Shown one piece after another: positions 1 to 64,000 of a stretch of DNA of 64,000 nt. Source of the DNA: Macrostomum hystrix (lineage: Eukaryota > Animalia > Platyhelminthes); NCBI GenBank assembly GCA_950097015.1, contig CATNEN010000001.1, forward strand, positions 10,664,001 to 10,728,000. Reading direction: 5' to 3'. The position numbers were made by a program, and so were the translations under genes. Numbering within the stretch: the stretch's first letter is position 1; every line of letters begins with the position of its first letter. A model generated the notes under the pieces. That model was given only the letters and a program-made list of their open reading frames with translations. It was not told where the DNA came from and searched no databases.

Positions 1-3000
1 TCTCATCCCACTGTCTCATCCCACTGTCTCATCCCACTGTCCCATCCCACTCTCTCATCCCACTGTCCCATCCCACTCTCTCATCCCACTCTCTCATCCC
101 ACTCTCTCATCCCACTGTCTCATCCCACTGTCTCATCCCACTGTCTCATCCCACTCTCCTATCCCACTGTCCCATCCCACTCTCTCATCCCACTGTCCCA
201 TCCCACTCTCTCATCCCACTGTCCCATCCCACTGTCCCATCCCACTCTCCTATCCCACTGTCCAATCCCACTCTCTCATCCCACTGTCCCATCCCACTCT
301 CTCATCCCACTGTCCCATCCCACTGTCCCATCCCACTGTCCCATCCCACTGTCACATCCCACTGTCTCATCCCACTGTCCCATCCCACTGTCTCATCCCA
401 CTGTCCCATCCCACTCTCTCATCCAACTGTCCCATCCCACTGTCCCATCCCACTGTCCCATCCCACTGTCACATCCCACTGTCTCATCCCACTGTCCCAT
501 CCCACTCTCTCATCCCACTCTCTCATCCCACTGTCTCATCCCACTCTCCTATCCCACTGTCCCATCCCACTCTCTCATCCCACTGTCCCATCCCACTCTC
601 TCATCCAACTGTCCCATCCCACTGTCCCATCCCACTGTCCCATCCCACTGTCCCATCCCACTGTCACATCCCACTGTCTCATCCCACTGTCCCATCCCAC
701 TGTCTCATCCCACTGTCCCATCCCACTCTCTCATCCAACTGTCCCATCCCACTGTCCCATCCCACTGTCCCATCCCACTGTCCCATCCCACTGTCACATC
801 CCACTGTCTCATCCCACTGTCCCATCCCACTCTCTCATCCCACTCTCTCATCCCACTGTCTCATCCCACTGTCTCATCCCACTGTCTCATCCCACTGTCC
901 CATCCCACTCTCTCATCCCACTGTCCCATCCCACTCTCTCATCCCACTCTCTCATCCCACTCTCTCATCCCACTGTCTCATCCCACTGTCTCATCCCACT
1001 GTCTCATCCCACTCTCCTATCCCACTGTCCCATCCCACTCTCTCATCCCACTGTCCCATCCCACTCTCTCATCCCACTGTCCCATCCCACTGTCCCATCC
1101 CACTCTCCTATCCCACTGTCCCATCCCACTCTCTCATCCCACTGTCCCATCCCACTCTCTCATCCCACTGTCTCATCCCACTGTCCCATCCCACTGTCCC
1201 ATCCCACTGTCCCATCCCACTCTCTCATCCCACTGTCCCATCCCACTCTCTCATCCCACTCTCTCATCCCACTGTCTCATCCCACTGTCTCATCCCACTG
1301 TCTCATCCCACTGTCCCATCCCACTCTCTCATCCCACTGTCCCATCCCACTCTCTCATCCCACTCTCTCATCCCACTCTCTCATCCCACTGTCTCATCCC
1401 ACTGTCTCATCCCACTGTCTCATCCCACTCTCCTATCCCACTGTCCCATCCCACTCTCTCATCCCACTGTCCCATCCCACACTCTCATCCCACTGTCCCA
1501 TCCCACTGTCCCATCCCACTCTCTCATCCCACTGTCCCATCCCACTCTCTCATCCCACTGTCACATCCCACTGTCCCATCCCACTCTCTCATCCCACTGT
1601 CTCATCCCACTGTCCCATCCCACTGTCCCATCCCACTGTCACATCCCACTGTCTCATCCCACTGTCCCATCCCACTCTCTCATCCCACTCTCTCATCCCA
1701 CTGTCTCATCCCACTGTCTCATCCCACTGTCTCATCCCACTGTCCCATCCCACTCTCTCATCCCACTCTCTCATCCCACTGTCCCATCCCACTGTCTCAT
1801 CCCACTGTCCCATCCCACTCTCTCATCCCACTGTCCCATCCCACTGTCTCATCCCACTGTCCCATCCCACTGTCTCATCCCACTCTCTCATCCCACTGTC
1901 TCATCCCACTCTCTCATCCCACTCTCCCATCCCATTGTCCCATCCCACTGTCCCATCCCACTCTCTCATCCCACTGTCCCATCCCACTGTCCCATCCCAC
2001 TCTCTCATCCCACTGTCTCATCCCACTCTCTCATCCCACTGTCTCATCCCACTGTCCAATCCCACTCTCCCATCCCACTGTCCCATCCCACTGTCCCATC
2101 CCACTGTCTCATCCCACTGTCCCATCCCACTCTCTCATCCCACTGTCTCATCCCACTGTCCCATCCCCCTCTCTCATCCCACTCTCTCATCCCACTGTCC
2201 CATCCCACTGTCCCATCCCACTGTCCCATCCCACTGTCCCATCCCACTGTCACATCCCACTGTCTCATCCCACTCTCTCATCCCACTGTCCCATCCCACT
2301 CTCTCATCCCACTGTCTCATCCCACTGTCCCATCCCACTCTCTCATCCCACTGTCTCATCCCACTGTCCCATCCCCCTCTCTCATCCCACTCTCTCATCC
2401 CACTGTCCCATCCCACTCTCTCATCCCACTGTCTCATCCCACTCTCTCACCCCACTCTCTCATCCCACTGTCTCATCCCACTGTCTCATCCCACTGTCCC
2501 ATCCCACTCTCTCATCCCACTGTCCCATCCCACTGTCTCATCCCACTCTCTCACCCCACTCTCTCATCCCACTGTCTCATCCCACTCTCTCACCCCACTC
2601 TCTCATCCCACTGTCTCATCCCACTGTCTCATCCCACTGTCTCATCCCACTCTCTCATCCCACTGTCTCATCCCACTGTCCCATCCCACTCTCTCATCCC
2701 ACTGTCTCATCCCACTCTCTCATCCCACTGTCTCATCCCACTGTCCAATCCCACTCTCCCATCCCACTGTCCCATCCCACTGTCCCATCCCACTGTCTCA
2801 TCCCACTGTCCCATCCCACTCTCTCATCCCACTGTCTCATCCCACTGTCCCATCCCCCTCTCTCATCCCACTCTCTCATCCCACTGTCCCATCCCACTGT
2901 CTCATCCCACTGTCTCATCCCACTGTCTCATCCCACTCTCTCATCCCACTGTCCCATCCCACTCTCTCATCCCACTCTCTCATCCCACTGTCCCATCCCA

Positions 3001-3196
3001 CTCTCTCATCCCACTCTCTCATCCCACTGTCCCATCCCACTGTCCCATCCCACTGTCACATCCCACTGTCTCATCCCACTGTCCCATCCCACTGTCCCAT
3101 CCCACTCTCTCATCCCACTGTCCCATCCCACTGTCCCATCCCACTGTCTCATCCCACTCTCTCATCCCACTCTCTCATCCCACTCTCTAATCCCTC
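1..3196. repeat. 13-bp minisatellite TCYCATCCCACTS (left part, ~246 units)
   Basis: Tandem 13-mers varying mainly at unit positions 3 (T/C) and 13 (G/C); register preserved from position 1 to 3173. Confidence 0.99.
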
Positions 3197-3627
3197 TGTT
3201 GTGACGCAGCCCTCACCTCTGCCCTATCATTTTCATATCTTTCTCATTCCCTGCCCCGCCAGTCGGCTAGCGTGCCCCACCCCAGTCATATGTATCGATC
3301 GCCCAGCCTACCCCTAATTGTTAAATGTACATTTCACCCGTGGGCCGGCGCTTGCGTAAGCCCCGGGCGAAGACTTGTTAATTAAATATATATTGACTCT
3401 GCGAAGAGACCCGAGTCTCAACCGTTCCGCCTGTTCACCCTGCATTGCTCATTAATTAAAACAGCCTTCAATTCAATCCAAGTTCAAGCCTCGCTGGGCC
3501 AGTCGTCGGCCGTAAGTACCCTGCGCTCTCTTTTCTGCCATTCCCTGGGAGACGGGACGGGTGGCACCCGACTGGGACCTGGGCTGTCGCAGCTTCCCCA
3601 AAGGCTGTAGGGCCGTGAGACACAACA
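3197..3627 (+). repeat. 5' LTR of element 1
   Basis: Direct repeat of 9634-10064; TG...CA ends; followed 2 nt later by the PBS. Confidence 0.97.
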
Positions 3628-3629
3628 AC

Positions 3630-3647
3630 TGGTGCCGTGACCAGGAT
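3630..3647 (+). promoter_or_regulatory. Primer binding site, tRNA-His
   Basis: TGGTGCCGTGACCAGGAT is the reverse complement of ATCCTGGTCACGGCACCA, matching the 3' end of animal tRNA-His as recalled. Confidence 0.88.
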
Positions 3648-3717
3648 TTCAGTTGGTGCTACCGGTGATTCAGTTTTTTGACGTCTGGTTGTAGAGTGAG
3701 AGAGAGTGCTGTGCGTC

Positions 3718-4665
3718 ATGGCCGGATTAGACGATCTCATTGGTGCGTTGACAGCGAGAATCCAGGAACAGCTTCATGTGGGTCAGAGAATCCCTCGTCC
3801 GAATAAATATGTTCCCAGTCAAGATTTTGCGCTCTGGCTGCAGCAATTTAATGCGTACTGCGAGGCCACCCAGATCCCCGAGGATCAGAGGAAACAGACT
3901 TTGTTGAGTCTCCTTGACTTCGGCACGGCCTTCAAGGCAGTGGCCAACATGGAGTTGGACGAGGAGTTAGGTTATGACCAGTTCGTTGAACAGCTGGAGG
4001 CTCGGTTTAGTCAAAATCGAGCGGCTCAGGACTATAAGACGGAATTTCAGAGCAGGAATCAGAGAGACGGGGAGGCTCTTGAGGACTACGCTGACGCTCT
4101 GAAGGAGCTAATGCGCAAGGCGTACCCGGCGCTGCCGGTGGAGCAGAGGGACGAGCTGGCGAAAGACCGCTTCCTCAAGGGGATTCGGGTGCCGGACAGG
4201 GTGCTTGAGAACGTGCTGCTGCAGGACCCTGACACGCTACAGGCCGCCATCCAGCGAGTCCGCCAGACTCTGGCTTCGATGAAGCTGCTGGAAGGAAAGC
4301 GGTCAGTTCACGTGGTGAACAACCAGGCTGCCGCGGCGGCTGAAAGTCAGGCAGCCCGCATGGCCGCGGAGATCGCTAGCTTGAAGGCGGAAATCGCGCA
4401 GCTGAAGCAAGGAGGTGCGTCTGCGCAGGCTGGGAGGCCGAGCCCACAGCCACAGTCAGCAGCAGCGCCTCAGTCGGCCAAGAGCTGTGGAAGGTGCCTT
4501 CAGGCTGGACATTCGACAGCGGAGTGCAGGAATCGGGTGGCATGCTACGCCTGTGGCCAGCCGGGTCACACCCGCGCCAGATGCCCGAATCAACAGGCTG
4601 CTCGGCAGCAGGGAAACGGGATGGGGGCCCGGCTAGGCCAGCGTCCCGGGCCCCGATTTCAGTAA
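3718..4665 (+). CDS. gag: Gag of element 1 (capsid plus two CCHC zinc knuckles)
   Basis: ATG at 3718; capsid-like FQSRNQRDGEALEDYADAL; knuckles CGRCLQAGHSTAEC and CYACGQPGHTRARC. Confidence 0.95.
   Translation: MAGLDDLIGALTARIQEQLHVGQRIPRPNKYVPSQDFALWLQQFNAYCEATQIPEDQRKQTLLSLLDFGTAFKAVANMELDEELGYDQFVEQLEARFSQNRAAQDYKTEFQSRNQRDGEALEDYADALKELMRKAYPALPVEQRDELAKDRFLKGIRVPDRVLENVLLQDPDTLQAAIQRVRQTLASMKLLEGKRSVHVVNNQAAAAAESQAARMAAEIASLKAEIAQLKQGGASAQAGRPSPQPQSAAAPQSAKSCGRCLQAGHSTAECRNRVACYACGQPGHTRARCPNQQAARQQGNGMGARLGQRPGPRFQ
4611..4654 (+). promoter_or_regulatory. -1 ribosomal frameshift signal (element 1)
   Basis: G GGA AAC heptamer in gag frame (4611-4617), 6-nt spacer, 9-bp stem GGGGCCCGG (4624-4632)/CCGGGCCCC (4646-4654); pol is in the -1 frame. 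Confidence 0.88.
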
Positions 4666-7600
4666 CTGGAAAAGCGCCAGGGCCCTCGACCCAGACCCAC
4701 AGTGTGCTTGGGAGAGCTGGGCTGGGCTACATCGACGCGAAGTTCGAGTCGGGGCCTCTGGTAGCTTGCTTGTTGGACAGTGGGTCCAACGTATCTTTGC
4801 TTAGCAATCGTTTCTTAGAAGCTGAAAATATTAAAGGTCAATTGCAAAACAGTACATTAGATTTTTCTATTTTTACTGCTAATGGTGAGCCGATCGAAAT
4901 TCAGGGAAACATTCAATTTCATTTTTCAATTGGGGAGACAAATTTCACACACGAGTTCCTGGTTGTCGACGGAATTTCACAGCCTTGCATTCTTGGAACA
5001 GATTTTTTTCTAAAGCATTGCATGATTATTGATTTTGCCAAACACTGCCTGCAGACAGAAACCAGCGTGTATCCTTTTCGCCTGTGCGCTGAGAGGCCGC
5101 TTCTTTGTCGTATTGTACTGTGCCAGAATATCCGGATGAGTATGGGAGAGGAGATGCTGATTCCGGTTCGCCTGCAGAGAAAAGGAGCGAAAGGTTTCCA
5201 GTTTCCAGGAATGGTAGAGCCCTGTCGGCAAGGTGAGCGTGAGCACCTCCTGGCCCGGTCCGTGCAGATGCCGAGTCAGGACGGGCATCTGTCAGTCAGG
5301 ATCATGAACATGTCCGAGTCCAGCCTATCAATGAGAAAGGGGGCGCGCATCGGTTGGTTCTCGCCGATCTCAGCGCAGCAGCCGGCAGAGCTGCAGCTGA
5401 ACACTGTGCAGTCTGAGGAGGATTCGTGGAACCCCCTTAGCGAAGTGAAGGAGTGGGGGTCGTGTGGCCTAACGGAGGGTGAGTCGAGGGAGTTCGTGGA
5501 GCTTGTCGCCAGAAACCGTGATGTGTTTGCCAAAGACAGCTCTGAACTTGGCCTGACGGGCCTCTTGTCCCACGAGATTGACACGGGCAGCGCAAAGCCG
5601 GTAAGTGAGCCGCTGCGTCGGCTACCGCCCCACTGGCGAGAGGAAGTCAACAAACAGGTGGATCAGCTTCTGGCCGAAGGCCGCATATTCCCGTGCCAGT
5701 CACCCTGGTCGAGCCCGGTGGTGCCGGTCAAGAAACCGGATGGCAGCCTCCGAATGTGCTTGGATTACAGGCGGCTGAACAGCGTGACTGTGCCGGATCC
5801 GCTACCTCCGCCCAGGATGGACGAGACGCTGGATGCCTTGGGGGGAAACTGCATATTCTCCACCATGGATCTGGCTTCCGGGTACCATCAGTGCCCGTTG
5901 GATCCAAAAGACCAGTTGAAGACGGCCTTCGTAGTGCCGAATCGGGGACAGTTCGCCTGGAATTGCATGAGCTTCGGGCTCAGGAACGCCCCGTCGACAT
6001 TCACGAGACTCATGTCTATGGCGCTATCCGAGGTGAACTGGAAGGAGTGCCTCGTGTATTTCGACGATATTGTCGTCTTTTCTATAACAGTCCGGCAGCA
6101 CTTTGAGCGCCTCTTGCACGTTTTTCAGTGTCTCCGGGCCGCTAACATTAGGCTAAAGCCCGCGAAATGTGTCTTCCTTGCCGACCGGATCAAGTTCCTA
6201 GGTCACGTGATCTCAAAGGATGGAATTGCCGCGAACCCCGAGAAGTGTGCGGAGATTCAAAACTGGCCAAGGCCTTGCAGTGCTGCGAAGGTCCAATCGT
6301 TCTTGGGATTGTGCGTGTATTACAAAGCCTTTATCCCAAATTTCTCCGAAATGGCCGCTCCGCTGTACCGGCTCACCGCGAGCGGAGCAGAGTTTAAATG
6401 GGGCCAAGATCAGGAAGAATCGTTCAACAACTTGAAGGCTGCCCTGTGTTCGCCTAGAGTGATGGCATTCCCAGATTTCTCGCCCGACGCTGGCGAATTC
6501 ATTCTTGACACGGATGCCAGCTCGAGGATCGGAATCGGCGCCGTGCTGTCACAGCGTCAGGCGGATGGATCTGAGAAGGTCATCGCCTATGGGTCACGGA
6601 TGATCCAGCCCAGTGAAAAGAACTACTGCACCACTCGCCTAGAGTTACTAGCAATCGTGCATTTTGTAAAAAAATACCGTTACTACCTGCTTGGGAGAAA
6701 GTTCATAATCAGGTCTGACCACAAAGCGCTGCAGTGGCTCACGAATCTTCGTGATACAGAGGGCCAGTGTGCTCGCTGGCTGCAGATGCTGCAAAATTAC
6801 GAGTTCACCATAGAACACCGAGCCGGGAAACTCCACGGCAACGCGGACTCTTTGTCTCGCAAATACAGGAAGCATTCCGGGCACGAAACCTGTCCGAGCT
6901 GTACGCTGGCGGACTCTCGTGGCGTTAATACCGTCCTTTGCAGTGGACTGGGCAGGGAGGAAATTCAAACAGCCCAGGAAACTGAGTCCAAACTGGAGGT
7001 AATCCGCAGTTTTGTGCACAATGGTAACTCTGAGCTGAGTGCGCCGCCTGTGATGTCATGGGAGGAAAGATGTCTATGGTCTCAACGCCAGCTGATCAGG
7101 CTGGAGGCGCAGGTCTTGGTCGTCAAGGGACCTGACTCGGAGAAGCCAAAAATTGTCTTGCCGCCGAGTCTGTTCCAGAGGGTCTTCAGTGAATTACATG
7201 ACGGGGTTGCTGGAGGTCATCTTGGAGTGAAGAAGACTCAGGCGAAAGTTAAGAGTAGATTCTGGTGGCCAGGGCTCTCGAGAAAGATCGAGGAGTATTG
7301 CCGGAGCTGCGTGCATTGCGCCAGAGCCAAGCCGGGGAAAGCTGGCAGAGCGCCGCTGCAGCCGATAGTATCGGAAGCTCCATTCCAGCGCATCATGAGT
7401 GACATTGTGGGCCCGTTGCCTCGATCGAAGAATGGCTCCAGGTTTGTGCTGACCATTCAGGACTCATTCACGAAGTGGCCGGTCGCTGTGGCGCTCTCGA
7501 ATCAGCGTGCGAGCACCGTGGCGAAGGCGATTTTTGACAACTGGATCGCCCAGTTCGGCTGCCCAGAATTCCTGATAACCGACAAAGGCACCAACTTCGA

Positions 7601-8513
7601 ATCACTTCTCGTGAAGCAGCTGTGTCAGCTGATGGCAGTGAAAAAGTGCCGAACTACGTCTTATCACCCCATGGCCGATGGCCAGGCGGAAAGCTTTAAC
7701 AAAACGCTAAAAAACATGATTAAGTGCAGGCAGAGCGAGGCTGAGGCGGACTGGGAGGACTTGATTGGCCCCTCGCTTCTGGCCTATCGCAGCAGCGTCC
7801 ATCGTGGCACGGGGTATACCCCATATTACATGCTGTATGCGAAAGAGATGCGCCTTCCGGTCGACATAGGGAACTTGCCTGAAACGCTGCCAGCTAATGC
7901 GCCTGAGTACCTGCTATCTCTGGGTGACAGGCTGGCAGACGCGCACTCGCACGTAAGGCAAAATCTGCAACAATATCAGCGCAAGCAGAAAGTCAACTAC
8001 GACTCCAGGGTTCGAGGTCCGACCATAGATGTTGGGGATATTGTGCTTGAATACTCGCCGGCCCTGCAGCCCAGCGAAGTTGCCAAGTTCCACAAATATT
8101 GGAAAGGCCCGGCTGAGGTCATAGAGAAAATCTCAGATGTCAATTTCAAAATTCGCCACCAGAACAGTCGAAAAACTAGAATAGTCCATTACAACAATCT
8201 TAGAAAAATTCCACAGCGGCCCCCTGAGCTGCAAGCTCCAAAACAGAGACGGCAAAGGCGGATGGCGCGCCAAGTACAGGGTGAAGTAGCTAGAGGGACA
8301 CCTCAGCAGGATGAGTCCGAGTCAGATGACGCCGAGTCTGACTTCGTCTATGTGCCGCCGCCGCCGGGGCACGAAGCACCAGTGCCGCAGAACGAACCCA
8401 TTCAAGGTGCAGCGCCGCCACTGCAGGAGATTCCTGCTCCGCCGTCACCGCGCAGACTCCGGCCTGGAAGGGGAAATCCACCGGTGCGCTACGGCAACCC
8501 TGTGCTGTACTAG
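4611..8513 (+). CDS. pol: Pol of element 1 (protease, RT, RNase H, integrase); open frame from 4494
   Basis: LLDSGSN protease; YFDD RT; ILDTDAS and RSDHKAL RNase H; HHCC then SDIVGP/TDKG/AES integrase; uninterrupted. Confidence 0.97.
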   Translation, partial: GKRDGGPARPASRAPISVTGKAPGPSTQTHSVLGRAGLGYIDAKFESGPLVACLLDSGSNVSLLSNRFLEAENIKGQLQNSTLDFSIFTANGEPIEIQGNIQFHFSIGETNFTHEFLVVDGISQPCILGTDFFLKHCMIIDFAKHCLQTETSVYPFRLCAERPLLCRIVLCQNIRMSMGEEMLIPVRLQRKGAKGFQFPGMVEPCRQGEREHLLARSVQMPSQDGHLSVRIMNMSESSLSMRKGARIGWFSPISAQQPAELQLNTVQSEEDSWNPLSEVKEWGSCGLTEGESREFVELVARNRDVFAKDSSELGLTGLLSHEIDTGSAKPVSEPLRRLPPHWREEVNKQVDQLLAEGRIFPCQSPWSSPVVPVKKPDGSLRMCLDYRRLNSVTVPDPLPPPRMDETLDALGGNCIFSTMDLASGYHQCPLDPKDQLKTAFVVPNRGQFAWNCMSFGLRNAPSTFTRLMSMALSEVNWKECLVYFDDIVVFSITVRQHFERLLHVFQCLRAANIRLKPAKCVFLADRIKFLGHVISKDGIAANPEKCAEIQNWPRPCSAAKVQSFLGLCVYYKAFIPNFSEMAAPLYRLTASGAEFKWGQDQEESFNNLKAALCSPRVMAFPDFSPDAGEFILDTDASSRIGIGAVLSQRQADGSEKVIAYGSRMIQPSEKNYCTTRLELLAIVHFVKKYRYYLLGRKFIIRSDHKALQWLTNLRDTEGQCARWLQMLQNYEFTIEHRAGKLHGNADSLSRKYRKHSGHETCPSCTLADSRGVNTVLCSGLGREEIQTAQETESKLEVIRSFVHNGNSELSAPPVMSWEERCLWSQRQLIRLEAQVLVVKGPDSEKPKIVLPPSLFQRVFSELHDGVAGGHLGVKKTQAKVKSRFWWPGLSRKIEEYCRSCVHCARAKPGKAGRAPLQPIVSEAPFQRIMSDIVGPLPRSKNGSRFVLTIQDSFTKWPVAVALSNQRASTVAKAIFDNWIAQFGCPEFLITDKGTNFESLLVKQLCQLMAVKKCRTTSYHPMADGQAESFNKTLKNMIKCRQSEAEADWEDLIGPSLLAYRSSVHRGTGYTPYYMLYAKEMRLPVDIGNLPETLPANAPEYLLSLGDRLADAHSHVRQNLQQYQRKQKVNYDSRVRGPTIDVGDIVLEYSPALQPSEVAKFHKYWKGPAEVIEKISDVNFKIRHQNSRKTRIVHYNNLRKIPQRPPELQAPKQRRQRRMARQVQGEVARGTPQQDESESDDAESDFVYVPPPPGHEAPVPQNEPIQGAAPPLQEIPAPPSPRRLRPGRGNPPVRYGNPVLY

Positions 8514-9620
8514 CACTGTAATAAATTACACAAAAAACAATAAGGAAAAAAATACAAAAAAAATACATTAAAACTGTCAAAACGCAAGAAAAACTAATAA
8601 AACATCTAAAATCACAAAAACTTCCTTCATTTTAGTATTTATTTACGAGTACATGTACTTGCTTTGCAACTGACACATTTTTACTGTATTACGCGTGCGC
8701 TATTTAGCTACAGTTCTGCGTCCAGTTCGTCTTAGCAGTTAGGGGTACCTGTCCGGGAAGCTGCACTCCCTGGGTTTCATGTTGGGTGTCGCTCGGCCCG
8801 TTTCCCATTGGGGTGGTGGAGGGCCAGGTGGAGGACACCAGAGGCGGAAGACCCGGAAGCAGCAAGATACGGCAGGAGACACCGCTGCGCCACAGCAAAG
8901 CACCACCAACCAGTCAGCGTCAAGTCAGCGAACTGGAGCGACGGAGATGCTACGAAGGCGTCACCTGCAGTCGCTGTGAGCTGAAGAGCGCTTGATGACC
9001 GGTCAACGGCAGTGCGAGCGAGTTCGGCGGTAACCAAGGCAAAATGCGAGAGCGACCATTGGCCTAGCCACGGGAGTCGGCGCGCACGAGTCAGCGAGCT
9101 GGCAGGCGAGTCAGCGGGTCTCGGGGTCGACAGGCTGCCCGGCAGTGAGCGACCCGAGTTCGGCATTCAGCTCGGCTGGGACACTGCTGTGTTTCGAGCC
9201 AGGACTGCGTGAGGCGAGCGACTTTGGCAGAACCGAGGTCGGAGCGAGCCGGTTGGATACCGCGACGTGACGAAGCTGCAGGAACTGTGCTAGCCGAGTA
9301 TCGTGAATACATTACTAGCACGATTATCATTTTTCTAAAAAAACAAACTGACGTTTCAACCCTAAAATATTTTGCGCTCATGTGTCATCTACATATATCA
9401 TGCGATTCGTGTTATTTCTCCTTTCCGTTAATCCTACATGATTGCGTCATCAACATGTTTTTTTTGTCATCCGTTTGAGCGTCTTGTTTTCGTTCACTGC
9501 CCACTGCATTCTTACCCAAGTGCTAATCCGCTTATCATTTTTTTTCTTCATTTGTAATGCCGTTTTTCTTTTCTTCTAATACTCGTAGTCTTTGTTTTCG
9601 TACTTCCCACCGTTTTTTTT

Positions 9621-9633
9621 AAGGAGGGGAGGA
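9621..9633 (+). promoter_or_regulatory. Polypurine tract of element 1
   Basis: AAGGAGGGGAGGA directly before the 3' LTR, preceded by a T run. Confidence 0.93.
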
Positions 9634-10064
9634 TGTTGTGACGCAGCCCTCACCTCTGCCCTATCATTTTCATATCTTTCTCATTCCCTGCCCCGCCAGT
9701 CGGCTAGCGTGCCCCACCCCAGTCATATGTATCGATCGCCCAGCCTACCCCTAATTGTTAAATGTACATTTCACCCGTGGGCCGGCGCTTGCGTAAGCCC
9801 CGGGCGAAGACTTGTTAATTAAATATATATTGACTCTGCGAAGAGACCCGAGTCTCAACCGTTCCGCCTGTTCACCCTGCATTGCTCATTAATTAAAACA
9901 GCCTTCAATTCAATCCAAGTTCAAGCCTCGCTGGGCCAGTCGTCGGCCGTAAGTACCCTGCGCTCTCTTTTCTGCCATTCCCTGGGAGACGGGACGGGTG
10001 GCACCCGACTGGGACCTGGGCTGTCGCAGCTTCCCCAAAGGCTGTAGGGCCGTGAGACACAACA
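9634..10064 (+). repeat. 3' LTR of element 1
   Basis: Direct repeat of 3197-3627, followed by TSD CCTC. Confidence 0.97.
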
Positions 10065-13000
10065 CCTCTGTCCCATCCCACTGTCTCATCCCACTGTCCC
10101 ATCCCACTGTCTCATCCCACTGTCTCATGCCACTCTCTCATCCCACTGTCTCATCCCACTCTCTCATCCCACTGTCCCATCCCACTGTCCCATCCCACTC
10201 TCTCATCCCACTGTCTCATCCCACTCTCTCATCCCACTGTCTCATCCCACTGTCCAATCCCACTCTCCCATCCCACTGTCCCATCCCACTGTCCCATCCC
10301 ACTGTCTCATCCCACTGTCCCATCCCACTCTCTCATCCCACTGTCCCATCCCACTGTCTCATCCCACTCTCTCACCCCACTCTCTCATCCCACTGTCTCA
10401 TCCCACTCTCTCATCCCACTCTCTCATCCCACTGTCCAATCCCACTCTCTCATCCCACTCTCTCATCCCACTGTCCCATCCCACTCTCTCATCCCACTGT
10501 CTCATCCCACTGTCCCATCCCACTCTCTCATCCCACTGTCTCATCCCACTCTCTCATCCCACTCTCTCATCCCACTGTCCCATCCCACTCTCTCATCCCA
10601 CTCTCTCATCCCACTGTCCCATCCCACTCTCTCATCCCACTGTCTCATCCCACTGTCCCATCCCACTCTCTCATCCCACTCTCTCATCCCACTGTCTCAT
10701 CCCACTGTCCCATCCCACTCTCTCATCCCACTCTCTCATCCCACTGTCCCATCCCACTCTCTTATCCCACTGTCTCATCCCACTGTCCCATCCCACTGTC
10801 TCATCCCACTGTCTCATCCCACTCTCTCATCCCACTGTCTCATCCCACTCTCTCATCCCACTGTCTCATCCCACTCTCTCATCCCACTGTCTCATCCCAC
10901 TGTCCCATCCCACTGTCTCATCCCACTCTCTCATCCCACTGTCACATCCCACTCTCTCATCCCACTGTCCCATCCCACTCTCTCATCCCACTCTCTCATC
11001 CCACTGTCCCATCCCCCTCTCTCATCCCACTGTCCCATCCCACTCTCTCATCCCACTGTCTCATCCCACTCTCTCATCCCACTGTCTCATCCCACTGTCC
11101 CATCCCACTCTCTCATCCCACTCTCTCATCCCACTGTCCCATCCCACTCTCTTATCCCACTGTCTCATCCCACTGTACCATCCCACTGTCTCATCCCAAT
11201 GTCTCATCCCACTCTCTCATCCCACTCTCTCATCCCACTGTCCCATCCCACTCTCTCATCCCACTCTCTCATCCCACTGTCCCATCCCACTCTCTCATCC
11301 TACTGTCTCATCCCACTGTCCCATCCCACTCTCTCATCCCACTGTCTCATCCCACTGTCCCATCCCCCTCTCTCATCCCACTCTCTCATCCCACTGTCTC
11401 ATCCCACTGTCTCATCCCACTCTCTCACCCCACTCTCTCATCCCACTGTCTCATCCCACTCTCTCATCCCACTCTCTCATCCCACTGTCCCATCCCACTC
11501 TCTCATCCCACTCTCTCATCCCACTGTCCCATCCCACTCTCTTATCCCACTGTCTCATCCCACTGTCCCATCCCACTGTCTCATCCCACTGTCTCATCCC
11601 ACTCTCTCATCCCACTCTCTCATCCCACTGTCCCATCCCACTCTCTCATCCCACTCTCTCATCCCACTGTCCCATCCCACTCTCTCATCCTACTGTCTCA
11701 TCCCACAGTCCCATCCCACTCTCTCATCCCACTGTCCCATCCCACTGTCTCATCCCACTGTTCCATCCCACTGTCTCATCCCACTGTCTCATCCCACTCT
11801 CTCATCCCACTGTCTCATCCCACTCTCTCATCCCACTGTCTCATCCCACTCTCTCATCCCACTCTCCCATCCCACTGTCCCATCCCACTGTCCCATCCCA
11901 CTCTCTCATCCCACTGTCCCATCCCACTGTCCCATCCCACTCTCTCATCCCACTGTCTCATCCCACTCTCTCATCCCACTGTCTCATCCCACTGTCCAAT
12001 CCCACTCTCCCATCCCACTGTCCCATCCCACTGTCCCATCCCACTGTCTCATCCCACTGTCCCATCCCACTCTCTCATCCCACTGTCTCATCCCACTGTC
12101 CCATCCCCCTCTCTCATCCCACTCTCTCATCCCACTGTCCCATCCCACTGTCTCATCCCACTGTCTCATCCCACTGTCTCATCCCACTCTCTCATCCCAC
12201 TGTCTCATCCCACTCTCTCATCCCACTGTCTCATCCCACTCTCTCATCCCACTCTCCCATCCCACTGTCCCATCCCACTGTCCCATCCCACTCTCTCATC
12301 CCACTGTCCCATCCCACTGTCCCATCCCACTCTCTCATCCCACTGTCTCGTCCCACTCTCTCATCCCACTGTCTCATCCCACTGTCCAATCCCACTCTCC
12401 CATCCCACTGTCCCATCCCACTGTCCCATCCCACTGTCTCATCCCACTCTCCCATCCCACTCTCTCATCCCACTGTCTCATCCCACTGTCCCATCCCACT
12501 CTCTCATCCCACTGTCCCATCCCACTGTCTCATCCCACTCTCTCACCCCACTCTCTCATCCCACTCTCTCATCCCACTGTCTCATCCCACTGTCCCATCC
12601 CACTCTCTCATCCCACTGTCTCATCCCACTGTCCCATCCCCCTCTCTCATCCCACTCTCTCATCCCACTGTCCCATCCCACTGTCTCATCCCACTGTCCC
12701 ATCCCACTCTCTCATCCCTCTGTCCCATCCCACTGTCTCATCCCACTGTCCCATCCCACTGTCTCATCCCACTGTCTCATCCCACTCTCTCATCCCACTG
12801 TCTCATCCCACTCTCTCATCCCACTGTCTCATCCCACTCTCTCATCCCACTGTCTCATCCCACTGTCCCATCCCACTGTCTCATCCCACTCTCTCATCCC
12901 ACTGTCACATCCCACTCTCTCATCCCACTGTCCCATCCCACTCTCTCATCCCACTCTCTCATCCCACTGTCCCATCCCACTCTCTCATCCCACTGTCTCA

Positions 13001-16000
13001 TCCCACTCTCTCATCCCACTGTCTCATCCCACTGTCCCATCCCACTCTCTCATCCCACTGTCTCATCCCACTGTCCCATCCCACTCTCTTATCCCACTGT
13101 CTCATCCCACTGTACCATCCCACTGTCTCATCCCAATGTCTCATCCCACTCTCTCATCCCACTCTCTCATCCCACTGTCCCATCCCACTCTCTCATCCCA
13201 CTCTCTCATCCCACTGTCCCATCCCACTCTCTCATCCTACTGTCTCATCCCACTGTCCCATCCCACTCTCTCATCCCACTGTCTCATCCCACTGTCCCAT
13301 CCCCCTCTCTCATCCCACTCTCTCATCCCACTGTCTCATCCCACTGTCTCATCCCACTGTCTCATCCCACTCTCTCATCCCACTGTCTCATCCCACTCTC
13401 TCATCCCACTGTCTCATCCCACTCTCTCATCCCACTGTCTCATCCCACTCTCTCATCCCACTCTCCCATCCCACTGTCCCATCCCACTGTCCCATCCCAC
13501 TCTCTCATCCCACTGTCCCATCCCACTGTCCCATCCCACTCTCTCATCCCACTGTCTCATCCCACTCTCTCATCCCACTGTCTCATCCCACTGTCCAATC
13601 CCACTCTCCCATCCCACTGTCCCATCCCACTGTCCCATCCCACTGTCTCATCCCACTGTCCCATCCCACTCTCTCATCCCACTGTCCCATCCCACTGTCT
13701 CATCCCACTCTCTCACCCCACTCTCTCATCCCACTGTCTCATCCCACTCTCTCATCCCACTCTCTAATCCCACTGTCCCATCCCACTCTCTCATCCCACT
13801 CTCTCATCCCACTGTCCCATCCCACTCTCTCATCCCACTGTCTCATCCCACTGTCCCATCCCACTCTCTCATCCCACTGTCTCATCCCACTCTCTCATCC
13901 CACTCTCTCATCCCACTGTCCCATCCCACTCTCTCATCCCACTCTCTCATCCCACTGTCCCATCCCACTCTCTCATCCCACTGTCTCATCCCACTGTCCC
14001 ATCCCACTCTCTCATCCCACTCTCTCATCCCACTGTCTCATCCCACTGTCCCATCCCACTCTCTCATCCCACTCTCTCATCCCACTGTCCCATCCCACTC
14101 TCTTATCCCACTGTCTCATCCCACTGTCCCATCCCACTGTCTCATCCCACTGTCTCATCCCACTCTCTCATCCCACTCTCTCATCCCACTGTCCCATCCC
14201 ACTCTCTCATCCCACTCTCTCATCCCACTGTCCCATCCCACTCTCTCATCCTACTGTCTCATCCCACAGTCCCATCCCACTCTCTCATCCCACTGTCCCA
14301 TCCCACTGTCTCATCCCACTGTCCCATCCCACTGTCTCATCCCACTGTCTCATCCCACTCTCTCATCCCACTGTCTCATCCCACCCTCTCATCCCACTGT
14401 CTCATCCCACTCTCTCATCCCACTCTCCCATCCCACTGTCCCATCCCACTGTCCCATCCCACTCTCTCATCCCACTGTCCCATCCCACTGTCCCATCCCA
14501 CTCTCTCATCCCACTGTCTCATCCCACTCTCTCATCCCACTGTCTCATCCCACTGTCCAATCCCACTCTCCCATCCCACTGTCCCATCCCACTGTCCCAT
14601 CCCACTGTCTCATCCCACTGTCCCATCCCACTCTCTCATCCCACTGTCTCATCCCACTGTCCCATCCCCCTCTCTCATCCCACTCTCTCATCCCACTGTC
14701 CCATCCCACTGTCTCATCCCACTGTCTCATCCCACTGTCTCATCCCACTCTCTCATCCCACTGTCTCATCCCACTCTCTCATCCCACTGTCTCATCCCAC
14801 TCTCTCATCCCACTGTCTCATCCCACTGTCCCATCCCACTGTCCCATCCCACTCTCTCATCCCACTGTCCCATCCCACTGTCCCATCCCACTCTCTCATC
14901 CCACTGTCTCATCCCACTCTCTCATCCCACTGTCTCATCCCACTGTCCAATCCCACTCTCCCATCCCACTGTCCCATCCCACTGTCCCATCCCACTGTCT
15001 CATCCCACTCTCCCATCCCACTCTCTCATCCCACTGTATCATCCCACTGTCCCATCCCACTCTCTCATCCCACTGTCCCATCCCACTGTCTCATCCCACT
15101 CTCTCACCCCACTCTCTCATCCCACTGTCTCATCCCACTCTCTCACCCCACTCTCTCATCCCACTGTCTCATCCCACTGTCTCATCCCACTGTCTCATCC
15201 CACTCTCTCATCCCACTGTCTCATCCCACTGTCCCATCCCACTCTCTCATCCCACTGTCTCATCCCACTGTCCCATCCCCCTCTCTCATCCCACTCTCTC
15301 ATCCCACTGTCCCATCCCACTGTCTCATCCCACTGTCCCATCCCACTCTCTCATCCCTCTGTCCCATCCCACTGTCTCATCCCACTGTCCCATCCCACTG
15401 TCTCATCCCACTGTCTCATCCCACTCTCTCATCCCACTGTCTCATCCCACTCTCTCATCCCACTGTCTCATCCCACTCTCTCATCCCACTGTCTCATCCC
15501 ACTGTCCCATCCCACTGTCTCATCCCACTCTCTCATCCCACTGTCCCATCCCCCTCTCTCATCCCACTGTCCCATCCCACTCTCTCATCCCACTCTCTCA
15601 TCCCACTGTCCCATCCCCCTCTCTCATCCCACTGTCCCATCCCACTCTCTCATCCCACTGTCTCATCCCACTCTCTCATCCCACTGTCTCATCCCACTGT
15701 CCCATCCCACTGTCTCATCCCACTGTCCCATCCCACTCTCTCATCCCACTGTCTCATCCCACTGTCCCATCCCCCTCTCTCATCCCACTCTCTCATCCCA
15801 CTGTCCCATCCCACTGTCTCATCCCACTGTCTCATCCCACTGTCTCATCCCACTCTCTCATCCCACTGTCTCATCCCACTCTCTCATCCCACTGTCTCAT
15901 CCCACTCTCTCATCCCACTCTCCCATCCCACTGTCCCATCCCACTGTCCCATCCCACTCTCTCATCCCACTGTCCCATCCCACTGTCTCATCCCACTCTC

Positions 16001-17440
16001 TCATCCCACTGTCTCATCCCACTGTCCCATCCCACTCTCTCATCCCACTGTCTCATCCCACTGTCTAATCCCACTGTCCCATCCCACTCTCTCATCCCAC
16101 TGTCTCATCCCACTGTCTCATCCCACTGTCTCATCCCACTCTCTCATCCCACTGTCCCATCCCACTCTCTCATCCCACTGTCTCATCCCACTGTCCCATC
16201 CCACTCTCTCATCCCACTCTCTCATCCCACTCTCTCATCCCACTCTCTCATCCCACTCTCTCATCCCACTGTCTCATCCCACTGTCTCATCCCACTGTCC
16301 CATCCCACTCTCTCATCCCACTGTCTCATCCCAGTCTCTTATCCCACTGTCCCATCCCACTCTCTCATCCCACTGTCTCATCCCACTGTCTCATCCCACT
16401 CTCTCATCCCACTGTCTCCTCCCACTGTCCCATCCCACTCTCTTATCCCACTGTCCTATCCCACTCTCTCATCCCACTGTCTCATCCCACTCTCTCATCC
16501 CACTGTCTCATCCCACTGTCCCATCCCACTGTCTCATCCCACTCTCTCATCCCACTGTCACATCCCACTCTCTCATCCCACTGTCCCATCCCACTCTCTC
16601 ATCCCACTCTCTCATCCCACTGTCCCATCCCCCTCTCTCATCCCACTGTCCCATCCGACTCTCTCATCCCACTGTCTCATCCCACTGTCCCATCCCCCTC
16701 TCTCATCCCACTGTCCCATCCCACTCTCTCATCCCACTGTCCCATCCCACTCTCTCATCCCACTGTCACATCCCACTCTCTCATCCCACTGTCTCATCCC
16801 ACTCTCTCATCCCACTGTCCCATCCCACTCTCTCATCCCACTCTCTCATCCCACTGTCCCATCCCCCTCTCTCATCCCACTGTCCCATCCCACTCTCTCA
16901 TCCCACTGTCTCATCCCACTGTCCCATCCCCCTCTCTCATCCCACTGTCACATCCCACTCTCTCATCCCACTGTCCCATCCCACTCTCTCATCCCACTGT
17001 CCCATCCCACTCTCTCATCCCACTGTCTCATCCCACTGTCCCATCCCCCTCTCTCATCCCACTGTCCCATCCCACTCTCTCATCCCACTGTCCCATCCCA
17101 CTCTCTCATCCCACTGTCCCATCCCACTCTCTCATCCCACTGTCCCATCCCACTCTCTCATCCCACTGTCTCATCCCACTGTCCCATCCCACTCTCTCAT
17201 CCCACTGTCTCATCCCACTGTCCCATCCCACTCTCTCATCCCACTGTCTCATCCCACTGTCCCATCCCACTCTCTCATCCCACTGTCTCATCCCACTGTC
17301 CCATCCCCCTCTCTCATCCCACTCTCTCATCCCACTGTCCCATCCCCCTCTCTCATCCCACTGTCTCATCCCACTGTCCTATCCCCCTCTCTCATCCCAC
17401 TCTCTCATCCCACTGTCCCATCCCACTCTCTCATCCCACT
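10065..17440. repeat. 13-bp minisatellite (right part, ~567 units)
   Basis: Same unit as 1-3196; unit starts at 10071 and 17429 are exactly 566 x 13 apart. Confidence 0.99.
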
Positions 17441-18040
17441 TCATAAATGCTTCAAAGTGATTCATAAATGCTTCAAAGTGATTCAGAAACGCTTCAAAAT
17501 GATTCAGAAACGCTTCAAAGTGATTCAGAAACGCTTCAAAGTGATTCAGAAACGCTTCAAAGTGATTCATAAATGCTTCAAAGTGATTCAGAAACGCTTC
17601 AAAGTGATTCAGAAACGCTTCAAAGTGATTCAGAAACGCTTTTAAGTGATTCAGAAACGCTTCAAAGTGATTCAGAAACGCTTCAAAGTGATTCAGAAAC
17701 GCTTTAAAGTGATTCAGAAACGCTTCAAAGTGATTCAGAAACGCTTCAAAGTGATTCATAAATGCTTCAAAGTGATTCATAAATGCTTCAAAGTGATTCA
17801 TAAATGCTTCAAAGTGATTCATAAATGCTTCAAAGTGATTCATAAATGCTTCAAAGTGATTCAGAAACGCTTCAAAGTGATTCAGAAACGCTTTAAAGTG
17901 ATTCAGAAACGCTTCAAAGTGATTCAGAAACGCTTCAAAGTGATTCAGAAACGCTTCAAAGTGATTCAGAAACGCTTTAAAGTGATTCAGAAACGCTTCA
18001 AAGTGATTCAGAAACGCTTCAAAGTGATTCAGAAAACGCT
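17440..18040. repeat. 21-bp minisatellite TTCAAAGTGATTCA(GAAAC/TAAAT)GC
   Basis: About 28 tandem units of two main variants, directly abutting the 13-bp array. Confidence 0.98.
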
Positions 18041-18701
18041 TCTCAGGTGCAGTTGCATCGATTCAAGTAGGCAGTCAAATGCGCTTACAAAGCGGGGCTA
18101 CAATTTTCAGAACAAGTTATAGGTTGTTGCAAGTTTTAGCTACAATTAACTATAGTGCAGAGTTACTCCATAGATACTAAAATAACTGAGAATTTGTTAT
18201 TTTAGTTATTTTAGTATCTATGAGTTACTCGTAATAAGGACACAGAATCACTACAAGATTAAAGTTTGACTTTCAAACGTTGGTCTTCACCATAGACGAA
18301 CTTAATGCCTTCCTGAGTAACCATTGTAGAGCGTGGAGCTTACAAAAGTTTCTCAAATTAAGGCGACTAACAGTCAAGAGAGACATCAAATATTCGAAGC
18401 AACGCCTATTTTCATGGCCGTATTGAACCGGTTAACAAGGACTCAACTTTTTATTATATTTTTGGTGGTTGCTGACGCATTAGGGCAATCATTGGCTAAT
18501 TTGCATGACAAACAAGTATACATGCCAAAATGGTACCCCGTGTGTTTAGCATTGTATGGTACCAAGTTACAAGAGGCCTAACCGTAACGGATCGGGCAGA
18601 CTGAGTACAATACTCAACAAAGTTAGCAATTGTAAGTTAGAGTTGCAATCATTTTTTAGTTTGGCGCATTCTGTTTCTTATAAATGTAACGAAGCGAGAG
18701 C

Positions 18702-20172
18702 TCAGCCGCACGTCTTAGAAGCGCTCAGGAACCGGAAGGACACGAAGCCCTGGTCGCCAGTTGAACTGCCACCCGAGACGCAGCCGCCAAGACAGAAGGA
18801 CCCGCCGCCGCCGCCCCTCTGTCCGTAGCCGAGACCGGCGCCTCCGCCGCTGAAGCCGCCGCCTGCGCCGGGGGCTCCTCTGATCGATCCGCTCTCGCAG
18901 CCGCCTCCGCCGCCACCACCGAATCCGCCTCTGCTGGAGCTGCCGACTCCAGAGACGCCGCCGACCCAGCCGTCAGCCCGACTGCCGCCTCGGTCGCCAT
19001 CCGAGGAGCTCCGCCTGGGGTTGACGGCCTTGCCCAGCCAGCCGGCACCGCAGCCACCGTGGTTGCTGCCACCCGGAGTGTCGCTGGGGTTGTTGAACCC
19101 TGGCTGTCCGTTGACGCCACCAAGGCCAAAGCAAAATACGCAATCGCCAGTACTGCTAGATCCGTTGAGGCCCAGTTCACCGATTTGTCCTGCGAATCGG
19201 TTAATCAAATTTGGCTTTTTACTAAAACCCTGAAGTGAGATTTCTTCGAAAAGTGATTGTTTCAATAAAGCCGTTTTAAGGTCAGACCATTGTTTAAAGT
19301 AGATGCGCCACCGCCTCCACCCGCGGCCAGCAGCAGCAGCAGGTCGGAGCTGCGGTACACGAAGCTGCCGCCGCCTCCGCCGCCTCCCTCGTACTGCACG
19401 GAGGTCGAGCCGCCCATCTGGCCGACGACGACGGTCAGCCGAGTGCCGGCCGTCAGGTTCGTCCTGGCGCTCACCCGGGCACCCAGGCCTCCTGTTGTGT
19501 TCGTAAAGGTGTTGCCGCCACCCCTGGCTCCCGCAGCCTCGATCAGGTAGCAGCCGGTGGACTCGACTAGGACGCTCTGCACCGAGCCGACTCTGCCGAC
19601 GCTGCTGTCTGAAAGGCGAGGGTTTTCACCGGTGCAGCTTCTCCGCCTTTGAGTGGCATGTACTCAGACTCAAAGCATGACAGACACTCACTGTGCAGCA
19701 GCACTGTTGAGGCGAGCCTCGCACTGCCCATCGCCTTCCACACCGTGGCGCCTTCCGCAGCTGACGAAGCCAGCAGCCTCAGAGCCCAGTCAGTGGCTGG
19801 CTCGATCCAGGCCGCGATCGCAACGCTCACAATCTCGCAGATGCCGCCGCTCTTCACCGAGACCGCAGCGGAGCAGCGCGACCGATGACACGAGGCCACA
19901 CAGTCGATGACCGAGCTCGCACTGGTGACCGAGGTCACGCTGATGTTGCTGCTCAGGGACAATGGCGGCAGCAGCAGCTGCGGTTCTCGCACAGCAGAGT
20001 ATTGTCCAGCAGTCTCAGTGACGCCAGAGTTAGTAATGCTGCTACAGGCTAAAAATCATTGAAAGAACCTTTATTCAGAGCTGAAGTACCTTCCTCAGAC
20101 AAAGCGTTTTGGCACTCAGAACTTACCGAAAATCAAGATTAGAACTTTTGATATGCATTGATCCCGTTTCAT
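18702..20172 (-). CDS. Secreted protein (403 aa): signal peptide, PAN/Apple-like Cys region, ALK/LTK-type glycine-rich domain. Exons 20172-20127, 20048-19692, 19608-19288, 19189-18702
   Basis: Three phase-1 GT-AG introns give a continuous 1212-nt frame starting MKRDQCISKVLILIFACSS; motifs TGCYLIEAAGARGG, GGLGARV, VVVGQMGG, GGGGGGGSFV, LLAAGGGGGA, GGFGGGGGG, GAGGGFSGG, GGGGSF, GFVSF. Third donor (GTCTGA) is weak. Confidence 0.85.
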
Positions 20173-20570
20173 TGTCACTTCTGGTCTTACTTTAGGAGGC
20201 TTTTGATTTCTGTGACAGTCGACGCATAAAATAACCTGCCTCCTTGGCTCAACTCAGCAATTTACATACAATGCCTCGCTCGATAGTTTGCTGTTTTCGT
20301 CGCCTAGCAACGACTATCGAATGAGATTGTCAAGGCTTCAACCCTAAGCAGCCATCTTTCCATTGGTCCTCTCTCAATTTCACCCTCGATGGCATCCCGG
20401 CCTCCCGACCGCTCCCTACCTATTTTAGCTAACTCAGGTAGATTGTCAATTTGGGTTAATTTAACAGACCATTTTTTCAGTGTCAGCTATCAGATTTTTT
20501 TGTTCAGGACAAACTAAAGGGCCATCAGCCGAATCTGTCAGTTGTCAATGAGCTGTCAGTTTAATTGCAC

Positions 20571-21527
20571 CCAGTGTACACAGATCACAGGAGTTCTCAA
20601 AGCCAGTGTACACAGATCACAGGAGTTCTCAAATCCAGTGTACACAGATCACAGGAGTTCTCAAAGCCAGTGTACACAGATCACAGGAGTTCTCAAAGCC
20701 AGTGTACACAGATCACAGGAGTTCTCAAAGCCAGTGTACACAGATCACAGGAGTTCTCAAAGCCAGTGTACACAGATCACAGGAGTTCTCAAAGCCAGTG
20801 TACACAGATCACAGGAGTTCTCAAAGCCAGTGTACACAGATCACAGGAGTTCTCAAAGCCAGTGTACACAGATCACAGGAGTTCTCAAAGCCAGTGTACA
20901 CAGATCACAGGAGTTCTCAAAGCCAGTGTACGCAGATCACAGGAGTTCTCAAAGCCAGTGTACGCAGATCACAGGAGTTCTCAAAGCCAGTGTACGCAGA
21001 TCACAGGAGTTCTCAAAGCCAGTGTACACAGATCACAGGAGTTCTCAAAGCCAGTGTACACAGATCACAGGTGTTCACAAACCCAGTGTACACATAACGC
21101 AGGTGTTCACAAACCCAGTGTTCACAGATCACAAGTGCTCGCAAACCCAGTGTACCAGATCACAGGTGTTCACAAACCCAGTGTACACAGATCACAGGTG
21201 TTCACAAACCCAGTGTACACAGATCGCAGGTGTTCACAAATCCTGTGTACAAAGTTCACAATTGTACTCAAAGCCAGTGTACACAGATCACAATTGTACT
21301 CAAAGCCAGTGTACACAGATCACAATTGTACTCAAATCCAGTGTACAAAGATCACAATTGTACTCAAAACCAGTGTACACAGATCACAGGAGTTCTCAAA
21401 GCCAGTGTACACAGATCACAGGTGTTCGCAAACCCAGTGTACACAGATCACAGGTGTTCACAAACCCAGTGTAAACAGATCGCAGGTGTTCTCAAAGCCA
21501 GTGTACGCAGATCACAGGTGTTCTCAG
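20571..21527. repeat. 32-bp minisatellite CCAGTGTACACAGATCACAGGAGTTCTCAAAG
   Basis: About 30 tandem units; homogeneous on the left, more diverged on the right. Confidence 0.98.
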
Positions 21528-22258
21528 AGGCCCAATTCATTTGGTGCGCAGTCACGGAGAGAAGGCTTGGGGGCTTGAGGCCAGCCTCTAAATCACAGTG
21601 AGCGTGTACACTGCCTGCCGATGAGAAAGTTAGAGCAGATGTACACATGTCTGTGTATGTGTACAGGGTCTGTGTTCGTGTGTACTCAGGAGTCAGCGGA
21701 AGGGTTGATGTTGCCTCAACGGGTTGAGTGATGCCAAATTATTCGTCACTGCCTCCATGTAGATCGGCAATACGCACTGGGACTATTTTGAGTTCGTAAA
21801 GCTATTCCTCTAGGTTAAGAGCAACTGCTTTTAGAGCATTGAAATCTGCTTTGAAAGCTGAGCTCACGGAAGCGATCAAATGCTTTCTGCTCTCATTTAA
21901 TCGAATCTTTCCTCGTTGTGTCATTGTTTAGAAAACTGCGGCATCCAGCAAAGGCTTTTAGGAAGAGGAGAGCTATTGTGTTGTCTACTTTAAAGCTTTG
22001 AAAACATGCTTATTGTGAACTAAGATAATAGATTGTCCTAGGAAAGGATCCTTGATTATTTTTAGCAAAACTTTTAGTGGGCCGCTTGTTACTGATGTGT
22101 AAATTGACAAAAATTCGTTCGTTGTCTTGGTATTTTTTTCGTCAGATGCCACGCTTCTCATCAAGATTTCTGTCCTCCTGGGTGACTAAATTTCTCAACC
22201 AACTCAAACCTGTGTGACTGCGCACAAAATTAATGTGGCCTTGTTCCTTGATTGTTCC

Positions 22259-25141
22259 ATGAACAGGAACAAGGATGTAAGATATGAACAGGAACAAGGA
22301 TTTAGGATATGAACAGGAACAAGGATTTAAGATATGAACAGGAACAAGGATTTAGGATATGAACAGGAACAAGGATGTAAGATATAAACAGGAACAAGGA
22401 TTTAGGATATGAACAGGAACAAGGATGTAAGATATGAACAGGAACAAGGATGTAGGATATGAACAGGAACAAGGATGTAAGATATGAACAGGAACAAGGA
22501 TTTAGGATATGAACAGGAACAAGGATGTAAGATATGAACAGGAACAAGGATTTAGGATATGAACTGGAACAAGGATTTAAGATATGAACTGGAACAAGGA
22601 TGTAAGATATGAACCGGAAAAAGGATTTAGGATATGAACTGGAACAAGGATTTAAGATATGAACTGGAACAAGGATGTAAGATATGAAGTGGAATGAGGA
22701 TGTAAGATATGAACAGGAACAAGGATTTAAGACATGAAGTGGAACAAGGATGTAAGATATGAACAGGAACAAGGATTTAGGATATAAACTGGAACTATGA
22801 TTTAAGATATGAACTGGAACAAGGATTTAAGATATGAACAGGAACAAGGATTTAAGATATTAACAGGAACAAGGATGTAAGATATGAACAGGAACAAGGA
22901 TTTAAGATATGAACAGGAACAAGGATGTAAGTTATGAACAGGAACAAGGATGTAAGATATGAACACGAACAAGGATTTATGATATGAACACGAACAAGGA
23001 TTTAAGATTTGAACACGAACAAGGATTTAAGATATGAACAGGAACAAGGATTTAAGATATTAACAGGAACAAGGATGTAAGATATGAACAGGAACAAGGA
23101 TGTAAGATATGAACAGGAACAAGGATTTAAGATATTAACAGGAACAAGGATGTAAGATATGAACAGGAACAAGGATTTAAGATATGAACAGGAACAAGGA
23201 TTTAAGATATGAACAGGAACAAGGATTTAAGATATTAACAGGAACAAGGATGTAAGATATGAACAGGAACAAGGATTTAAGATATGAACAGGAACAAGGA
23301 TGTAAGTTATGAACAGGAACAAGGATGTAAGATATGAACACGAACAAGGATTTATGATATGAACACGAACAAGGATTTAAGATTTGAACACGAACAAGGA
23401 TTTAAGATATGAACAGGAACAAGGATTTAAGATATTAACAGGAACAAGGATGTAAGATATGAACAGGAACAAGGATGTAAGATATGAACACGAACAAGGA
23501 TTTATGATATGAACACGAACAAGGATTTAAGATATGAACACGAACAAGGATGTAAGATATGAACACGAACAAGGATTTAAGATATGAACACGAACAAGGA
23601 TTTAAGATATGAACTGGAACAAGGATTTAGGATTTGAACAGGAACAAGGATGTAAGATATGAACAGGAACAAGGATTTAGGATATGAACACGAACAAGGA
23701 TTTAGGATATGAACACGAACAAGGATTTAAGATATGAACAGGAACAACGATTAAAGATATGAACAGGAACAAGGATTTAAGATATGAACAGAAACAAGGA
23801 TTTAAGCTATGAACAGGAACAAGGATGTAAGATATGAACAGGAACAAGGATATAAGATATGAACTGGAACAAGGATTTAAGATATGAACAGGAACAAGGA
23901 TTTAGGATATGAACAGGAACAAGGATGTAAGATATAAACACGAACAAGGATTTAAGATATTAACAGGAACAAGGATGTAAGATATGAACAGGAACAAGGA
24001 TTTAAGATATGAACTGGAACAAGGATTTAAGATATGAACAGGAACAAGGATTTAAGAAATGAAGTGGAACAATCATTTAAGATAAGAACAGGAACAAGGA
24101 TGTAAGATATGAACAGGAACAAGGATTTAGGATATGAACAGGAACAAGGATTTAAGCTATGAACAGGAACAAGGATGTAAGATATGAACACGAACAAGGA
24201 CTTAAGATATGAACACGAACAAGGATTTAAGATATGAACACGAACAAGGATTTAAGATATGAACACGAACAATGATTTAAGATATGAACAGGAACAAGGA
24301 TTTAAGATATGAACAGGAACAAGGATTTAAGATATGAACAGGAACAAGGATGTAAGATATGAACAGGAACAAGGATTTAAGATATGAACAGGAACAAGGA
24401 TATAAGATATGAACTGGAACAAGGATTTAAGATATGAACAGGAACAAGGATTAAGGATATGAACAGGAACAAGGATTTAAGATATGAAGTGGAACAAGGA
24501 TTTAAGATATGAACAGGAACAAGGATTTAAGATATGAACAGGAACAAGGATTTAGGATATGAACAGGAACAAGGATTTAAGATATGAACTGGAACAAGGA
24601 TTTAAGATATGAACAGGAACAAGGATTTAGGATATGAACAGGAACAAGGATTTAAGATATGAACAGGAACACGGATTTAAGATATGAGCAGGAACAAGGA
24701 TATAAGATATGAACAGGAACAAGGATTTAAGACATGAACTGGAACAATGATTTCAGAAATGAAGTGGAACAAGGATGTAAGATATGAACAGGAACAAGGA
24801 TTTAAGATATGAACAGGAACAAGGATGTAAGATATGAACAGGAACAAGGATTTAAGACATGAACAGGAACAAGGATTTAAGATATGAACAGGAACAAGGA
24901 TTTAAGATATGAACAGGAACAAGGATGTAAGATATGAACACGAACAAGGATTTAAGATATGAACAGGAACAAGGATGTAAGATATGAACAGGAACAAGGA
25001 TTTAAGACAAAAACAGGAACAAGGATTTAAGATATGAACAGGAACAAGGATGTAAGATATAAACACGAACAAGGATTTAAGATATTAACAGGAACAAGGA
25101 TGTAAGATATGAACAAACACAAGGATTTAGTATATGAACAA
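22259..25141. repeat. 25-bp minisatellite ATGAACAGGAACAAGGATKTAAGAT
   Basis: About 115 tandem units with point variants. Confidence 0.99.
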
Positions 25142-25517
25142 CTAGTTTTTGCCAACCAGCAAACTGATGTTCGAATCAGTCAAGTTTGTAACGGGACAAA
25201 GCTGGTCAGACTTTGGAAAGGCTTGCAAAGCAGCAGTGCCCTTCAATTTGGAAATGCAGCGTTTATCATGTTGCTGCGCTTGTACAAAGCGTACATCTAT
25301 AGTCTATGTTAACCTATGGCTACTTATGCTTTCTCATGGGATTAGCAGTCTGTGCGCGTCTCTATTTCTGCGCAGTTTAGTTAAATAAAATCACTAATTG
25401 AGCATTCTGGGTAAGTTCGCTGGGTAAGCAGATGAAATCCAAGCTTGTGTAACCAGCACCCAAGGCCTCCGAGCAGTCGTAAAATCGTAGGCAGGCCAGA
25501 AGCCGCTTACAAACCGC

Positions 25518-25646
25518 CAAAAGCGGGCAACGAAAGGCCGGGTCGGTTGACCAGTGTTGCGCAATCTCTGGCTTCTAATCGATGCCCATCAGCAAAATGA
25601 TGCCTACCAGCTTCCGGGCTTCATCCAAAGTGCAGTTTCGCCAGTT
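25518..25646 (-). pseudogene. piggyBac-type (PGBD) transposase remnant
   Basis: Reads NWRNCTLDEARKLVGIILLMGID*KPEIAQHWSTDPAFRCPLL through a stop, matching the piggyBac W..T..E...G...MGI...P....YWS motif. Confidence 0.72.
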
Positions 25647-26179
25647 CAGCATTCGGCCTCCTAAAAGGTCTGCCAAGCCTTTGAATTCGTCGCATGGCAA
25701 TCTCTTAATCCTCAGACTCACTAAATGCCTCTTCTCAGTCTTCTGCTGTTGAATAATTGCTTGATGGTCCATCCGAGTCGGAGCATGTTCTAGAGTTCAT
25801 TTTCAAAATCAAATTCAGAAGGAATGTGAATGACAGCAAAAATGCAATTAGATCTATTTAGTGTGAGCTATGTGAGAATAGGATGTGAGAAAAATGCAGA
25901 AAACAATACTACCACGGTATGACCGAGCTTGACCCAGTTTCGAGCCCAAGATAAAGCAGTCACATAAGGATTTTACTCACCGGAAATCAATATTCGTATC
26001 AATATGCCGAACCTAAATTTCTAATTTATGTTGTGTAGCAGTCTTTAAATGATTACAATTAGGGCATTAAGCACTGGAAATACAAACGCAAAGGATCAGG
26101 GGCAAGAATGAATCAGAATCCATTTCTAAATTATCCAACTCAAGGTCTTTTATCCCAACAGCTCATCCAGACTACCGAA

Positions 26180-29100
26180 TACCACTCTCCCATCCACTCT
26201 CATCCCACTCACATCCCACTCTCATGCCACTCTCATGCCACTCGCATCCCACTCTCATCTCACTCTCATGCCACTCTCATCCCACTCACATCCCACTCTC
26301 ATGCCACTCTCATCCCACTCTCATGCCACTCTCATCCCACTCACATCCCACTCTCATCCCACTCTCATGCCACTCTCATGCCACTCGCATCCCACTCTCA
26401 TCTCACTCTCATGCCACTCACATCCCACTCTCATGCCACTCTCATGCCACTCTCATCCCACTCACATCCCACTCTCATGCCACTCGCATCCCACTCTCAT
26501 CTCACTCTCATGCCACTCACATCCCACTCTCATGCCACTCTCATGCCACTCTCATCCCACTCACATCCCACTCTCATGCCACTCGCATCCCACTCTCATC
26601 TCACTCTCATGCCACTCACATCCCACTCTCATGCCACTCTCATGCCACTCTCATCCCACTCACATCCCACTCTCATGCCACTCGCATCCCAATCTCATCT
26701 CACTCTCATGCCACTCACATCTAACTCTCATGCCACTCGCATACCACTCTCATCTCACTCTCATGCCACTCTCATCCCACTCACATGCCACTCTCATCCC
26801 ACTCTCATGCCACTCGCATCCCACTCTCATCTCACTCTCATCCCACTCTCATGCCACTCTTATCCCACTCTCATGCCACTTTCATCCCACTCTCATGCCA
26901 CTCGCATCCCACTCTCATCTCACTCTCATCCCACTCACATCCCACTCTCATGCCACTCTCATGCCACTCTCATCCCACTCTCATCTCACTCTCATGCCAC
27001 TCTCATCCCACTCATATCCCACTCTCATGCCACTCGCATCCCACTCTCATCTCACTCTCATGCCACTCTCATCCCACTCTCATCCCACTCTCATGCCACT
27101 CGCATCCCACTCTCATCTCACTCTCATCCCACTCACATCCCACTCTCATGCCACTCTCATGCCACTCTCATCCCACTCTCATCTCACTCTCATGCCACTC
27201 TCATCCCACCCATATCCCACTCTCATGCCACTCGCATCCCACTCTCATCTCACTCTCATGCCACTCTCATCCCACTCTCATCCCACTCTCATCCTACTCT
27301 TATCCCACTCTCATCCAAATCTCATCTCACTCTCATGCCACTCTCATCCCTCTCTCATCCCACTCTCATCACACTCTCATCCCACTCTCATCCCACTCTC
27401 ATCCCACTCTCATCCCACTCTCATCCCACTCTCATCCTACTCTCATCCCTCTCTCATCCCACTCTCATCCCACTCTGATCCCACTCCATCATCCCACTCT
27501 CATCCCACTCCATCATCCCACTCTCATCCCACTCCATCATCCCACTCTCCCATCCCACTCTCATCCCACTCTCCCATCCCACTCTCATCCCACTCTCATC
27601 CCACTCTCATCCCACTCACATCCTACTCTCATCGCACTCTCATCCCACTCCATCATCCCACTCTCATCCCACTCTATCATGCCACTCTCATCCCACTCCA
27701 TCATCCCACTCTCCCATCCCACTCTCATCCCACTCTCTCATCCCACTCTCATCCCACTCCATCATCCCACTCTCCCATCCCACTCTCATCCCACTCTCTC
27801 ATCCAACTCTCTCATACAAATATCATCCCACTCTCATCCCACTCTCATCCCACTGTCATCCCACTCTCTCATCCCACTCTCATCCCACTCTCATCCCTCT
27901 CTCATCGCACTCTCATCCTACTCCATCATCCCACTCTCATCCCACTCCATCAACCCACTCTCCCATCCCACTCTCATCCCACTCCATCATCCCACTCTCC
28001 CATCCCATTCTCATCCCACTCTCATCGTATCCCAGTCTTTCAACCCGATCCCTCATTTCAGTCTTCCATCCCACACTGTCATTCCACTCTCTCATCCCAC
28101 TCTCTCATCCCACTCTCATCCCACTCTCTCATCCAACTCTCATGCCACTCGCATCCCACTCTCATCTCACTCTCATCCCACTCTCATGCCACTCTTATCC
28201 CACTCTCATGCCACTCTCATCCCACTCTCATGCCACTCTCATCCCACTCTCATCTCACTCTCATCCCACTCTCATGCCACTCTCATGCCACTCGCATCCC
28301 ACTCTCATCTCACTCTCATGCCACTCTCATCCCACTCTCATCCCACTCTCATCCTACTCTTATCCCACTCTCATCCAAATCTCATCCCACTCTCATGCCA
28401 CTCTCATCCCTCTCTCATCCCACTCTCATCACACTCTCATCCCACTCTCATCCCACTCTCATCCCACTCTTATCCCACTGTCATCCCACTCTCATGCCAC
28501 TCTCATCCCACTCTCATCCCACTCTCATCCTACTCTCATCCCACTGTCATCCCACTCTCTCATCCCACTTTCATCCCACTCTCATCCCACTCTCATCCTA
28601 CTCTCATCCCTCTCTCATCCCACTCTCATCCCACTCTCATCCCACTCCATCATCCGACTCTCCCATCCCACTCCATCATCCCACTCTCCCATCCCACTCT
28701 CATCCCACTCTCTCATCCCAATCTCATCCCTCTCTTATCCCACTCTCATGCCACTCTTATCCCACTCTCATGCCACTCTCATCCCACTCTCATGCCACTC
28801 TCATCCCACTCTCATCTCACTCTCATCCCACTCTCATGCCACTCTCATGCCACTCGCATCCCACTCTCATCTCACTCTCATGCCACTCTCATCCCACTCT
28901 CATCCCACTCTCATCCTACTCTTATCCCACTCTCATCCAAATCTCATCCCACTCTCATGCCACTCTCATCCCTCTCTCATCCCACTCTCATCACACTCTC
29001 ATCCCACTCTCATCCCACTCTCATCCCACTCCATCATCCCACTCTCATCCCACTCCATCAACCCACTCTCCCATCCCACTCTCATCCCACTCCATCATCC

Positions 29101-29327
29101 CACTCTCCCATCTCATTCTCATCCCACTCTCATCGCATCCCAGTCTTTCAACCCGATCCCTCATTTCAGTCTTCCATCCCACACTCTCATCCCACTCTCT
29201 TATCCCACTCTCTCATCCCACTCTCATCCCACTCTCTCATCCAACTCTCTCATACAAATCTCATCCCACTCTCATCCCACTCTCTCATCCAACTCTCTCA
29301 TACAAATCTCATCCCACTCTCATCCCA
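26180..29327. repeat. 11-bp minisatellite CCACTCTCAT(C/G), related to the 13-bp unit
   Basis: Tandem 11-mers with interspersed 13/14-mers; a non-repeat segment ATCCCAGTCTTTCAACCCGATCCCTCATTTCAGTC occurs near 28029 and 29137, showing a larger internal duplication. Confidence 0.97.
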
Positions 29328-29819
29328 ATCAGATTTAATGTTTCCCCACTGCCTTATGCCGCATGCGTTCTTCACTTCAAAAGCAGTTTTGAGTCTCGTG
29401 AGTCACTTCTTTATTGTTCTTCCCCCGCAGTTTTTGTTCGAATGTCATTGCAGATCTGTAGCTCTCTGAGATCTTGTCTTTTCCCTTGACTGTGGACTGG
29501 GTTCAAATCCTTCTGGCCATGAGTCATCCGGGAAGCAATGTCATTGCTGGGCTGGGCTGTGGGATGAGCATAGACTCATACTCAGCTCTGTTGTGAGATG
29601 GGTAGGAAGGTTGAGTGGCTATCTCAAACTATGGTCCGCAGTGAGTCATCGGACAGGGAATGCTGACCCTCCCAAATCTATGGGGCAGTTATTCTTTACA
29701 ATGCGATGGCAGGCTTGCTGGCTTTCTGAGCCGTGGAGCTCAGAAAAAACTTAAGGGTGTAGGCTATCTGGCTGTCCCGAAAAAAAAACTGGGCAGATAG
29801 GAAATTCGGATGCATTGAG

Positions 29820-30376
29820 ATTAGAGTAGAGACAGATGAGAGCAGAGTTGAGAGCAGAGTGAGATAAGAGTGGATTTGAGAGTAGAGTGAAGTAGGAGTA
29901 GAGTGAGATGGGGGTAGAGTGAGATGAGAGTTGGGTGAGATGAGAGTAGAGTGATATAAGAGTAGAGTGAGGTTTGATTAGAGTGAGATGGGAGTAGAAT
30001 GAGATGAGAGTAGAGATGAGAGTAGAGTGAAATGGCGGTAGAGTGAGATGTGAGTAGAGTGAGATGGGGGTAGAGTGAGATGGGAGTAGCGATGAGAGTA
30101 GAGTAAGATGGGAGTAGAGTGAGAAGAGAGTAGAGATGAGAGTAGAGTGAGATAGAGTAGATTGAGAAGAGAGCAGAGTTGAGAGTAGAGTAAGATGGGA
30201 GTATTGTGAGAAGAGAGTAGAGATGAGAGTAGGGTGAGGTGAGAGTAGAGTGAGAAGAGAGTAGATATGAGAGTAGAGTGAAGTGAGATTAGAGTGAGAT
30301 GTGAGTAGAGTGAGATGGGGGTAGAGTGAGATAGGGGTAGATTGAGATGGGAGTAGAGATGAGAATAGGGTGAGAT
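29820..30376. repeat. Degenerate ~16/11-bp purine-rich repeat GAGTAGAGTGAGATG(A/G)
   Basis: Imperfect tandem units; the reverse complement shares CATCTCACTCT with the 11-bp array. Confidence 0.9.
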
Positions 30377-31316
30377 CTACTCCAGATCTACAGGCTTTGG
30401 CGTCTTGCGCATGTTGAGCCGAAAGGAATTTATTTTAAAGCCGAATAAATTTTCCACTTTAGGTCTGAGGCTTTTAAATTAGGATAAGTTGTTAGGATAT
30501 GTTTAGTTACTTTAAGTTGAGTCCGGTCCACTAACATCTCAGATAAGGCACAGCTGTTAAAGCTTAAAATGAAAAGCAACTTATTTTATTGAGCAGGATT
30601 TTATAGGATTGTATTGGATAAGTTTCCATGAAAAGTTCTTATCGACTGTGAAATCCTTGCCTTAGGCTCTCTGAATGTGGCATTGAAAATGAATTGCCTA
30701 GCTGTGGTGGGACAGCCACTCAGCCAGTCTACGAGTGTACACTGCCACTGGGGTAGGGGGGTTTTGGCGAAGAGTTTTTCTCTCCCAGGGTGAACTGCCC
30801 CTGCGCACATTGGGCCAGCCAGTCAGTCCTCTGCAGTAATGAGCCCTCTCCTCTCTTCTCTCCCCCAAGCTATCGATTTTCCTCGGGTGGGGGCAGGCAG
30901 GCAGTCCATATTAAGTCAGCGCTCGCCAGTTCCGCCAGCCCTCTACAGCCCGGCATCTGCTTGCCTCTGTTGCAGTTGCAGTTAGTGCGCTCTTCATTGC
31001 CAGGTAAAGAATTTTCTGATTCTTGCTACGTTGCTAAGTGTTTTTAACCGTGCATTCTACTTAACTATCAAGCTGAGAATGCTCGCTCATTTCTAAGCCA
31101 CTTTGTCTTCGAGCAGAGCGGGCTAAATTTGTGCGAAGCGAGTTCTGAGCAGAATTACTTGACATCAGTTTTAGCTAGGGCCTATTCGATGCCATGAAAA
31201 AGGCAGTTTTGAATCGGCTGTTGATCTCTAATAGGTCCTCCTGAAGGGCGTCTTCTTCGTTACCTCCTAAAGATAACGGATAACTCAAATCAAATCAATC
31301 AATAATCCTCTAGGAA

Positions 31317-31995
31317 GGCGATTTTCCTCTTTCGTTCGTTAAATTATTTTTTTCGACAGAAACAAGTTGTGACTACTGAGTAATGTCAGAAAACGACAGT
31401 AATGGGATGCTGGGACTTAAATTTTTCTCGGAAAGTTGGATGGAGTTGTTTAACTAAAGACAAACGGTAATGGTAAACGACATGTAACGACAGTAAACGA
31501 CAACAATAGGGCACTGCGTCCTGTAGCTTGCTCTGGCATACAGAGAGTCTCACAAAGTCCAATATGGTTCAACTGGAGCCCCAGCAGTTCACAGTTCACA
31601 GGGGGTAATAGTGCGCAATCCAAAAGAGAATGTTTCCGAACACATTCTGTGGGTGCATCTTACGCCACATAAATTCCTCCAGATGTGACTCGACTAGCGC
31701 CTTGCTTGTTCCGTGCATGAAGATTGAGTGAAGACTCAATGCGATAAGTCAAAGCTCATGCGAGAGTGGGAAGGGGAGCAAGGAGCGAGTGCAAGCTGCT
31801 GCCTATACTCCGCCACAAACCGAGTAGGTGAGTAGTGCCATAGACATGTGTCAGCAGCAACCCCATGTCCTTTCCACTACTGCCACATCATTTTTTCAAT
31901 AGGCACAATTTCAAATGCTGCCACGTCACTTTTTCGCGTCTACGCACCGATTCAAATCGAAAAAATAATTTAACGAACGAAAGAGGAAAATCGCC
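31317..31995. mobile_element. Non-autonomous TIR element (MITE), probably Merlin family
   Basis: 39/40-bp TIRs GGCGATTTTCCTCTTTCGTTCGTTAAATTATTTTTT(T)CGA at 31317-31356 and 31957-31995; no coding capacity; TSD imperfect. Confidence 0.8.
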
Positions 31996-32153
31996 ACAGG
32001 AATGTATCCTAGGAAACAAGGAGGCCTTTCTCAAATACATCAACGATATGTGGCTCTCGTAAACTTAGTTCAATTCAACAACGATTGCTAGCAATAAATT
32101 ACTCTGTCTAGTAAAGTGCTTACCACTTGTCTTTCCCTCAGAGATGAGTCCTC

Positions 32154-32792
32154 GGCAATCATGAACTTTCCCGCGTTTAATTATTTTTTCTCTTTTTCGT
32201 AACCTTTAAGTGTGGGGTGATGAAAATTAGTATTATTAAAGTTCAGGGGCATAAAAAACACTAGGTACCACGATTATTAGTTAATAAAGAGTCACAGTCA
32301 GCAGGGGTAGTAGTGGCAGATCCAGAATAGGATGTGTCCGAACTGCAGATTCGGGAACGTCCGGCGCTACATAAATTCCTGGAGATATGTCTCGAACAGG
32401 CCATCGGAGGTGCCGTGCATTGCTTGGAACTTCGCCTTGCAGTTCCCCCACATGCCCTCGACGGTGTTTGTGTGGGCATCCGGATTGGCAGGGTTGCGGA
32501 AGTGGAGCGAGTGGTTGACGGTAATGTGGTTCTGTAGGGTATTGTACGCGGCCCACTGGTCCGTCACGATCCGTGTCCCTGGGAGCACATGCTGATTGAT
32601 CACCGGTACCAGGGACGCAGCAGATCGGCTCTGCACAGGTACCAGCATGCAGTGGTTGCTGCCCCGCTCCACCATGCCCAGCACCCAGTGGCCTTCTCGG
32701 TACTGGCCCTGGTGGTACTTCCTGTGCATGAATTTGGACTCGTCGATTTCCACGTCCACACCAGGTCCACCAAGCTGGGTTGGGTGATCGAC
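32154..32792 (-). mobile_element. Merlin/IS1595-family DNA transposon fragment (transposase C-terminal half, 32298-32790, plus one probable TIR)
   Basis: LGGPGVDVEIDESKF, WVLGMVER, IVTDQWAAY, VNHS, HTNTVEGMW, YLQEFM*RR with a premature TAG where Trp is expected; TIR-like GGCAATCATGAACTTTCCCGCGTTTAATTATTTTTT at 32154-32189. Confidence 0.9.
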
Positions 32793-33115
32793 TAGGCTAG
32801 TAATGAAGATGTGATCTTCATCGAGATGAGAGAGCAGAGTATTTTGCCCAAAATTTCTTGCCTGAAAAGTTTAAATAAGCCATTAACAGCACAGCTAATG
32901 ACTCATAAATTGAAAGTAGATTGAGGGAAAATGCAAACTATAAGAATCCACATGCTGTTGGTTGATGCTTAACGGTAAATTTCGACAACTGCATACCCAC
33001 AGTCTGCATTTGCATAAACTGCACTGAGTATACTGTTGGCAAAATTATTACCTCAGTTTTAAATCCAGAGGCACATGGATTGCCAAACACAGACCTGCGC
33101 CAAAATAATATCCCC

Positions 33116-33320
33116 AGCAATTCCCTTATTCCTAAATTCCCCATCAGAAATTCCCTTATTCCCAAATTCCCTATCAGCTATTCCCTTAAACCCAATCAGC
33201 TATTCCCTTATTCCCAATCAGCTATTCCCTTATTCCCAAACAGCTACTCCCTTATTCCCAATCAGCTACTACCTTATTCCCAATCAGCTACTACCTTATT
33301 CCCTATCAGCTATTCCCTAA
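33116..33320. repeat. 22-bp minisatellite CAGCTATTCCCTTATTCCCAAT
   Basis: About 8 imperfect units. Confidence 0.85.
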
Positions 33321-33378
33321 TTCTGTTAACAATTTCAATTTCGCCCCTACTGCATGACGCAGGGCTGCTTTGGCCTTA

Positions 33379-33466
33379 TCTGCTGCTGGGGCTGCTCCTG
33401 CTGCTGCTGGGGCTGCTCCTGCTGCTGCTTGGGCTGCTCCTGCTGCTGCTGGGGCTGCTCCTGCTG
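33379..33466. repeat. 21-bp tandem repeat CTGCTGCTGGGGCTGCTCCTG
   Basis: About 4 near-perfect units. Confidence 0.9.
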
Positions 33467-36400
33467 AAGAGGATTACCTTACATTTGTAATATGAAAATT
33501 TATATTACAAATGTAATATGTAAAATGTAATAGGCTGGCGCCACTTCTTAGCCACTGACTTGCCACTGGCAGTATCGGTATCACAGAGATTACTCGCTCG
33601 CCATTCTCGCTTGGCACTGTTGCTCGCATTGCAGGTCCAGAGTATTTGTCAAACTCGACCCAGATGCAATCAGGATGACTCGGCGGTGCTCTTCCTGTAG
33701 CATAGGCAATCTCACAAACTGTCCCAACAGAACCATTCACCAGGCCGTTTTGAACCGACAGATTTCGTGTCAGCATCACACGTGCACCAATCGTCAGGTA
33801 TAGTCTTTTCGCCAGACAGGATCCTGAGCTCTCTCTTTCACCATTGCCAGCTGAATTCCTTGGCGGTTGTTTGCCTTTACAAATTGCATCAATGCGCCGC
33901 ACCGGATTTGTCACGCTTGCCATTGCGCCCAGCTGCCTGTAATTTGCATCTTCAACTACATCGTTCAGGTAGTACAAAAACGTGCAGCTTTCCTGGAAAC
34001 TTGACGGCATCAGCTCTTGGCACTTTTGCATCAACTGCCACACTTGGTCAGTGACATTGCCTTCTCGAAGCGATTCCAACATTCTGGCAAACTCAACATC
34101 ATCGGCCTGACGAGCTTGTCTGTGCAAATGTACTAACAGTTTTGAATTTCTGATACAAGCTGTAGCCAAATTGATTAAGATTGTTTCTCTCATTCGGTTT
34201 GTAATCAAACAGTTTTCCATCTTGAACAGGCGGCAATTGAAACACATCTCCAACGAGAATGATTGACAGTCCGCCAAAGTCTACATTTTCATTATTGACC
34301 TGCTTTGGAAACAAATCACACAGTCGGAGGTGAACATTTGCCAGCGTTCTTTTACCGACCATTGAAAACTCGTCAATAATTATGTAGCGAACTTTTGACC
34401 ACTGATTCTGCATTTCCATCCGTGCCTTGCTACTGCCTTGATTGTTACCTTGACCTCTACTGAACTTGACGTGCAGGCGCAGTGCTGAATGCAGCGTTTG
34501 CCCACCAATATTAAAAGCAGATACACCGGTTGGAGCCAATACTTTGCACCTGGATTCGCCAATCAGCTGCTTCACGGCTGCAATCAGAAAACTCTTGCCA
34601 GTTCCAGCACTACCGTAGAGAATCACTTTCAATGGAGCTGGCTTTGGCATGCCATCACTTTCCGCAATTTGAAGTTGTCGCCAGTGATTCTCAATAGTGT
34701 CGTACAATTTCCGTTGCTCGAGGTTCAACAAACTAACGTCGATTGGAGCTGCAGCGGCCTCATTGTCTGCCATTAGGTTCGCTGCTTCCAATTGTTGAGC
34801 TCCCACATTTGACTTGAATGCCGACATAAGAAACGTCTTTGCTTCTTGAACTGTCGGAAACCTGCCAGCCGGAGCAGACCAATCAAAATCTGACGGTGGA
34901 CTCGGAAGTCTCTCTTCTGCGCTTACTACATGCTGCAATTCTCGATGAGTTGCACCCATTGCAGCCATCCATTCATCCTGCTGATTGGCAGGAAAAGTCC
35001 GTGCAGCCACTGATTCGGCATTCGCTGTTGTCATTTCTGGCAACTCGTCAACAGCCGCTTGCTCTTCTTCATCTTCTTCATCGTTGCGCAGCTCGTCCAA
35101 ATCCCGCACCACCAACTCGCATTGATTCGCCGCCTCTGACCTGGCTTCGAATGCTTCTCGCCAGGTTGCGTGCGATCCCTTTGCCTGCTCTTCAGTGCGC
35201 CAGCAACTCCAAAGTAGTACTTGCTGTCGAAAATACTGCTCTCGTCGCTGGTCCGAAATTTCATTAGCACGCAGAAACGGACTCACAATTACAACTGCTT
35301 CTTTGCCTTGCACTCTCCGTTGTAGACTGCCTGATCGACTACCACTTTTTGGTGCCACCCAAGCATAGTCTGCAAAAAATCGGTACATTGTCACATTCTC
35401 CAGCTGCTTAGGTCGATTGCCATACTTGTCTAAACTGTTCTTGCATGTACCACGACGTTCCACGGCTCGTGTCTCGCCCGTCTGTACGTACACAAATTCG
35501 CGAGACGATTTATACATTGGCGTCTGTAGTAGCAAATGCATGGCCTCTTGAGCAGAATAGTCACGTGCTCCAACTTCCAACATAAGCTGCTGCTGAACAA
35601 TTCGTCTAGCCGTATTAGTTCGACGATACTCTGCTGTTCCATCTTGCTGCTGCTGCTGCTGCTCATCTCCTGTCAACAATCGTTTGCTGATAGCTTCCAA
35701 ATTCACAGACTGCTTTTCACCCTTGCTGGCATACTTGAGCAAATAGCGAATCAAGCTCTTGGCCGATGCTATAAACTGAATATCAACGTTGGCTCGCCAC
35801 ATGCATAGCAACTGGGGATTGTAGGAGCCCATCAGCTCGTCATTGCGTTGCGTCTCTACCAGCCAATTCAAACGCGACTTTTTCGTTGCCACAGTCCTTT
35901 CGCGCAGCTCTCGTGGATACTTGTATCGACACTCTTTCTTGTTGTTAACAGATCGAGTACACCGAGCGCTGCAAATTGTGTCTCGAACTCGCATGGGACA
36001 ATACTTGCAAATCAGCTTTATCGTCTTGAATTTCTCGCGGCTCCAATCGAGAAGGGTGGTCTTCAAACGTTACAGCATTGTTCATGATAGAATTTCCCGT
36101 TTCTGAACCATCTTTGCACATATTCCAACTGCAAATGTACTTGTCTACAAATGCCACAAGCTCTTCTGGCTGCAAATTAATTGACGTCACATCGACACTA
36201 TCTGGCATCCAAACACATCCGTGCACGTGTGGGCTTCCTCGACTCTGATACTCTACGCGAAACCAAAAGTCCTTCACTTTCCAATGCTCAACAAAAAAGC
36301 GTCCCAAAAACTCTTCAAACCGCAACCAAAACACAGTGTCCGCCATGCCTGGATCAGTCCGCAACAACTGTCATTTCTTCTCTAGACGGATCACGCGGCT

Positions 36401-38327
36401 CATTGTCATCTGAATCAGCAAACACATTCCAGGCATAACGCAACTCTGGCCAATGAATGTCTGCAGCTGATAATGTCACAAAAAAGTGCGGCAACCCCAG
36501 CGTCTGAATCATTGCTTCCAACTGGCGCCGTCTAGTCTGCCAATAGCTTGCTGTACCGCGAAGATCGGCTGCTCGTGCAGACACACTCGCCATCACCACG
36601 GGATCCTTCAGCTTCTCCAGCATCTCTTTTGCATCTAGTCCGGCCAAATTTTTGTCGTGCACAAATACACGTCCCATTTCAAGCGCTCTCCAACGCATCA
36701 CCATGTTCTCTAAATAAAACCGAAAACGCGGATCTCGACGAAATCTCGGACAATGGAACTGCATCAAATGCTTTGCATAATCTCCAAGGCTCATTGAATG
36801 AACTCGTCCCGGTGACTTGTAATCCCCTCTTCCATCTGGAAACAAATGCGGATATGCCAGACTGAACAATCCGTCCTGCTCAAACTCATTCACCGGTTCG
36901 CAACCAAGTGTTGGCCATTGCAACTTTTCTTTCAGCAGTCGATCTCGAACCTTTACTTCCAACTCACGTAATGGACTATCTAGCAAACTGCTCATCAGCC
37001 CGTCGCTAGCCTCTGCTTCTGCAGCATCCAAGTCAACTCCATCAGACGTTGCTTCTGCCGCTACCATAGACTCTACATCATTTAAATGACCATCATTCGG
37101 CAATCTATTCAATGCTTCGTCATCAATTCTGACACCGCCCTGTTGAAAGTACACATTGTTCTTAGTCAGATACCTGATGGCATTCAAAACTTTATCGCGA
37201 CGCACTCGAAGATTATTCATTCTTCCGCTTCTCGTTCTGCCAGACTCGTCATCGCTTTTTCCATCATACATTAAAACCACTGGCAAAGTTCGTCTTGGCA
37301 GTTCACGAACAACACTAGCTTGATCTTGAGGAAACATTATTCCATGTCCTCTACTTGCGTGCTGGCCTTGTGGAAACAATCGAAACACAACAATCACCGA
37401 CAGTACAGGCGAGATCAGCATCTGCTCGGCGACCGTCAAATCACGCAATTCTTCAGGCTGCTCAGACATTGGGTTCGCATCATTTTCATCGCTAAACAGA
37501 TTCGGTACATGCTTATCATTTCTGCACCGGTGGCACATTGTACGCGAATCAATTGAAAAATAGACACCGGGAAACTGTTCCTTACACATATCGCATCTTC
37601 TCAAATCCGTTATCTTTGTCTTGACATTATTGAAAAAATCACTGCGCATCTGCTTATACCGGTCACTGAATGGCGCACGAAGACATGCTGGCAGGCTTAG
37701 ATCACCAACTTCGTTAACTTCTTGCTGAACATCTTCCACTCCGCTGGATTCAACGTTATTAACAACTTCAACTTCAATTGGTTGCTCTGGTCCAAATGAT
37801 TGCCGCTTTCTAGGGGAAGCACGATTTGGCTCATCAGATGTCTCGTTTGTAGCACGAGCACGCTTTCGAGGCGACGACAACGGTGTGTTAGCATGCGATG
37901 ATTCCACGTGGCATTCTGCTTCTGATCGTTCTTCTCTAACTGCCCCGTCTGGCTGCTGCTGTTGTTCTATGTTTCTCGGCTGCTTTCTTGGCGATACTCG
38001 CACTTCAAATTCCTCCTGCTGCTGCTGCTGCTTTCTGCTGGTGCGTCTTTGCCTTTTCTGAATGTCTCCTCGCTTATCTGTCTGATGCTCACTCGCTTTA
38101 TCAGTAAGCTCATGTTGACTTTTAGTACATGGTTTATTTCTTTGTGAACGGCGTGCGCCACGGCTTTTACAAACCGGACCGGACCTATCGACACGGAATC
38201 AGCCATGTTTTGAAGGTTTCTAGGAGAAGCTAGAATAGACACACTACCATCACTGCTTGTGTGTTCGCTTAGTCGGCTGCTTCGACTATTAGAACAGCTG
38301 TGCAAATCACTCTGCCGACTCTTGGAT

Positions 38328-39406
38328 CTAGAGATCCTTGAAGATACATTTGACGCAGAATCGCAACCGACACACGATCGACATGAAGTTGACGTTCGAA
38401 TGCGGGTACTACGTCTGGTTGAGCTCAGGCTGGAAACATTTGACACAAGATCGGACACTTCTGATTGACACTCACTGTTTGTTGCATTGTACAGGCAACT
38501 ACTTGGACGCCTCGAAGCGTTTGACACGTCACTATCTTTCCGACGAATTCTCCGAGAAACTGTAGAAGAAATTTCAGAAGTGCACTCACTACTGGCCGCC
38601 CTGTCGCTTAATCTGCTGCTTCTACGTGTAGCAACGCTTGGCACAATCTCACTCTTCTTCCGTCGACTTCTTCGAGAGATATTCGATGCCACATCTGAAA
38701 CGCAATAGCCGATCACTGACTCGCTCTGCTCAGAAGAATCGGCACTCATCGGTTCAGCATCCAAATCAACATTTTGCAGAACACTAAACCGATTCCCTAC
38801 AGGAAACTGGCTATCCAAAGCAGCATTCATATCCTGCTTGACGCTTTTCATTGACGGCATATGACTAGAGATCCTTGAAGATACATTTGACGCAGAATCG
38901 CAACCGACACACGATCGACATGAAGTTGACGTTCGAATGCGGGTACTACGTCTGGTTGAGCTCAGGCTGGAAACATTTGACACAAGATCGGACACTTCTG
39001 ATTGACACTCACTGTTTGTTGCATTGTACAGGCAACTACTTGGACGCCTCGAAGCGTTTGACACGTCACTATCTTTTCGACGAATTCTCCGAGAAACTGT
39101 AGAAGAAATTTCAGAAGTGCACTCACTACTGGCCGCCCTGTCGCTTAATCTGCTGCTTCTACGTGTAGCAACGCTTGGCACAATCTCACTCTTCTTCCGT
39201 CGACTTCTTCGAGAGATATTCGATGCCACATCTGAAACGCAATAGCCGATCACTGACTCGCTCTGCTCAGAAGAATCGGCACTCATCGGTTCAGCATCCA
39301 AATCAACATTGCATGTTGCAGAACACTAAACCGATTCCCTACAGGAAACTGGCTATCCAAAGCAGCATTCATATCCTGCTTGACGCTTTTCATTGAAGGC
39401 ATATGA
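38328..39406. repeat. 537-bp tandem duplication inside the Helitron gene
   Basis: Copies start at 38328 and 38865 and are nearly identical; CTAG at all three boundaries; the second copy has 5 extra nt near 39311. Confidence 0.97.
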
Positions 39407-40036
39407 CTAGTTTTCAATTCTCTCCATGGCTTCTCATGCTCGATTGGTGGCGGAGGCATTAGCTCAGCGGAGCTTGGAATCAACCGAACTGAATCATAGT
39501 GCTGACCACGACGATTAAAGAACAGGCGAACAGTGGCACGCGGTGCACCTCGAGCCGGCAAAATGTGCACGCCTGGTACATCTCTGCCAATCATGTCGGA
39601 CTGATAGATGTACAGCTCGATTTGCAGTAAATCCGGAGTCAAATTCGCCACTTCATCAGGCACATACTCGTAATTTGTGGCACTTTTCCAAAGAATATCT
39701 CGCCAATGATAATAATCAAACACGTCGGATTCGCGGTGCGATTCAATCCAGTTTTCAAGTTCCAAAGTCTGCAGTTCGCAAACTATCTGCATCCATGCTC
39801 AAATCTGTTCCTTCCAATTGGTCCGAAATGGCACTGAAGAAGCAGTTACCGTCGCCTCTTATTTTCACAATGGCGCACGAATCGAGCGGAACCCATACAG
39901 CTGTGCGGGGATGCGGCAGCGCTACAGTCCCATTAAAACTCGTATTGGTCCCGTCTGCTTGTACACCTAAATGAAAAATGGCTAACAAAGCTGAAAAGCT
40001 TGCTTAGTTTTCCCTTTTAAAACAATTTAATGATAT

Positions 40037-40521
40037 TGTTGTAACCACGGTCTGGGTGAGGCAGTACGGGGAAATTTTCCAATTTCTCGATGCTTCCCAC
40101 TCGGACTGGGCCGCTGCAGTGAGGGAGGTCCTCATCAGAATGGGGCCTCTATCTATACGGTTTCTCCTGTGGCATGCACCCACCCCTTCTAAGTCAGCTG
40201 CTCCCCCCAACCCATTTGCACTTTTCCCCTTCACCAGCCCCTCGCCTCATCTAAACCTGACCCGGTGGGCCGCTGAGGAGCGCTCCTTTGTCCCATTTGC
40301 CCCTAATTACAGCATCTCGTTCCCTGCACTGCCCCTATTAGTAATAGAGGATGTTTCGTGTACAACAGCTCAGCTCAGAAAAGTACATCTAGGGCGGGTC
40401 TTTCCGGAACTGAGGGCCTGTGTGGCGCGCACCATCAATCCGCGGCCCACAGCTAGTGTATATTAATCTCCCCGACTGCTGAATATCCCGAAGTTCGTGG
40501 GTGACAAAGGCGGTTACACCA
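40037..40521. mobile_element. Solo LTR (485 bp) in a Helitron intron
   Basis: Termini TGTTGTAACC...GGTTACACCA, flanked by 4-bp TSD ATAT (40033-40036, 40522-40525); GC-rich relative to the intron. Confidence 0.85.
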
Positions 40522-41563
40522 ATATGTTATTGAACAAAATGGCACAAATTATTGGAATATATGATTCTGATTAATAAATGAAACACAGGAAAAATTGAAT
40601 TTTTCGAAACTAAATAACGTAAATACTCTTCGTTTAAATAAGTCAATTAAGTGCGTTAAATAGTTTATAAAAATACATTCACTTCTAATTTGCGCTAAGA
40701 AAACAGAGTGAAACTCACTTTCTTCCACTTGACGGCATAGGCCATCTTCAACCAGCTTAGCAGCCGCCTCATCCAACTCATCTGCAATAGTAGCAGCAGC
40801 AGCAGCAGCAGAAGCAACAGCAGCATCAAAACTGGTGGCCGTCTTCTTAGCTCGGTTCCAACGTTTTTTGGTGGGCCGACCAGCTGCCTTTTTCAATTTC
40901 GTAGAGTCCGAAGCAACCGCTGCTGGACTCGAAGGAGCAGCTAGATTACAACGTGCAGCTTCAGCTTCGCCTGTGCAATGAAAATAGAGTGCAAATTACG
41001 AGAACATCAACACTTTTAACATTTAATCAACATCGAGTTAAACTGCCAATTTGCATTAGCCATCATTATTCTATAGAAATAAGACAATTTTTGGCTCACC
41101 ATTACAAGTCTCATTCAAAAGCATTTCTTCCGTCATGGTCAGTCAGTTCAGTAGATATGCTCGAACCTAGACAAATGATTATTTAAGTAGAGATCAAAAT
41201 ATCAATAGTTTTTGTCTCAATTTAAAACCAAGTCTACCATAGTGCATTTGGCAATTTAAAATTGTATAACACTAGAAATCATTTGAAACTCTTATTTAAA
41301 AGTTGTGCAGAAATCAGAAATTGCCCAAACAACTAATGCCATCTAAAAATTATACATATTTAAAACAGCAGTTGATTGCCTTTTAAATTATATACTTATA
41401 CTTGTGGCTTATAGCATCTTTTAGCAAAGGCAAAACATATGAAAGTTGAATAGTAAGCTAGCTTTTCTAACTTTAATCTTATAAAATAGCTACATAATTC
41501 AATATTTATTAAGGGCAATTCTGCAACTCAACAGCTTAAAATAGTGCTCCACCATAAGTTTTA

Positions 41564-41693
41564 GGAAGTGCTTATCCACACGGATATGTGCCAATAATTT
41601 CCCGCTTATTGGCACAGCATATAGAATTTAATAGAGGTGCCATGCCGATAATTTCAATTTTATTCACACGGTTCCATGTGGATAAGCACTTCC
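41564..41693. mobile_element. Small MITE (130 bp) with TA flanks
   Basis: TIRs GGAAGTGCTTATCCACACGGA / TCCATGTGGATAAGCACTTCC (one mismatch), TA on both sides. Confidence 0.75.
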
Positions 41694-43209
41694 TAATTTT
41701 TAATACAGTTATAAGAAACTAAGGGGTAGAAAAAACACTGCCATATTTTGGCTATGGATTATGGCCCGTTATTTTCTGTATATGATAGTGGCTGCTTAAT
41801 TGGCATTCTGTGGTTAGAAAGTCTGAGGCTGGCTTTAATGGTCCAAGGCGAACGAAGCGAGTATTGAGACTATTGGCGTGGCCGAGGACTTTTTACCATA
41901 GACTGCAAATTGAGCAGCCACTATTTTATATGAAATTTGATTTGGTTTGGCGCCCCTTTATATGGTTTAATGGGCCCCGTTTTCGGGACCATTATATGGC
42001 ACACTGGCTTAAGACTTCAATTTTCTATAGACGATAGATTCGTGGCTCAGAATGCGCCCATTAAACGTCCATTAACGACGAAATCGGATTTTATATGTCA
42101 GTTAATGTCCACCGAAGTCAGATGAAAAATCCAGATGATTTCAAAGGAACAAATTATTACATTAACTTATCTTAAATAGGAGTGTCTCACTTTCTATTTA
42201 CTTATTGTCTATCTATATAAAAAATTAAACTTAGCAAAAAAGTAATCACTTATTTTTTATTTGCTAGATTTATTTTGAATATTAAATACAAGTTGCTAAC
42301 AGTTTTAGTAACTTGACTAATAAATGCTATGCTTTATAATATTTTTACTTTAATTTTTCATTATATTTTTCCCTAAAATATTCACTTTTTATATATATTA
42401 TCTTGTGTACCCTTTAGATATGCAGAACACTTTTAGACTGGATATTTTGTCAGATCTGGGGTACCAAATTGAATGTCAGAGTGCCATTGGCACCCATGAA
42501 AATTGGAATATTTTGCTTATTGCTTATCAACTCCTAATTTATATTTGTATTCGTCCTTCATCTTTACAAATTACAACCTTACCCCTTTCAGATCAGTCTA
42601 ATCATTCTAGCACTAGCATTTTCCAGTATAAATTAAAGTCTTAACTATGAGGCGTAGGCATGAGCTATAAGTCTATAACTATAACTCTATAAATAAAAAG
42701 GTCTATAAGTTTAACTGCGCCCGTATACAAGCCTAAAACCCATAAACTTGATCATTAAGAATGAGTATCAACTACCAGTCTTGAGCAAGTTGAGTCTATC
42801 AAATCAGTGTATAGTATTATACATGTATATGTATCTAATGATTCCAATTTCTATTGTATTGTCTAGTTTCTAGTATTTTATATACCAATTCAAATTTCAA
42901 ATACCATGCCATTATTAGATCTTTTAAGTTTTAGGCTTTTTAGTTTCAAGTTTAAATAAAAGGCTTGAATTGAACCAAGTTTATGAATCATGATGTGTTC
43001 TCAGTCATTGAAAATAAAATAGAAAACCAATAATTTCGATTTTGAAATTGTGATCCATTATTGTATTTATCACTATTTTTGTGATTGATAGAATTTATCA
43101 CTATTTTTGTGATTGTGACATGATGTGCCTTAATCAAAAATGCATTGGAACTAGCCTTAAGAAAGCAGGGTACGAAATTGGCACCTTGGGTCCAATCCTA
43201 AGGTGTCAA

Positions 43210-45575
43210 TGATGTGGAGTGTACTTCGGAATCGAGTGGGGTTGTGAGCCAGCCTAATTTTTCCAATTTTTAGCAAGTCAATAATCGCGACCCACATAGC
43301 AGCTGGCCGCAGAACACCATCATTAATCTTAGGGCCAGACATTGGGCGGAGGTGAATTAAGTAGCCGCCGATTCCCTTTGTCTCGGATCTGTCTAGTCCC
43401 CTGTAGGAGTGACTGATCGCGGAAATAGCAATACTGTATGGACTAGTTTAGGTCATAATTCCCCTCCAAGCCGCGATCAGATTGTCGGGATCACTCATGC
43501 GTTTAGAGTGAGCTTTAATTCTTCATGTCCCTCTTCTTTACTGTAACCCGAGCCGGGGCTCGATTATGACCTTTCCCCCTTTAGATACATGTAACGACAC
43601 TATAGGCAGGTCGGCGCCTGCGCTTCCCATATCCCGGCGGGATCACAATCATTGGCCGACTGCCGGCAGACGCTCCTAGTGGGGCATCTGGCGATTCTCG
43701 CCGCCGCTTCAGTGGGCAATTGGGGTGGCATAATGCCGACCCGATTCCTCGCTGACAGGCTGGCGAGCATGTGGGTTATTTTGATGAATGCGAGGTTGGC
43801 GGAGCTGCAGGACTATTTAAGAAAGCGCGCTGCGCTGCCCCTAGGACAACCTTTTTCCTTTTTCCGGGAGCCTTTCCCGGCGACCTACCTTTAACCTACC
43901 GAACTTCCCTTCTCACCTTTTTCCCTACCTGTCTGGTCCCGGAACACGGTCCGCGGACTCTCCCCCTGAAAAGCTAGAACTTAGCCCCTGAGCCTAAGGC
44001 TCCTGAGAATAGCCACAGGTAAATTACCTGCATAGCCCCTGAGCAGTTAAGCCACCTCTTTGGGTGAGCTCCAATTGAGCCGTGTGCTCCTGCGATTTGG
44101 TCCCTTGCCAATCGCACTAGGCACCCCCGTCCCTACTTCCTCTTTCAATTGCCTTTCCCAGCGAGACCAACGGCCTGCAGTCTGTCAACCAGCATCGCAG
44201 ATAAGTAACCCGCGTAGCGGACTTTTATTGCTATCCCTAAGGGATTTATTATCTAGCTAGTGGGCAATTGGGGCAAGGGCAGGGTTTTGATTCTAGCCTA
44301 ATAAACTATTATTCATCTTAGTCGCCAATCATTTAACTATTAGGCAATTTAGTAACAATTTAAATCACTTTCTATCATGCTGTTATTTCCCCTTTATTTT
44401 CTCATTGGACAGCCCTCAATCATGAGTGGCTAATTCACTAGGGGAATGGGCTCTGGCGAGGCCGAGCTGAAAGCTGCGGCAAGAAGGCTACTGTGAGCGC
44501 GCATGAGAGTAATATGGAGCTAGGGATTTGCGAGCTAAATGCGGGATGTAGCGTGTGCATTTCTGCCTACGAGGTGGGGGATTCCTTGGCCGGCTTTCCT
44601 CACTCTCTCGGCGGGTTCCAGTGTATGCGTCAAGTTCCTTTGCCAATTTGAATTCTCCCTCTTTTCCCCGCCTTTCGCAACCGCGGCCATGGGAGCGAGA
44701 GGCGTGATCTAATAATTTCCTGCTTGCATAATCACTCAGCCAGTGTTCAGCTTAATCTCTCCTGCCTCTGTTCTCCTCAACTCACACAGAATCGGCTTGC
44801 TAGTTATCTAATGAGTAGGCTGCAGTCTAATGTACGGAATGTGTCTAATGTCTCATGAGTAGGATTCTGGCTATGGATTTCTCATTCGGGTTCGGAGTAC
44901 CACCTTTCTAGACCACTGTAGCGCAGTTTCAGGAATCCCCTTGTGAGGCGTGACTCGATCCATTCTGGGGTTCTCACCCTAGTCTAAAACGGAAGTTACA
45001 GAATGCTCTATTTTTCGGCTTGTCTAAGATCTGTGTGACAAACTGGGAGCTGCGAGCTCCGGGGACCCAAGTTCCCAAATGTCTGCGGTGGCAACGTAGG
45101 CGCATTGGGTGGTGGCGCTACCTTCGATCATTATCCGCTTTGCCGATAGCCTTTCCGCATTTCTAAGACAAGAGTCTAGGCCGAGTCGACCACTGCTACC
45201 AAAGTTAGGAGTCAGTTACGAACATGCTACTGATGACAGTAGGCTATCTAGCCCTGTCCTATTCGCTTGCGGGTAGTCCGACATCTATTTAGACTTTTAG
45301 CCGGTTTCGAGCACTGCTTGGGGTGGGCACGGCAGTCATGCCTGTGGCCTATGGGTTGGGTGGGACTGGCCAGCCTGAGGCCAATAGGACCACTCACTTG
45401 CATCCTTTGTACCGCCTCATCTCTCCCTTCATCTCTCCCTTCATCCCTCCCTTCGTCATCCCTCTCTGCGACAACTCGCGGCAGCAGCGATCGACCTCCG
45501 ACTCTATCGTCGTTTTCCACACTCCTATCTTTCATGAGGGCGGTCATCGGCTAGCAAAAGACCCGCACTATTTCA
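43210..45575 (+). repeat. 5' LTR of element 2 (2366 bp)
   Basis: TGATGT...ATTTCA ends, PBS 1 nt downstream; TATA-like TATTTAAG 43814, AATAAA 44300. Confidence 0.95.
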
Positions 45576-45576
45576 A

Positions 45577-45594
45577 TGGTGGCAGCGGTGGGAT
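45577..45594 (+). promoter_or_regulatory. Primer binding site, tRNA-Leu
   Basis: TGGTGGCAGCGGTGGGAT is the reverse complement of ATCCCACCGCTGCCACCA, the 3' end of tRNA-Leu(AAG/TAG type) as recalled. Confidence 0.9.
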
Positions 45595-46914
45595 CTAGAA
45601 AGGGCGCGAAACGAACCTGAATTTTTCAATTGTTAGTTTAGCGCCGCAGATTTCTGTGGTAGTTAGCCGTAAGGGCTTCTTCTAGATTTCATCTTCCGTA
45701 CGCCTAAATCTTATCTCTAGAGACTGGACTTCAGTTCGAGTAACTGTCAATTAATTTTCTTTGAACAGTTTCAATTTGATTCGGACTTTAATGTAAGGAT
45801 TTTGTTAGGATTTCCAAAATTTCTGATTAGTGACTTTCTACTAAGAGTAGGCTGTGTGAGCGGACTTCATGCTAGAGTGTCTTCGGGTTATGTGGCTGCT
45901 GCAGGAGTCAGGGACTGTCTGTGGGGTTTCCCGCGTGACTGTTCTGGGAGGGGCCAATCTTAACGAAGGACCGGACCATGCCGGTCAGGCCTCCTAACCG
46001 AGCGAAGTGAGCCCCCGGCAATGCAGCCGGGAACCGATGACGAAGTCCGCGGACATCGCTGAGCACCGGGGGTTGGTTCTCTTGGGCAGCTTGCAGGCCT
46101 GCTTACGTGTACCTGATTCTGAAAGTGTCACATAGCTTTGATCAAGTCTGACTTTGGTGGGGAACAGTTAGGGAGGTGGGACCTTCTGGGAGGTCTAGCG
46201 ACACCCGTGCCCGCCTCTCGAAGCTGCCTACTTTAAGTATGGGCTAGAATTCGGTCGGCGCGTCTTTCTAAGAAACTCTCTGAGGGATGGTCTAAACGGA
46301 GAAACCGGGCTCTAAGCCACGGACCCCTAACCGAGCGAGGTCTCAGATGTATAATTCCTGGGATCCCCAGCCTCGTAAATCGCGGAGGCGAAGCCCCCGG
46401 CCATCCCAACCGGGAAGGGCCCTCTGAGCGAATCGGGGATTAGCCTTCTTTGAATGACTTTTTGAGTCGCGTACTTTCCAAGGTAGGGAGATAGGCTGCT
46501 GCAGGCGCAAGCTTGCAGTAGTACTGGCCCCGCCGTACCTATAGTGTAACAGTCCGCTATAGGGTTGCAGAACGAGTGCTAAGTTAAAACCTAGACTTCT
46601 ATGTCCCAAACTTAAGTGCGCGCAAACAGTTGACAGTAGCCAAGGCTGGAAGCAAAGCTAGCCAGGGCCCTGGGCCCTTTTTCTCTCTCACTGATCTCTG
46701 ATCATTTTTGCGGTAGGGTTGCTCTCTAGGAGTAGGGAATTCGCCGCATTATCAATTAGGGCTGGATTTGACAGCTCAGGCTCATTTTCTTTCCCCCCCG
46801 CACGATCTCCAGTCGTGATCTGTTTTTCCTTTTCCTCCCCTCCCCCATTGTTGCATTAGCGACAGACCCCCCTCTTTTTCATTCGCAAAACCCTCATTCC
46901 TCTTTTGGCCGAAA

Positions 46915-49900
46915 ATGTCCGACCAGGAGGATGAGGTCGTCGAGGTGATCGGCGCCCCCCGTCCAACCAAAAGTAGGGCTGCCTCCGCAGAAAGGTGCCA
47001 GGAAAGGCGCCCCCTGCCTGCAACTGCAGCCCCGGGTACCCCTAGAACGGACCCGTGGGAGGTCCATCGCTGCCTTCTCGAAATGCTGCAGTCCGTAAGG
47101 TCCGACTTGCAATCGCTTAACGGCCCGGTGCACTCCCCGGTGTTGCGGCACTCGGTGGCCACCCAGACGGAAGGTGAACGGCCGCAGGCGGTCAGGCCGG
47201 CGTGTGGTTTCCGAATCCCGGTAGAGCCATTCGACCAAGGTCGCTCCGACATTGCCTCTTGGATGCTTCGACTGGAGGCAAAGTTTCAACTTGAGGAGGT
47301 CACCGACGATAGGGCCAGGAATGTGACCTGTTACAGCCTGTTGCCGGAAGAGATGCAGTTAGAAAGTCTCCTGACGGTTGACTTTGATGGCCCCTTTCAG
47401 CAGTTCCGGGCCAGGTTGCTAGACGGCTGTCTGGATTCCAGGTTGCCGGTAACTAAGAGGCGCACGGTAGAGCGACTGCAACCACGTCCGGGGGAGGCTC
47501 CCGAGGTGTTCTTAGTGCGGCTGAGGAAGCTCGTGGAGTGGGCTTATGCTGACTATCCAGAGGACTGGCGGCAGAACGAGCTCAAACAGCTCTATCTACA
47601 GAACGGCCACTTCGATTCCAAATTCGCTTTTGAAGCATTCTTGGCGAGAGACTGGACCCCGGAGGGCACGGTGTTTGAGCAGCGGAGGTCCGAGGAGGCT
47701 GACCACGTCGCGCACGAGATTGAAAGCGAGCAACTAAGTTCAGCCTCCGAGGACGCTTCGCTGTATCAGAGCTGTGCGTCCCCAGTGGGCAGCCCTCCTC
47801 GAGCCGCGGTCAGGGCGGTAGAGGCGGCAGACGAAGCTGGCCCCGCAGAATTCCGAAATGGAGTGGAGAAGGTGGGAGTCGGATCCCAACTAACGGCTGA
47901 ACAAGAAAGGCAGCTGGGAGACTTGTTGCGGGCCAACGCCGACCTGTTCGCCGACCAGGAGGAGGACCTGACGGTCACGACAGTGGTCCAGCATGAGATC
48001 ACGCTGACCGACCCTCGGCCCGTGAAGTCGGCGCCGCGGAGGATTCCTCAGGCCTACCTCGAGGAGGTGCAGCAGATGGCCAGGGAGTGGTTGGAGGCAG
48101 GGAAGGCCAGTCACTCGGCCAGTCCTTACTGCTCGCCGCTGGTGCTGGTGAAAAAGAAGGACGGCTCCCTCCGCGTCTGCATTGACTATAGGGAGCTCAA
48201 CGAGCGGAGTGTGTCAGAGGTCACACCGCTGCCGCGCATCGACGAACTGCTGGCATCGTTGCATGGGTCCTCCTATTTCACCACCCTGGATCTCCGCAGC
48301 GGGTACCACCAAGTGCCTATGCATGAAACTTGCAAACCATACACCGCATTCGCCGTCCCGGGAGTCGGGTTACTGCAGTGGAATGTGATGCCATTCGGGC
48401 TGAAGGGCGCACCAAGCACGTTCTCTCGTTTGATGAACCTGGTGCTGGCAGGCGTGCCGCAGCATGAGGCCATGGCGTACATCGACGACGTCATCGTGCA
48501 CTCTGCTACCTTCGAGGAACACCTAGTCCGGCTCCAGAAGACATTCGACCGTCTGCGGGCGGCTAACCTGAAGATGAAGCCGTCCAAGTGCTTCCTTGCA
48601 CAGCCCGAGATCTCTTTCCTAGGGCACGCGGTGTCGGGAGCGGGCATCGCGACGGACCCTCATAAGACATGTGCGCTGTCCACGTGGCCACGACCGCGTA
48701 CAGCCACCGACGTCCGCTCATTTTTAGGCGCGGTGGGCTACTACCGTGATTTCGTGCCGGAGTACAGCTGCCTCTCGGCGCCTCTTTGCGAACTCACCAA
48801 AAAGGGCCTTGTGGATGTGGAGCCCCTCTGGGACGACCGGCACGAGACCGCGTTCGAAGAACTGAAGGCGCGGATGGTCGAGGCGCCCGTGCTGGCCCAC
48901 CCAAGTTTCGAGAAGGGCGCAGGGCGTTTCATACTCGACTGTGACGCCAGCCTGGAGTCCTTGGGGGCGGTGTTGAGCCAAGAACAGCCGGACGGGACGG
49001 AGAGGGTCTTGGCCTATGGCAGTAAGGCATTGTCCGCATCTCAGCGGAACTATTGCGTCACAAAACTAGAAATGCTGAGCCTCGTGTACTTCACCAGGAA
49101 GTACAGGTATTACCTACTGGGCCGCCGGTTCCTGGTCCGAACCGACCACAGCTCCCTCCAGTGGCTGAGGAGCTTTAAGGAGCCAACTGGCATGTATGCT
49201 CGGTGGGTGCAGCACCTGTCGCTATACGACTTCGACCTGGAGTATAGGAAGGGCAGCCTCCATACCAACGCCGACGCATTGAGTCGCCGGCCTAGACAGA
49301 GACACGGAGATTGCCCCGTTTGCCGGCCGTTGGAGCCCGGCAGTGAGGAAGAGAGTGAGGACGAAGGCGTGGTGGTAAACGCCGTCGCGGCGCAGGCAGT
49401 CATGGAACCGCCGCTGCAGCCCGAGGAATTGCTGGCCCAGCAGGTCGCCGACCCGGTGATCCATTGGATACTGCAAGCTAAGGTCAACGGTTTGGCCGCC
49501 CCAGACCCGGCCGCGGTCCCGGAGTTGACCGCCAAGCAGAAGGTCGCTTTGAAGAAGCTGTTGCCCTACTGGGACCTCTTGAGGGTGGAGGAGCAGCTGC
49601 TCAAAATCCAGGTGCACGCTCCCCCCCGGCCGCCGCTGTGGCTGCTCCCAGCAAGCCTCGACGAACAGGCTTTTCACTCGTGCCATAACGGGAGCTTAGC
49701 CGGGCATTTCGGGCGTCAAAAGACCCTGGCGCGTGTCGCCCAGTGGTTTTGGCGACCAGGACTCCGCGCTTCGATGCAGAAGCTGTGCGCGCAGTGCCAC
49801 GCCTGCCTGTGCAGCAAGAAGGGCCGCAGAGCTCAGGCTCCGCCGCAGCCATGGGAGAAAAGCCCGAAGTTCTCACGGATCCACCTAGACTTTGTCGGCC

Positions 49901-51057
49901 CCCTCGGTCGCGGCGGTCAGAGCATCCTCACGATCGTGGATAGCTACTCCGGCTGGGTCGAGGCGTTTCCTGTGGCCAACCAAACCGCTAAGGCAGTCAC
50001 GAGGATCCTGTCCACAGAGTTCATCCCACGGTTCGGGGTGCCCGATTGGATCCACAGTGACCAGGGCGCTCAATTCGAATCGAGCCATTTCCGCGACTTT
50101 TGTCGGAAGCTGGGCATTCGAAAGACCAGGACCACGCCCTACCACCCACAAGGCAACGGCATGGCGGAATCCCAGCACCGCACCCTGAAGGCGCTGTTGA
50201 CAACGGCCGTGGGCCGACACCACGAGAAGTGGAAGGCTCACCTGGGCGCTTGCCTTGCCGCCATGAGGTCCGCCGAACACTCCTTGACCGGATTTTCACC
50301 TTTCTTCTTGGTGTATGGGCAGGAAGCCCGGCTGCCCGTAGACGTGGCACTGGCCGCGCCGGCCGAAGCACCTGCGCCCCATCATTACGCGGAGCAGCTC
50401 TTGCAGAACCTGGAGGAGGCTCAAGTGCAGCTGCAGGAGCAATTTAACCAGAAGCTCCAGGCGCAGGCCCGAATGGGGGACAGGCAACGAAAGACGGAGC
50501 TCGAGGTAGGGGCCGTTGTGTACCTGGCCCGCCATCAGATCGAAGGCTGGGAGATTCCCAAATTTCACCAGGCCTACTCGGGACCATGGAAGGTGGTCGC
50601 GAAGCCGGGCGTGTCGATTTACGACGTCGCGCCGGTGACCCCGCAGCCCGGCCGACAACAGACGTACCGGGTGCACCGCGACAACTTGCGAGCTGTTCCC
50701 AAGGAGGCCGGGGAAGTCCGACCAACCCAGGAGGCGGGCGAGAGGCAACCAAGGCAGGTGCAGCGTGGGCCCGGGCGGCCGCCCGTGAGGCCCAGGCCAG
50801 CCTCACCCCCGCCGAGGATGTTGAGGGCGGAAAGCGAGTCCGAGGACCAGTGGAGCGACGGCTCCGACTCCGAGGAAAGCTGGTTGGGCCCCGAGGAACC
50901 GCCGCCGCAAAGAGTGGACGAGGGTCCGCGAGTGTTGAGGCCCCGGAATGGCATCCGACCCCCCGAGCGCTGGGGCTATGTCCGGAGGATTCTCCTCGGT
51001 GAACCCGAGTCCGACCCGGAGTCCTGGGCGAGGACCAACGGCCACGACCCGGGCTAG
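46915..51057 (+). CDS. Single Gag(capsid)-RT-RNase H-integrase polyprotein, no protease or CCHC motif
   Basis: Capsid-like LQPRPGEAPEVFLVRLRKLVEWAY; RT CIDYRELN and YIDD; RNase H ILDCDAS and RTDHSSL; integrase HHCC, HLDFVGP, HSDQG, AES; no D[ST]G-type protease motif between capsid and RT. Confidence 0.95.
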   Translation: MSDQEDEVVEVIGAPRPTKSRAASAERCQERRPLPATAAPGTPRTDPWEVHRCLLEMLQSVRSDLQSLNGPVHSPVLRHSVATQTEGERPQAVRPACGFRIPVEPFDQGRSDIASWMLRLEAKFQLEEVTDDRARNVTCYSLLPEEMQLESLLTVDFDGPFQQFRARLLDGCLDSRLPVTKRRTVERLQPRPGEAPEVFLVRLRKLVEWAYADYPEDWRQNELKQLYLQNGHFDSKFAFEAFLARDWTPEGTVFEQRRSEEADHVAHEIESEQLSSASEDASLYQSCASPVGSPPRAAVRAVEAADEAGPAEFRNGVEKVGVGSQLTAEQERQLGDLLRANADLFADQEEDLTVTTVVQHEITLTDPRPVKSAPRRIPQAYLEEVQQMAREWLEAGKASHSASPYCSPLVLVKKKDGSLRVCIDYRELNERSVSEVTPLPRIDELLASLHGSSYFTTLDLRSGYHQVPMHETCKPYTAFAVPGVGLLQWNVMPFGLKGAPSTFSRLMNLVLAGVPQHEAMAYIDDVIVHSATFEEHLVRLQKTFDRLRAANLKMKPSKCFLAQPEISFLGHAVSGAGIATDPHKTCALSTWPRPRTATDVRSFLGAVGYYRDFVPEYSCLSAPLCELTKKGLVDVEPLWDDRHETAFEELKARMVEAPVLAHPSFEKGAGRFILDCDASLESLGAVLSQEQPDGTERVLAYGSKALSASQRNYCVTKLEMLSLVYFTRKYRYYLLGRRFLVRTDHSSLQWLRSFKEPTGMYARWVQHLSLYDFDLEYRKGSLHTNADALSRRPRQRHGDCPVCRPLEPGSEEESEDEGVVVNAVAAQAVMEPPLQPEELLAQQVADPVIHWILQAKVNGLAAPDPAAVPELTAKQKVALKKLLPYWDLLRVEEQLLKIQVHAPPRPPLWLLPASLDEQAFHSCHNGSLAGHFGRQKTLARVAQWFWRPGLRASMQKLCAQCHACLCSKKGRRAQAPPQPWEKSPKFSRIHLDFVGPLGRGGQSILTIVDSYSGWVEAFPVANQTAKAVTRILSTEFIPRFGVPDWIHSDQGAQFESSHFRDFCRKLGIRKTRTTPYHPQGNGMAESQHRTLKALLTTAVGRHHEKWKAHLGACLAAMRSAEHSLTGFSPFFLVYGQEARLPVDVALAAPAEAPAPHHYAEQLLQNLEEAQVQLQEQFNQKLQAQARMGDRQRKTELEVGAVVYLARHQIEGWEIPKFHQAYSGPWKVVAKPGVSIYDVAPVTPQPGRQQTYRVHRDNLRAVPKEAGEVRPTQEAGERQPRQVQRGPGRPPVRPRPASPPPRMLRAESESEDQWSDGSDSEESWLGPEEPPPQRVDEGPRVLRPRNGIRPPERWGYVRRILLGEPESDPESWARTNGHDPG

Positions 51058-52423
51058 GGAGAAGTAGTTTCCACTGCGGGCGCCCCAGAGCGCTCACTCG
51101 GCCGTGCTAGGCGACCAAGCCCCACTGGAATTTCGTGGCAAAGCCCCCGCCCTTCCGTTACTTCTCCCCTTTAGTAAAATGCGCACTCTGCACTTTTTGC
51201 TCCTTTTCTCCTATTGTGCACGCCTTCCTTTTTCATCAAAGCCGCCTTGGCACAAAAATCTCATAAAAATTCTTATAATTTAGCCAGAAACCCAAAAACA
51301 TACCTAGTGGGGTGAAATTCCCCTAGTACTTTTTCGCATGAGATGCCTATCTAATTGTAGCAATCTAGGGCATGCACCTTCTTTTCTCAAAGAGCATTTT
51401 ACTTTTATTCGCACCACATCATGCATGGCACCTTTGCCTTATCTTGCTTCATATTGGTGGGTCTGTGGGAGTTCAATTTAGGACAACTTCTAACTTAGGA
51501 GGGGCACCAACCCGCTAAAGTGAGCGGGGTGGTATGCCATGGGAAATTCTATGTTTCTTTAAGGGAGGGAAGGCGGTTTCAAATCAAAAAGGCCATCTCG
51601 GCGCCAAACCCTCTTAAAAACTCATATAAACTAATCAAAATCCAAAAACATACTTAGTGGGGTGAAACTCCCCTAGTACGAATTTTCGCATGAAATATTT
51701 TCGTAATAACTGCCGCAAACTAGGGTTCGCACCTACTTTTCGCAAACTTGCTTATCTTACATGTTCTCTATGCTTGGTTTCGGGAGTTTAGCTATACCGG
51801 CTTCTATTTAGGGGGTATACCAACCCGCTAAAGTGAGCGGGGTGGTATGTTTCGGGAATTTTCTTCTTAATGTTTGTTTAAAGAGTGGGCGGTCGTAAAT
51901 CAAGAGGCCGGTAGGATCAGGTATTCGAACTCTAGGGGGAAAACAATCTGGCTGTTTCAATGAACGACAGATTTTAAAAATGATAACTTTTCCTTTGTTA
52001 GGATTAGGAGGGTCAGAAAAAAACCTTATTTGGGAGCCAGAAGTTAGCAGTTGGGCATTCAAATCTAGGTGCCTGGAGGGGTAGAATAGTAATAAATCGT
52101 ATGAATTAAGGTTCCAGACGTTTTAAAAACTCATTAACAGTCTATCAGTTAGTTTTTTCGGTTACTAGGCGGTTGTAAAACTTGAGCAGTAATGTTTCGT
52201 CTAGGAAAGAAGACGGGTGAAAATAGTGAGCCCTCTTTCATATTTCAAATGGTGGCGTAAAAGAAAAGGAGCCAGGGATTTTTGCATGTTTATTTCGTTA
52301 TGCATAGAAAGTTCATTTAGCACCAGTCGTGGTATATGAGTCTGTGTGGGTGCGGAGGCTGATCATGTGCTGATAGGTGGGCCGGGGCGTCGTAGGAGTG
52401 AAGGTGGCGCGACTGGGTGGCTC

Positions 52424-53056
52424 TCACAGAAAGTACGAGATGAAGCCCAGAACAAGGGCCACGGCGATCATGGCGACTGCCAGAGCTGCGCCTAGTGGGC
52501 CCCGGATAAAGCCGGGGGCTATCGCGGCCACGTCCTCCTCGCGGCCTTCGGGCACGTTAATGTCTGGAGGGGTAAGGTGGATGAGTAGCTTAGTAAACGG
52601 GCAGCGATGGTTCGTAGGGGGAAGTCGCAAATAGTGGAACCCAAGTTGGGTGGGAGAGCATGACAGAAAAAAACATCTAACTTACTCATCACGAATGATA
52701 AGGCAATGGGATCGCCTGAGCTGGCCCGGCGCCGAGGCGGATTTAAAAATCCGGGCAGGTAATCGCTGGAAATGGAAGGAGGGTGTGGCCAGATTAGGCG
52801 GGGACAAAATAGTATTGACAATTGCAATCCAAATAACTCAATTTAATCAATCTTTGGCTGGGGAAGGGTTTTTCCCTTATTGGGTCGGGGTCAATTTCAG
52901 ATTTTTGGGGATCAGTAGGCGTGCCGTGGGTAAGGGGGATTTCGTTATTCTAATTCTTATGCAATAACCCTCGCAATAATCCTTAAATAACCGGCCTTGG
53001 GGGGGCCGAGTAGAAGTAATAACTCACCTTTCGTCTCCAGGTTGCTGCTGGGCCAT
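52424..53056 (-). CDS. Antisense three-exon accessory gene, 82-aa protein with a C-terminal transmembrane helix. Exons 53056-53028, 52765-52686, 52563-52424
   Basis: ACCACAATGG start; donors AG|GTGAGT and A|GTAAGT; acceptors CCTTCCATTTCCAG and CCTTACCCCTCCAG; 29+80+140=249 nt in frame; TATAAAAG at 53213-53206; AATAAA at 52294-52289. Predicted only. Confidence 0.72.
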
Positions 53057-53989
53057 TGTGGTTTCGGACGAACGAGTATGATAGCGGTAGCTTATGTTTA
53101 GGCACTTCGGTAGCTTATGATAATGCACTTCGAAAGAAGAGACTGGATTGCGGTGAAATTTTCAAGAGATAACAGGCTTGAGGTTAATGGGGCGTCAAGA
53201 GTTTGCTTTTATAGGGCTAATTTAGGGAGACGTGGCGGTCTAACCGCCAGCCAATGGGAGCAAAGTGGGGATTCCGGGCAGAACCAGTTTAGGGGGCCCA
53301 TAGTAACGGTTTAGTTGTTGGGGCCCTGACCTTTTCGGTGAGGAGACACCTCGGCCGGCAACAGCATCACAAGCGGCCTGAGCAGCGGTTTCCCCAGCTG
53401 CGACCAGCTGCAGCGCCGATTGGGCCGCGCGCAACGGCTAGGCAATCGGCCCGGCGAACATTCCCGGGCACGGCCAGCCGGAAACATCTGGAGCGCGCGG
53501 CGAATCAGAGGCTACCAACGCCCGGCAACAGGATCGGTGAGGACGCAGAGCGGGTCAGCCAATCTGGAGCCACCTGGTGAGAGCACGGCCGGACCCTCGG
53601 ACTTAAGGAGGAAAACGGCCGGAGCGTCCCAGGATTGCGCAACCGCGACCAAGCCGGGCAGGGAAAGACGGGGACAGCTGCAGCCACCTGGAGGAGAAGG
53701 CGAATCGGGACACGGCACCCCGGGACAGCGAGAACAACTCTAACTCAGCCGGAATGCGCACCCACCTCCCCTCAGGACTCTATCCCTTAGTTGCTAGGGG
53801 CGCCGACCTTTACACTCTCGCACACAATCTATTTATAGCAGTATTGTTACGTACGATGACCTAGGATTTCTTCTCTAGCGGATTTCTTCTTAAGGTTCTT
53901 TACGGTATACAGTAGGGTAATGTAAGTTTTTGCCCCCTCGATTCGCGGCACACCCCACTACTGACAGTAAGCACGTAAGTGCCTTACGT

Positions 53990-54009
53990 GAAAGTGAGCG
54001 AAGGCGGTG
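53990..54009 (+). promoter_or_regulatory. Imperfect polypurine tract of element 2
   Basis: GAAAGTGAGCGAAGGCGGTG immediately before the 3' LTR. Confidence 0.65.
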
Positions 54010-56347
54010 TGATGTGGAGTGTACTTCGGAATCGAGTGGGGTTGTGAGCCAGCCTAATTTTTCCAATTTTTAGCAAGTCAATAATCGCGACCCACATAGC
54101 AGCTGGCCGCAGAACACCATCATTAATCTTAGGGCCAGACATTGGGCGGAGGTGAATTAAGTAGCCGCCGATTCCCTTTGTCTCGGATCTGTCTAGTCCC
54201 CTGTAGGAGTGACTGATCGCGGAAATAGCAATACTGTATGGACTAGTTTAGGTCATAATTCCCCTCCAAGCCGCGATCAGATTGTCGGGATCACTCATGC
54301 GTTTAGAGTGAGCTTTAATTCTTCATGTCCCTCTTCTTTACTGTAACCCGAGCCGGGGCTCGATTATGACCTTTCCCCCTTTAGATACATGTAACGACAC
54401 TATAGGCAGGTCGGCGCCTGCGCTTCCCATATCCCGGCGGGATCACAATCATTGGCCGACTGCCGGCAGACGCTCCTAGTGGGGCATCTGGCGATTCTCG
54501 CCGCCGCTTCAGTGGGCAATTGGGGTGGCATAATGCCGACCCGATTCCTCGCTGACAGGCTGGCGAGCATGTGGGTTATTTTGATGAATGCGAGGTTGGC
54601 GGAGCTGCAGGACTATTTAAGAAAGCGCGCTGCGCTGCCCCTAGGACAACCTTTTTCCTTTTTCCGGGAGCCTTTCCCGGCGACCTACCTTTAACCTACC
54701 GAACTTCCCTTCTCACCTTTTTCCCTACCTGTCTGGTCCCGGAACACGGTCCGCGGACTCTCCCCCTGAAAAGCTAGAACTTAGCCCCTGAGCCTAAGGC
54801 TCCTGAGAATAGCCACAGGTAAATTACCTGCATAGCCCCTGAGCAGTTAAGCCACCTCTTTGGGTGAGCTCCAATTGAGCCGTGTGCTCCTGCGATTTGG
54901 TCCCTTGCCAATCGCACTAGGCACCCCCGTCCCTACTTCCTCTTTCAATTGCCTTTCCCAGCGAGACCAACGGCCTGCAGTCTGTCAACCAGCATCGCAG
55001 ATAAGTAACCCGCGTAGCGGACTTTTATTGCTATCCCTAAGGGATTTATTATCTAGCTAGTGGGCAATTGGGGCAAGGGCAGGGTTTTGATTCTAGCCTA
55101 ATAAACTATTATTCATCTTAGTCGCCAATCATTTAACTATTAGGCAATTTAGTAACAATTTAAATCACTTTCTATCATGCTGTTATTTCCCCTTTATTTT
55201 CTCATTGGACAGCCCTCAATCATGAGTGGCTAATTCACTAGGGGAATGGGCTCTGGCGAGGCCGAGCTGAAAGCTGCGGCAAGAAGGCTACTGTGAGCGC
55301 GCATGAGAGTAATATGGAGCTAGGAATTTGCGAGCTAAATGCGGGATGTAGCGTGTGCATTTCTGCCTACGAGGTGGGGGATTCCTTGGCCGGCTTTCCT
55401 CACTCTCTCGGCGGGTTCCAGTGTATGCGTCAAGTTCCTTTGCCAATTTGAATTCTCCCTCTTTTCCCCGCCTTTCGCAACCGCGGCCATGGGAGCGAGA
55501 GGCGTGATCTAATAATTTCCTGCTTGCATAATCACTCAGCCAGTGTTCAGCTTAATCTCTCCTGCCTCTGTTCTCCTCAACTCACACAGAATCGGCTTGC
55601 TAGTTATCTAATGAGTAGGCTGCAGTCTAATGTACGGAATGTGTCTAATGTCTCATGAGTAGGATTCTGGCTATGGATTTCTCATTCGGGTTCGGAGTAC
55701 CACCTTTCTAGACCACTGTAGCGCAGTTTCAGGAATCCCCTTGTGAGGCGTGACTCGATCCATTCTGGGGTTCTCACCCTAGTCTAAAACGGAAGTTACA
55801 GAATGCTCTATTTTTCGGCTTGTCTAAGATCTGTGTGACAAACTGGGAGCTGCGAGCTCCGGGGACCCAAGTTCCCAAATGTCTGCGGTGGCAACGTAGG
55901 CGCATTGGGTGGTGGCGCTACCTTCGATCATTATCCGCTTTGCCGATAGCCTTTCCGCATTTCTAAGACAAGAGTCTAGGCCGAGTCGACCACTGCTACC
56001 AAAGTTAGGAGTCAGTTACGAACATGCTACTGATGACAGTAGGCTATCTAGCCCTGTCCTATTCGCTTGCGGGTAGTCCGACATCTATTTAGACTTTTAG
56101 CCGGTTTCGAGCACTGCTTGGGGTGGGCACGGCAGTCATGCCTGTGGCCTATGGGTTGGGTGGGACTGGCCAGCCTGAGGCCAATAGGACCACTCACTTG
56201 CATCCTTTGTACCGCCTCATCTCTCCCTTCATCTCTCCCTTCATCCCTCCCTTCGTCATCCCTCTCTGCGACAACTCGCGGCAGCAGCGATCGACCTCCG
56301 ACTCTATCGTCGTTTTCCACACTCCTATCTTTCATGAGGGCGGTCAT
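54010..56347 (+). repeat. 3' LTR of element 2, truncated by 28 bp
   Basis: Matches 43210-45547, then diverges abruptly after CGGTCAT. Confidence 0.95.
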
Positions 56348-56389
56348 TCTATGAAAATAGAATAAAAGCAGGATATAAAAAACGCAAAC

Positions 56390-59300
56390 GACTGGCTGCA
56401 ACGAGCTAACTGCTGATCCTCCTGACCCGAGGACCTTGACACAGCGGGATCAGTCGCTCGCAGGCAGGACTGGCTGCAACGAGCCAGCGACTTCTCCCCT
56501 GTTTCCGAGAACTCCTCAACAGCAGGATTCGGTGTCTGCAGGCAGGACTGGCTGCGACGAGCGGACACTTCCTCCTCTGTCTCCGGACACACCAGAGGTT
56601 CCGGATCTGGCGCCTGCAGGCAGGACTGGCTGCAACGAGCGGGCACCTTCTCCTTCACCTCTGAGCCTTCCGCCACCACCTGAGTTTGCACCTGTGCCTT
56701 GGCATCACAGCCCCGCACCCAGTGCTCCTCCCTTGTGGCTCCCTGGCTCCAGCTACCTTCAGTAGCTACCGTCTGCACGGCGGCATCCACAGTCTGCAGG
56801 CAGAACTGGCTGCAACGAGCTGACTGCGGGGCCCCGTTGACAGGTGCTTCCCGCCTCACAGGCTGGCCTGCGGTCGTGTCTTCCTGACACCCTTGCAGCA
56901 CCGCCTTGTCTTGGCGCACCTTGACAGGCTCCAGGACCGGCTCTTTCACCAGTCCCTCAGACACAGCTGCTTCCCATCCTGGTCGGCCGTCAACGACATC
57001 TTGAGCCTTGGGTTTCACAGCTCGCAGTGGCTCTGCGGCTTCGTTGACTTCAACCTGTTTATTGTCCCCTTCCTGTCCCTCCTCCAGCTGACTCGAAAAT
57101 TGGCGGGTGCAAGCACTCGCACCGAACTGGTTGTGGGGTGTCACCACCCCAAAAGAACAATTCACCGGATTATCCGGCTTTCTCGACATCGAGTCAGCAT
57201 TTTGGTGAGACTTTCCAGGACGATGAACAATGGTGAAGTCAAACTCACTCATTCTCTCAACCCAACGGCCTAAGATGCCTGTCGCCTCGGTCTGATGCAT
57301 GAGCCACAGCAGGGCCTTGTGATCGGACCGGACAACAAACTTCTTGCCAACCAGGAAGTACCGGAAATGCCGCATCGAATCTACGACTGCCAGCAACTCT
57401 TTGCGGGTCGTAGTGTAGCGGGTCTCCGGCCCTCGCAGCTTCCGGCTGTAGTAGCCAACAGGCCTTTCTACTCCATCAGACTGCAGCTGATTCAAACAAG
57501 CCCCTATGCGGTCATCAGAGGCATCTGTGTCCAGGACGAAAGTCACCTTCGGGTCAGAGGTGTACTCCGGGTACGCCAGTACCTCCGTTGAGCACAACGC
57601 ATCCTTCAATCCCTGAAAGGCTCTCTCATGCTCTGTCTTCCACAGACCCTTCAAGCTGGTAACGTCCCGCTTAGTGAGCTCGTGCAATGGTGCTGCAATC
57701 CCTGAGTAATTGCGGACGAACTTCTTGTAGTACTGTGCCAACCCCAAGAAGCTGCGCAATTCTTTGGCGCTTCGAGGTGTCGGCCAGCCTCTGAGCTCGG
57801 CGATCTTATCCTCGTTCGTCAGGATGCCTTCTGGTGTCACCACATGGCCTAAGTAGTGCAGCTCCCTCTTGAACAGGTGGCACTTCTTCGGCTTCAGCTT
57901 GAACTGGGCTTCACGGATTCGAGTCAGCATCATCCTCAGATGCTCCAAATGGTCGTCAAAGGTAGGCGAGTGGACGAGTATATCATCGATATACCCCAGC
58001 GCCACCTTTGGCGTCAGCCCCTCCAGCAGCTTGTTGATGCAGCGCTGAAAGGACCCTGCCGAATCCGTCATGCCCATCGGCAACACAGTAAACTCAAATT
58101 GACCTCCGTGGTGAACCGAGAACGCGGTCAGGTGTCTATCCTGCTCTCTTAGCGGGATCTGCCAGAAACCCTGTGCAAGATCGAGGGCGGAATAGTATTG
58201 CGCCCCTCTCAAATGCTCAAAGGTCTGCTGTATGTCTGGCAGCGGATAGACGTGCTTCAGGCAGCGGCTATTCAACTCGCGATAGTCTAAGACAATCCTG
58301 ATAGTCTTGTCTTTCTTAGGGACAATCAGGAGAGGCGTGTTGTAACTGGAGAATGTCGGCTTGATGATGCCTTTCGCCAACATCTCATCCAGCATCTTGT
58401 CCAACTGTTCCATCAAGTGAGGCGGGATCCTCCTCGGTGGAATGCGAACTGGAGTGGGATCTGTCACAATGATCTCGTGAGTGACTAAGTCAGTGACACC
58501 ATGGTCCAGGGGATGCATTGCGAATGCCTCGCGGCACTCTCTCAACATCTCCTTAACCCGATGCCTCTGCTCCTCGGTCAACCTCTCACAGATCTCCACC
58601 TCATCTAGCCATGCCCCATCGCTCTCCAGCCCTTCTGCCTGAACCTGCCTGACCGGCGTCTCCTCTAGCTCTGGTAGATATTCGAGTTCGTCGGCCTTCA
58701 GTGGCCTCGCTAGCCCTACAAGACCATTGCGTCGAATGACCGCCGGGAAGCAAGAGGTATTGATGACTTCAACACACCCTGTTCCGTCAGCCATCGTCAG
58801 CAATGTCGGGGCCATCTCGACCTGAGACGCCCCTGGCTTCAGTCCTGACCTCAAGGACTCAACAAGCAGCGGCGTGCCGTGACAGTCAGTCCGGCCACCC
58901 GCTAGCTTCACCGCTACGAGCATCGAAGAGCGCGCTGGCACAGTGGTCTGCTCGAGTGAGTAAACCCGACTGGCCCTCGCCTCTCGCCTCGTGAACCTCA
59001 GCGGCACTTTCGTTCCAGACTTCGTGGTCAGCATCCCCTTTGGAAAGTCAATCTTCTGGGTGTGCTGGCGGATGAAATTAATTCCTAGGATGTTCTCGTG
59101 CTCGCCCTTCGTCACGCAGAACTCGACGTCTACAGCGTAGTCGCCGAGCCTGACCTCAAAGGCGACTCGCCCTAAAACCGGCAATCGAGAACCATCAAAG
59201 TTGCACAGGGCACTCTCTCCTGTCAGCACAGCGTGCGGCACTACATGCCGCAGAGATGCCCACGTCTCACTTCCAATCAGACAGCGCCTGCTCCCTGAGT

Positions 59301-59502
59301 CTAGGAGAAAAGGCACCGTCTTCTTAGAAACCATCGCCGTCACATAGGGGTCAGCGTTGGAGGCATACCAACGCTCGAGGAAGCTGGTGCTAGGAGAGCC
59401 CCTACCCTCTCCTCCAGCTGACTCCTCAGTCTCCCTCAGGCCCGTCCAGGAACTGGACTGCGAGGGGCACTGCCGTCCGTGCTCCTCGCCGTCCCGTTTC
59501 CC
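56390..59502 (-). CDS. pol: Pol of element 3 (protease, RT, RNase H, repetitive linker), truncated
   Basis: FLLDSGS, VLDYRELN, YIDD, VLDTDAS, RSDHKAL; the frame runs on through filler to a stop at 56344. Confidence 0.93.
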
Positions 59503-60713
59503 GACGTCTGAGTGCCTTGGGCCTGCAGCTCGGACTGCTGCCTGGGCTCTTGCCGTTGCTCTCTCGGGTACCCCTGAGTGTGGTGCTCGAAACGCGGCTT
59601 GGGTGGCCTCGTCGGGCAATCACGCCTCAGGTGTCCGAACTTCCCGCAACCAAAGCATGCCCCTCTTGGCGGCGCCGGTCCTTCCTGCTGCACGGCTCCT
59701 TGTGGTCGGCTGAGCGCCTGGACCAGCATCTCCTGCATCTTCTGCTGATGCTGCAGCTGTTGACCCTGGACCTCGACCATCTTGGTCATCAGCGATTCGA
59801 GTCCCTTCAGCGCAGCGGTAACACCTTGCGGTGGCGGCCGCGCATTCAGGTCCCCATCCTCGCCGTGTACCATCCGAGCCGGCCCATCCTTCGCCCTCTG
59901 GACTGCCTCGTCGACCACCTCTAGGCGCTTTAACTCTCGCCTAGCTTCCAGGAGTGTCCTAGGGCGAGTCCGCAGCAGGTGCTTGCGGTTCTCAACCGAA
60001 GTCCGAACTCCCTTAATAAACTGGTCGACCAACTCATAGTCCAGGTCTCTCTGGCGAAGGTTGGTATAGGCCTGCTCACCGAGTCCCTGCAACGCATCAG
60101 CATAGTCATCAAGCGTTTCCGCTTTCTTCTGATAGCGGTTGCGGAACTCGTCTCGGTACTCCTCAGGACTGCTCAGCTGCGCGAATCGCTCCACAATACG
60201 CTCCTTGAATTGGGCATACGTGAGCTCTTCGGGCAGCCTCATCCTGAGGACGGCATTCAGGCACTGTACATCGAGGTGGTCGAGTAGAAGGGCCTTGCGT
60301 GTCTCCGAACTGCGAATCGCAGCCCGGGCGCAATACGCTTCAAACGCCTCCACCCACAGATGTACGTCCTGACCCCGAGAAAACTTGGCAATCTTCGCCG
60401 TCCTACCTTGTTGTTGTTCCACCTGCTTCTCCATCAGGTTGAGCATCCGGTACACCAGGTCAGCCGTCGCCCTGTCGTCCAGCCTCGGTCGTCGTCGCCT
60501 TGCTGCCGCCGCCGCTCCTCGGTCGTCCTCGCCGCCGGACTGGTCGTCGTCGCCGAAGTCGCTCTCGCTGTCCTCGCCGTCGCCGACGCAGCCGTTTCCG
60601 CGGTCATACCATCTTGACCGAGCTTCCTGCAGCGCACAGCCACCGCGAGACTCCTTGCTCCGGGCTACCTGCTGCCTCTCCTCCCTCTCAGAATCCAATT
60701 CCTCTTGGGACAT
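59436..60713 (-). CDS. gag: Gag of element 3 (capsid plus one CCHC knuckle)
   Basis: FRNRYQKKAETLDDYADAL capsid motif (similar to element 1 Gag); CFGCGKFGHLRRDC. Confidence 0.94.
   Translation of the reverse strand: MSQEELDSEREERQQVARSKESRGGCALQEARSRWYDRGNGCVGDGEDSESDFGDDDQSGGEDDRGAAAAARRRRPRLDDRATADLVYRMLNLMEKQVEQQQGRTAKIAKFSRGQDVHLWVEAFEAYCARAAIRSSETRKALLLDHLDVQCLNAVLRMRLPEELTYAQFKERIVERFAQLSSPEEYRDEFRNRYQKKAETLDDYADALQGLGEQAYTNLRQRDLDYELVDQFIKGVRTSVENRKHLLRTRPRTLLEARRELKRLEVVDEAVQRAKDGPARMVHGEDGDLNARPPPQGVTAALKGLESLMTKMVEVQGQQLQHQQKMQEMLVQALSRPQGAVQQEGPAPPRGACFGCGKFGHLRRDCPTRPPKPRFEHHTQGYPREQRQEPRQQSELQAQGTQTSGNGTARSTDGSAPRSPVPGRA
59460..59502 (-). promoter_or_regulatory. -1 ribosomal frameshift signal (element 3)
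   Basis: G GGA AAC (59502-59496) in gag frame, 6-nt spacer, stem GCGAGGAGCAC/GTGCCCCTCGC (10 of 11 pairs). Confidence 0.87.
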
Positions 60714-60751
60714 GGCGTTCGTTTCCGCAGTGAATGAGTAAAAAGGCTAAC

Positions 60752-60775
60752 TCGAATCACACCGCTTTGCCACCA
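60752..60775 (-). promoter_or_regulatory. Primer binding site, tRNA-Leu-like (imperfect)
   Basis: TGGTGGCAAAGCGGTGTGATTCGA versus expected TGGTGGCAGCGGTGGGATTCGA: a 2-nt insertion and one mismatch. Confidence 0.75.
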
Positions 60776-60776
60776 A

Positions 60777-61430
60777 TGTTGTACCTGTGGTAGCGTGGCA
60801 CACACAATTGGTAAAAATAACCAAGACAGGAACTAGATTCCGAGAGAGATTTTACCGGCCTCAACACTGATTGCTTCGTAGCAGTGGAGCAACCCGGTAG
60901 TCAGGCTAGATTACCTAATTTCCTCGGTCCTATTTAGGCTCTAGCAGTATTTTCTACTACTTAGATTCCCTGCTTCTGAAGCCTGGCGATGTGCAATGCT
61001 TCTAAATGCTACACACGGCCTTGCTTCACAATAATGTTTAGCAGAACAGATACACAGATTGCAAAAGACCACAATCGATGTGAAACGCATGAAGACTGGA
61101 GGACAGAAACGTGCCATATTCATACAGAAATCGTGCTACCATGATAACAACACCATCTCAAGGATTCGTCGGACTGTGCTCTACTTATAGTAGGAGCATT
61201 TGAGCGTTGTTATGCCAGTCTTCTTCCGAACTTAAGCGATTGCACCATGGTGTGCAATGTGACTCAGTGCGCAGACAGAGCTGGAAAGAGAGAGAGAGAG
61301 CGGAGGGGGTGGCGAGCGGAGGTGACAGTGCACGGGAAACACTAACTACCAACCCCTAGCCCTCCCACAGACCTAGAACAGCCTGACTCACAGATTGCCT
61401 GGAGGCTGCTCAGCAGTCTACAGCACATCA
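60777..61430 (-). repeat. Probable 5' LTR of element 3 (~654 bp)
   Basis: On the minus strand TGATGT (61430) ... ACAACA (60777), 1 nt before the PBS; composition shifts to AT-rich after 61430. Outer boundary not confirmable without a second LTR. Confidence 0.65.
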
Positions 61431-62146
61431 ATATGAATACTAAAAATTATATCATAGAAGAGGCAGATAGTAATATTGAATTGATGCAGGTGAATTAGTG
61501 CAGGTGAATTGTGGTAAACGAACGAGCAGAGAGGAAAATCGTTTAAATTAGACGAACTTTATTTAGCGCAAGCACAACTTTAGTACCAACTTATTACTTT
61601 TTTACTCATCACATTACTAGATAAACGAATTCACTTCTTATTTTATTCGCGCTACAAATAATAAAAAATGCGAAAAATTTATTTGTTTTACTAATATCAA
61701 CGCAACATTCAATAAGCCGAACGAACTGCTAAAATAATATTGATCAAGTTTGCCGCACGTTTCTCTTGCAGGTTGCATATGGATTATGGATTCTAGCGAA
61801 AGCCTATTGCCCGGAGCCGCTGCAGGACGTTCTGCTGCTGACGCTGCAGGGACCGCGCAGGCGTGGACAGGGTCGCACGGCTCGCTATATCGACCGGCTG
61901 ATAACATGATAACTAATCGACCATTTTATAAATCGAATTAAAGCAAAGTCATTGCATTCTGTCGCAAAATGCTGTATAATCGCACGAGTTCAACCTACTG
62001 AAACATCGATTTAGTTAATTTATCTACAAATATTATATATATTTTTAATAAAAGTGTCTGAGCTTTTGTGTTCTGCTACAAAGTAGGGAAACCGTGAGAC
62101 TTTCTGGTATTTTAGGTCTTAATTTGATCCCTTTAATTTAATCCCT

Positions 62147-62355
62147 TCATGGTCTTCGTTGCACTTGCTGTGGACTAGGATGTCGTCAACATCGGTGACT
62201 ACAAACGGCATGTCTCGGAAAGTAGCATCGACGAACCGTTGAAAGGTGCTCGTTGCGTTGCGCAACCTGTATGCAATCCGTAAGGTGTGCATACTGCGGT
62301 CTTCTCCGTGTCTTCATCAGCGATTGGCACAAAATGGTACGCTTTTATCAGATAG
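62147..62355 (-). pseudogene. Old Gypsy reverse-transcriptase remnant
   Basis: LIKAYHFVPIADEDTEKTAVCTPYGL, then after a frameshift LRNATSTFQRFVDATFRDMPFVVTDVDDILVHS. Confidence 0.88.
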
Positions 62356-63314
62356 TTTACGTCGTTCAGACGACGGCCAACGCCTGACTGCTCTAAAATC
62401 ATTACAGTTATACGCTCACACAAGTAAAATATAATAATCTGAGAGTAGTAACATAGTTTTTTATAGACGGACATACAAACGAGGACTGCATTACATTCTA
62501 CATACTGAAATACGTTAAACGGAATGTTATACAATGACATACGATTATGCAGAATAGTCGCACTTACTATACTTAAGCTGTAGCATGTAAGCGCATGAAG
62601 AGCGCAACTCTTCTATTGGCATGTCACCGGTAGTACCGCTGCTGCGAGAGAACGCATACTAGAAAGAGACCAAACGGTAAATAACGATTTAACTCGCGTT
62701 CAACTTGGTATTCGCATGTGGGCTAAAGCGCTTAAAGATACCTACTGAAGCGAAATTCGTCCGCTCTGCGGCTCCGCTAACATCAGGGGTTTCAAGGATG
62801 ACTATTTTGCGATCTGGCAGACGAAGTACAAATGAGGCACTGCCTCATTTTGCTGAAAATGCTGATTCTTGCCTTCATTAATCTATTGTTCCTAAAGCGA
62901 GCTAAACTACCTTCGAAATCTGGGCACTTCACGCTCTGAAGGTCTGAACCCAGATCGAATCGATTCTTTCATTTGCACGTTTGATGGAAAGCAGTGCAGC
63001 CTTTCCAGTCTGAATCTATCAAGCTCAATTCTTTCGCTCGCGACTTCAAGCGGCAGGGATTTGGTACGAAGTATCTAAAGGACAAAGTTCAAATGCAAAA
63101 TGACAATATACAACACTTTCTACTTCCTAAATTTCTATATTTCTATATTTCTATCTATATTGGTCATGCAATCTCATGCAATCTCATCTCAGCATGTCCA
63201 TCTCACTCTCAGCCTCTGATCTCTCAAAATAGTCAACAGCAGCACTTGCACATGCTATTGCAGGGCTACGACTAGGAGTAGGACTAGCAACATCATTGTT
63301 TTTCCAAGGCAGAT

Positions 63315-63466
63315 GTTGTGCTTTGTTTTTAGATGGTCAACTAATCCTTTGTGGAACCACCTTTGGCAGAAAAAGATTGCTTACAGATCTTGCATCTTGC
63401 TGAATTAGGATGTAGCTTATCAAACTACTTCCAACAGGGAGAAGTCAGCTTGTTATAAGCAGGCAT
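63315..63466 (-). pseudogene. BED zinc-finger remnant (probably hAT transposase N-terminus)
   Basis: SPCWK*FDKLHPNSARCKICKQSFSAKGGST, then after a frameshift LVDHLKTKHN. Confidence 0.75.
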
Positions 63467-64000
63467 TGAAGATGCTGAAAATGATGGCAATTGGCAAAGA
63501 TGCTGGCTGTGACTACATACAGCACTCAAATTTGCTTTAAAAAACCCAACCTCCACCTATGAATATCCTAAAGTTCAGAACGTTTGTTTACAATGTACTA
63601 AATCCAAATAATACTAAATCTCAGAGATTTATCTCATATATGATATGAATATGACACTATTTTCAAAATAATATAATGAGGATACACTTCAAAAAATATT
63701 TTTATACCAAACATTAAATGTTAACTTAACATTAGTTTATGGTCTTTGAATCCCTAGTTAGTAGTACAAAATATTATAAAATTATATTATACTACATTTT
63801 TCAAAAGGTTATAAGTGTATCATATATGTATAACAATATTAAAGTAAGGATTGAGAATGATTATTTTATAAATCTATATGAATTTTATTAAAAAATAACT
63901 AGCCTTTATTTGCTAATAGACTACTAGTACTACTAAAGAATAGGCCTAGCCTATGTAAACTATAAACTTATAAAGTTGTAATTATACACTTAAAATATTT

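Follow-up and report, generated by a model that had tools for sequence, protein, structure and literature searches.

To our knowledge, all LTR retrotransposons and retroviruses of the textbooks process their polyprotein by means of a protease of their own. Among the non-autonomous LTR elements, BARE-2 lacks gag, and the LARD and TRIM derivatives have no coding capacity. TR-GAG elements, as described in the available part of the source, are shorter than 4 kb and have one open reading frame (ORF), for Gag only (PMC4350172). The accessible sections of a second source present Sabrina, WHAM and Giselle of barley as non-autonomous LTR elements keeping gag only, and Surya as one with a helper (PMC5738225). 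No description of a protease-less Ty3/gypsy family was found in the literature searched; subscription papers, Repbase/GyDB and supplements lay outside the search and may hold one. Annotation based on domains would class such a loss as mere decay. Here we describe a Ty3/gypsy-derived element, element 2, in which the loss of protease and nucleocapsid is real and lineage-wide while the set of enzymes is intact.

Structure of element 2

Element 2 is an LTR retrotransposon at positions 43210-56347 of the window, that is, of the whole stretch of 64,000 nucleotides analysed; two other Ty3/gypsy elements, 1 and 3, lie within the same 64-kb window. It is 13.1 kb long, with LTRs of 2.4 kb, and its parts are on the forward strand. 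The 5' LTR (43210-45576, about 2.37 kb) starts with TG and probably ends with the CA at 45576, a limit deduced from the position of the primer-binding site. The portion 43210-45547 is common to both LTRs, which are direct repeats and agree at 2337 of 2338 positions (one mismatch, 99.96%). The primer-binding site (45578-45595) begins with TGG and is presumably of the tRNA-Leu type; that of element 3 resembles it. A long 5' untranslated region (UTR; 45596-46914) follows, which according to contig matches is common to relatives with a different interior. The single ORF (46915-51057) encodes 1380 amino acids in the order capsid, linker, RT, RNase H, integrase and an acidic, proline-rich tail. RT, which is of the Ty3 type, and RNase H (47845-49290) were assigned by Pfam, by motifs in the translation and by the fold model; integrase (49387-50700, the end being approximate) was assigned by motifs and by Pfam, which recognised its zinc finger and its core. 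The translation contains YIDD, the acidic residues of RNase H, an HHCC finger and a D-D(35)-E triad. Near the end of the polyprotein (50930-50985) there is an LRPR...RPPxRY-like motif, seen also in element 1 and in the relative P0233, which to us recalls nucleosome-binding arginine-anchor motifs. A purine-rich tract (53990-54009) precedes the 3' LTR (54010-56347). This LTR is 29 bp short of the end that the primer site indicates for the 5' copy, and directly adjoins the integrase-less end of element 3.

A first-pass annotation had described a recently mobile element with almost identical LTRs and intact RT, RNase H and integrase. The single LTR mismatch and the open frame with all its catalytic motifs bear out the last two points and are the sole supports for the first. 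The 3' LTR is clipped, and no target-site duplication is visible around the element, the right end of which is the clipped one; together these mark a rearranged locus. Element 2 is an intact and probably young jumping gene.

Element 1 (3197-10067) is a complete Ty3/gypsy element with LTRs of 434 bp at 99.8% identity and a 5-bp target-site duplication, and lies inside a 13-bp satellite. Element 3 (56344-60746, minus strand) consists of Gag, protease, RT and RNase H followed by some 300 residues of low complexity, with repeats of 78 bp, and has no integrase. No piece of an integrase was seen to the left of element 2, and element 3 is either rearranged or naturally integrase-less. Pieces of a Helitron-like Rep and Pif1 helicase are spread over several frames at 33474-39325 on the minus strand. 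Satellite arrays at 1-3199, 10068-17440, 17440-18042, 20571-21526, 22259-25140 and 26194-29327, with units of 13, 21, 32, 25 and 11 bp, suggest a heterochromatic setting.

Between the ORF and the 3' LTR a three-exon antisense gene is predicted at 52424-53056 on the minus strand (ATG at 53056, splice donors of the form GTRAGT at 53027 and at 52685, and acceptors ahead of 52765 and of 52563). Its predicted product of 82 amino acids is not a protease and ends in a hydrophobic helix, with a hydropathy of 2.7 in the best window of 19 residues. The depth of the contigs drops over 52424-53056, and a joint from 52196 to 52945 skips most of the gene, which is missing from some relatives. Extra antisense ORFs are known in plant elements, according to the available part of PMC7264820.

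Capsid, linker and search for a protease

A two-lobed capsid domain is predicted at 47209-47736 (about residues 99-274) by a Gag profile and by the fold model. The profile placed the capsid at residues 101-228 with 33.9 bits, compared with at most 5.0 in 300 shuffles. The fold model covers residues 90-582, was built from an alignment of 27 rows and has a mean pLDDT of 83.8. In it the capsid is all-helical up to residue 274, residues 272-306 are disordered (pLDDT below 50) and the first RT helix begins at 311. The modelled capsid aligned with the MOAP1 CA-CTD (Z 10.1, rmsd 2.7, 96 residues aligned) and with the PNMA2 capsid (Z 9.9, rmsd 7.2, 159 aligned), and the fold search also matched the model to dArc and Copia capsids and to the RT of Ty3, foamy virus and caulimoviruses. 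A model made from the single sequence (pLDDT 43) and its two fold searches gave no information.

In place of nucleocapsid, protease and spacer there is a short acidic linker (47728-47844), predicted to be disordered and with no Pfam match. The first-pass annotation had given it 80-90 residues; it is short and acidic as stated, but spans only about 35-55 amino acids, judging from the disordered stretch and the start of the RT helix. Residues 266-318 include 3 arginines or lysines compared with 10 aspartates or glutamates, and the residue composition of the linker revealed no basic, nucleocapsid-like RNA-binding patch after the capsid. Both junctions, capsid/RT and RNase H/integrase, are acidic stretches of low complexity. 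The interval between the final helix of the capsid and a fixed anchor in RT measures 106 residues in element 2, compared with 232-547 in 22 single-ORF relatives; four of the 26 rows had been set aside, namely two Gag-only proteins, one misaligned protein with two RTs, and the gene model P0178, in which this interval has 94 residues. There is no room for a protease between the capsid and RT of element 2, and the protease-RT spacer is missing too, as the earlier annotation held.

Pfam detected no protease or CCHC family in element 2 at E ≤ 1, and detected both in elements 1 and 3. A protease HMM made from 163 relatives was run unfiltered over the six frames of the whole window. Elements 1 and 3, the positive controls, scored 79.6 and 61.5 bits, whereas element 2 gave no match, not even a partial one, in any of the six frames; the only other row, of -2.3 bits at 31356, lies outside element 2. 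Within the six frames of 43210-56380 there was no CCHC pattern, and of the seven D[ST]G triplets not one lay in the frame of the polyprotein or had surroundings like those of a protease. Pfam searches of the linker and of 25 of the 84 listed frames returned no retroviral-type protease and did detect the control. No protease fold was listed among the fold-search matches to the model of residues 90-582, a result which alone is not exclusive. With strict patterns, the linker was found to have no slippery site, the region 45578-48100 no splice donor and the ORF no polyadenylation hexamer, which leaves no visible route to free Gag. The motif-level absences reported at first sight (D[ST]G triad, CCHC knuckle, frameshift), and the presence of protease and knuckle in elements 1 and 3, are all upheld by these searches, and a divergent protease in the linker or in a spliced exon, which that annotation had allowed for, was found by neither profile, Pfam nor fold model. 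The absence of a CCHC knuckle is by itself not unusual, since the Gag proteins of Ty1, Tf1 and foamy virus lack one as well.

Putative processing sites

By eye, a motif of the type V-x-A/T-V precedes both RT and integrase in elements 1-3. In element 2 the candidate protease sites are VRAV at the capsid/RT junction (47809-47820, residues 299-302) and VNAV at the RNase H/integrase junction (49375-49386, residues 821-824). The offset of VRAV from the RT anchor is -61, compared with -58 in elements 1 and 3. Among protease-bearing relatives, 32 of 87 have the pattern [VIL]x[AS][VI] ahead of RT (8.8 in shuffles) and 19 of 83 have it ahead of integrase (6.7 in shuffles); a stricter pattern gave 6/87 (2.0) and 10/83 (2.2), respectively. 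A junction profile of 10 columns was then made from the relatives only, using 57 pre-RT and 49 pre-integrase sites (106). On element 2 it ranked VNAV first and VRAV second of 1371 positions, a ranking to be read in the light of a seed pattern picked once the sequences, among them that of element 2, had been inspected, and of the composition of linker and flanks, which also lifts the scores. In elements 1 and 3 it was the pre-RT site that ranked first within the protein; for element 1, the pre-integrase site ranked 27th and the post-capsid site fourth of 312. Two unsupervised Gibbs searches returned structural helices and other conserved motifs rather than the junction motif. From their position at the domain borders we infer that VRAV and VNAV are protease sites. 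Ty3 is processed between RT/RNase H and integrase, according to the accessible text of PMC6101501. The two predicted sites make the question of cleavage testable with short peptides.

Sister copies and selection

Eight runs, belonging to two studies and all under the same organism label, contained the sequence of element 2, the copies being seen through contigs; none of the runs listed with this sequence was an RNA dataset. At 80% identity or more, the region 47250-48250 had 79 records in four runs (27, 14, 20 and 18), 30 of which were listed. Among these, near-identical and approximately 89% identical contig types, from four runs and two studies, cover the linker with no interruption. Three more diverged sister types, 77-85% identical in DNA, share the short spacing between capsid and RT. 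Two distant contigs of run X1 bridge capsid and RT with 580 letters compared with 583 in the window, and 312 compared with 294, both differences being multiples of three, and a third X1 contig, 81% alike, covers 47653-48021 in one piece. The two X1 joints were the only ones listed, there was no larger insert between capsid and RT among the listed contigs at 80% or above, and no indels were listed over 47250-48250. Not every sister type is intact: a contig of 1690 nt skips 48287-48972 in RT. Since the sister types share the layout, the one-off deletion that had been considered at the outset can be set aside, and on this evidence the loss is older than the 15-23% divergence between the types.

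Of the substitutions listed in the ORF, 28 of 47 were synonymous, compared with 14.4 expected with transition bias (P = 2.5e-5), and no stops were created; the 47 are the best-supported subset (40 of the 91 over 47250-48250 and seven more), classed one at a time. The synonymous excess was present in both capsid and RT. It indicates purifying selection on the protein after the loss, at least between the closer types.

Relatives with a protease

Relatives were taken as the best 120 matches to the RT-RNase H-integrase region of element 2, and are mostly about 40-45% identical to it. Of the 118 in which the RT anchor could be placed, 72 have a D[ST]G motif 164-360 residues upstream of it. The clean set comprised 87 of the 120, being single-RT proteins with an upstream protease match; the other 33 were excluded for late starts or as long stitched gene models, three of them having been read. 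A FastTree phylogeny of 166 sequences of RT-RNase H joins element 2 to element 1 and to P0138, a Macrostomum lignano gene model (support 0.90), both of which have a protease, and these three sit inside a weakly supported set of protease-bearing elements. P0233, P0239 and P0242 also group with element 2, and share with it a CxxC motif after RNase H. The branches around element 2 are long, and attraction between them is possible. The protease-bearing neighbours are only 45-50% identical to element 2 in RT-RNase H. As the neighbours all carry a protease, its loss in the element 2 lineage looks derived. The phylogeny had been proposed as a means of deciding whether protease loss defines a clade; it placed protease-bearing elements nearest to element 2.

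Protein, metagenome and viral contig searches yielded no verified protease-less relative outside this organism. A search with residues 60-420 gave 67 matches and a phmmer search 150 listed matches, all driven by RT and none by capsid; when longer proteins were searched with the capsid alone, none of 1251 candidates matched, which is weak evidence. In a scan of 15 metagenome loci the layout of element 2 was confirmed in none of the 11 that reach more than a few hundred bases upstream of RT. Nine of the 15 had a protease above 25 bits, one had integrase before RT, and the rest were too short or unclear. Viral contigs contained nothing like element 2. Several proteins with Gag close to RT were set aside: P0221, P0292, P0076 and P0038 appear, judging by sequence, to be stitched gene models, and P0178 (from Nucella) and P0143 (from Actinostola), being gene predictions only, count neither way.

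Relatives sharing the UTRs

Runs X1-X3 contain contigs with the UTRs of element 2 (approximately 90-94% identical) but a different interior. They depart from it at 46930-46965, 5-17 codons past the start codon, and rejoin it at 51034, seven codons before the stop; one contig has a joint from 46959 to 50950. At least 291 and 526 letters of these contigs are unlike element 2. Their depth in X2 and X3 is about 90-110 compared with 11-31 over the coding region, approximately six times as much in the two runs, although depth does not equal copy number. In X2, X4 and X5 only 0, 0 and 1 records, respectively, partly fit the capsid-RT stretch, implying that the UTR-sharing relative has no piece of capsid or RT at 80% identity or above. 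It may be non-coding, a Gag-protease-only element or a distant full element.

Discussion

The lineage of element 2 has diversified by 15-23% without a protease, its enzymes and capsid being under selection, and must therefore borrow a protease, use that of the host or work uncut; each of these answers would be new for this group. Element 2 is derived from Ty3/gypsy and, as its own protease is absent, is not a canonical autonomous member. On balance we favour a semi-autonomous element which co-assembles in the particle of a helper and is cut there in trans. The capsid domain would let the polyprotein join that particle as a minority subunit, like an ordinary Gag-Pol, and the helper would provide free Gag, nucleocapsid and protease. 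Cuts near residues 300 and 822 would free RT-RNase H and integrase, and the element's own RT and integrase would then serve its RNA and the ends of its LTRs, a role that could account for the continued selection on both. A protein with capsid, enzymes and junction motifs, and with neither a basic region nor a route to free Gag, resembles the minority Gag-Pol of a foreign particle. Of the explanations offered by the first-pass annotation (processing or packaging by helper families, function without cleavage, a host protease), it is processing in trans that the retained junction motifs and the acidic, nucleocapsid-free linker favour. The helper itself was not found: among the contigs listed at 80% or above, none leaves capsid or RT for an insert of greater length. 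Elements 1 and 3 would be poor partners for co-assembly, since the alignment gives their Gags an identity of only 16-17% to that of element 2. As the sister of element 2 in the tree, element 1 is nevertheless a candidate donor of protease, though the capsids are far apart.

The UTR-sharing relative is a lead to a better helper than either of these. The two could form a bipartite retrotransposon, element 2 giving capsid-tagged RT, RNase H and integrase and its partner giving Gag, nucleocapsid and protease, with neither replicating alone; we offer this arrangement tentatively, as a possible but improbable one.

Autonomous assembly, followed by cutting of the exposed linkers by a protease of the host, for which a retroviral-like aspartic protease of the DDI1/2 type is an example of a candidate, appears unlikely. 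No close helper would be needed, which fits the lack of one among the listed contigs, and the predicted disorder of the capsid/RT linker and the acidic, low-complexity nature of both junctions would suit such an enzyme. However, the sites match those of protease-bearing relatives in both sequence and position, and packaging of RNA without a nucleocapsid would stay unexplained.

An autonomous family that works uncleaved, the junction motifs being relics or structural, is in our view distinctly doubtful. That no helper was found among the listed contigs, that the capsid is complete and conserved in fold, and that tyrosine-recombinase retrotransposons manage without a protease all speak for it. 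According to the available portions of the sources, foamy virus Pol is only partly processed (PMC5035971), and whether the integrase of DGLT-A gets released is not established (PMC6101501). Yet each capsid subunit would have to bear about 120 kDa of enzymes, strict patterns revealed no frameshift site, splice donor or polyadenylation hexamer by which free Gag might be made, no nucleocapsid-like basic region follows the capsid, and motifs are present at both junctions. Ty3, moreover, reportedly needs processing, a result ascribed to Kirchner and Sandmeyer in 1993.

The polyprotein might be irrelevant to spread, the ORF being a decaying relic and the RNA being carried passively by an autonomous family, as for a non-coding LARD. 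The existence of UTR-sharing relatives without the coding region, and of a sister contig deleted in RT, is in keeping with this. It is nonetheless very improbable, given 1380 open codons with catalytic motifs, the synonymous excess in capsid and RT, a region 47250-48250 with no listed indels, and spacing whose reading frame is preserved across types that have diverged by 15-23%. The further idea of an in-frame deletion confined to this copy, of an error in the assembly or of a hidden protease, spliced or very divergent, is largely refuted: the locus is rearranged, and a protease split over small exons would evade profile searches, but contigs from four runs and two studies tile the linker unbroken, neither the model nor the six frames contain a protease fold or a partial profile match, and the only predicted spliced gene encodes 82 amino acids with a hydrophobic tail.

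Comparison with known elements

The LTRs of element 2, its primer site and its order of capsid, RT, RNase H and integrase are as in Ty3 Gag-Pol (PDB 7q5b, 4ol8), and its modelled RT aligns with Ty3 RT over 236 residues (Z 24.9, rmsd 2.2). Compared to single-ORF Ty3/gypsy elements of the Metaviridae type, it is without protease, nucleocapsid and spacer, and its capsid-RT interval is 170-400 residues shorter than in most relatives. DGLT-A of Dictyostelium likewise has one ORF but, in the part of the source available, is described with a protease (PMC6101501). The LARD and TRIM derivatives differ from element 2, which codes for 1380 amino acids with a synonymous excess, and so do the TR-GAG elements as far as their description was accessible, element 2 being 13.1 kb long and having RT, RNase H and integrase. 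TR-GAG, Sabrina, WHAM, Giselle and Surya, as far as the same partial sources go, and BARE-2 are, like element 2 in the favoured reading, partly dependent on the proteins of another family, and have LTR and primer regions in common with their partners. Some of those non-autonomous elements retain nothing but gag and others have lost gag or their entire coding capacity, whereas element 2 has lost only nucleocapsid and protease and still encodes capsid, RT, RNase H and integrase. On the descriptions available, the gag-only and gag-less non-autonomous LTR elements are the mirror image of element 2.

Follow-up and report, generated by a model that had tools for sequence, protein, structure and literature searches.

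A predicted spliced gene lies on the minus strand of a young Ty3/Gypsy retrotransposon, between integrase and the 3' LTR, and runs opposite to gag-pol. It is predicted to encode a short single-pass membrane protein of 82 or 98 amino acids with one predicted helix. Judged from its predicted frame and its conservation in diverged copies of the family, this antisense gene is very probably real and coding. By analogy with small membrane proteins of other Gypsy elements, we give a probability of about 0.4 to the reading that the predicted protein helps envelope-less particles to reach and cross a cell membrane. If the gene is taken as real, the chance of such a transfer role rises a little and still falls short of even.

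A young Ty3/Gypsy element lacking protease and envelope genes

The element lies in the second half of the window, by which we mean the whole 64,000-nt stretch of DNA that was analysed. Its main features are:

43210..45575, plus strand: 5' LTR of about 2366 nt, TG...CA, found by self-BLAST, its end inferred from the CA before the primer-binding site
45577..45594, plus strand: primer-binding-site-like 18-mer, seen in the sequence
46915..51057, plus strand: single gag-pol ORF with a diverged capsid-like region, RT, RNase H and integrase, and with no protease and no CCHC knuckle
54010..56347, plus strand: 3' LTR, missing about 28 nt at its junction with an older Gypsy element on the minus strand

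These are hallmarks of Ty3/Gypsy elements (two LTRs, a primer-binding site and the order RT-RNaseH-integrase), and the 18-mer presumably matches a tRNA-Leu 3' end. The LTR copies beginning at 43210 and 54010 differ at 1 position in 2338 nt, so the element is young, as an earlier note on this DNA had described it. The end of the 3' LTR, and with it the site of any target-site duplication, is lost at the junction with the older Gypsy. That older element (56344-60746, minus strand) carries gag, protease, RT and RNase H and is cut before integrase, at a point that coincides exactly with the end of the shortened 3' LTR; the junction is likely to be a deletion that followed insertion. The window's third Gypsy element (3700-8513, plus strand) is inserted in a 13-nt satellite; its gag-pol includes a protease and looks intact, and no spliced gene model was found after its pol. 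Elsewhere in the window, minus-strand ORFs at 33474-38198 resemble by their motifs what we take to be a Helitron Rep/PIF1-helicase gene, and glycine-rich ORF pieces at 18702-20055 (minus strand) presumably resemble the glycine-rich domain of ALK/LTK.

An HMM built from 62 homologous protease segments found no aspartic protease in the six-frame pieces of the young element, and it did match both of the other Gypsy elements in the window (E 4e-25 and 1e-18). The gag-pol ORF contains no D[ST]G motif, Pfam finds no protease in it, and the element has no env gene. The lack of protease and zinc knuckle had escaped the earlier note. The stretch from the capsid end to the RT linker (47513-47825) is covered without a gap by a contig about 90% alike, so this lack is likely to be common to the family rather than a fresh deletion. 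No report of an animal Gypsy without protease was found in the literature covered, which consisted mostly of open papers. In gag-pol, V-x-A-V motifs occur ahead of RT, at residue 331, and in the stretch from RNase H to integrase, at residue 853; they resemble those at the equivalent places in the protease-bearing neighbour elements. The protease-less polyprotein may be cut in trans at these V-x-A-V sites, for which we infer a role in cleavage.

In RT-RNaseH the element shares about 50% identity with its nearest database relatives; those with names are mostly from invertebrate animals, which makes an invertebrate host likely. In a quick tree of 56 of 122 rows the element forms a long branch, without support, among invertebrate-type Gypsy elements. 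The gag region gave no convincing relative, one search yielding a single match built of 20 short stretches and another none, and it weakly matches a neighbouring gag (E 3e-4). Outside the coding region, several joint variants are seen among family copies at 45929-46458, in the 1.3-kb leader with its internal repeats. Diverged direct repeats, 75% alike and covered by other family copies, lie at 51238-51391, 51589-51746 and about 51810-51860; they are a possible cis-acting RNA element.

A predicted gene on the opposite strand

The gene model consists of the following features:

53165..53255, minus strand: putative antisense promoter, with a reversed CCAAT at 53251-53255 and TATAAAAG (TATA box) at 53213-53206
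53028..53056, minus strand: coding exon 1 (29 nt), with its ATG at 53056
52766..53027, minus strand: intron 1, 262 nt, phase 2, GT-AG, its acceptor in place in diverged copies
52686..52765, minus strand: coding exon 2, 80 nt, seen in the sequence and in diverged copies
52564..52685, minus strand: intron 2, 122 nt, phase 1, GT-AG, with conserved islands ending at donor +7 and acceptor -33
52424..52563, minus strand: coding exon 3 (137 coding nt), with a predicted membrane helix at about residues 60-78 or 60-82 and the stop of the 82-aa model
52289..52294, minus strand: AATAAA, poly(A) signal of the three-exon model, seen in the sequence

The earlier note had proposed this layout from the letters alone, and it held at every coordinate. 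The TATA box and the well-placed ATG (A at -3, G at +4) are both in the sequence, and the two introns have compatible phases that give a spliced frame open over 82 codons to a TGA stop at 52426-52424. The AATAAA at 52294 lies 130 nt past that stop, as predicted. A CCAAT box claimed near 53251 is present, but it is reversed and reads ATTGG on the gene's strand. The promoter block at 53165-53225 is matched in other family copies too. Splice sites were ranked with an approximate weight matrix over the minus strand of 51057-54010. Donors 1 and 2 ranked 1st and 8th among 134 GT dinucleotides and acceptors 1 and 2 ranked 1st and 3rd among 165 AG dinucleotides. Reading through intron 1 leads to a stop inside donor 1. 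GC content is 56-64% in the exons and 45-49% in the introns, and GC3 is 0.67 in the small gene versus 0.75 in pol.

The expected C-terminal hydrophobic helix was recovered, with a best 19-residue Kyte-Doolittle mean of 2.71 from residue 60 of the 82-aa model. It is preceded by 59 residues, of which residue 2 is Ala, and by a hydrophobic patch; it contains three small-xxx-small motifs, and Tyr80 lies just past it. When exon 3 was folded as a single sequence, one helix resulted, which adds little. The features of a retroviral-type env (large glycoprotein, signal peptide, furin site, cysteines) were not found in this protein of 82-98 aa, whose 82-aa model has no Cys, in agreement with the earlier note.

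Block-wise dinucleotide shuffles yielded any three-exon model in 4 of 1000 cases and a model with a hydrophobic helix in 0 of 1000, at thresholds chosen post hoc just under the observed scores, so that significance is overstated. The same model scan found none on the plus strand and none in six control stretches of the window. It is scarcely probable that these motifs came together by chance in a non-coding 3' internal region. That explanation would fit the post hoc thresholds and the lack of a database homologue, but not the absence of helix-bearing models from the shuffles or the four conserved islands whose ends fall on minus-strand splice signals.

Homologues were sought with exon 3 as the query (45 aa), and none was found among 959 longer candidates and 1 of near length, a weak search for a query so short. 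Pfam gave only SCIMP on the helix, below threshold (E 0.43), and an exact DNA pattern search of viral contigs gave 0 matches. Related metagenome loci numbered 15, with pol identity of 26-44%; a spliced membrane-gene model downstream of pol was found in none of the 8 loci scanned, 5 of which hold less than 2.2 kb there.

Exons and splice signals in diverged family copies

We compared the window with contigs of four public runs (X1-X4) from one study, possibly the window's own source. Diverged contigs were compared at 80% likeness, and 32 of 95 pieces were seen. Among these 32, diverged copies match the window mostly as islands over exons and splice signals, which are likely to be under coding and splicing constraint. 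Exon 1 and its donor are covered by an island at 52986-53054 in all four runs, and the listed indels (52985, 52999 and 53017) are all intronic. Exon 2 is covered without gaps by 52679-52738 (a piece in X1, with matching loose ends in X2-X4) and by 52706-52768 (X4), which together take in both of its splice sites. An island at 52527-52596, again in 4/4 runs, spans the branch region, the acceptor and the start of exon 3 with 8 differences and no gaps, and another at 52153-52216 (3/4 runs) covers a candidate fourth exon and its acceptor at 52201. Four islands stop 3 to 33 nt inside an intron, namely at donor 2 +7, acceptor 1 -3, acceptor 2 -33 (a branch-point-like site) and acceptor 3 -16. In one variant intron 1 aligns too (52838-53004/53029; 16 differences and 10-11 gaps; X3 and X4), as it does at 52901-52973 in X1; these pieces were excluded from the tally of island ends. 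The persistence of splice sites and frame in diverged relatives, which the earlier note had suggested checking, thus takes the form of these islands and gap-free exons, and upholds its view of an antisense, spliced coding gene belonging to the element.

Beyond 52527 there are 30 loose letters, of which 20 match the window and 10 differ, with no gap and no stop. In this single stretch, hand-read in the predicted frame and assumed to adjoin 52527, four codons are changed synonymously and three residues are altered (A/V, P/S, G/S); differences fall at 7/10 third positions versus 3/20 others (Fisher p=0.005). In the antiparallel plus-strand frame 3/7 changed codons are synonymous too. Since that frame also absorbs some changes, the coding strand is set by the splice signals and not by the codon test. 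Diverged contigs beyond 52527 are unlike the window, so that the helix itself lies outside the compared islands. In one copy only 10/30 letters of exon 2 are alike, yet the acceptor CAG is at the same distance and there is no stop. In three cases a joint that changes the 5' UTR picks up the window's sequence again at the ATG (53056, 53057 and 53060). The ATG at 53056 is missing from one diverged type, whose frame stays open further upstream, so that the N-terminus varies. Near-identical copies show 2 non-synonymous exon changes (P/L, L/V), 1 synonymous and 6 non-coding changes, too few to read.

Judged from contig joints, some members of the family lack the small gene and some lack gag-pol. 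A joint from 52196 to 52945 is present in 4/4 runs, so copies without exons 2-3 exist, a point absent from the earlier note, and a 6-nt direct repeat stands at both ends of the 748-nt part that these copies lack. Contigs in 3/4 runs join across the whole of gag-pol (46947/46965 to 51034/51178), pointing to non-autonomous derivatives with long LTRs. Among the joints listed, none falls at the predicted splice junctions, which has no bearing on expression. Contig depth is 1-25 over exons 2-3, lower than the 80-300 over flanking non-coding sequence and similar to the 10-25 over pol; depth is not copy number, and no weight is placed on it. In X3 one exon-3 island is joined to the element's own 3' region at 52150, so this relative, at least, is part of an element.

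These observations bear on whether a host gene was captured backwards with its introns and rides as a passenger, the islands then reflecting the host gene or past constraint. An antisense capture would preserve introns, and the direct repeat around a part that some copies lack is consistent with one. We consider this origin quite unlikely, since it sits poorly with several diverged versions, one of them joined to element sequence, and with the lack of a host-like homologue in the 959 + 1 candidates or Pfam, weak searches though these were with a 45-aa query.

Three or four exons

Two further features bear on the C-terminus:

52201..52427, minus strand: possible intron 3, 227 nt, phase 2, with a weak donor and a strong acceptor
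52149..52200, minus strand: possible coding exon 4 (98-aa model), encoding a short tail with 3 basic residues, in the island 52153-52216

The TGA stop of the 82-aa model lies within a phase-2 GT-GAG donor motif (52427). The earlier note had mentioned an extra donor at this position that could alter the last residues. The motif is present, but its consequence was underrated, as joining it to the conserved acceptor at 52201 would add 16 residues and give a 98-aa protein with a short basic tail. A branch-like site at 52230 goes with this acceptor, which ranks 4th of 165 AG and finds a match among the diverged contigs of three of the four runs. The donor scores 3.1 versus 6.0 and 12.0 for the other donors. 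Use of exon 4 places the AATAAA at 52294 inside an intron, the next canonical signal being at 51409, 740 nt past exon 4, and the downstream portion of the island falls in sequence common to many copies. The odds that the fourth exon is used, alone or as an alternative form, are in our estimate just under even. A 169-aa model through acceptor 52073, in frame, was kept only as minor, with indels in deeper contigs and an end in a block recurring nearby. The acceptor, a good one in phase with donor 52427, precedes an 87-codon basic, proline-rich open frame (51808-52072, minus strand) that shows indels in other copies.

The 82-aa form would be a tail anchor, so use of exon 4 would decide the type of protein. 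The earlier description of the product as tail-anchored may fit three exons (0-4 residues after the helix) but not the use of exon 4 (16-20 residues). Likewise, the reported lack of a polybasic tail after the helix is true of the 82-aa form, with 0 K/R within 15 residues, and borderline for 98 aa, with 1 or 3 depending on the helix end chosen. The 98-aa model has a net charge of -2 before the helix and +1 to +3 after it. By the positive-inside rule, a charge step of this type favours an N-out/C-in topology. Charge bias in the predicted sequence thus favours N-out/C-in for the 98-aa version, and only with exon 4.

An 82-aa tail anchor with a cytosolic N-terminus could instead do an intracellular job, as an assembly tether at the ER or an organelle or by blunting host defence. 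The position of AATAAA past the stop suits a three-exon end, the helix with its small-xxx-small motifs is at the extreme C-terminus, rapid protein divergence beside fixed splice sites suits host conflict, and hallmarks of FAST proteins are absent. We regard an accessory gene of this kind, the chief alternative to a transfer role, as somewhat unlikely: the stop lies within a donor motif whose downstream acceptor is conserved, and the protein has no likeness to such families beyond the sub-threshold SCIMP match.

Relation to known accessory genes of LTR elements

Antisense ORFs between pol and the 3' LTR (aORF-3R) are described in the available text of three papers for maize Grande (gene23), rice RIRE2, Retand (TRP28) and Botrytis Boty (brtn) (PMC7264820, PMC11963269, PMC8365987), and an internal promoter of its own has been demonstrated for Grande gene23 (PMC7264820, PMC11963269). 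The accessible part of one of these papers urges attention to antisense and spliced transcripts (PMC7264820). The small gene is antisense to gag-pol, lies between pol and the 3' LTR and is kept among family copies, although gene-less copies also exist; it is a member of this loose class. As far as those texts go, it resembles the aORF-3R genes in place, orientation, retention across copies and the lack of a homologue outside elements, and also in having its own internal promoter, which was shown for Grande and is putative here (TATA and a reversed CCAAT). It differs in that those described there are from plants and fungi and are mostly nuclear or DNA-binding, whereas here we have a small membrane protein of a likely animal element with 2-3 introns. 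What is already known, then, is antisense extra genes at this position in plants and fungi; what would be new is a multi-intron gene for a membrane protein in a likely animal element. In a literature search over the main text of mostly open papers, no animal Gypsy came up that carries an antisense gene of several introns for a membrane protein. The portions available of a paper on flatworm LTR elements (10.1101/2024.12.18.629116) and of PMC13524379 held nothing on antisense genes.

Non-coding antisense transcripts of LTR elements are also known, as for micropia in the available part of PMC7264820. An antisense transcript that functions as RNA, by self-silencing or as a decoy, with the frame incidental, is very unlikely here: the predicted transcript has no overlap with pol, and the third-position bias and gap-free exons favour coding.

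Forward-encoded sORF2/FAST-like proteins occur in MDG1-group and other insect Gypsy elements, and according to the available sections of their description, sORF2 brings envelope-less capsids to cell contact in Drosophila follicle cells (10.1101/2025.03.14.642691). There they are 63-107 aa long with an ectodomain of about 30 aa and a juxtamembrane polybasic patch, and some of their genes are downstream of pol; all 105 candidates are forward, have no promoter of their own and were selected by a myristoylation motif, which 2/6 Drosophila sORF2 also lack (10.1101/2025.03.14.642691). Within the limits of that text, our protein shares an envelope-less Gypsy, one helix, a length within 63-107 aa and a Tyr right past the helix, and with exon 4 it would likely share a predicted N-out/C-in topology. 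In contrast to the forward sORF2 genes, the small gene is antisense and spliced; its product lacks an MGxxxS/T motif, and 59 residues precede its helix where sORF2 proteins have about 30. Under the criteria in the available part of that paper the small protein falls outside sORF2/FAST, its polybasic patch being absent or borderline; by analogy it may nevertheless work like one.

Other animal and viral cases, each compared on the available parts of its source, are more distant in design. Oikopleura Tor3b/4b express env under an internal promoter, Penv (PMC4402516), and so offer a membrane-protein gene at an internal promoter (putative here) in an animal LTR element, but their env is sense, unspliced and a large cysteine-rich furin-cleaved glycoprotein. 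HIV-1 ASP likewise belongs to an LTR retroelement and is encoded in antisense as a hydrophobic membrane protein whose function is open, but it overlaps env, has about 190 aa and two helices and is driven by the 3' LTR (PMC10186651). ORF3 of bdelloid rotifers represents non-env TM ORFs after pol in invertebrate Gypsy-type elements, but has 220-230 aa, two helices and spliced messages, and none is described as antisense in the text available (PMC5408684).

A possible role in particle transfer

The transfer reading would rest on the antisense layout, the open spliced frame, the hydrophobic helix and the exon and splice-site islands in diverged copies. Antisense introns are not removed from sense genomic RNA and hence survive reverse transcription. 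The putative TATA promoter would drive the gene separately from the LTR, uncoupling the two. The protein would act in trans, as suggested by the existence both of contigs joining across gag-pol and of contigs joining across the small gene. By analogy with sORF2, it might then dock capsids at the plasma membrane or prime local cell-cell fusion. We favour this role because the size, the single helix, Tyr80, the hydrophobic patch before the helix and the charge step of the 98-aa form resemble sORF2/FAST, and there is no env. A bolder version is unlikely: that an animal Gypsy lineage without protease, knuckle or envelope spreads by an independently evolved micro-fusogen, encoded backwards under its own promoter in several exons, with alternative splicing to switch it between a tail-anchored and an N-out form, and with rapid diversification between subfamilies under host conflict.

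Implications

The family that carries the small gene stays mobile without a protease of its own. Screens for factors of envelope-free transfer work from translated forward ORFs that are unspliced and have a myristoylation motif. The small gene is invisible to such screens and to repeat annotation because it runs backwards and is split into pieces of 29, 80 and 137 nt. If it is a transfer factor, it would be a second recruitment of small membrane proteins by Gypsy elements, with another gene design, and many seemingly empty pol-to-LTR regions in animals would need to be re-read. Even with an intracellular job, it would widen the set of antisense accessory genes known from plants and fungi to include a membrane protein of an element that is likely to be animal.
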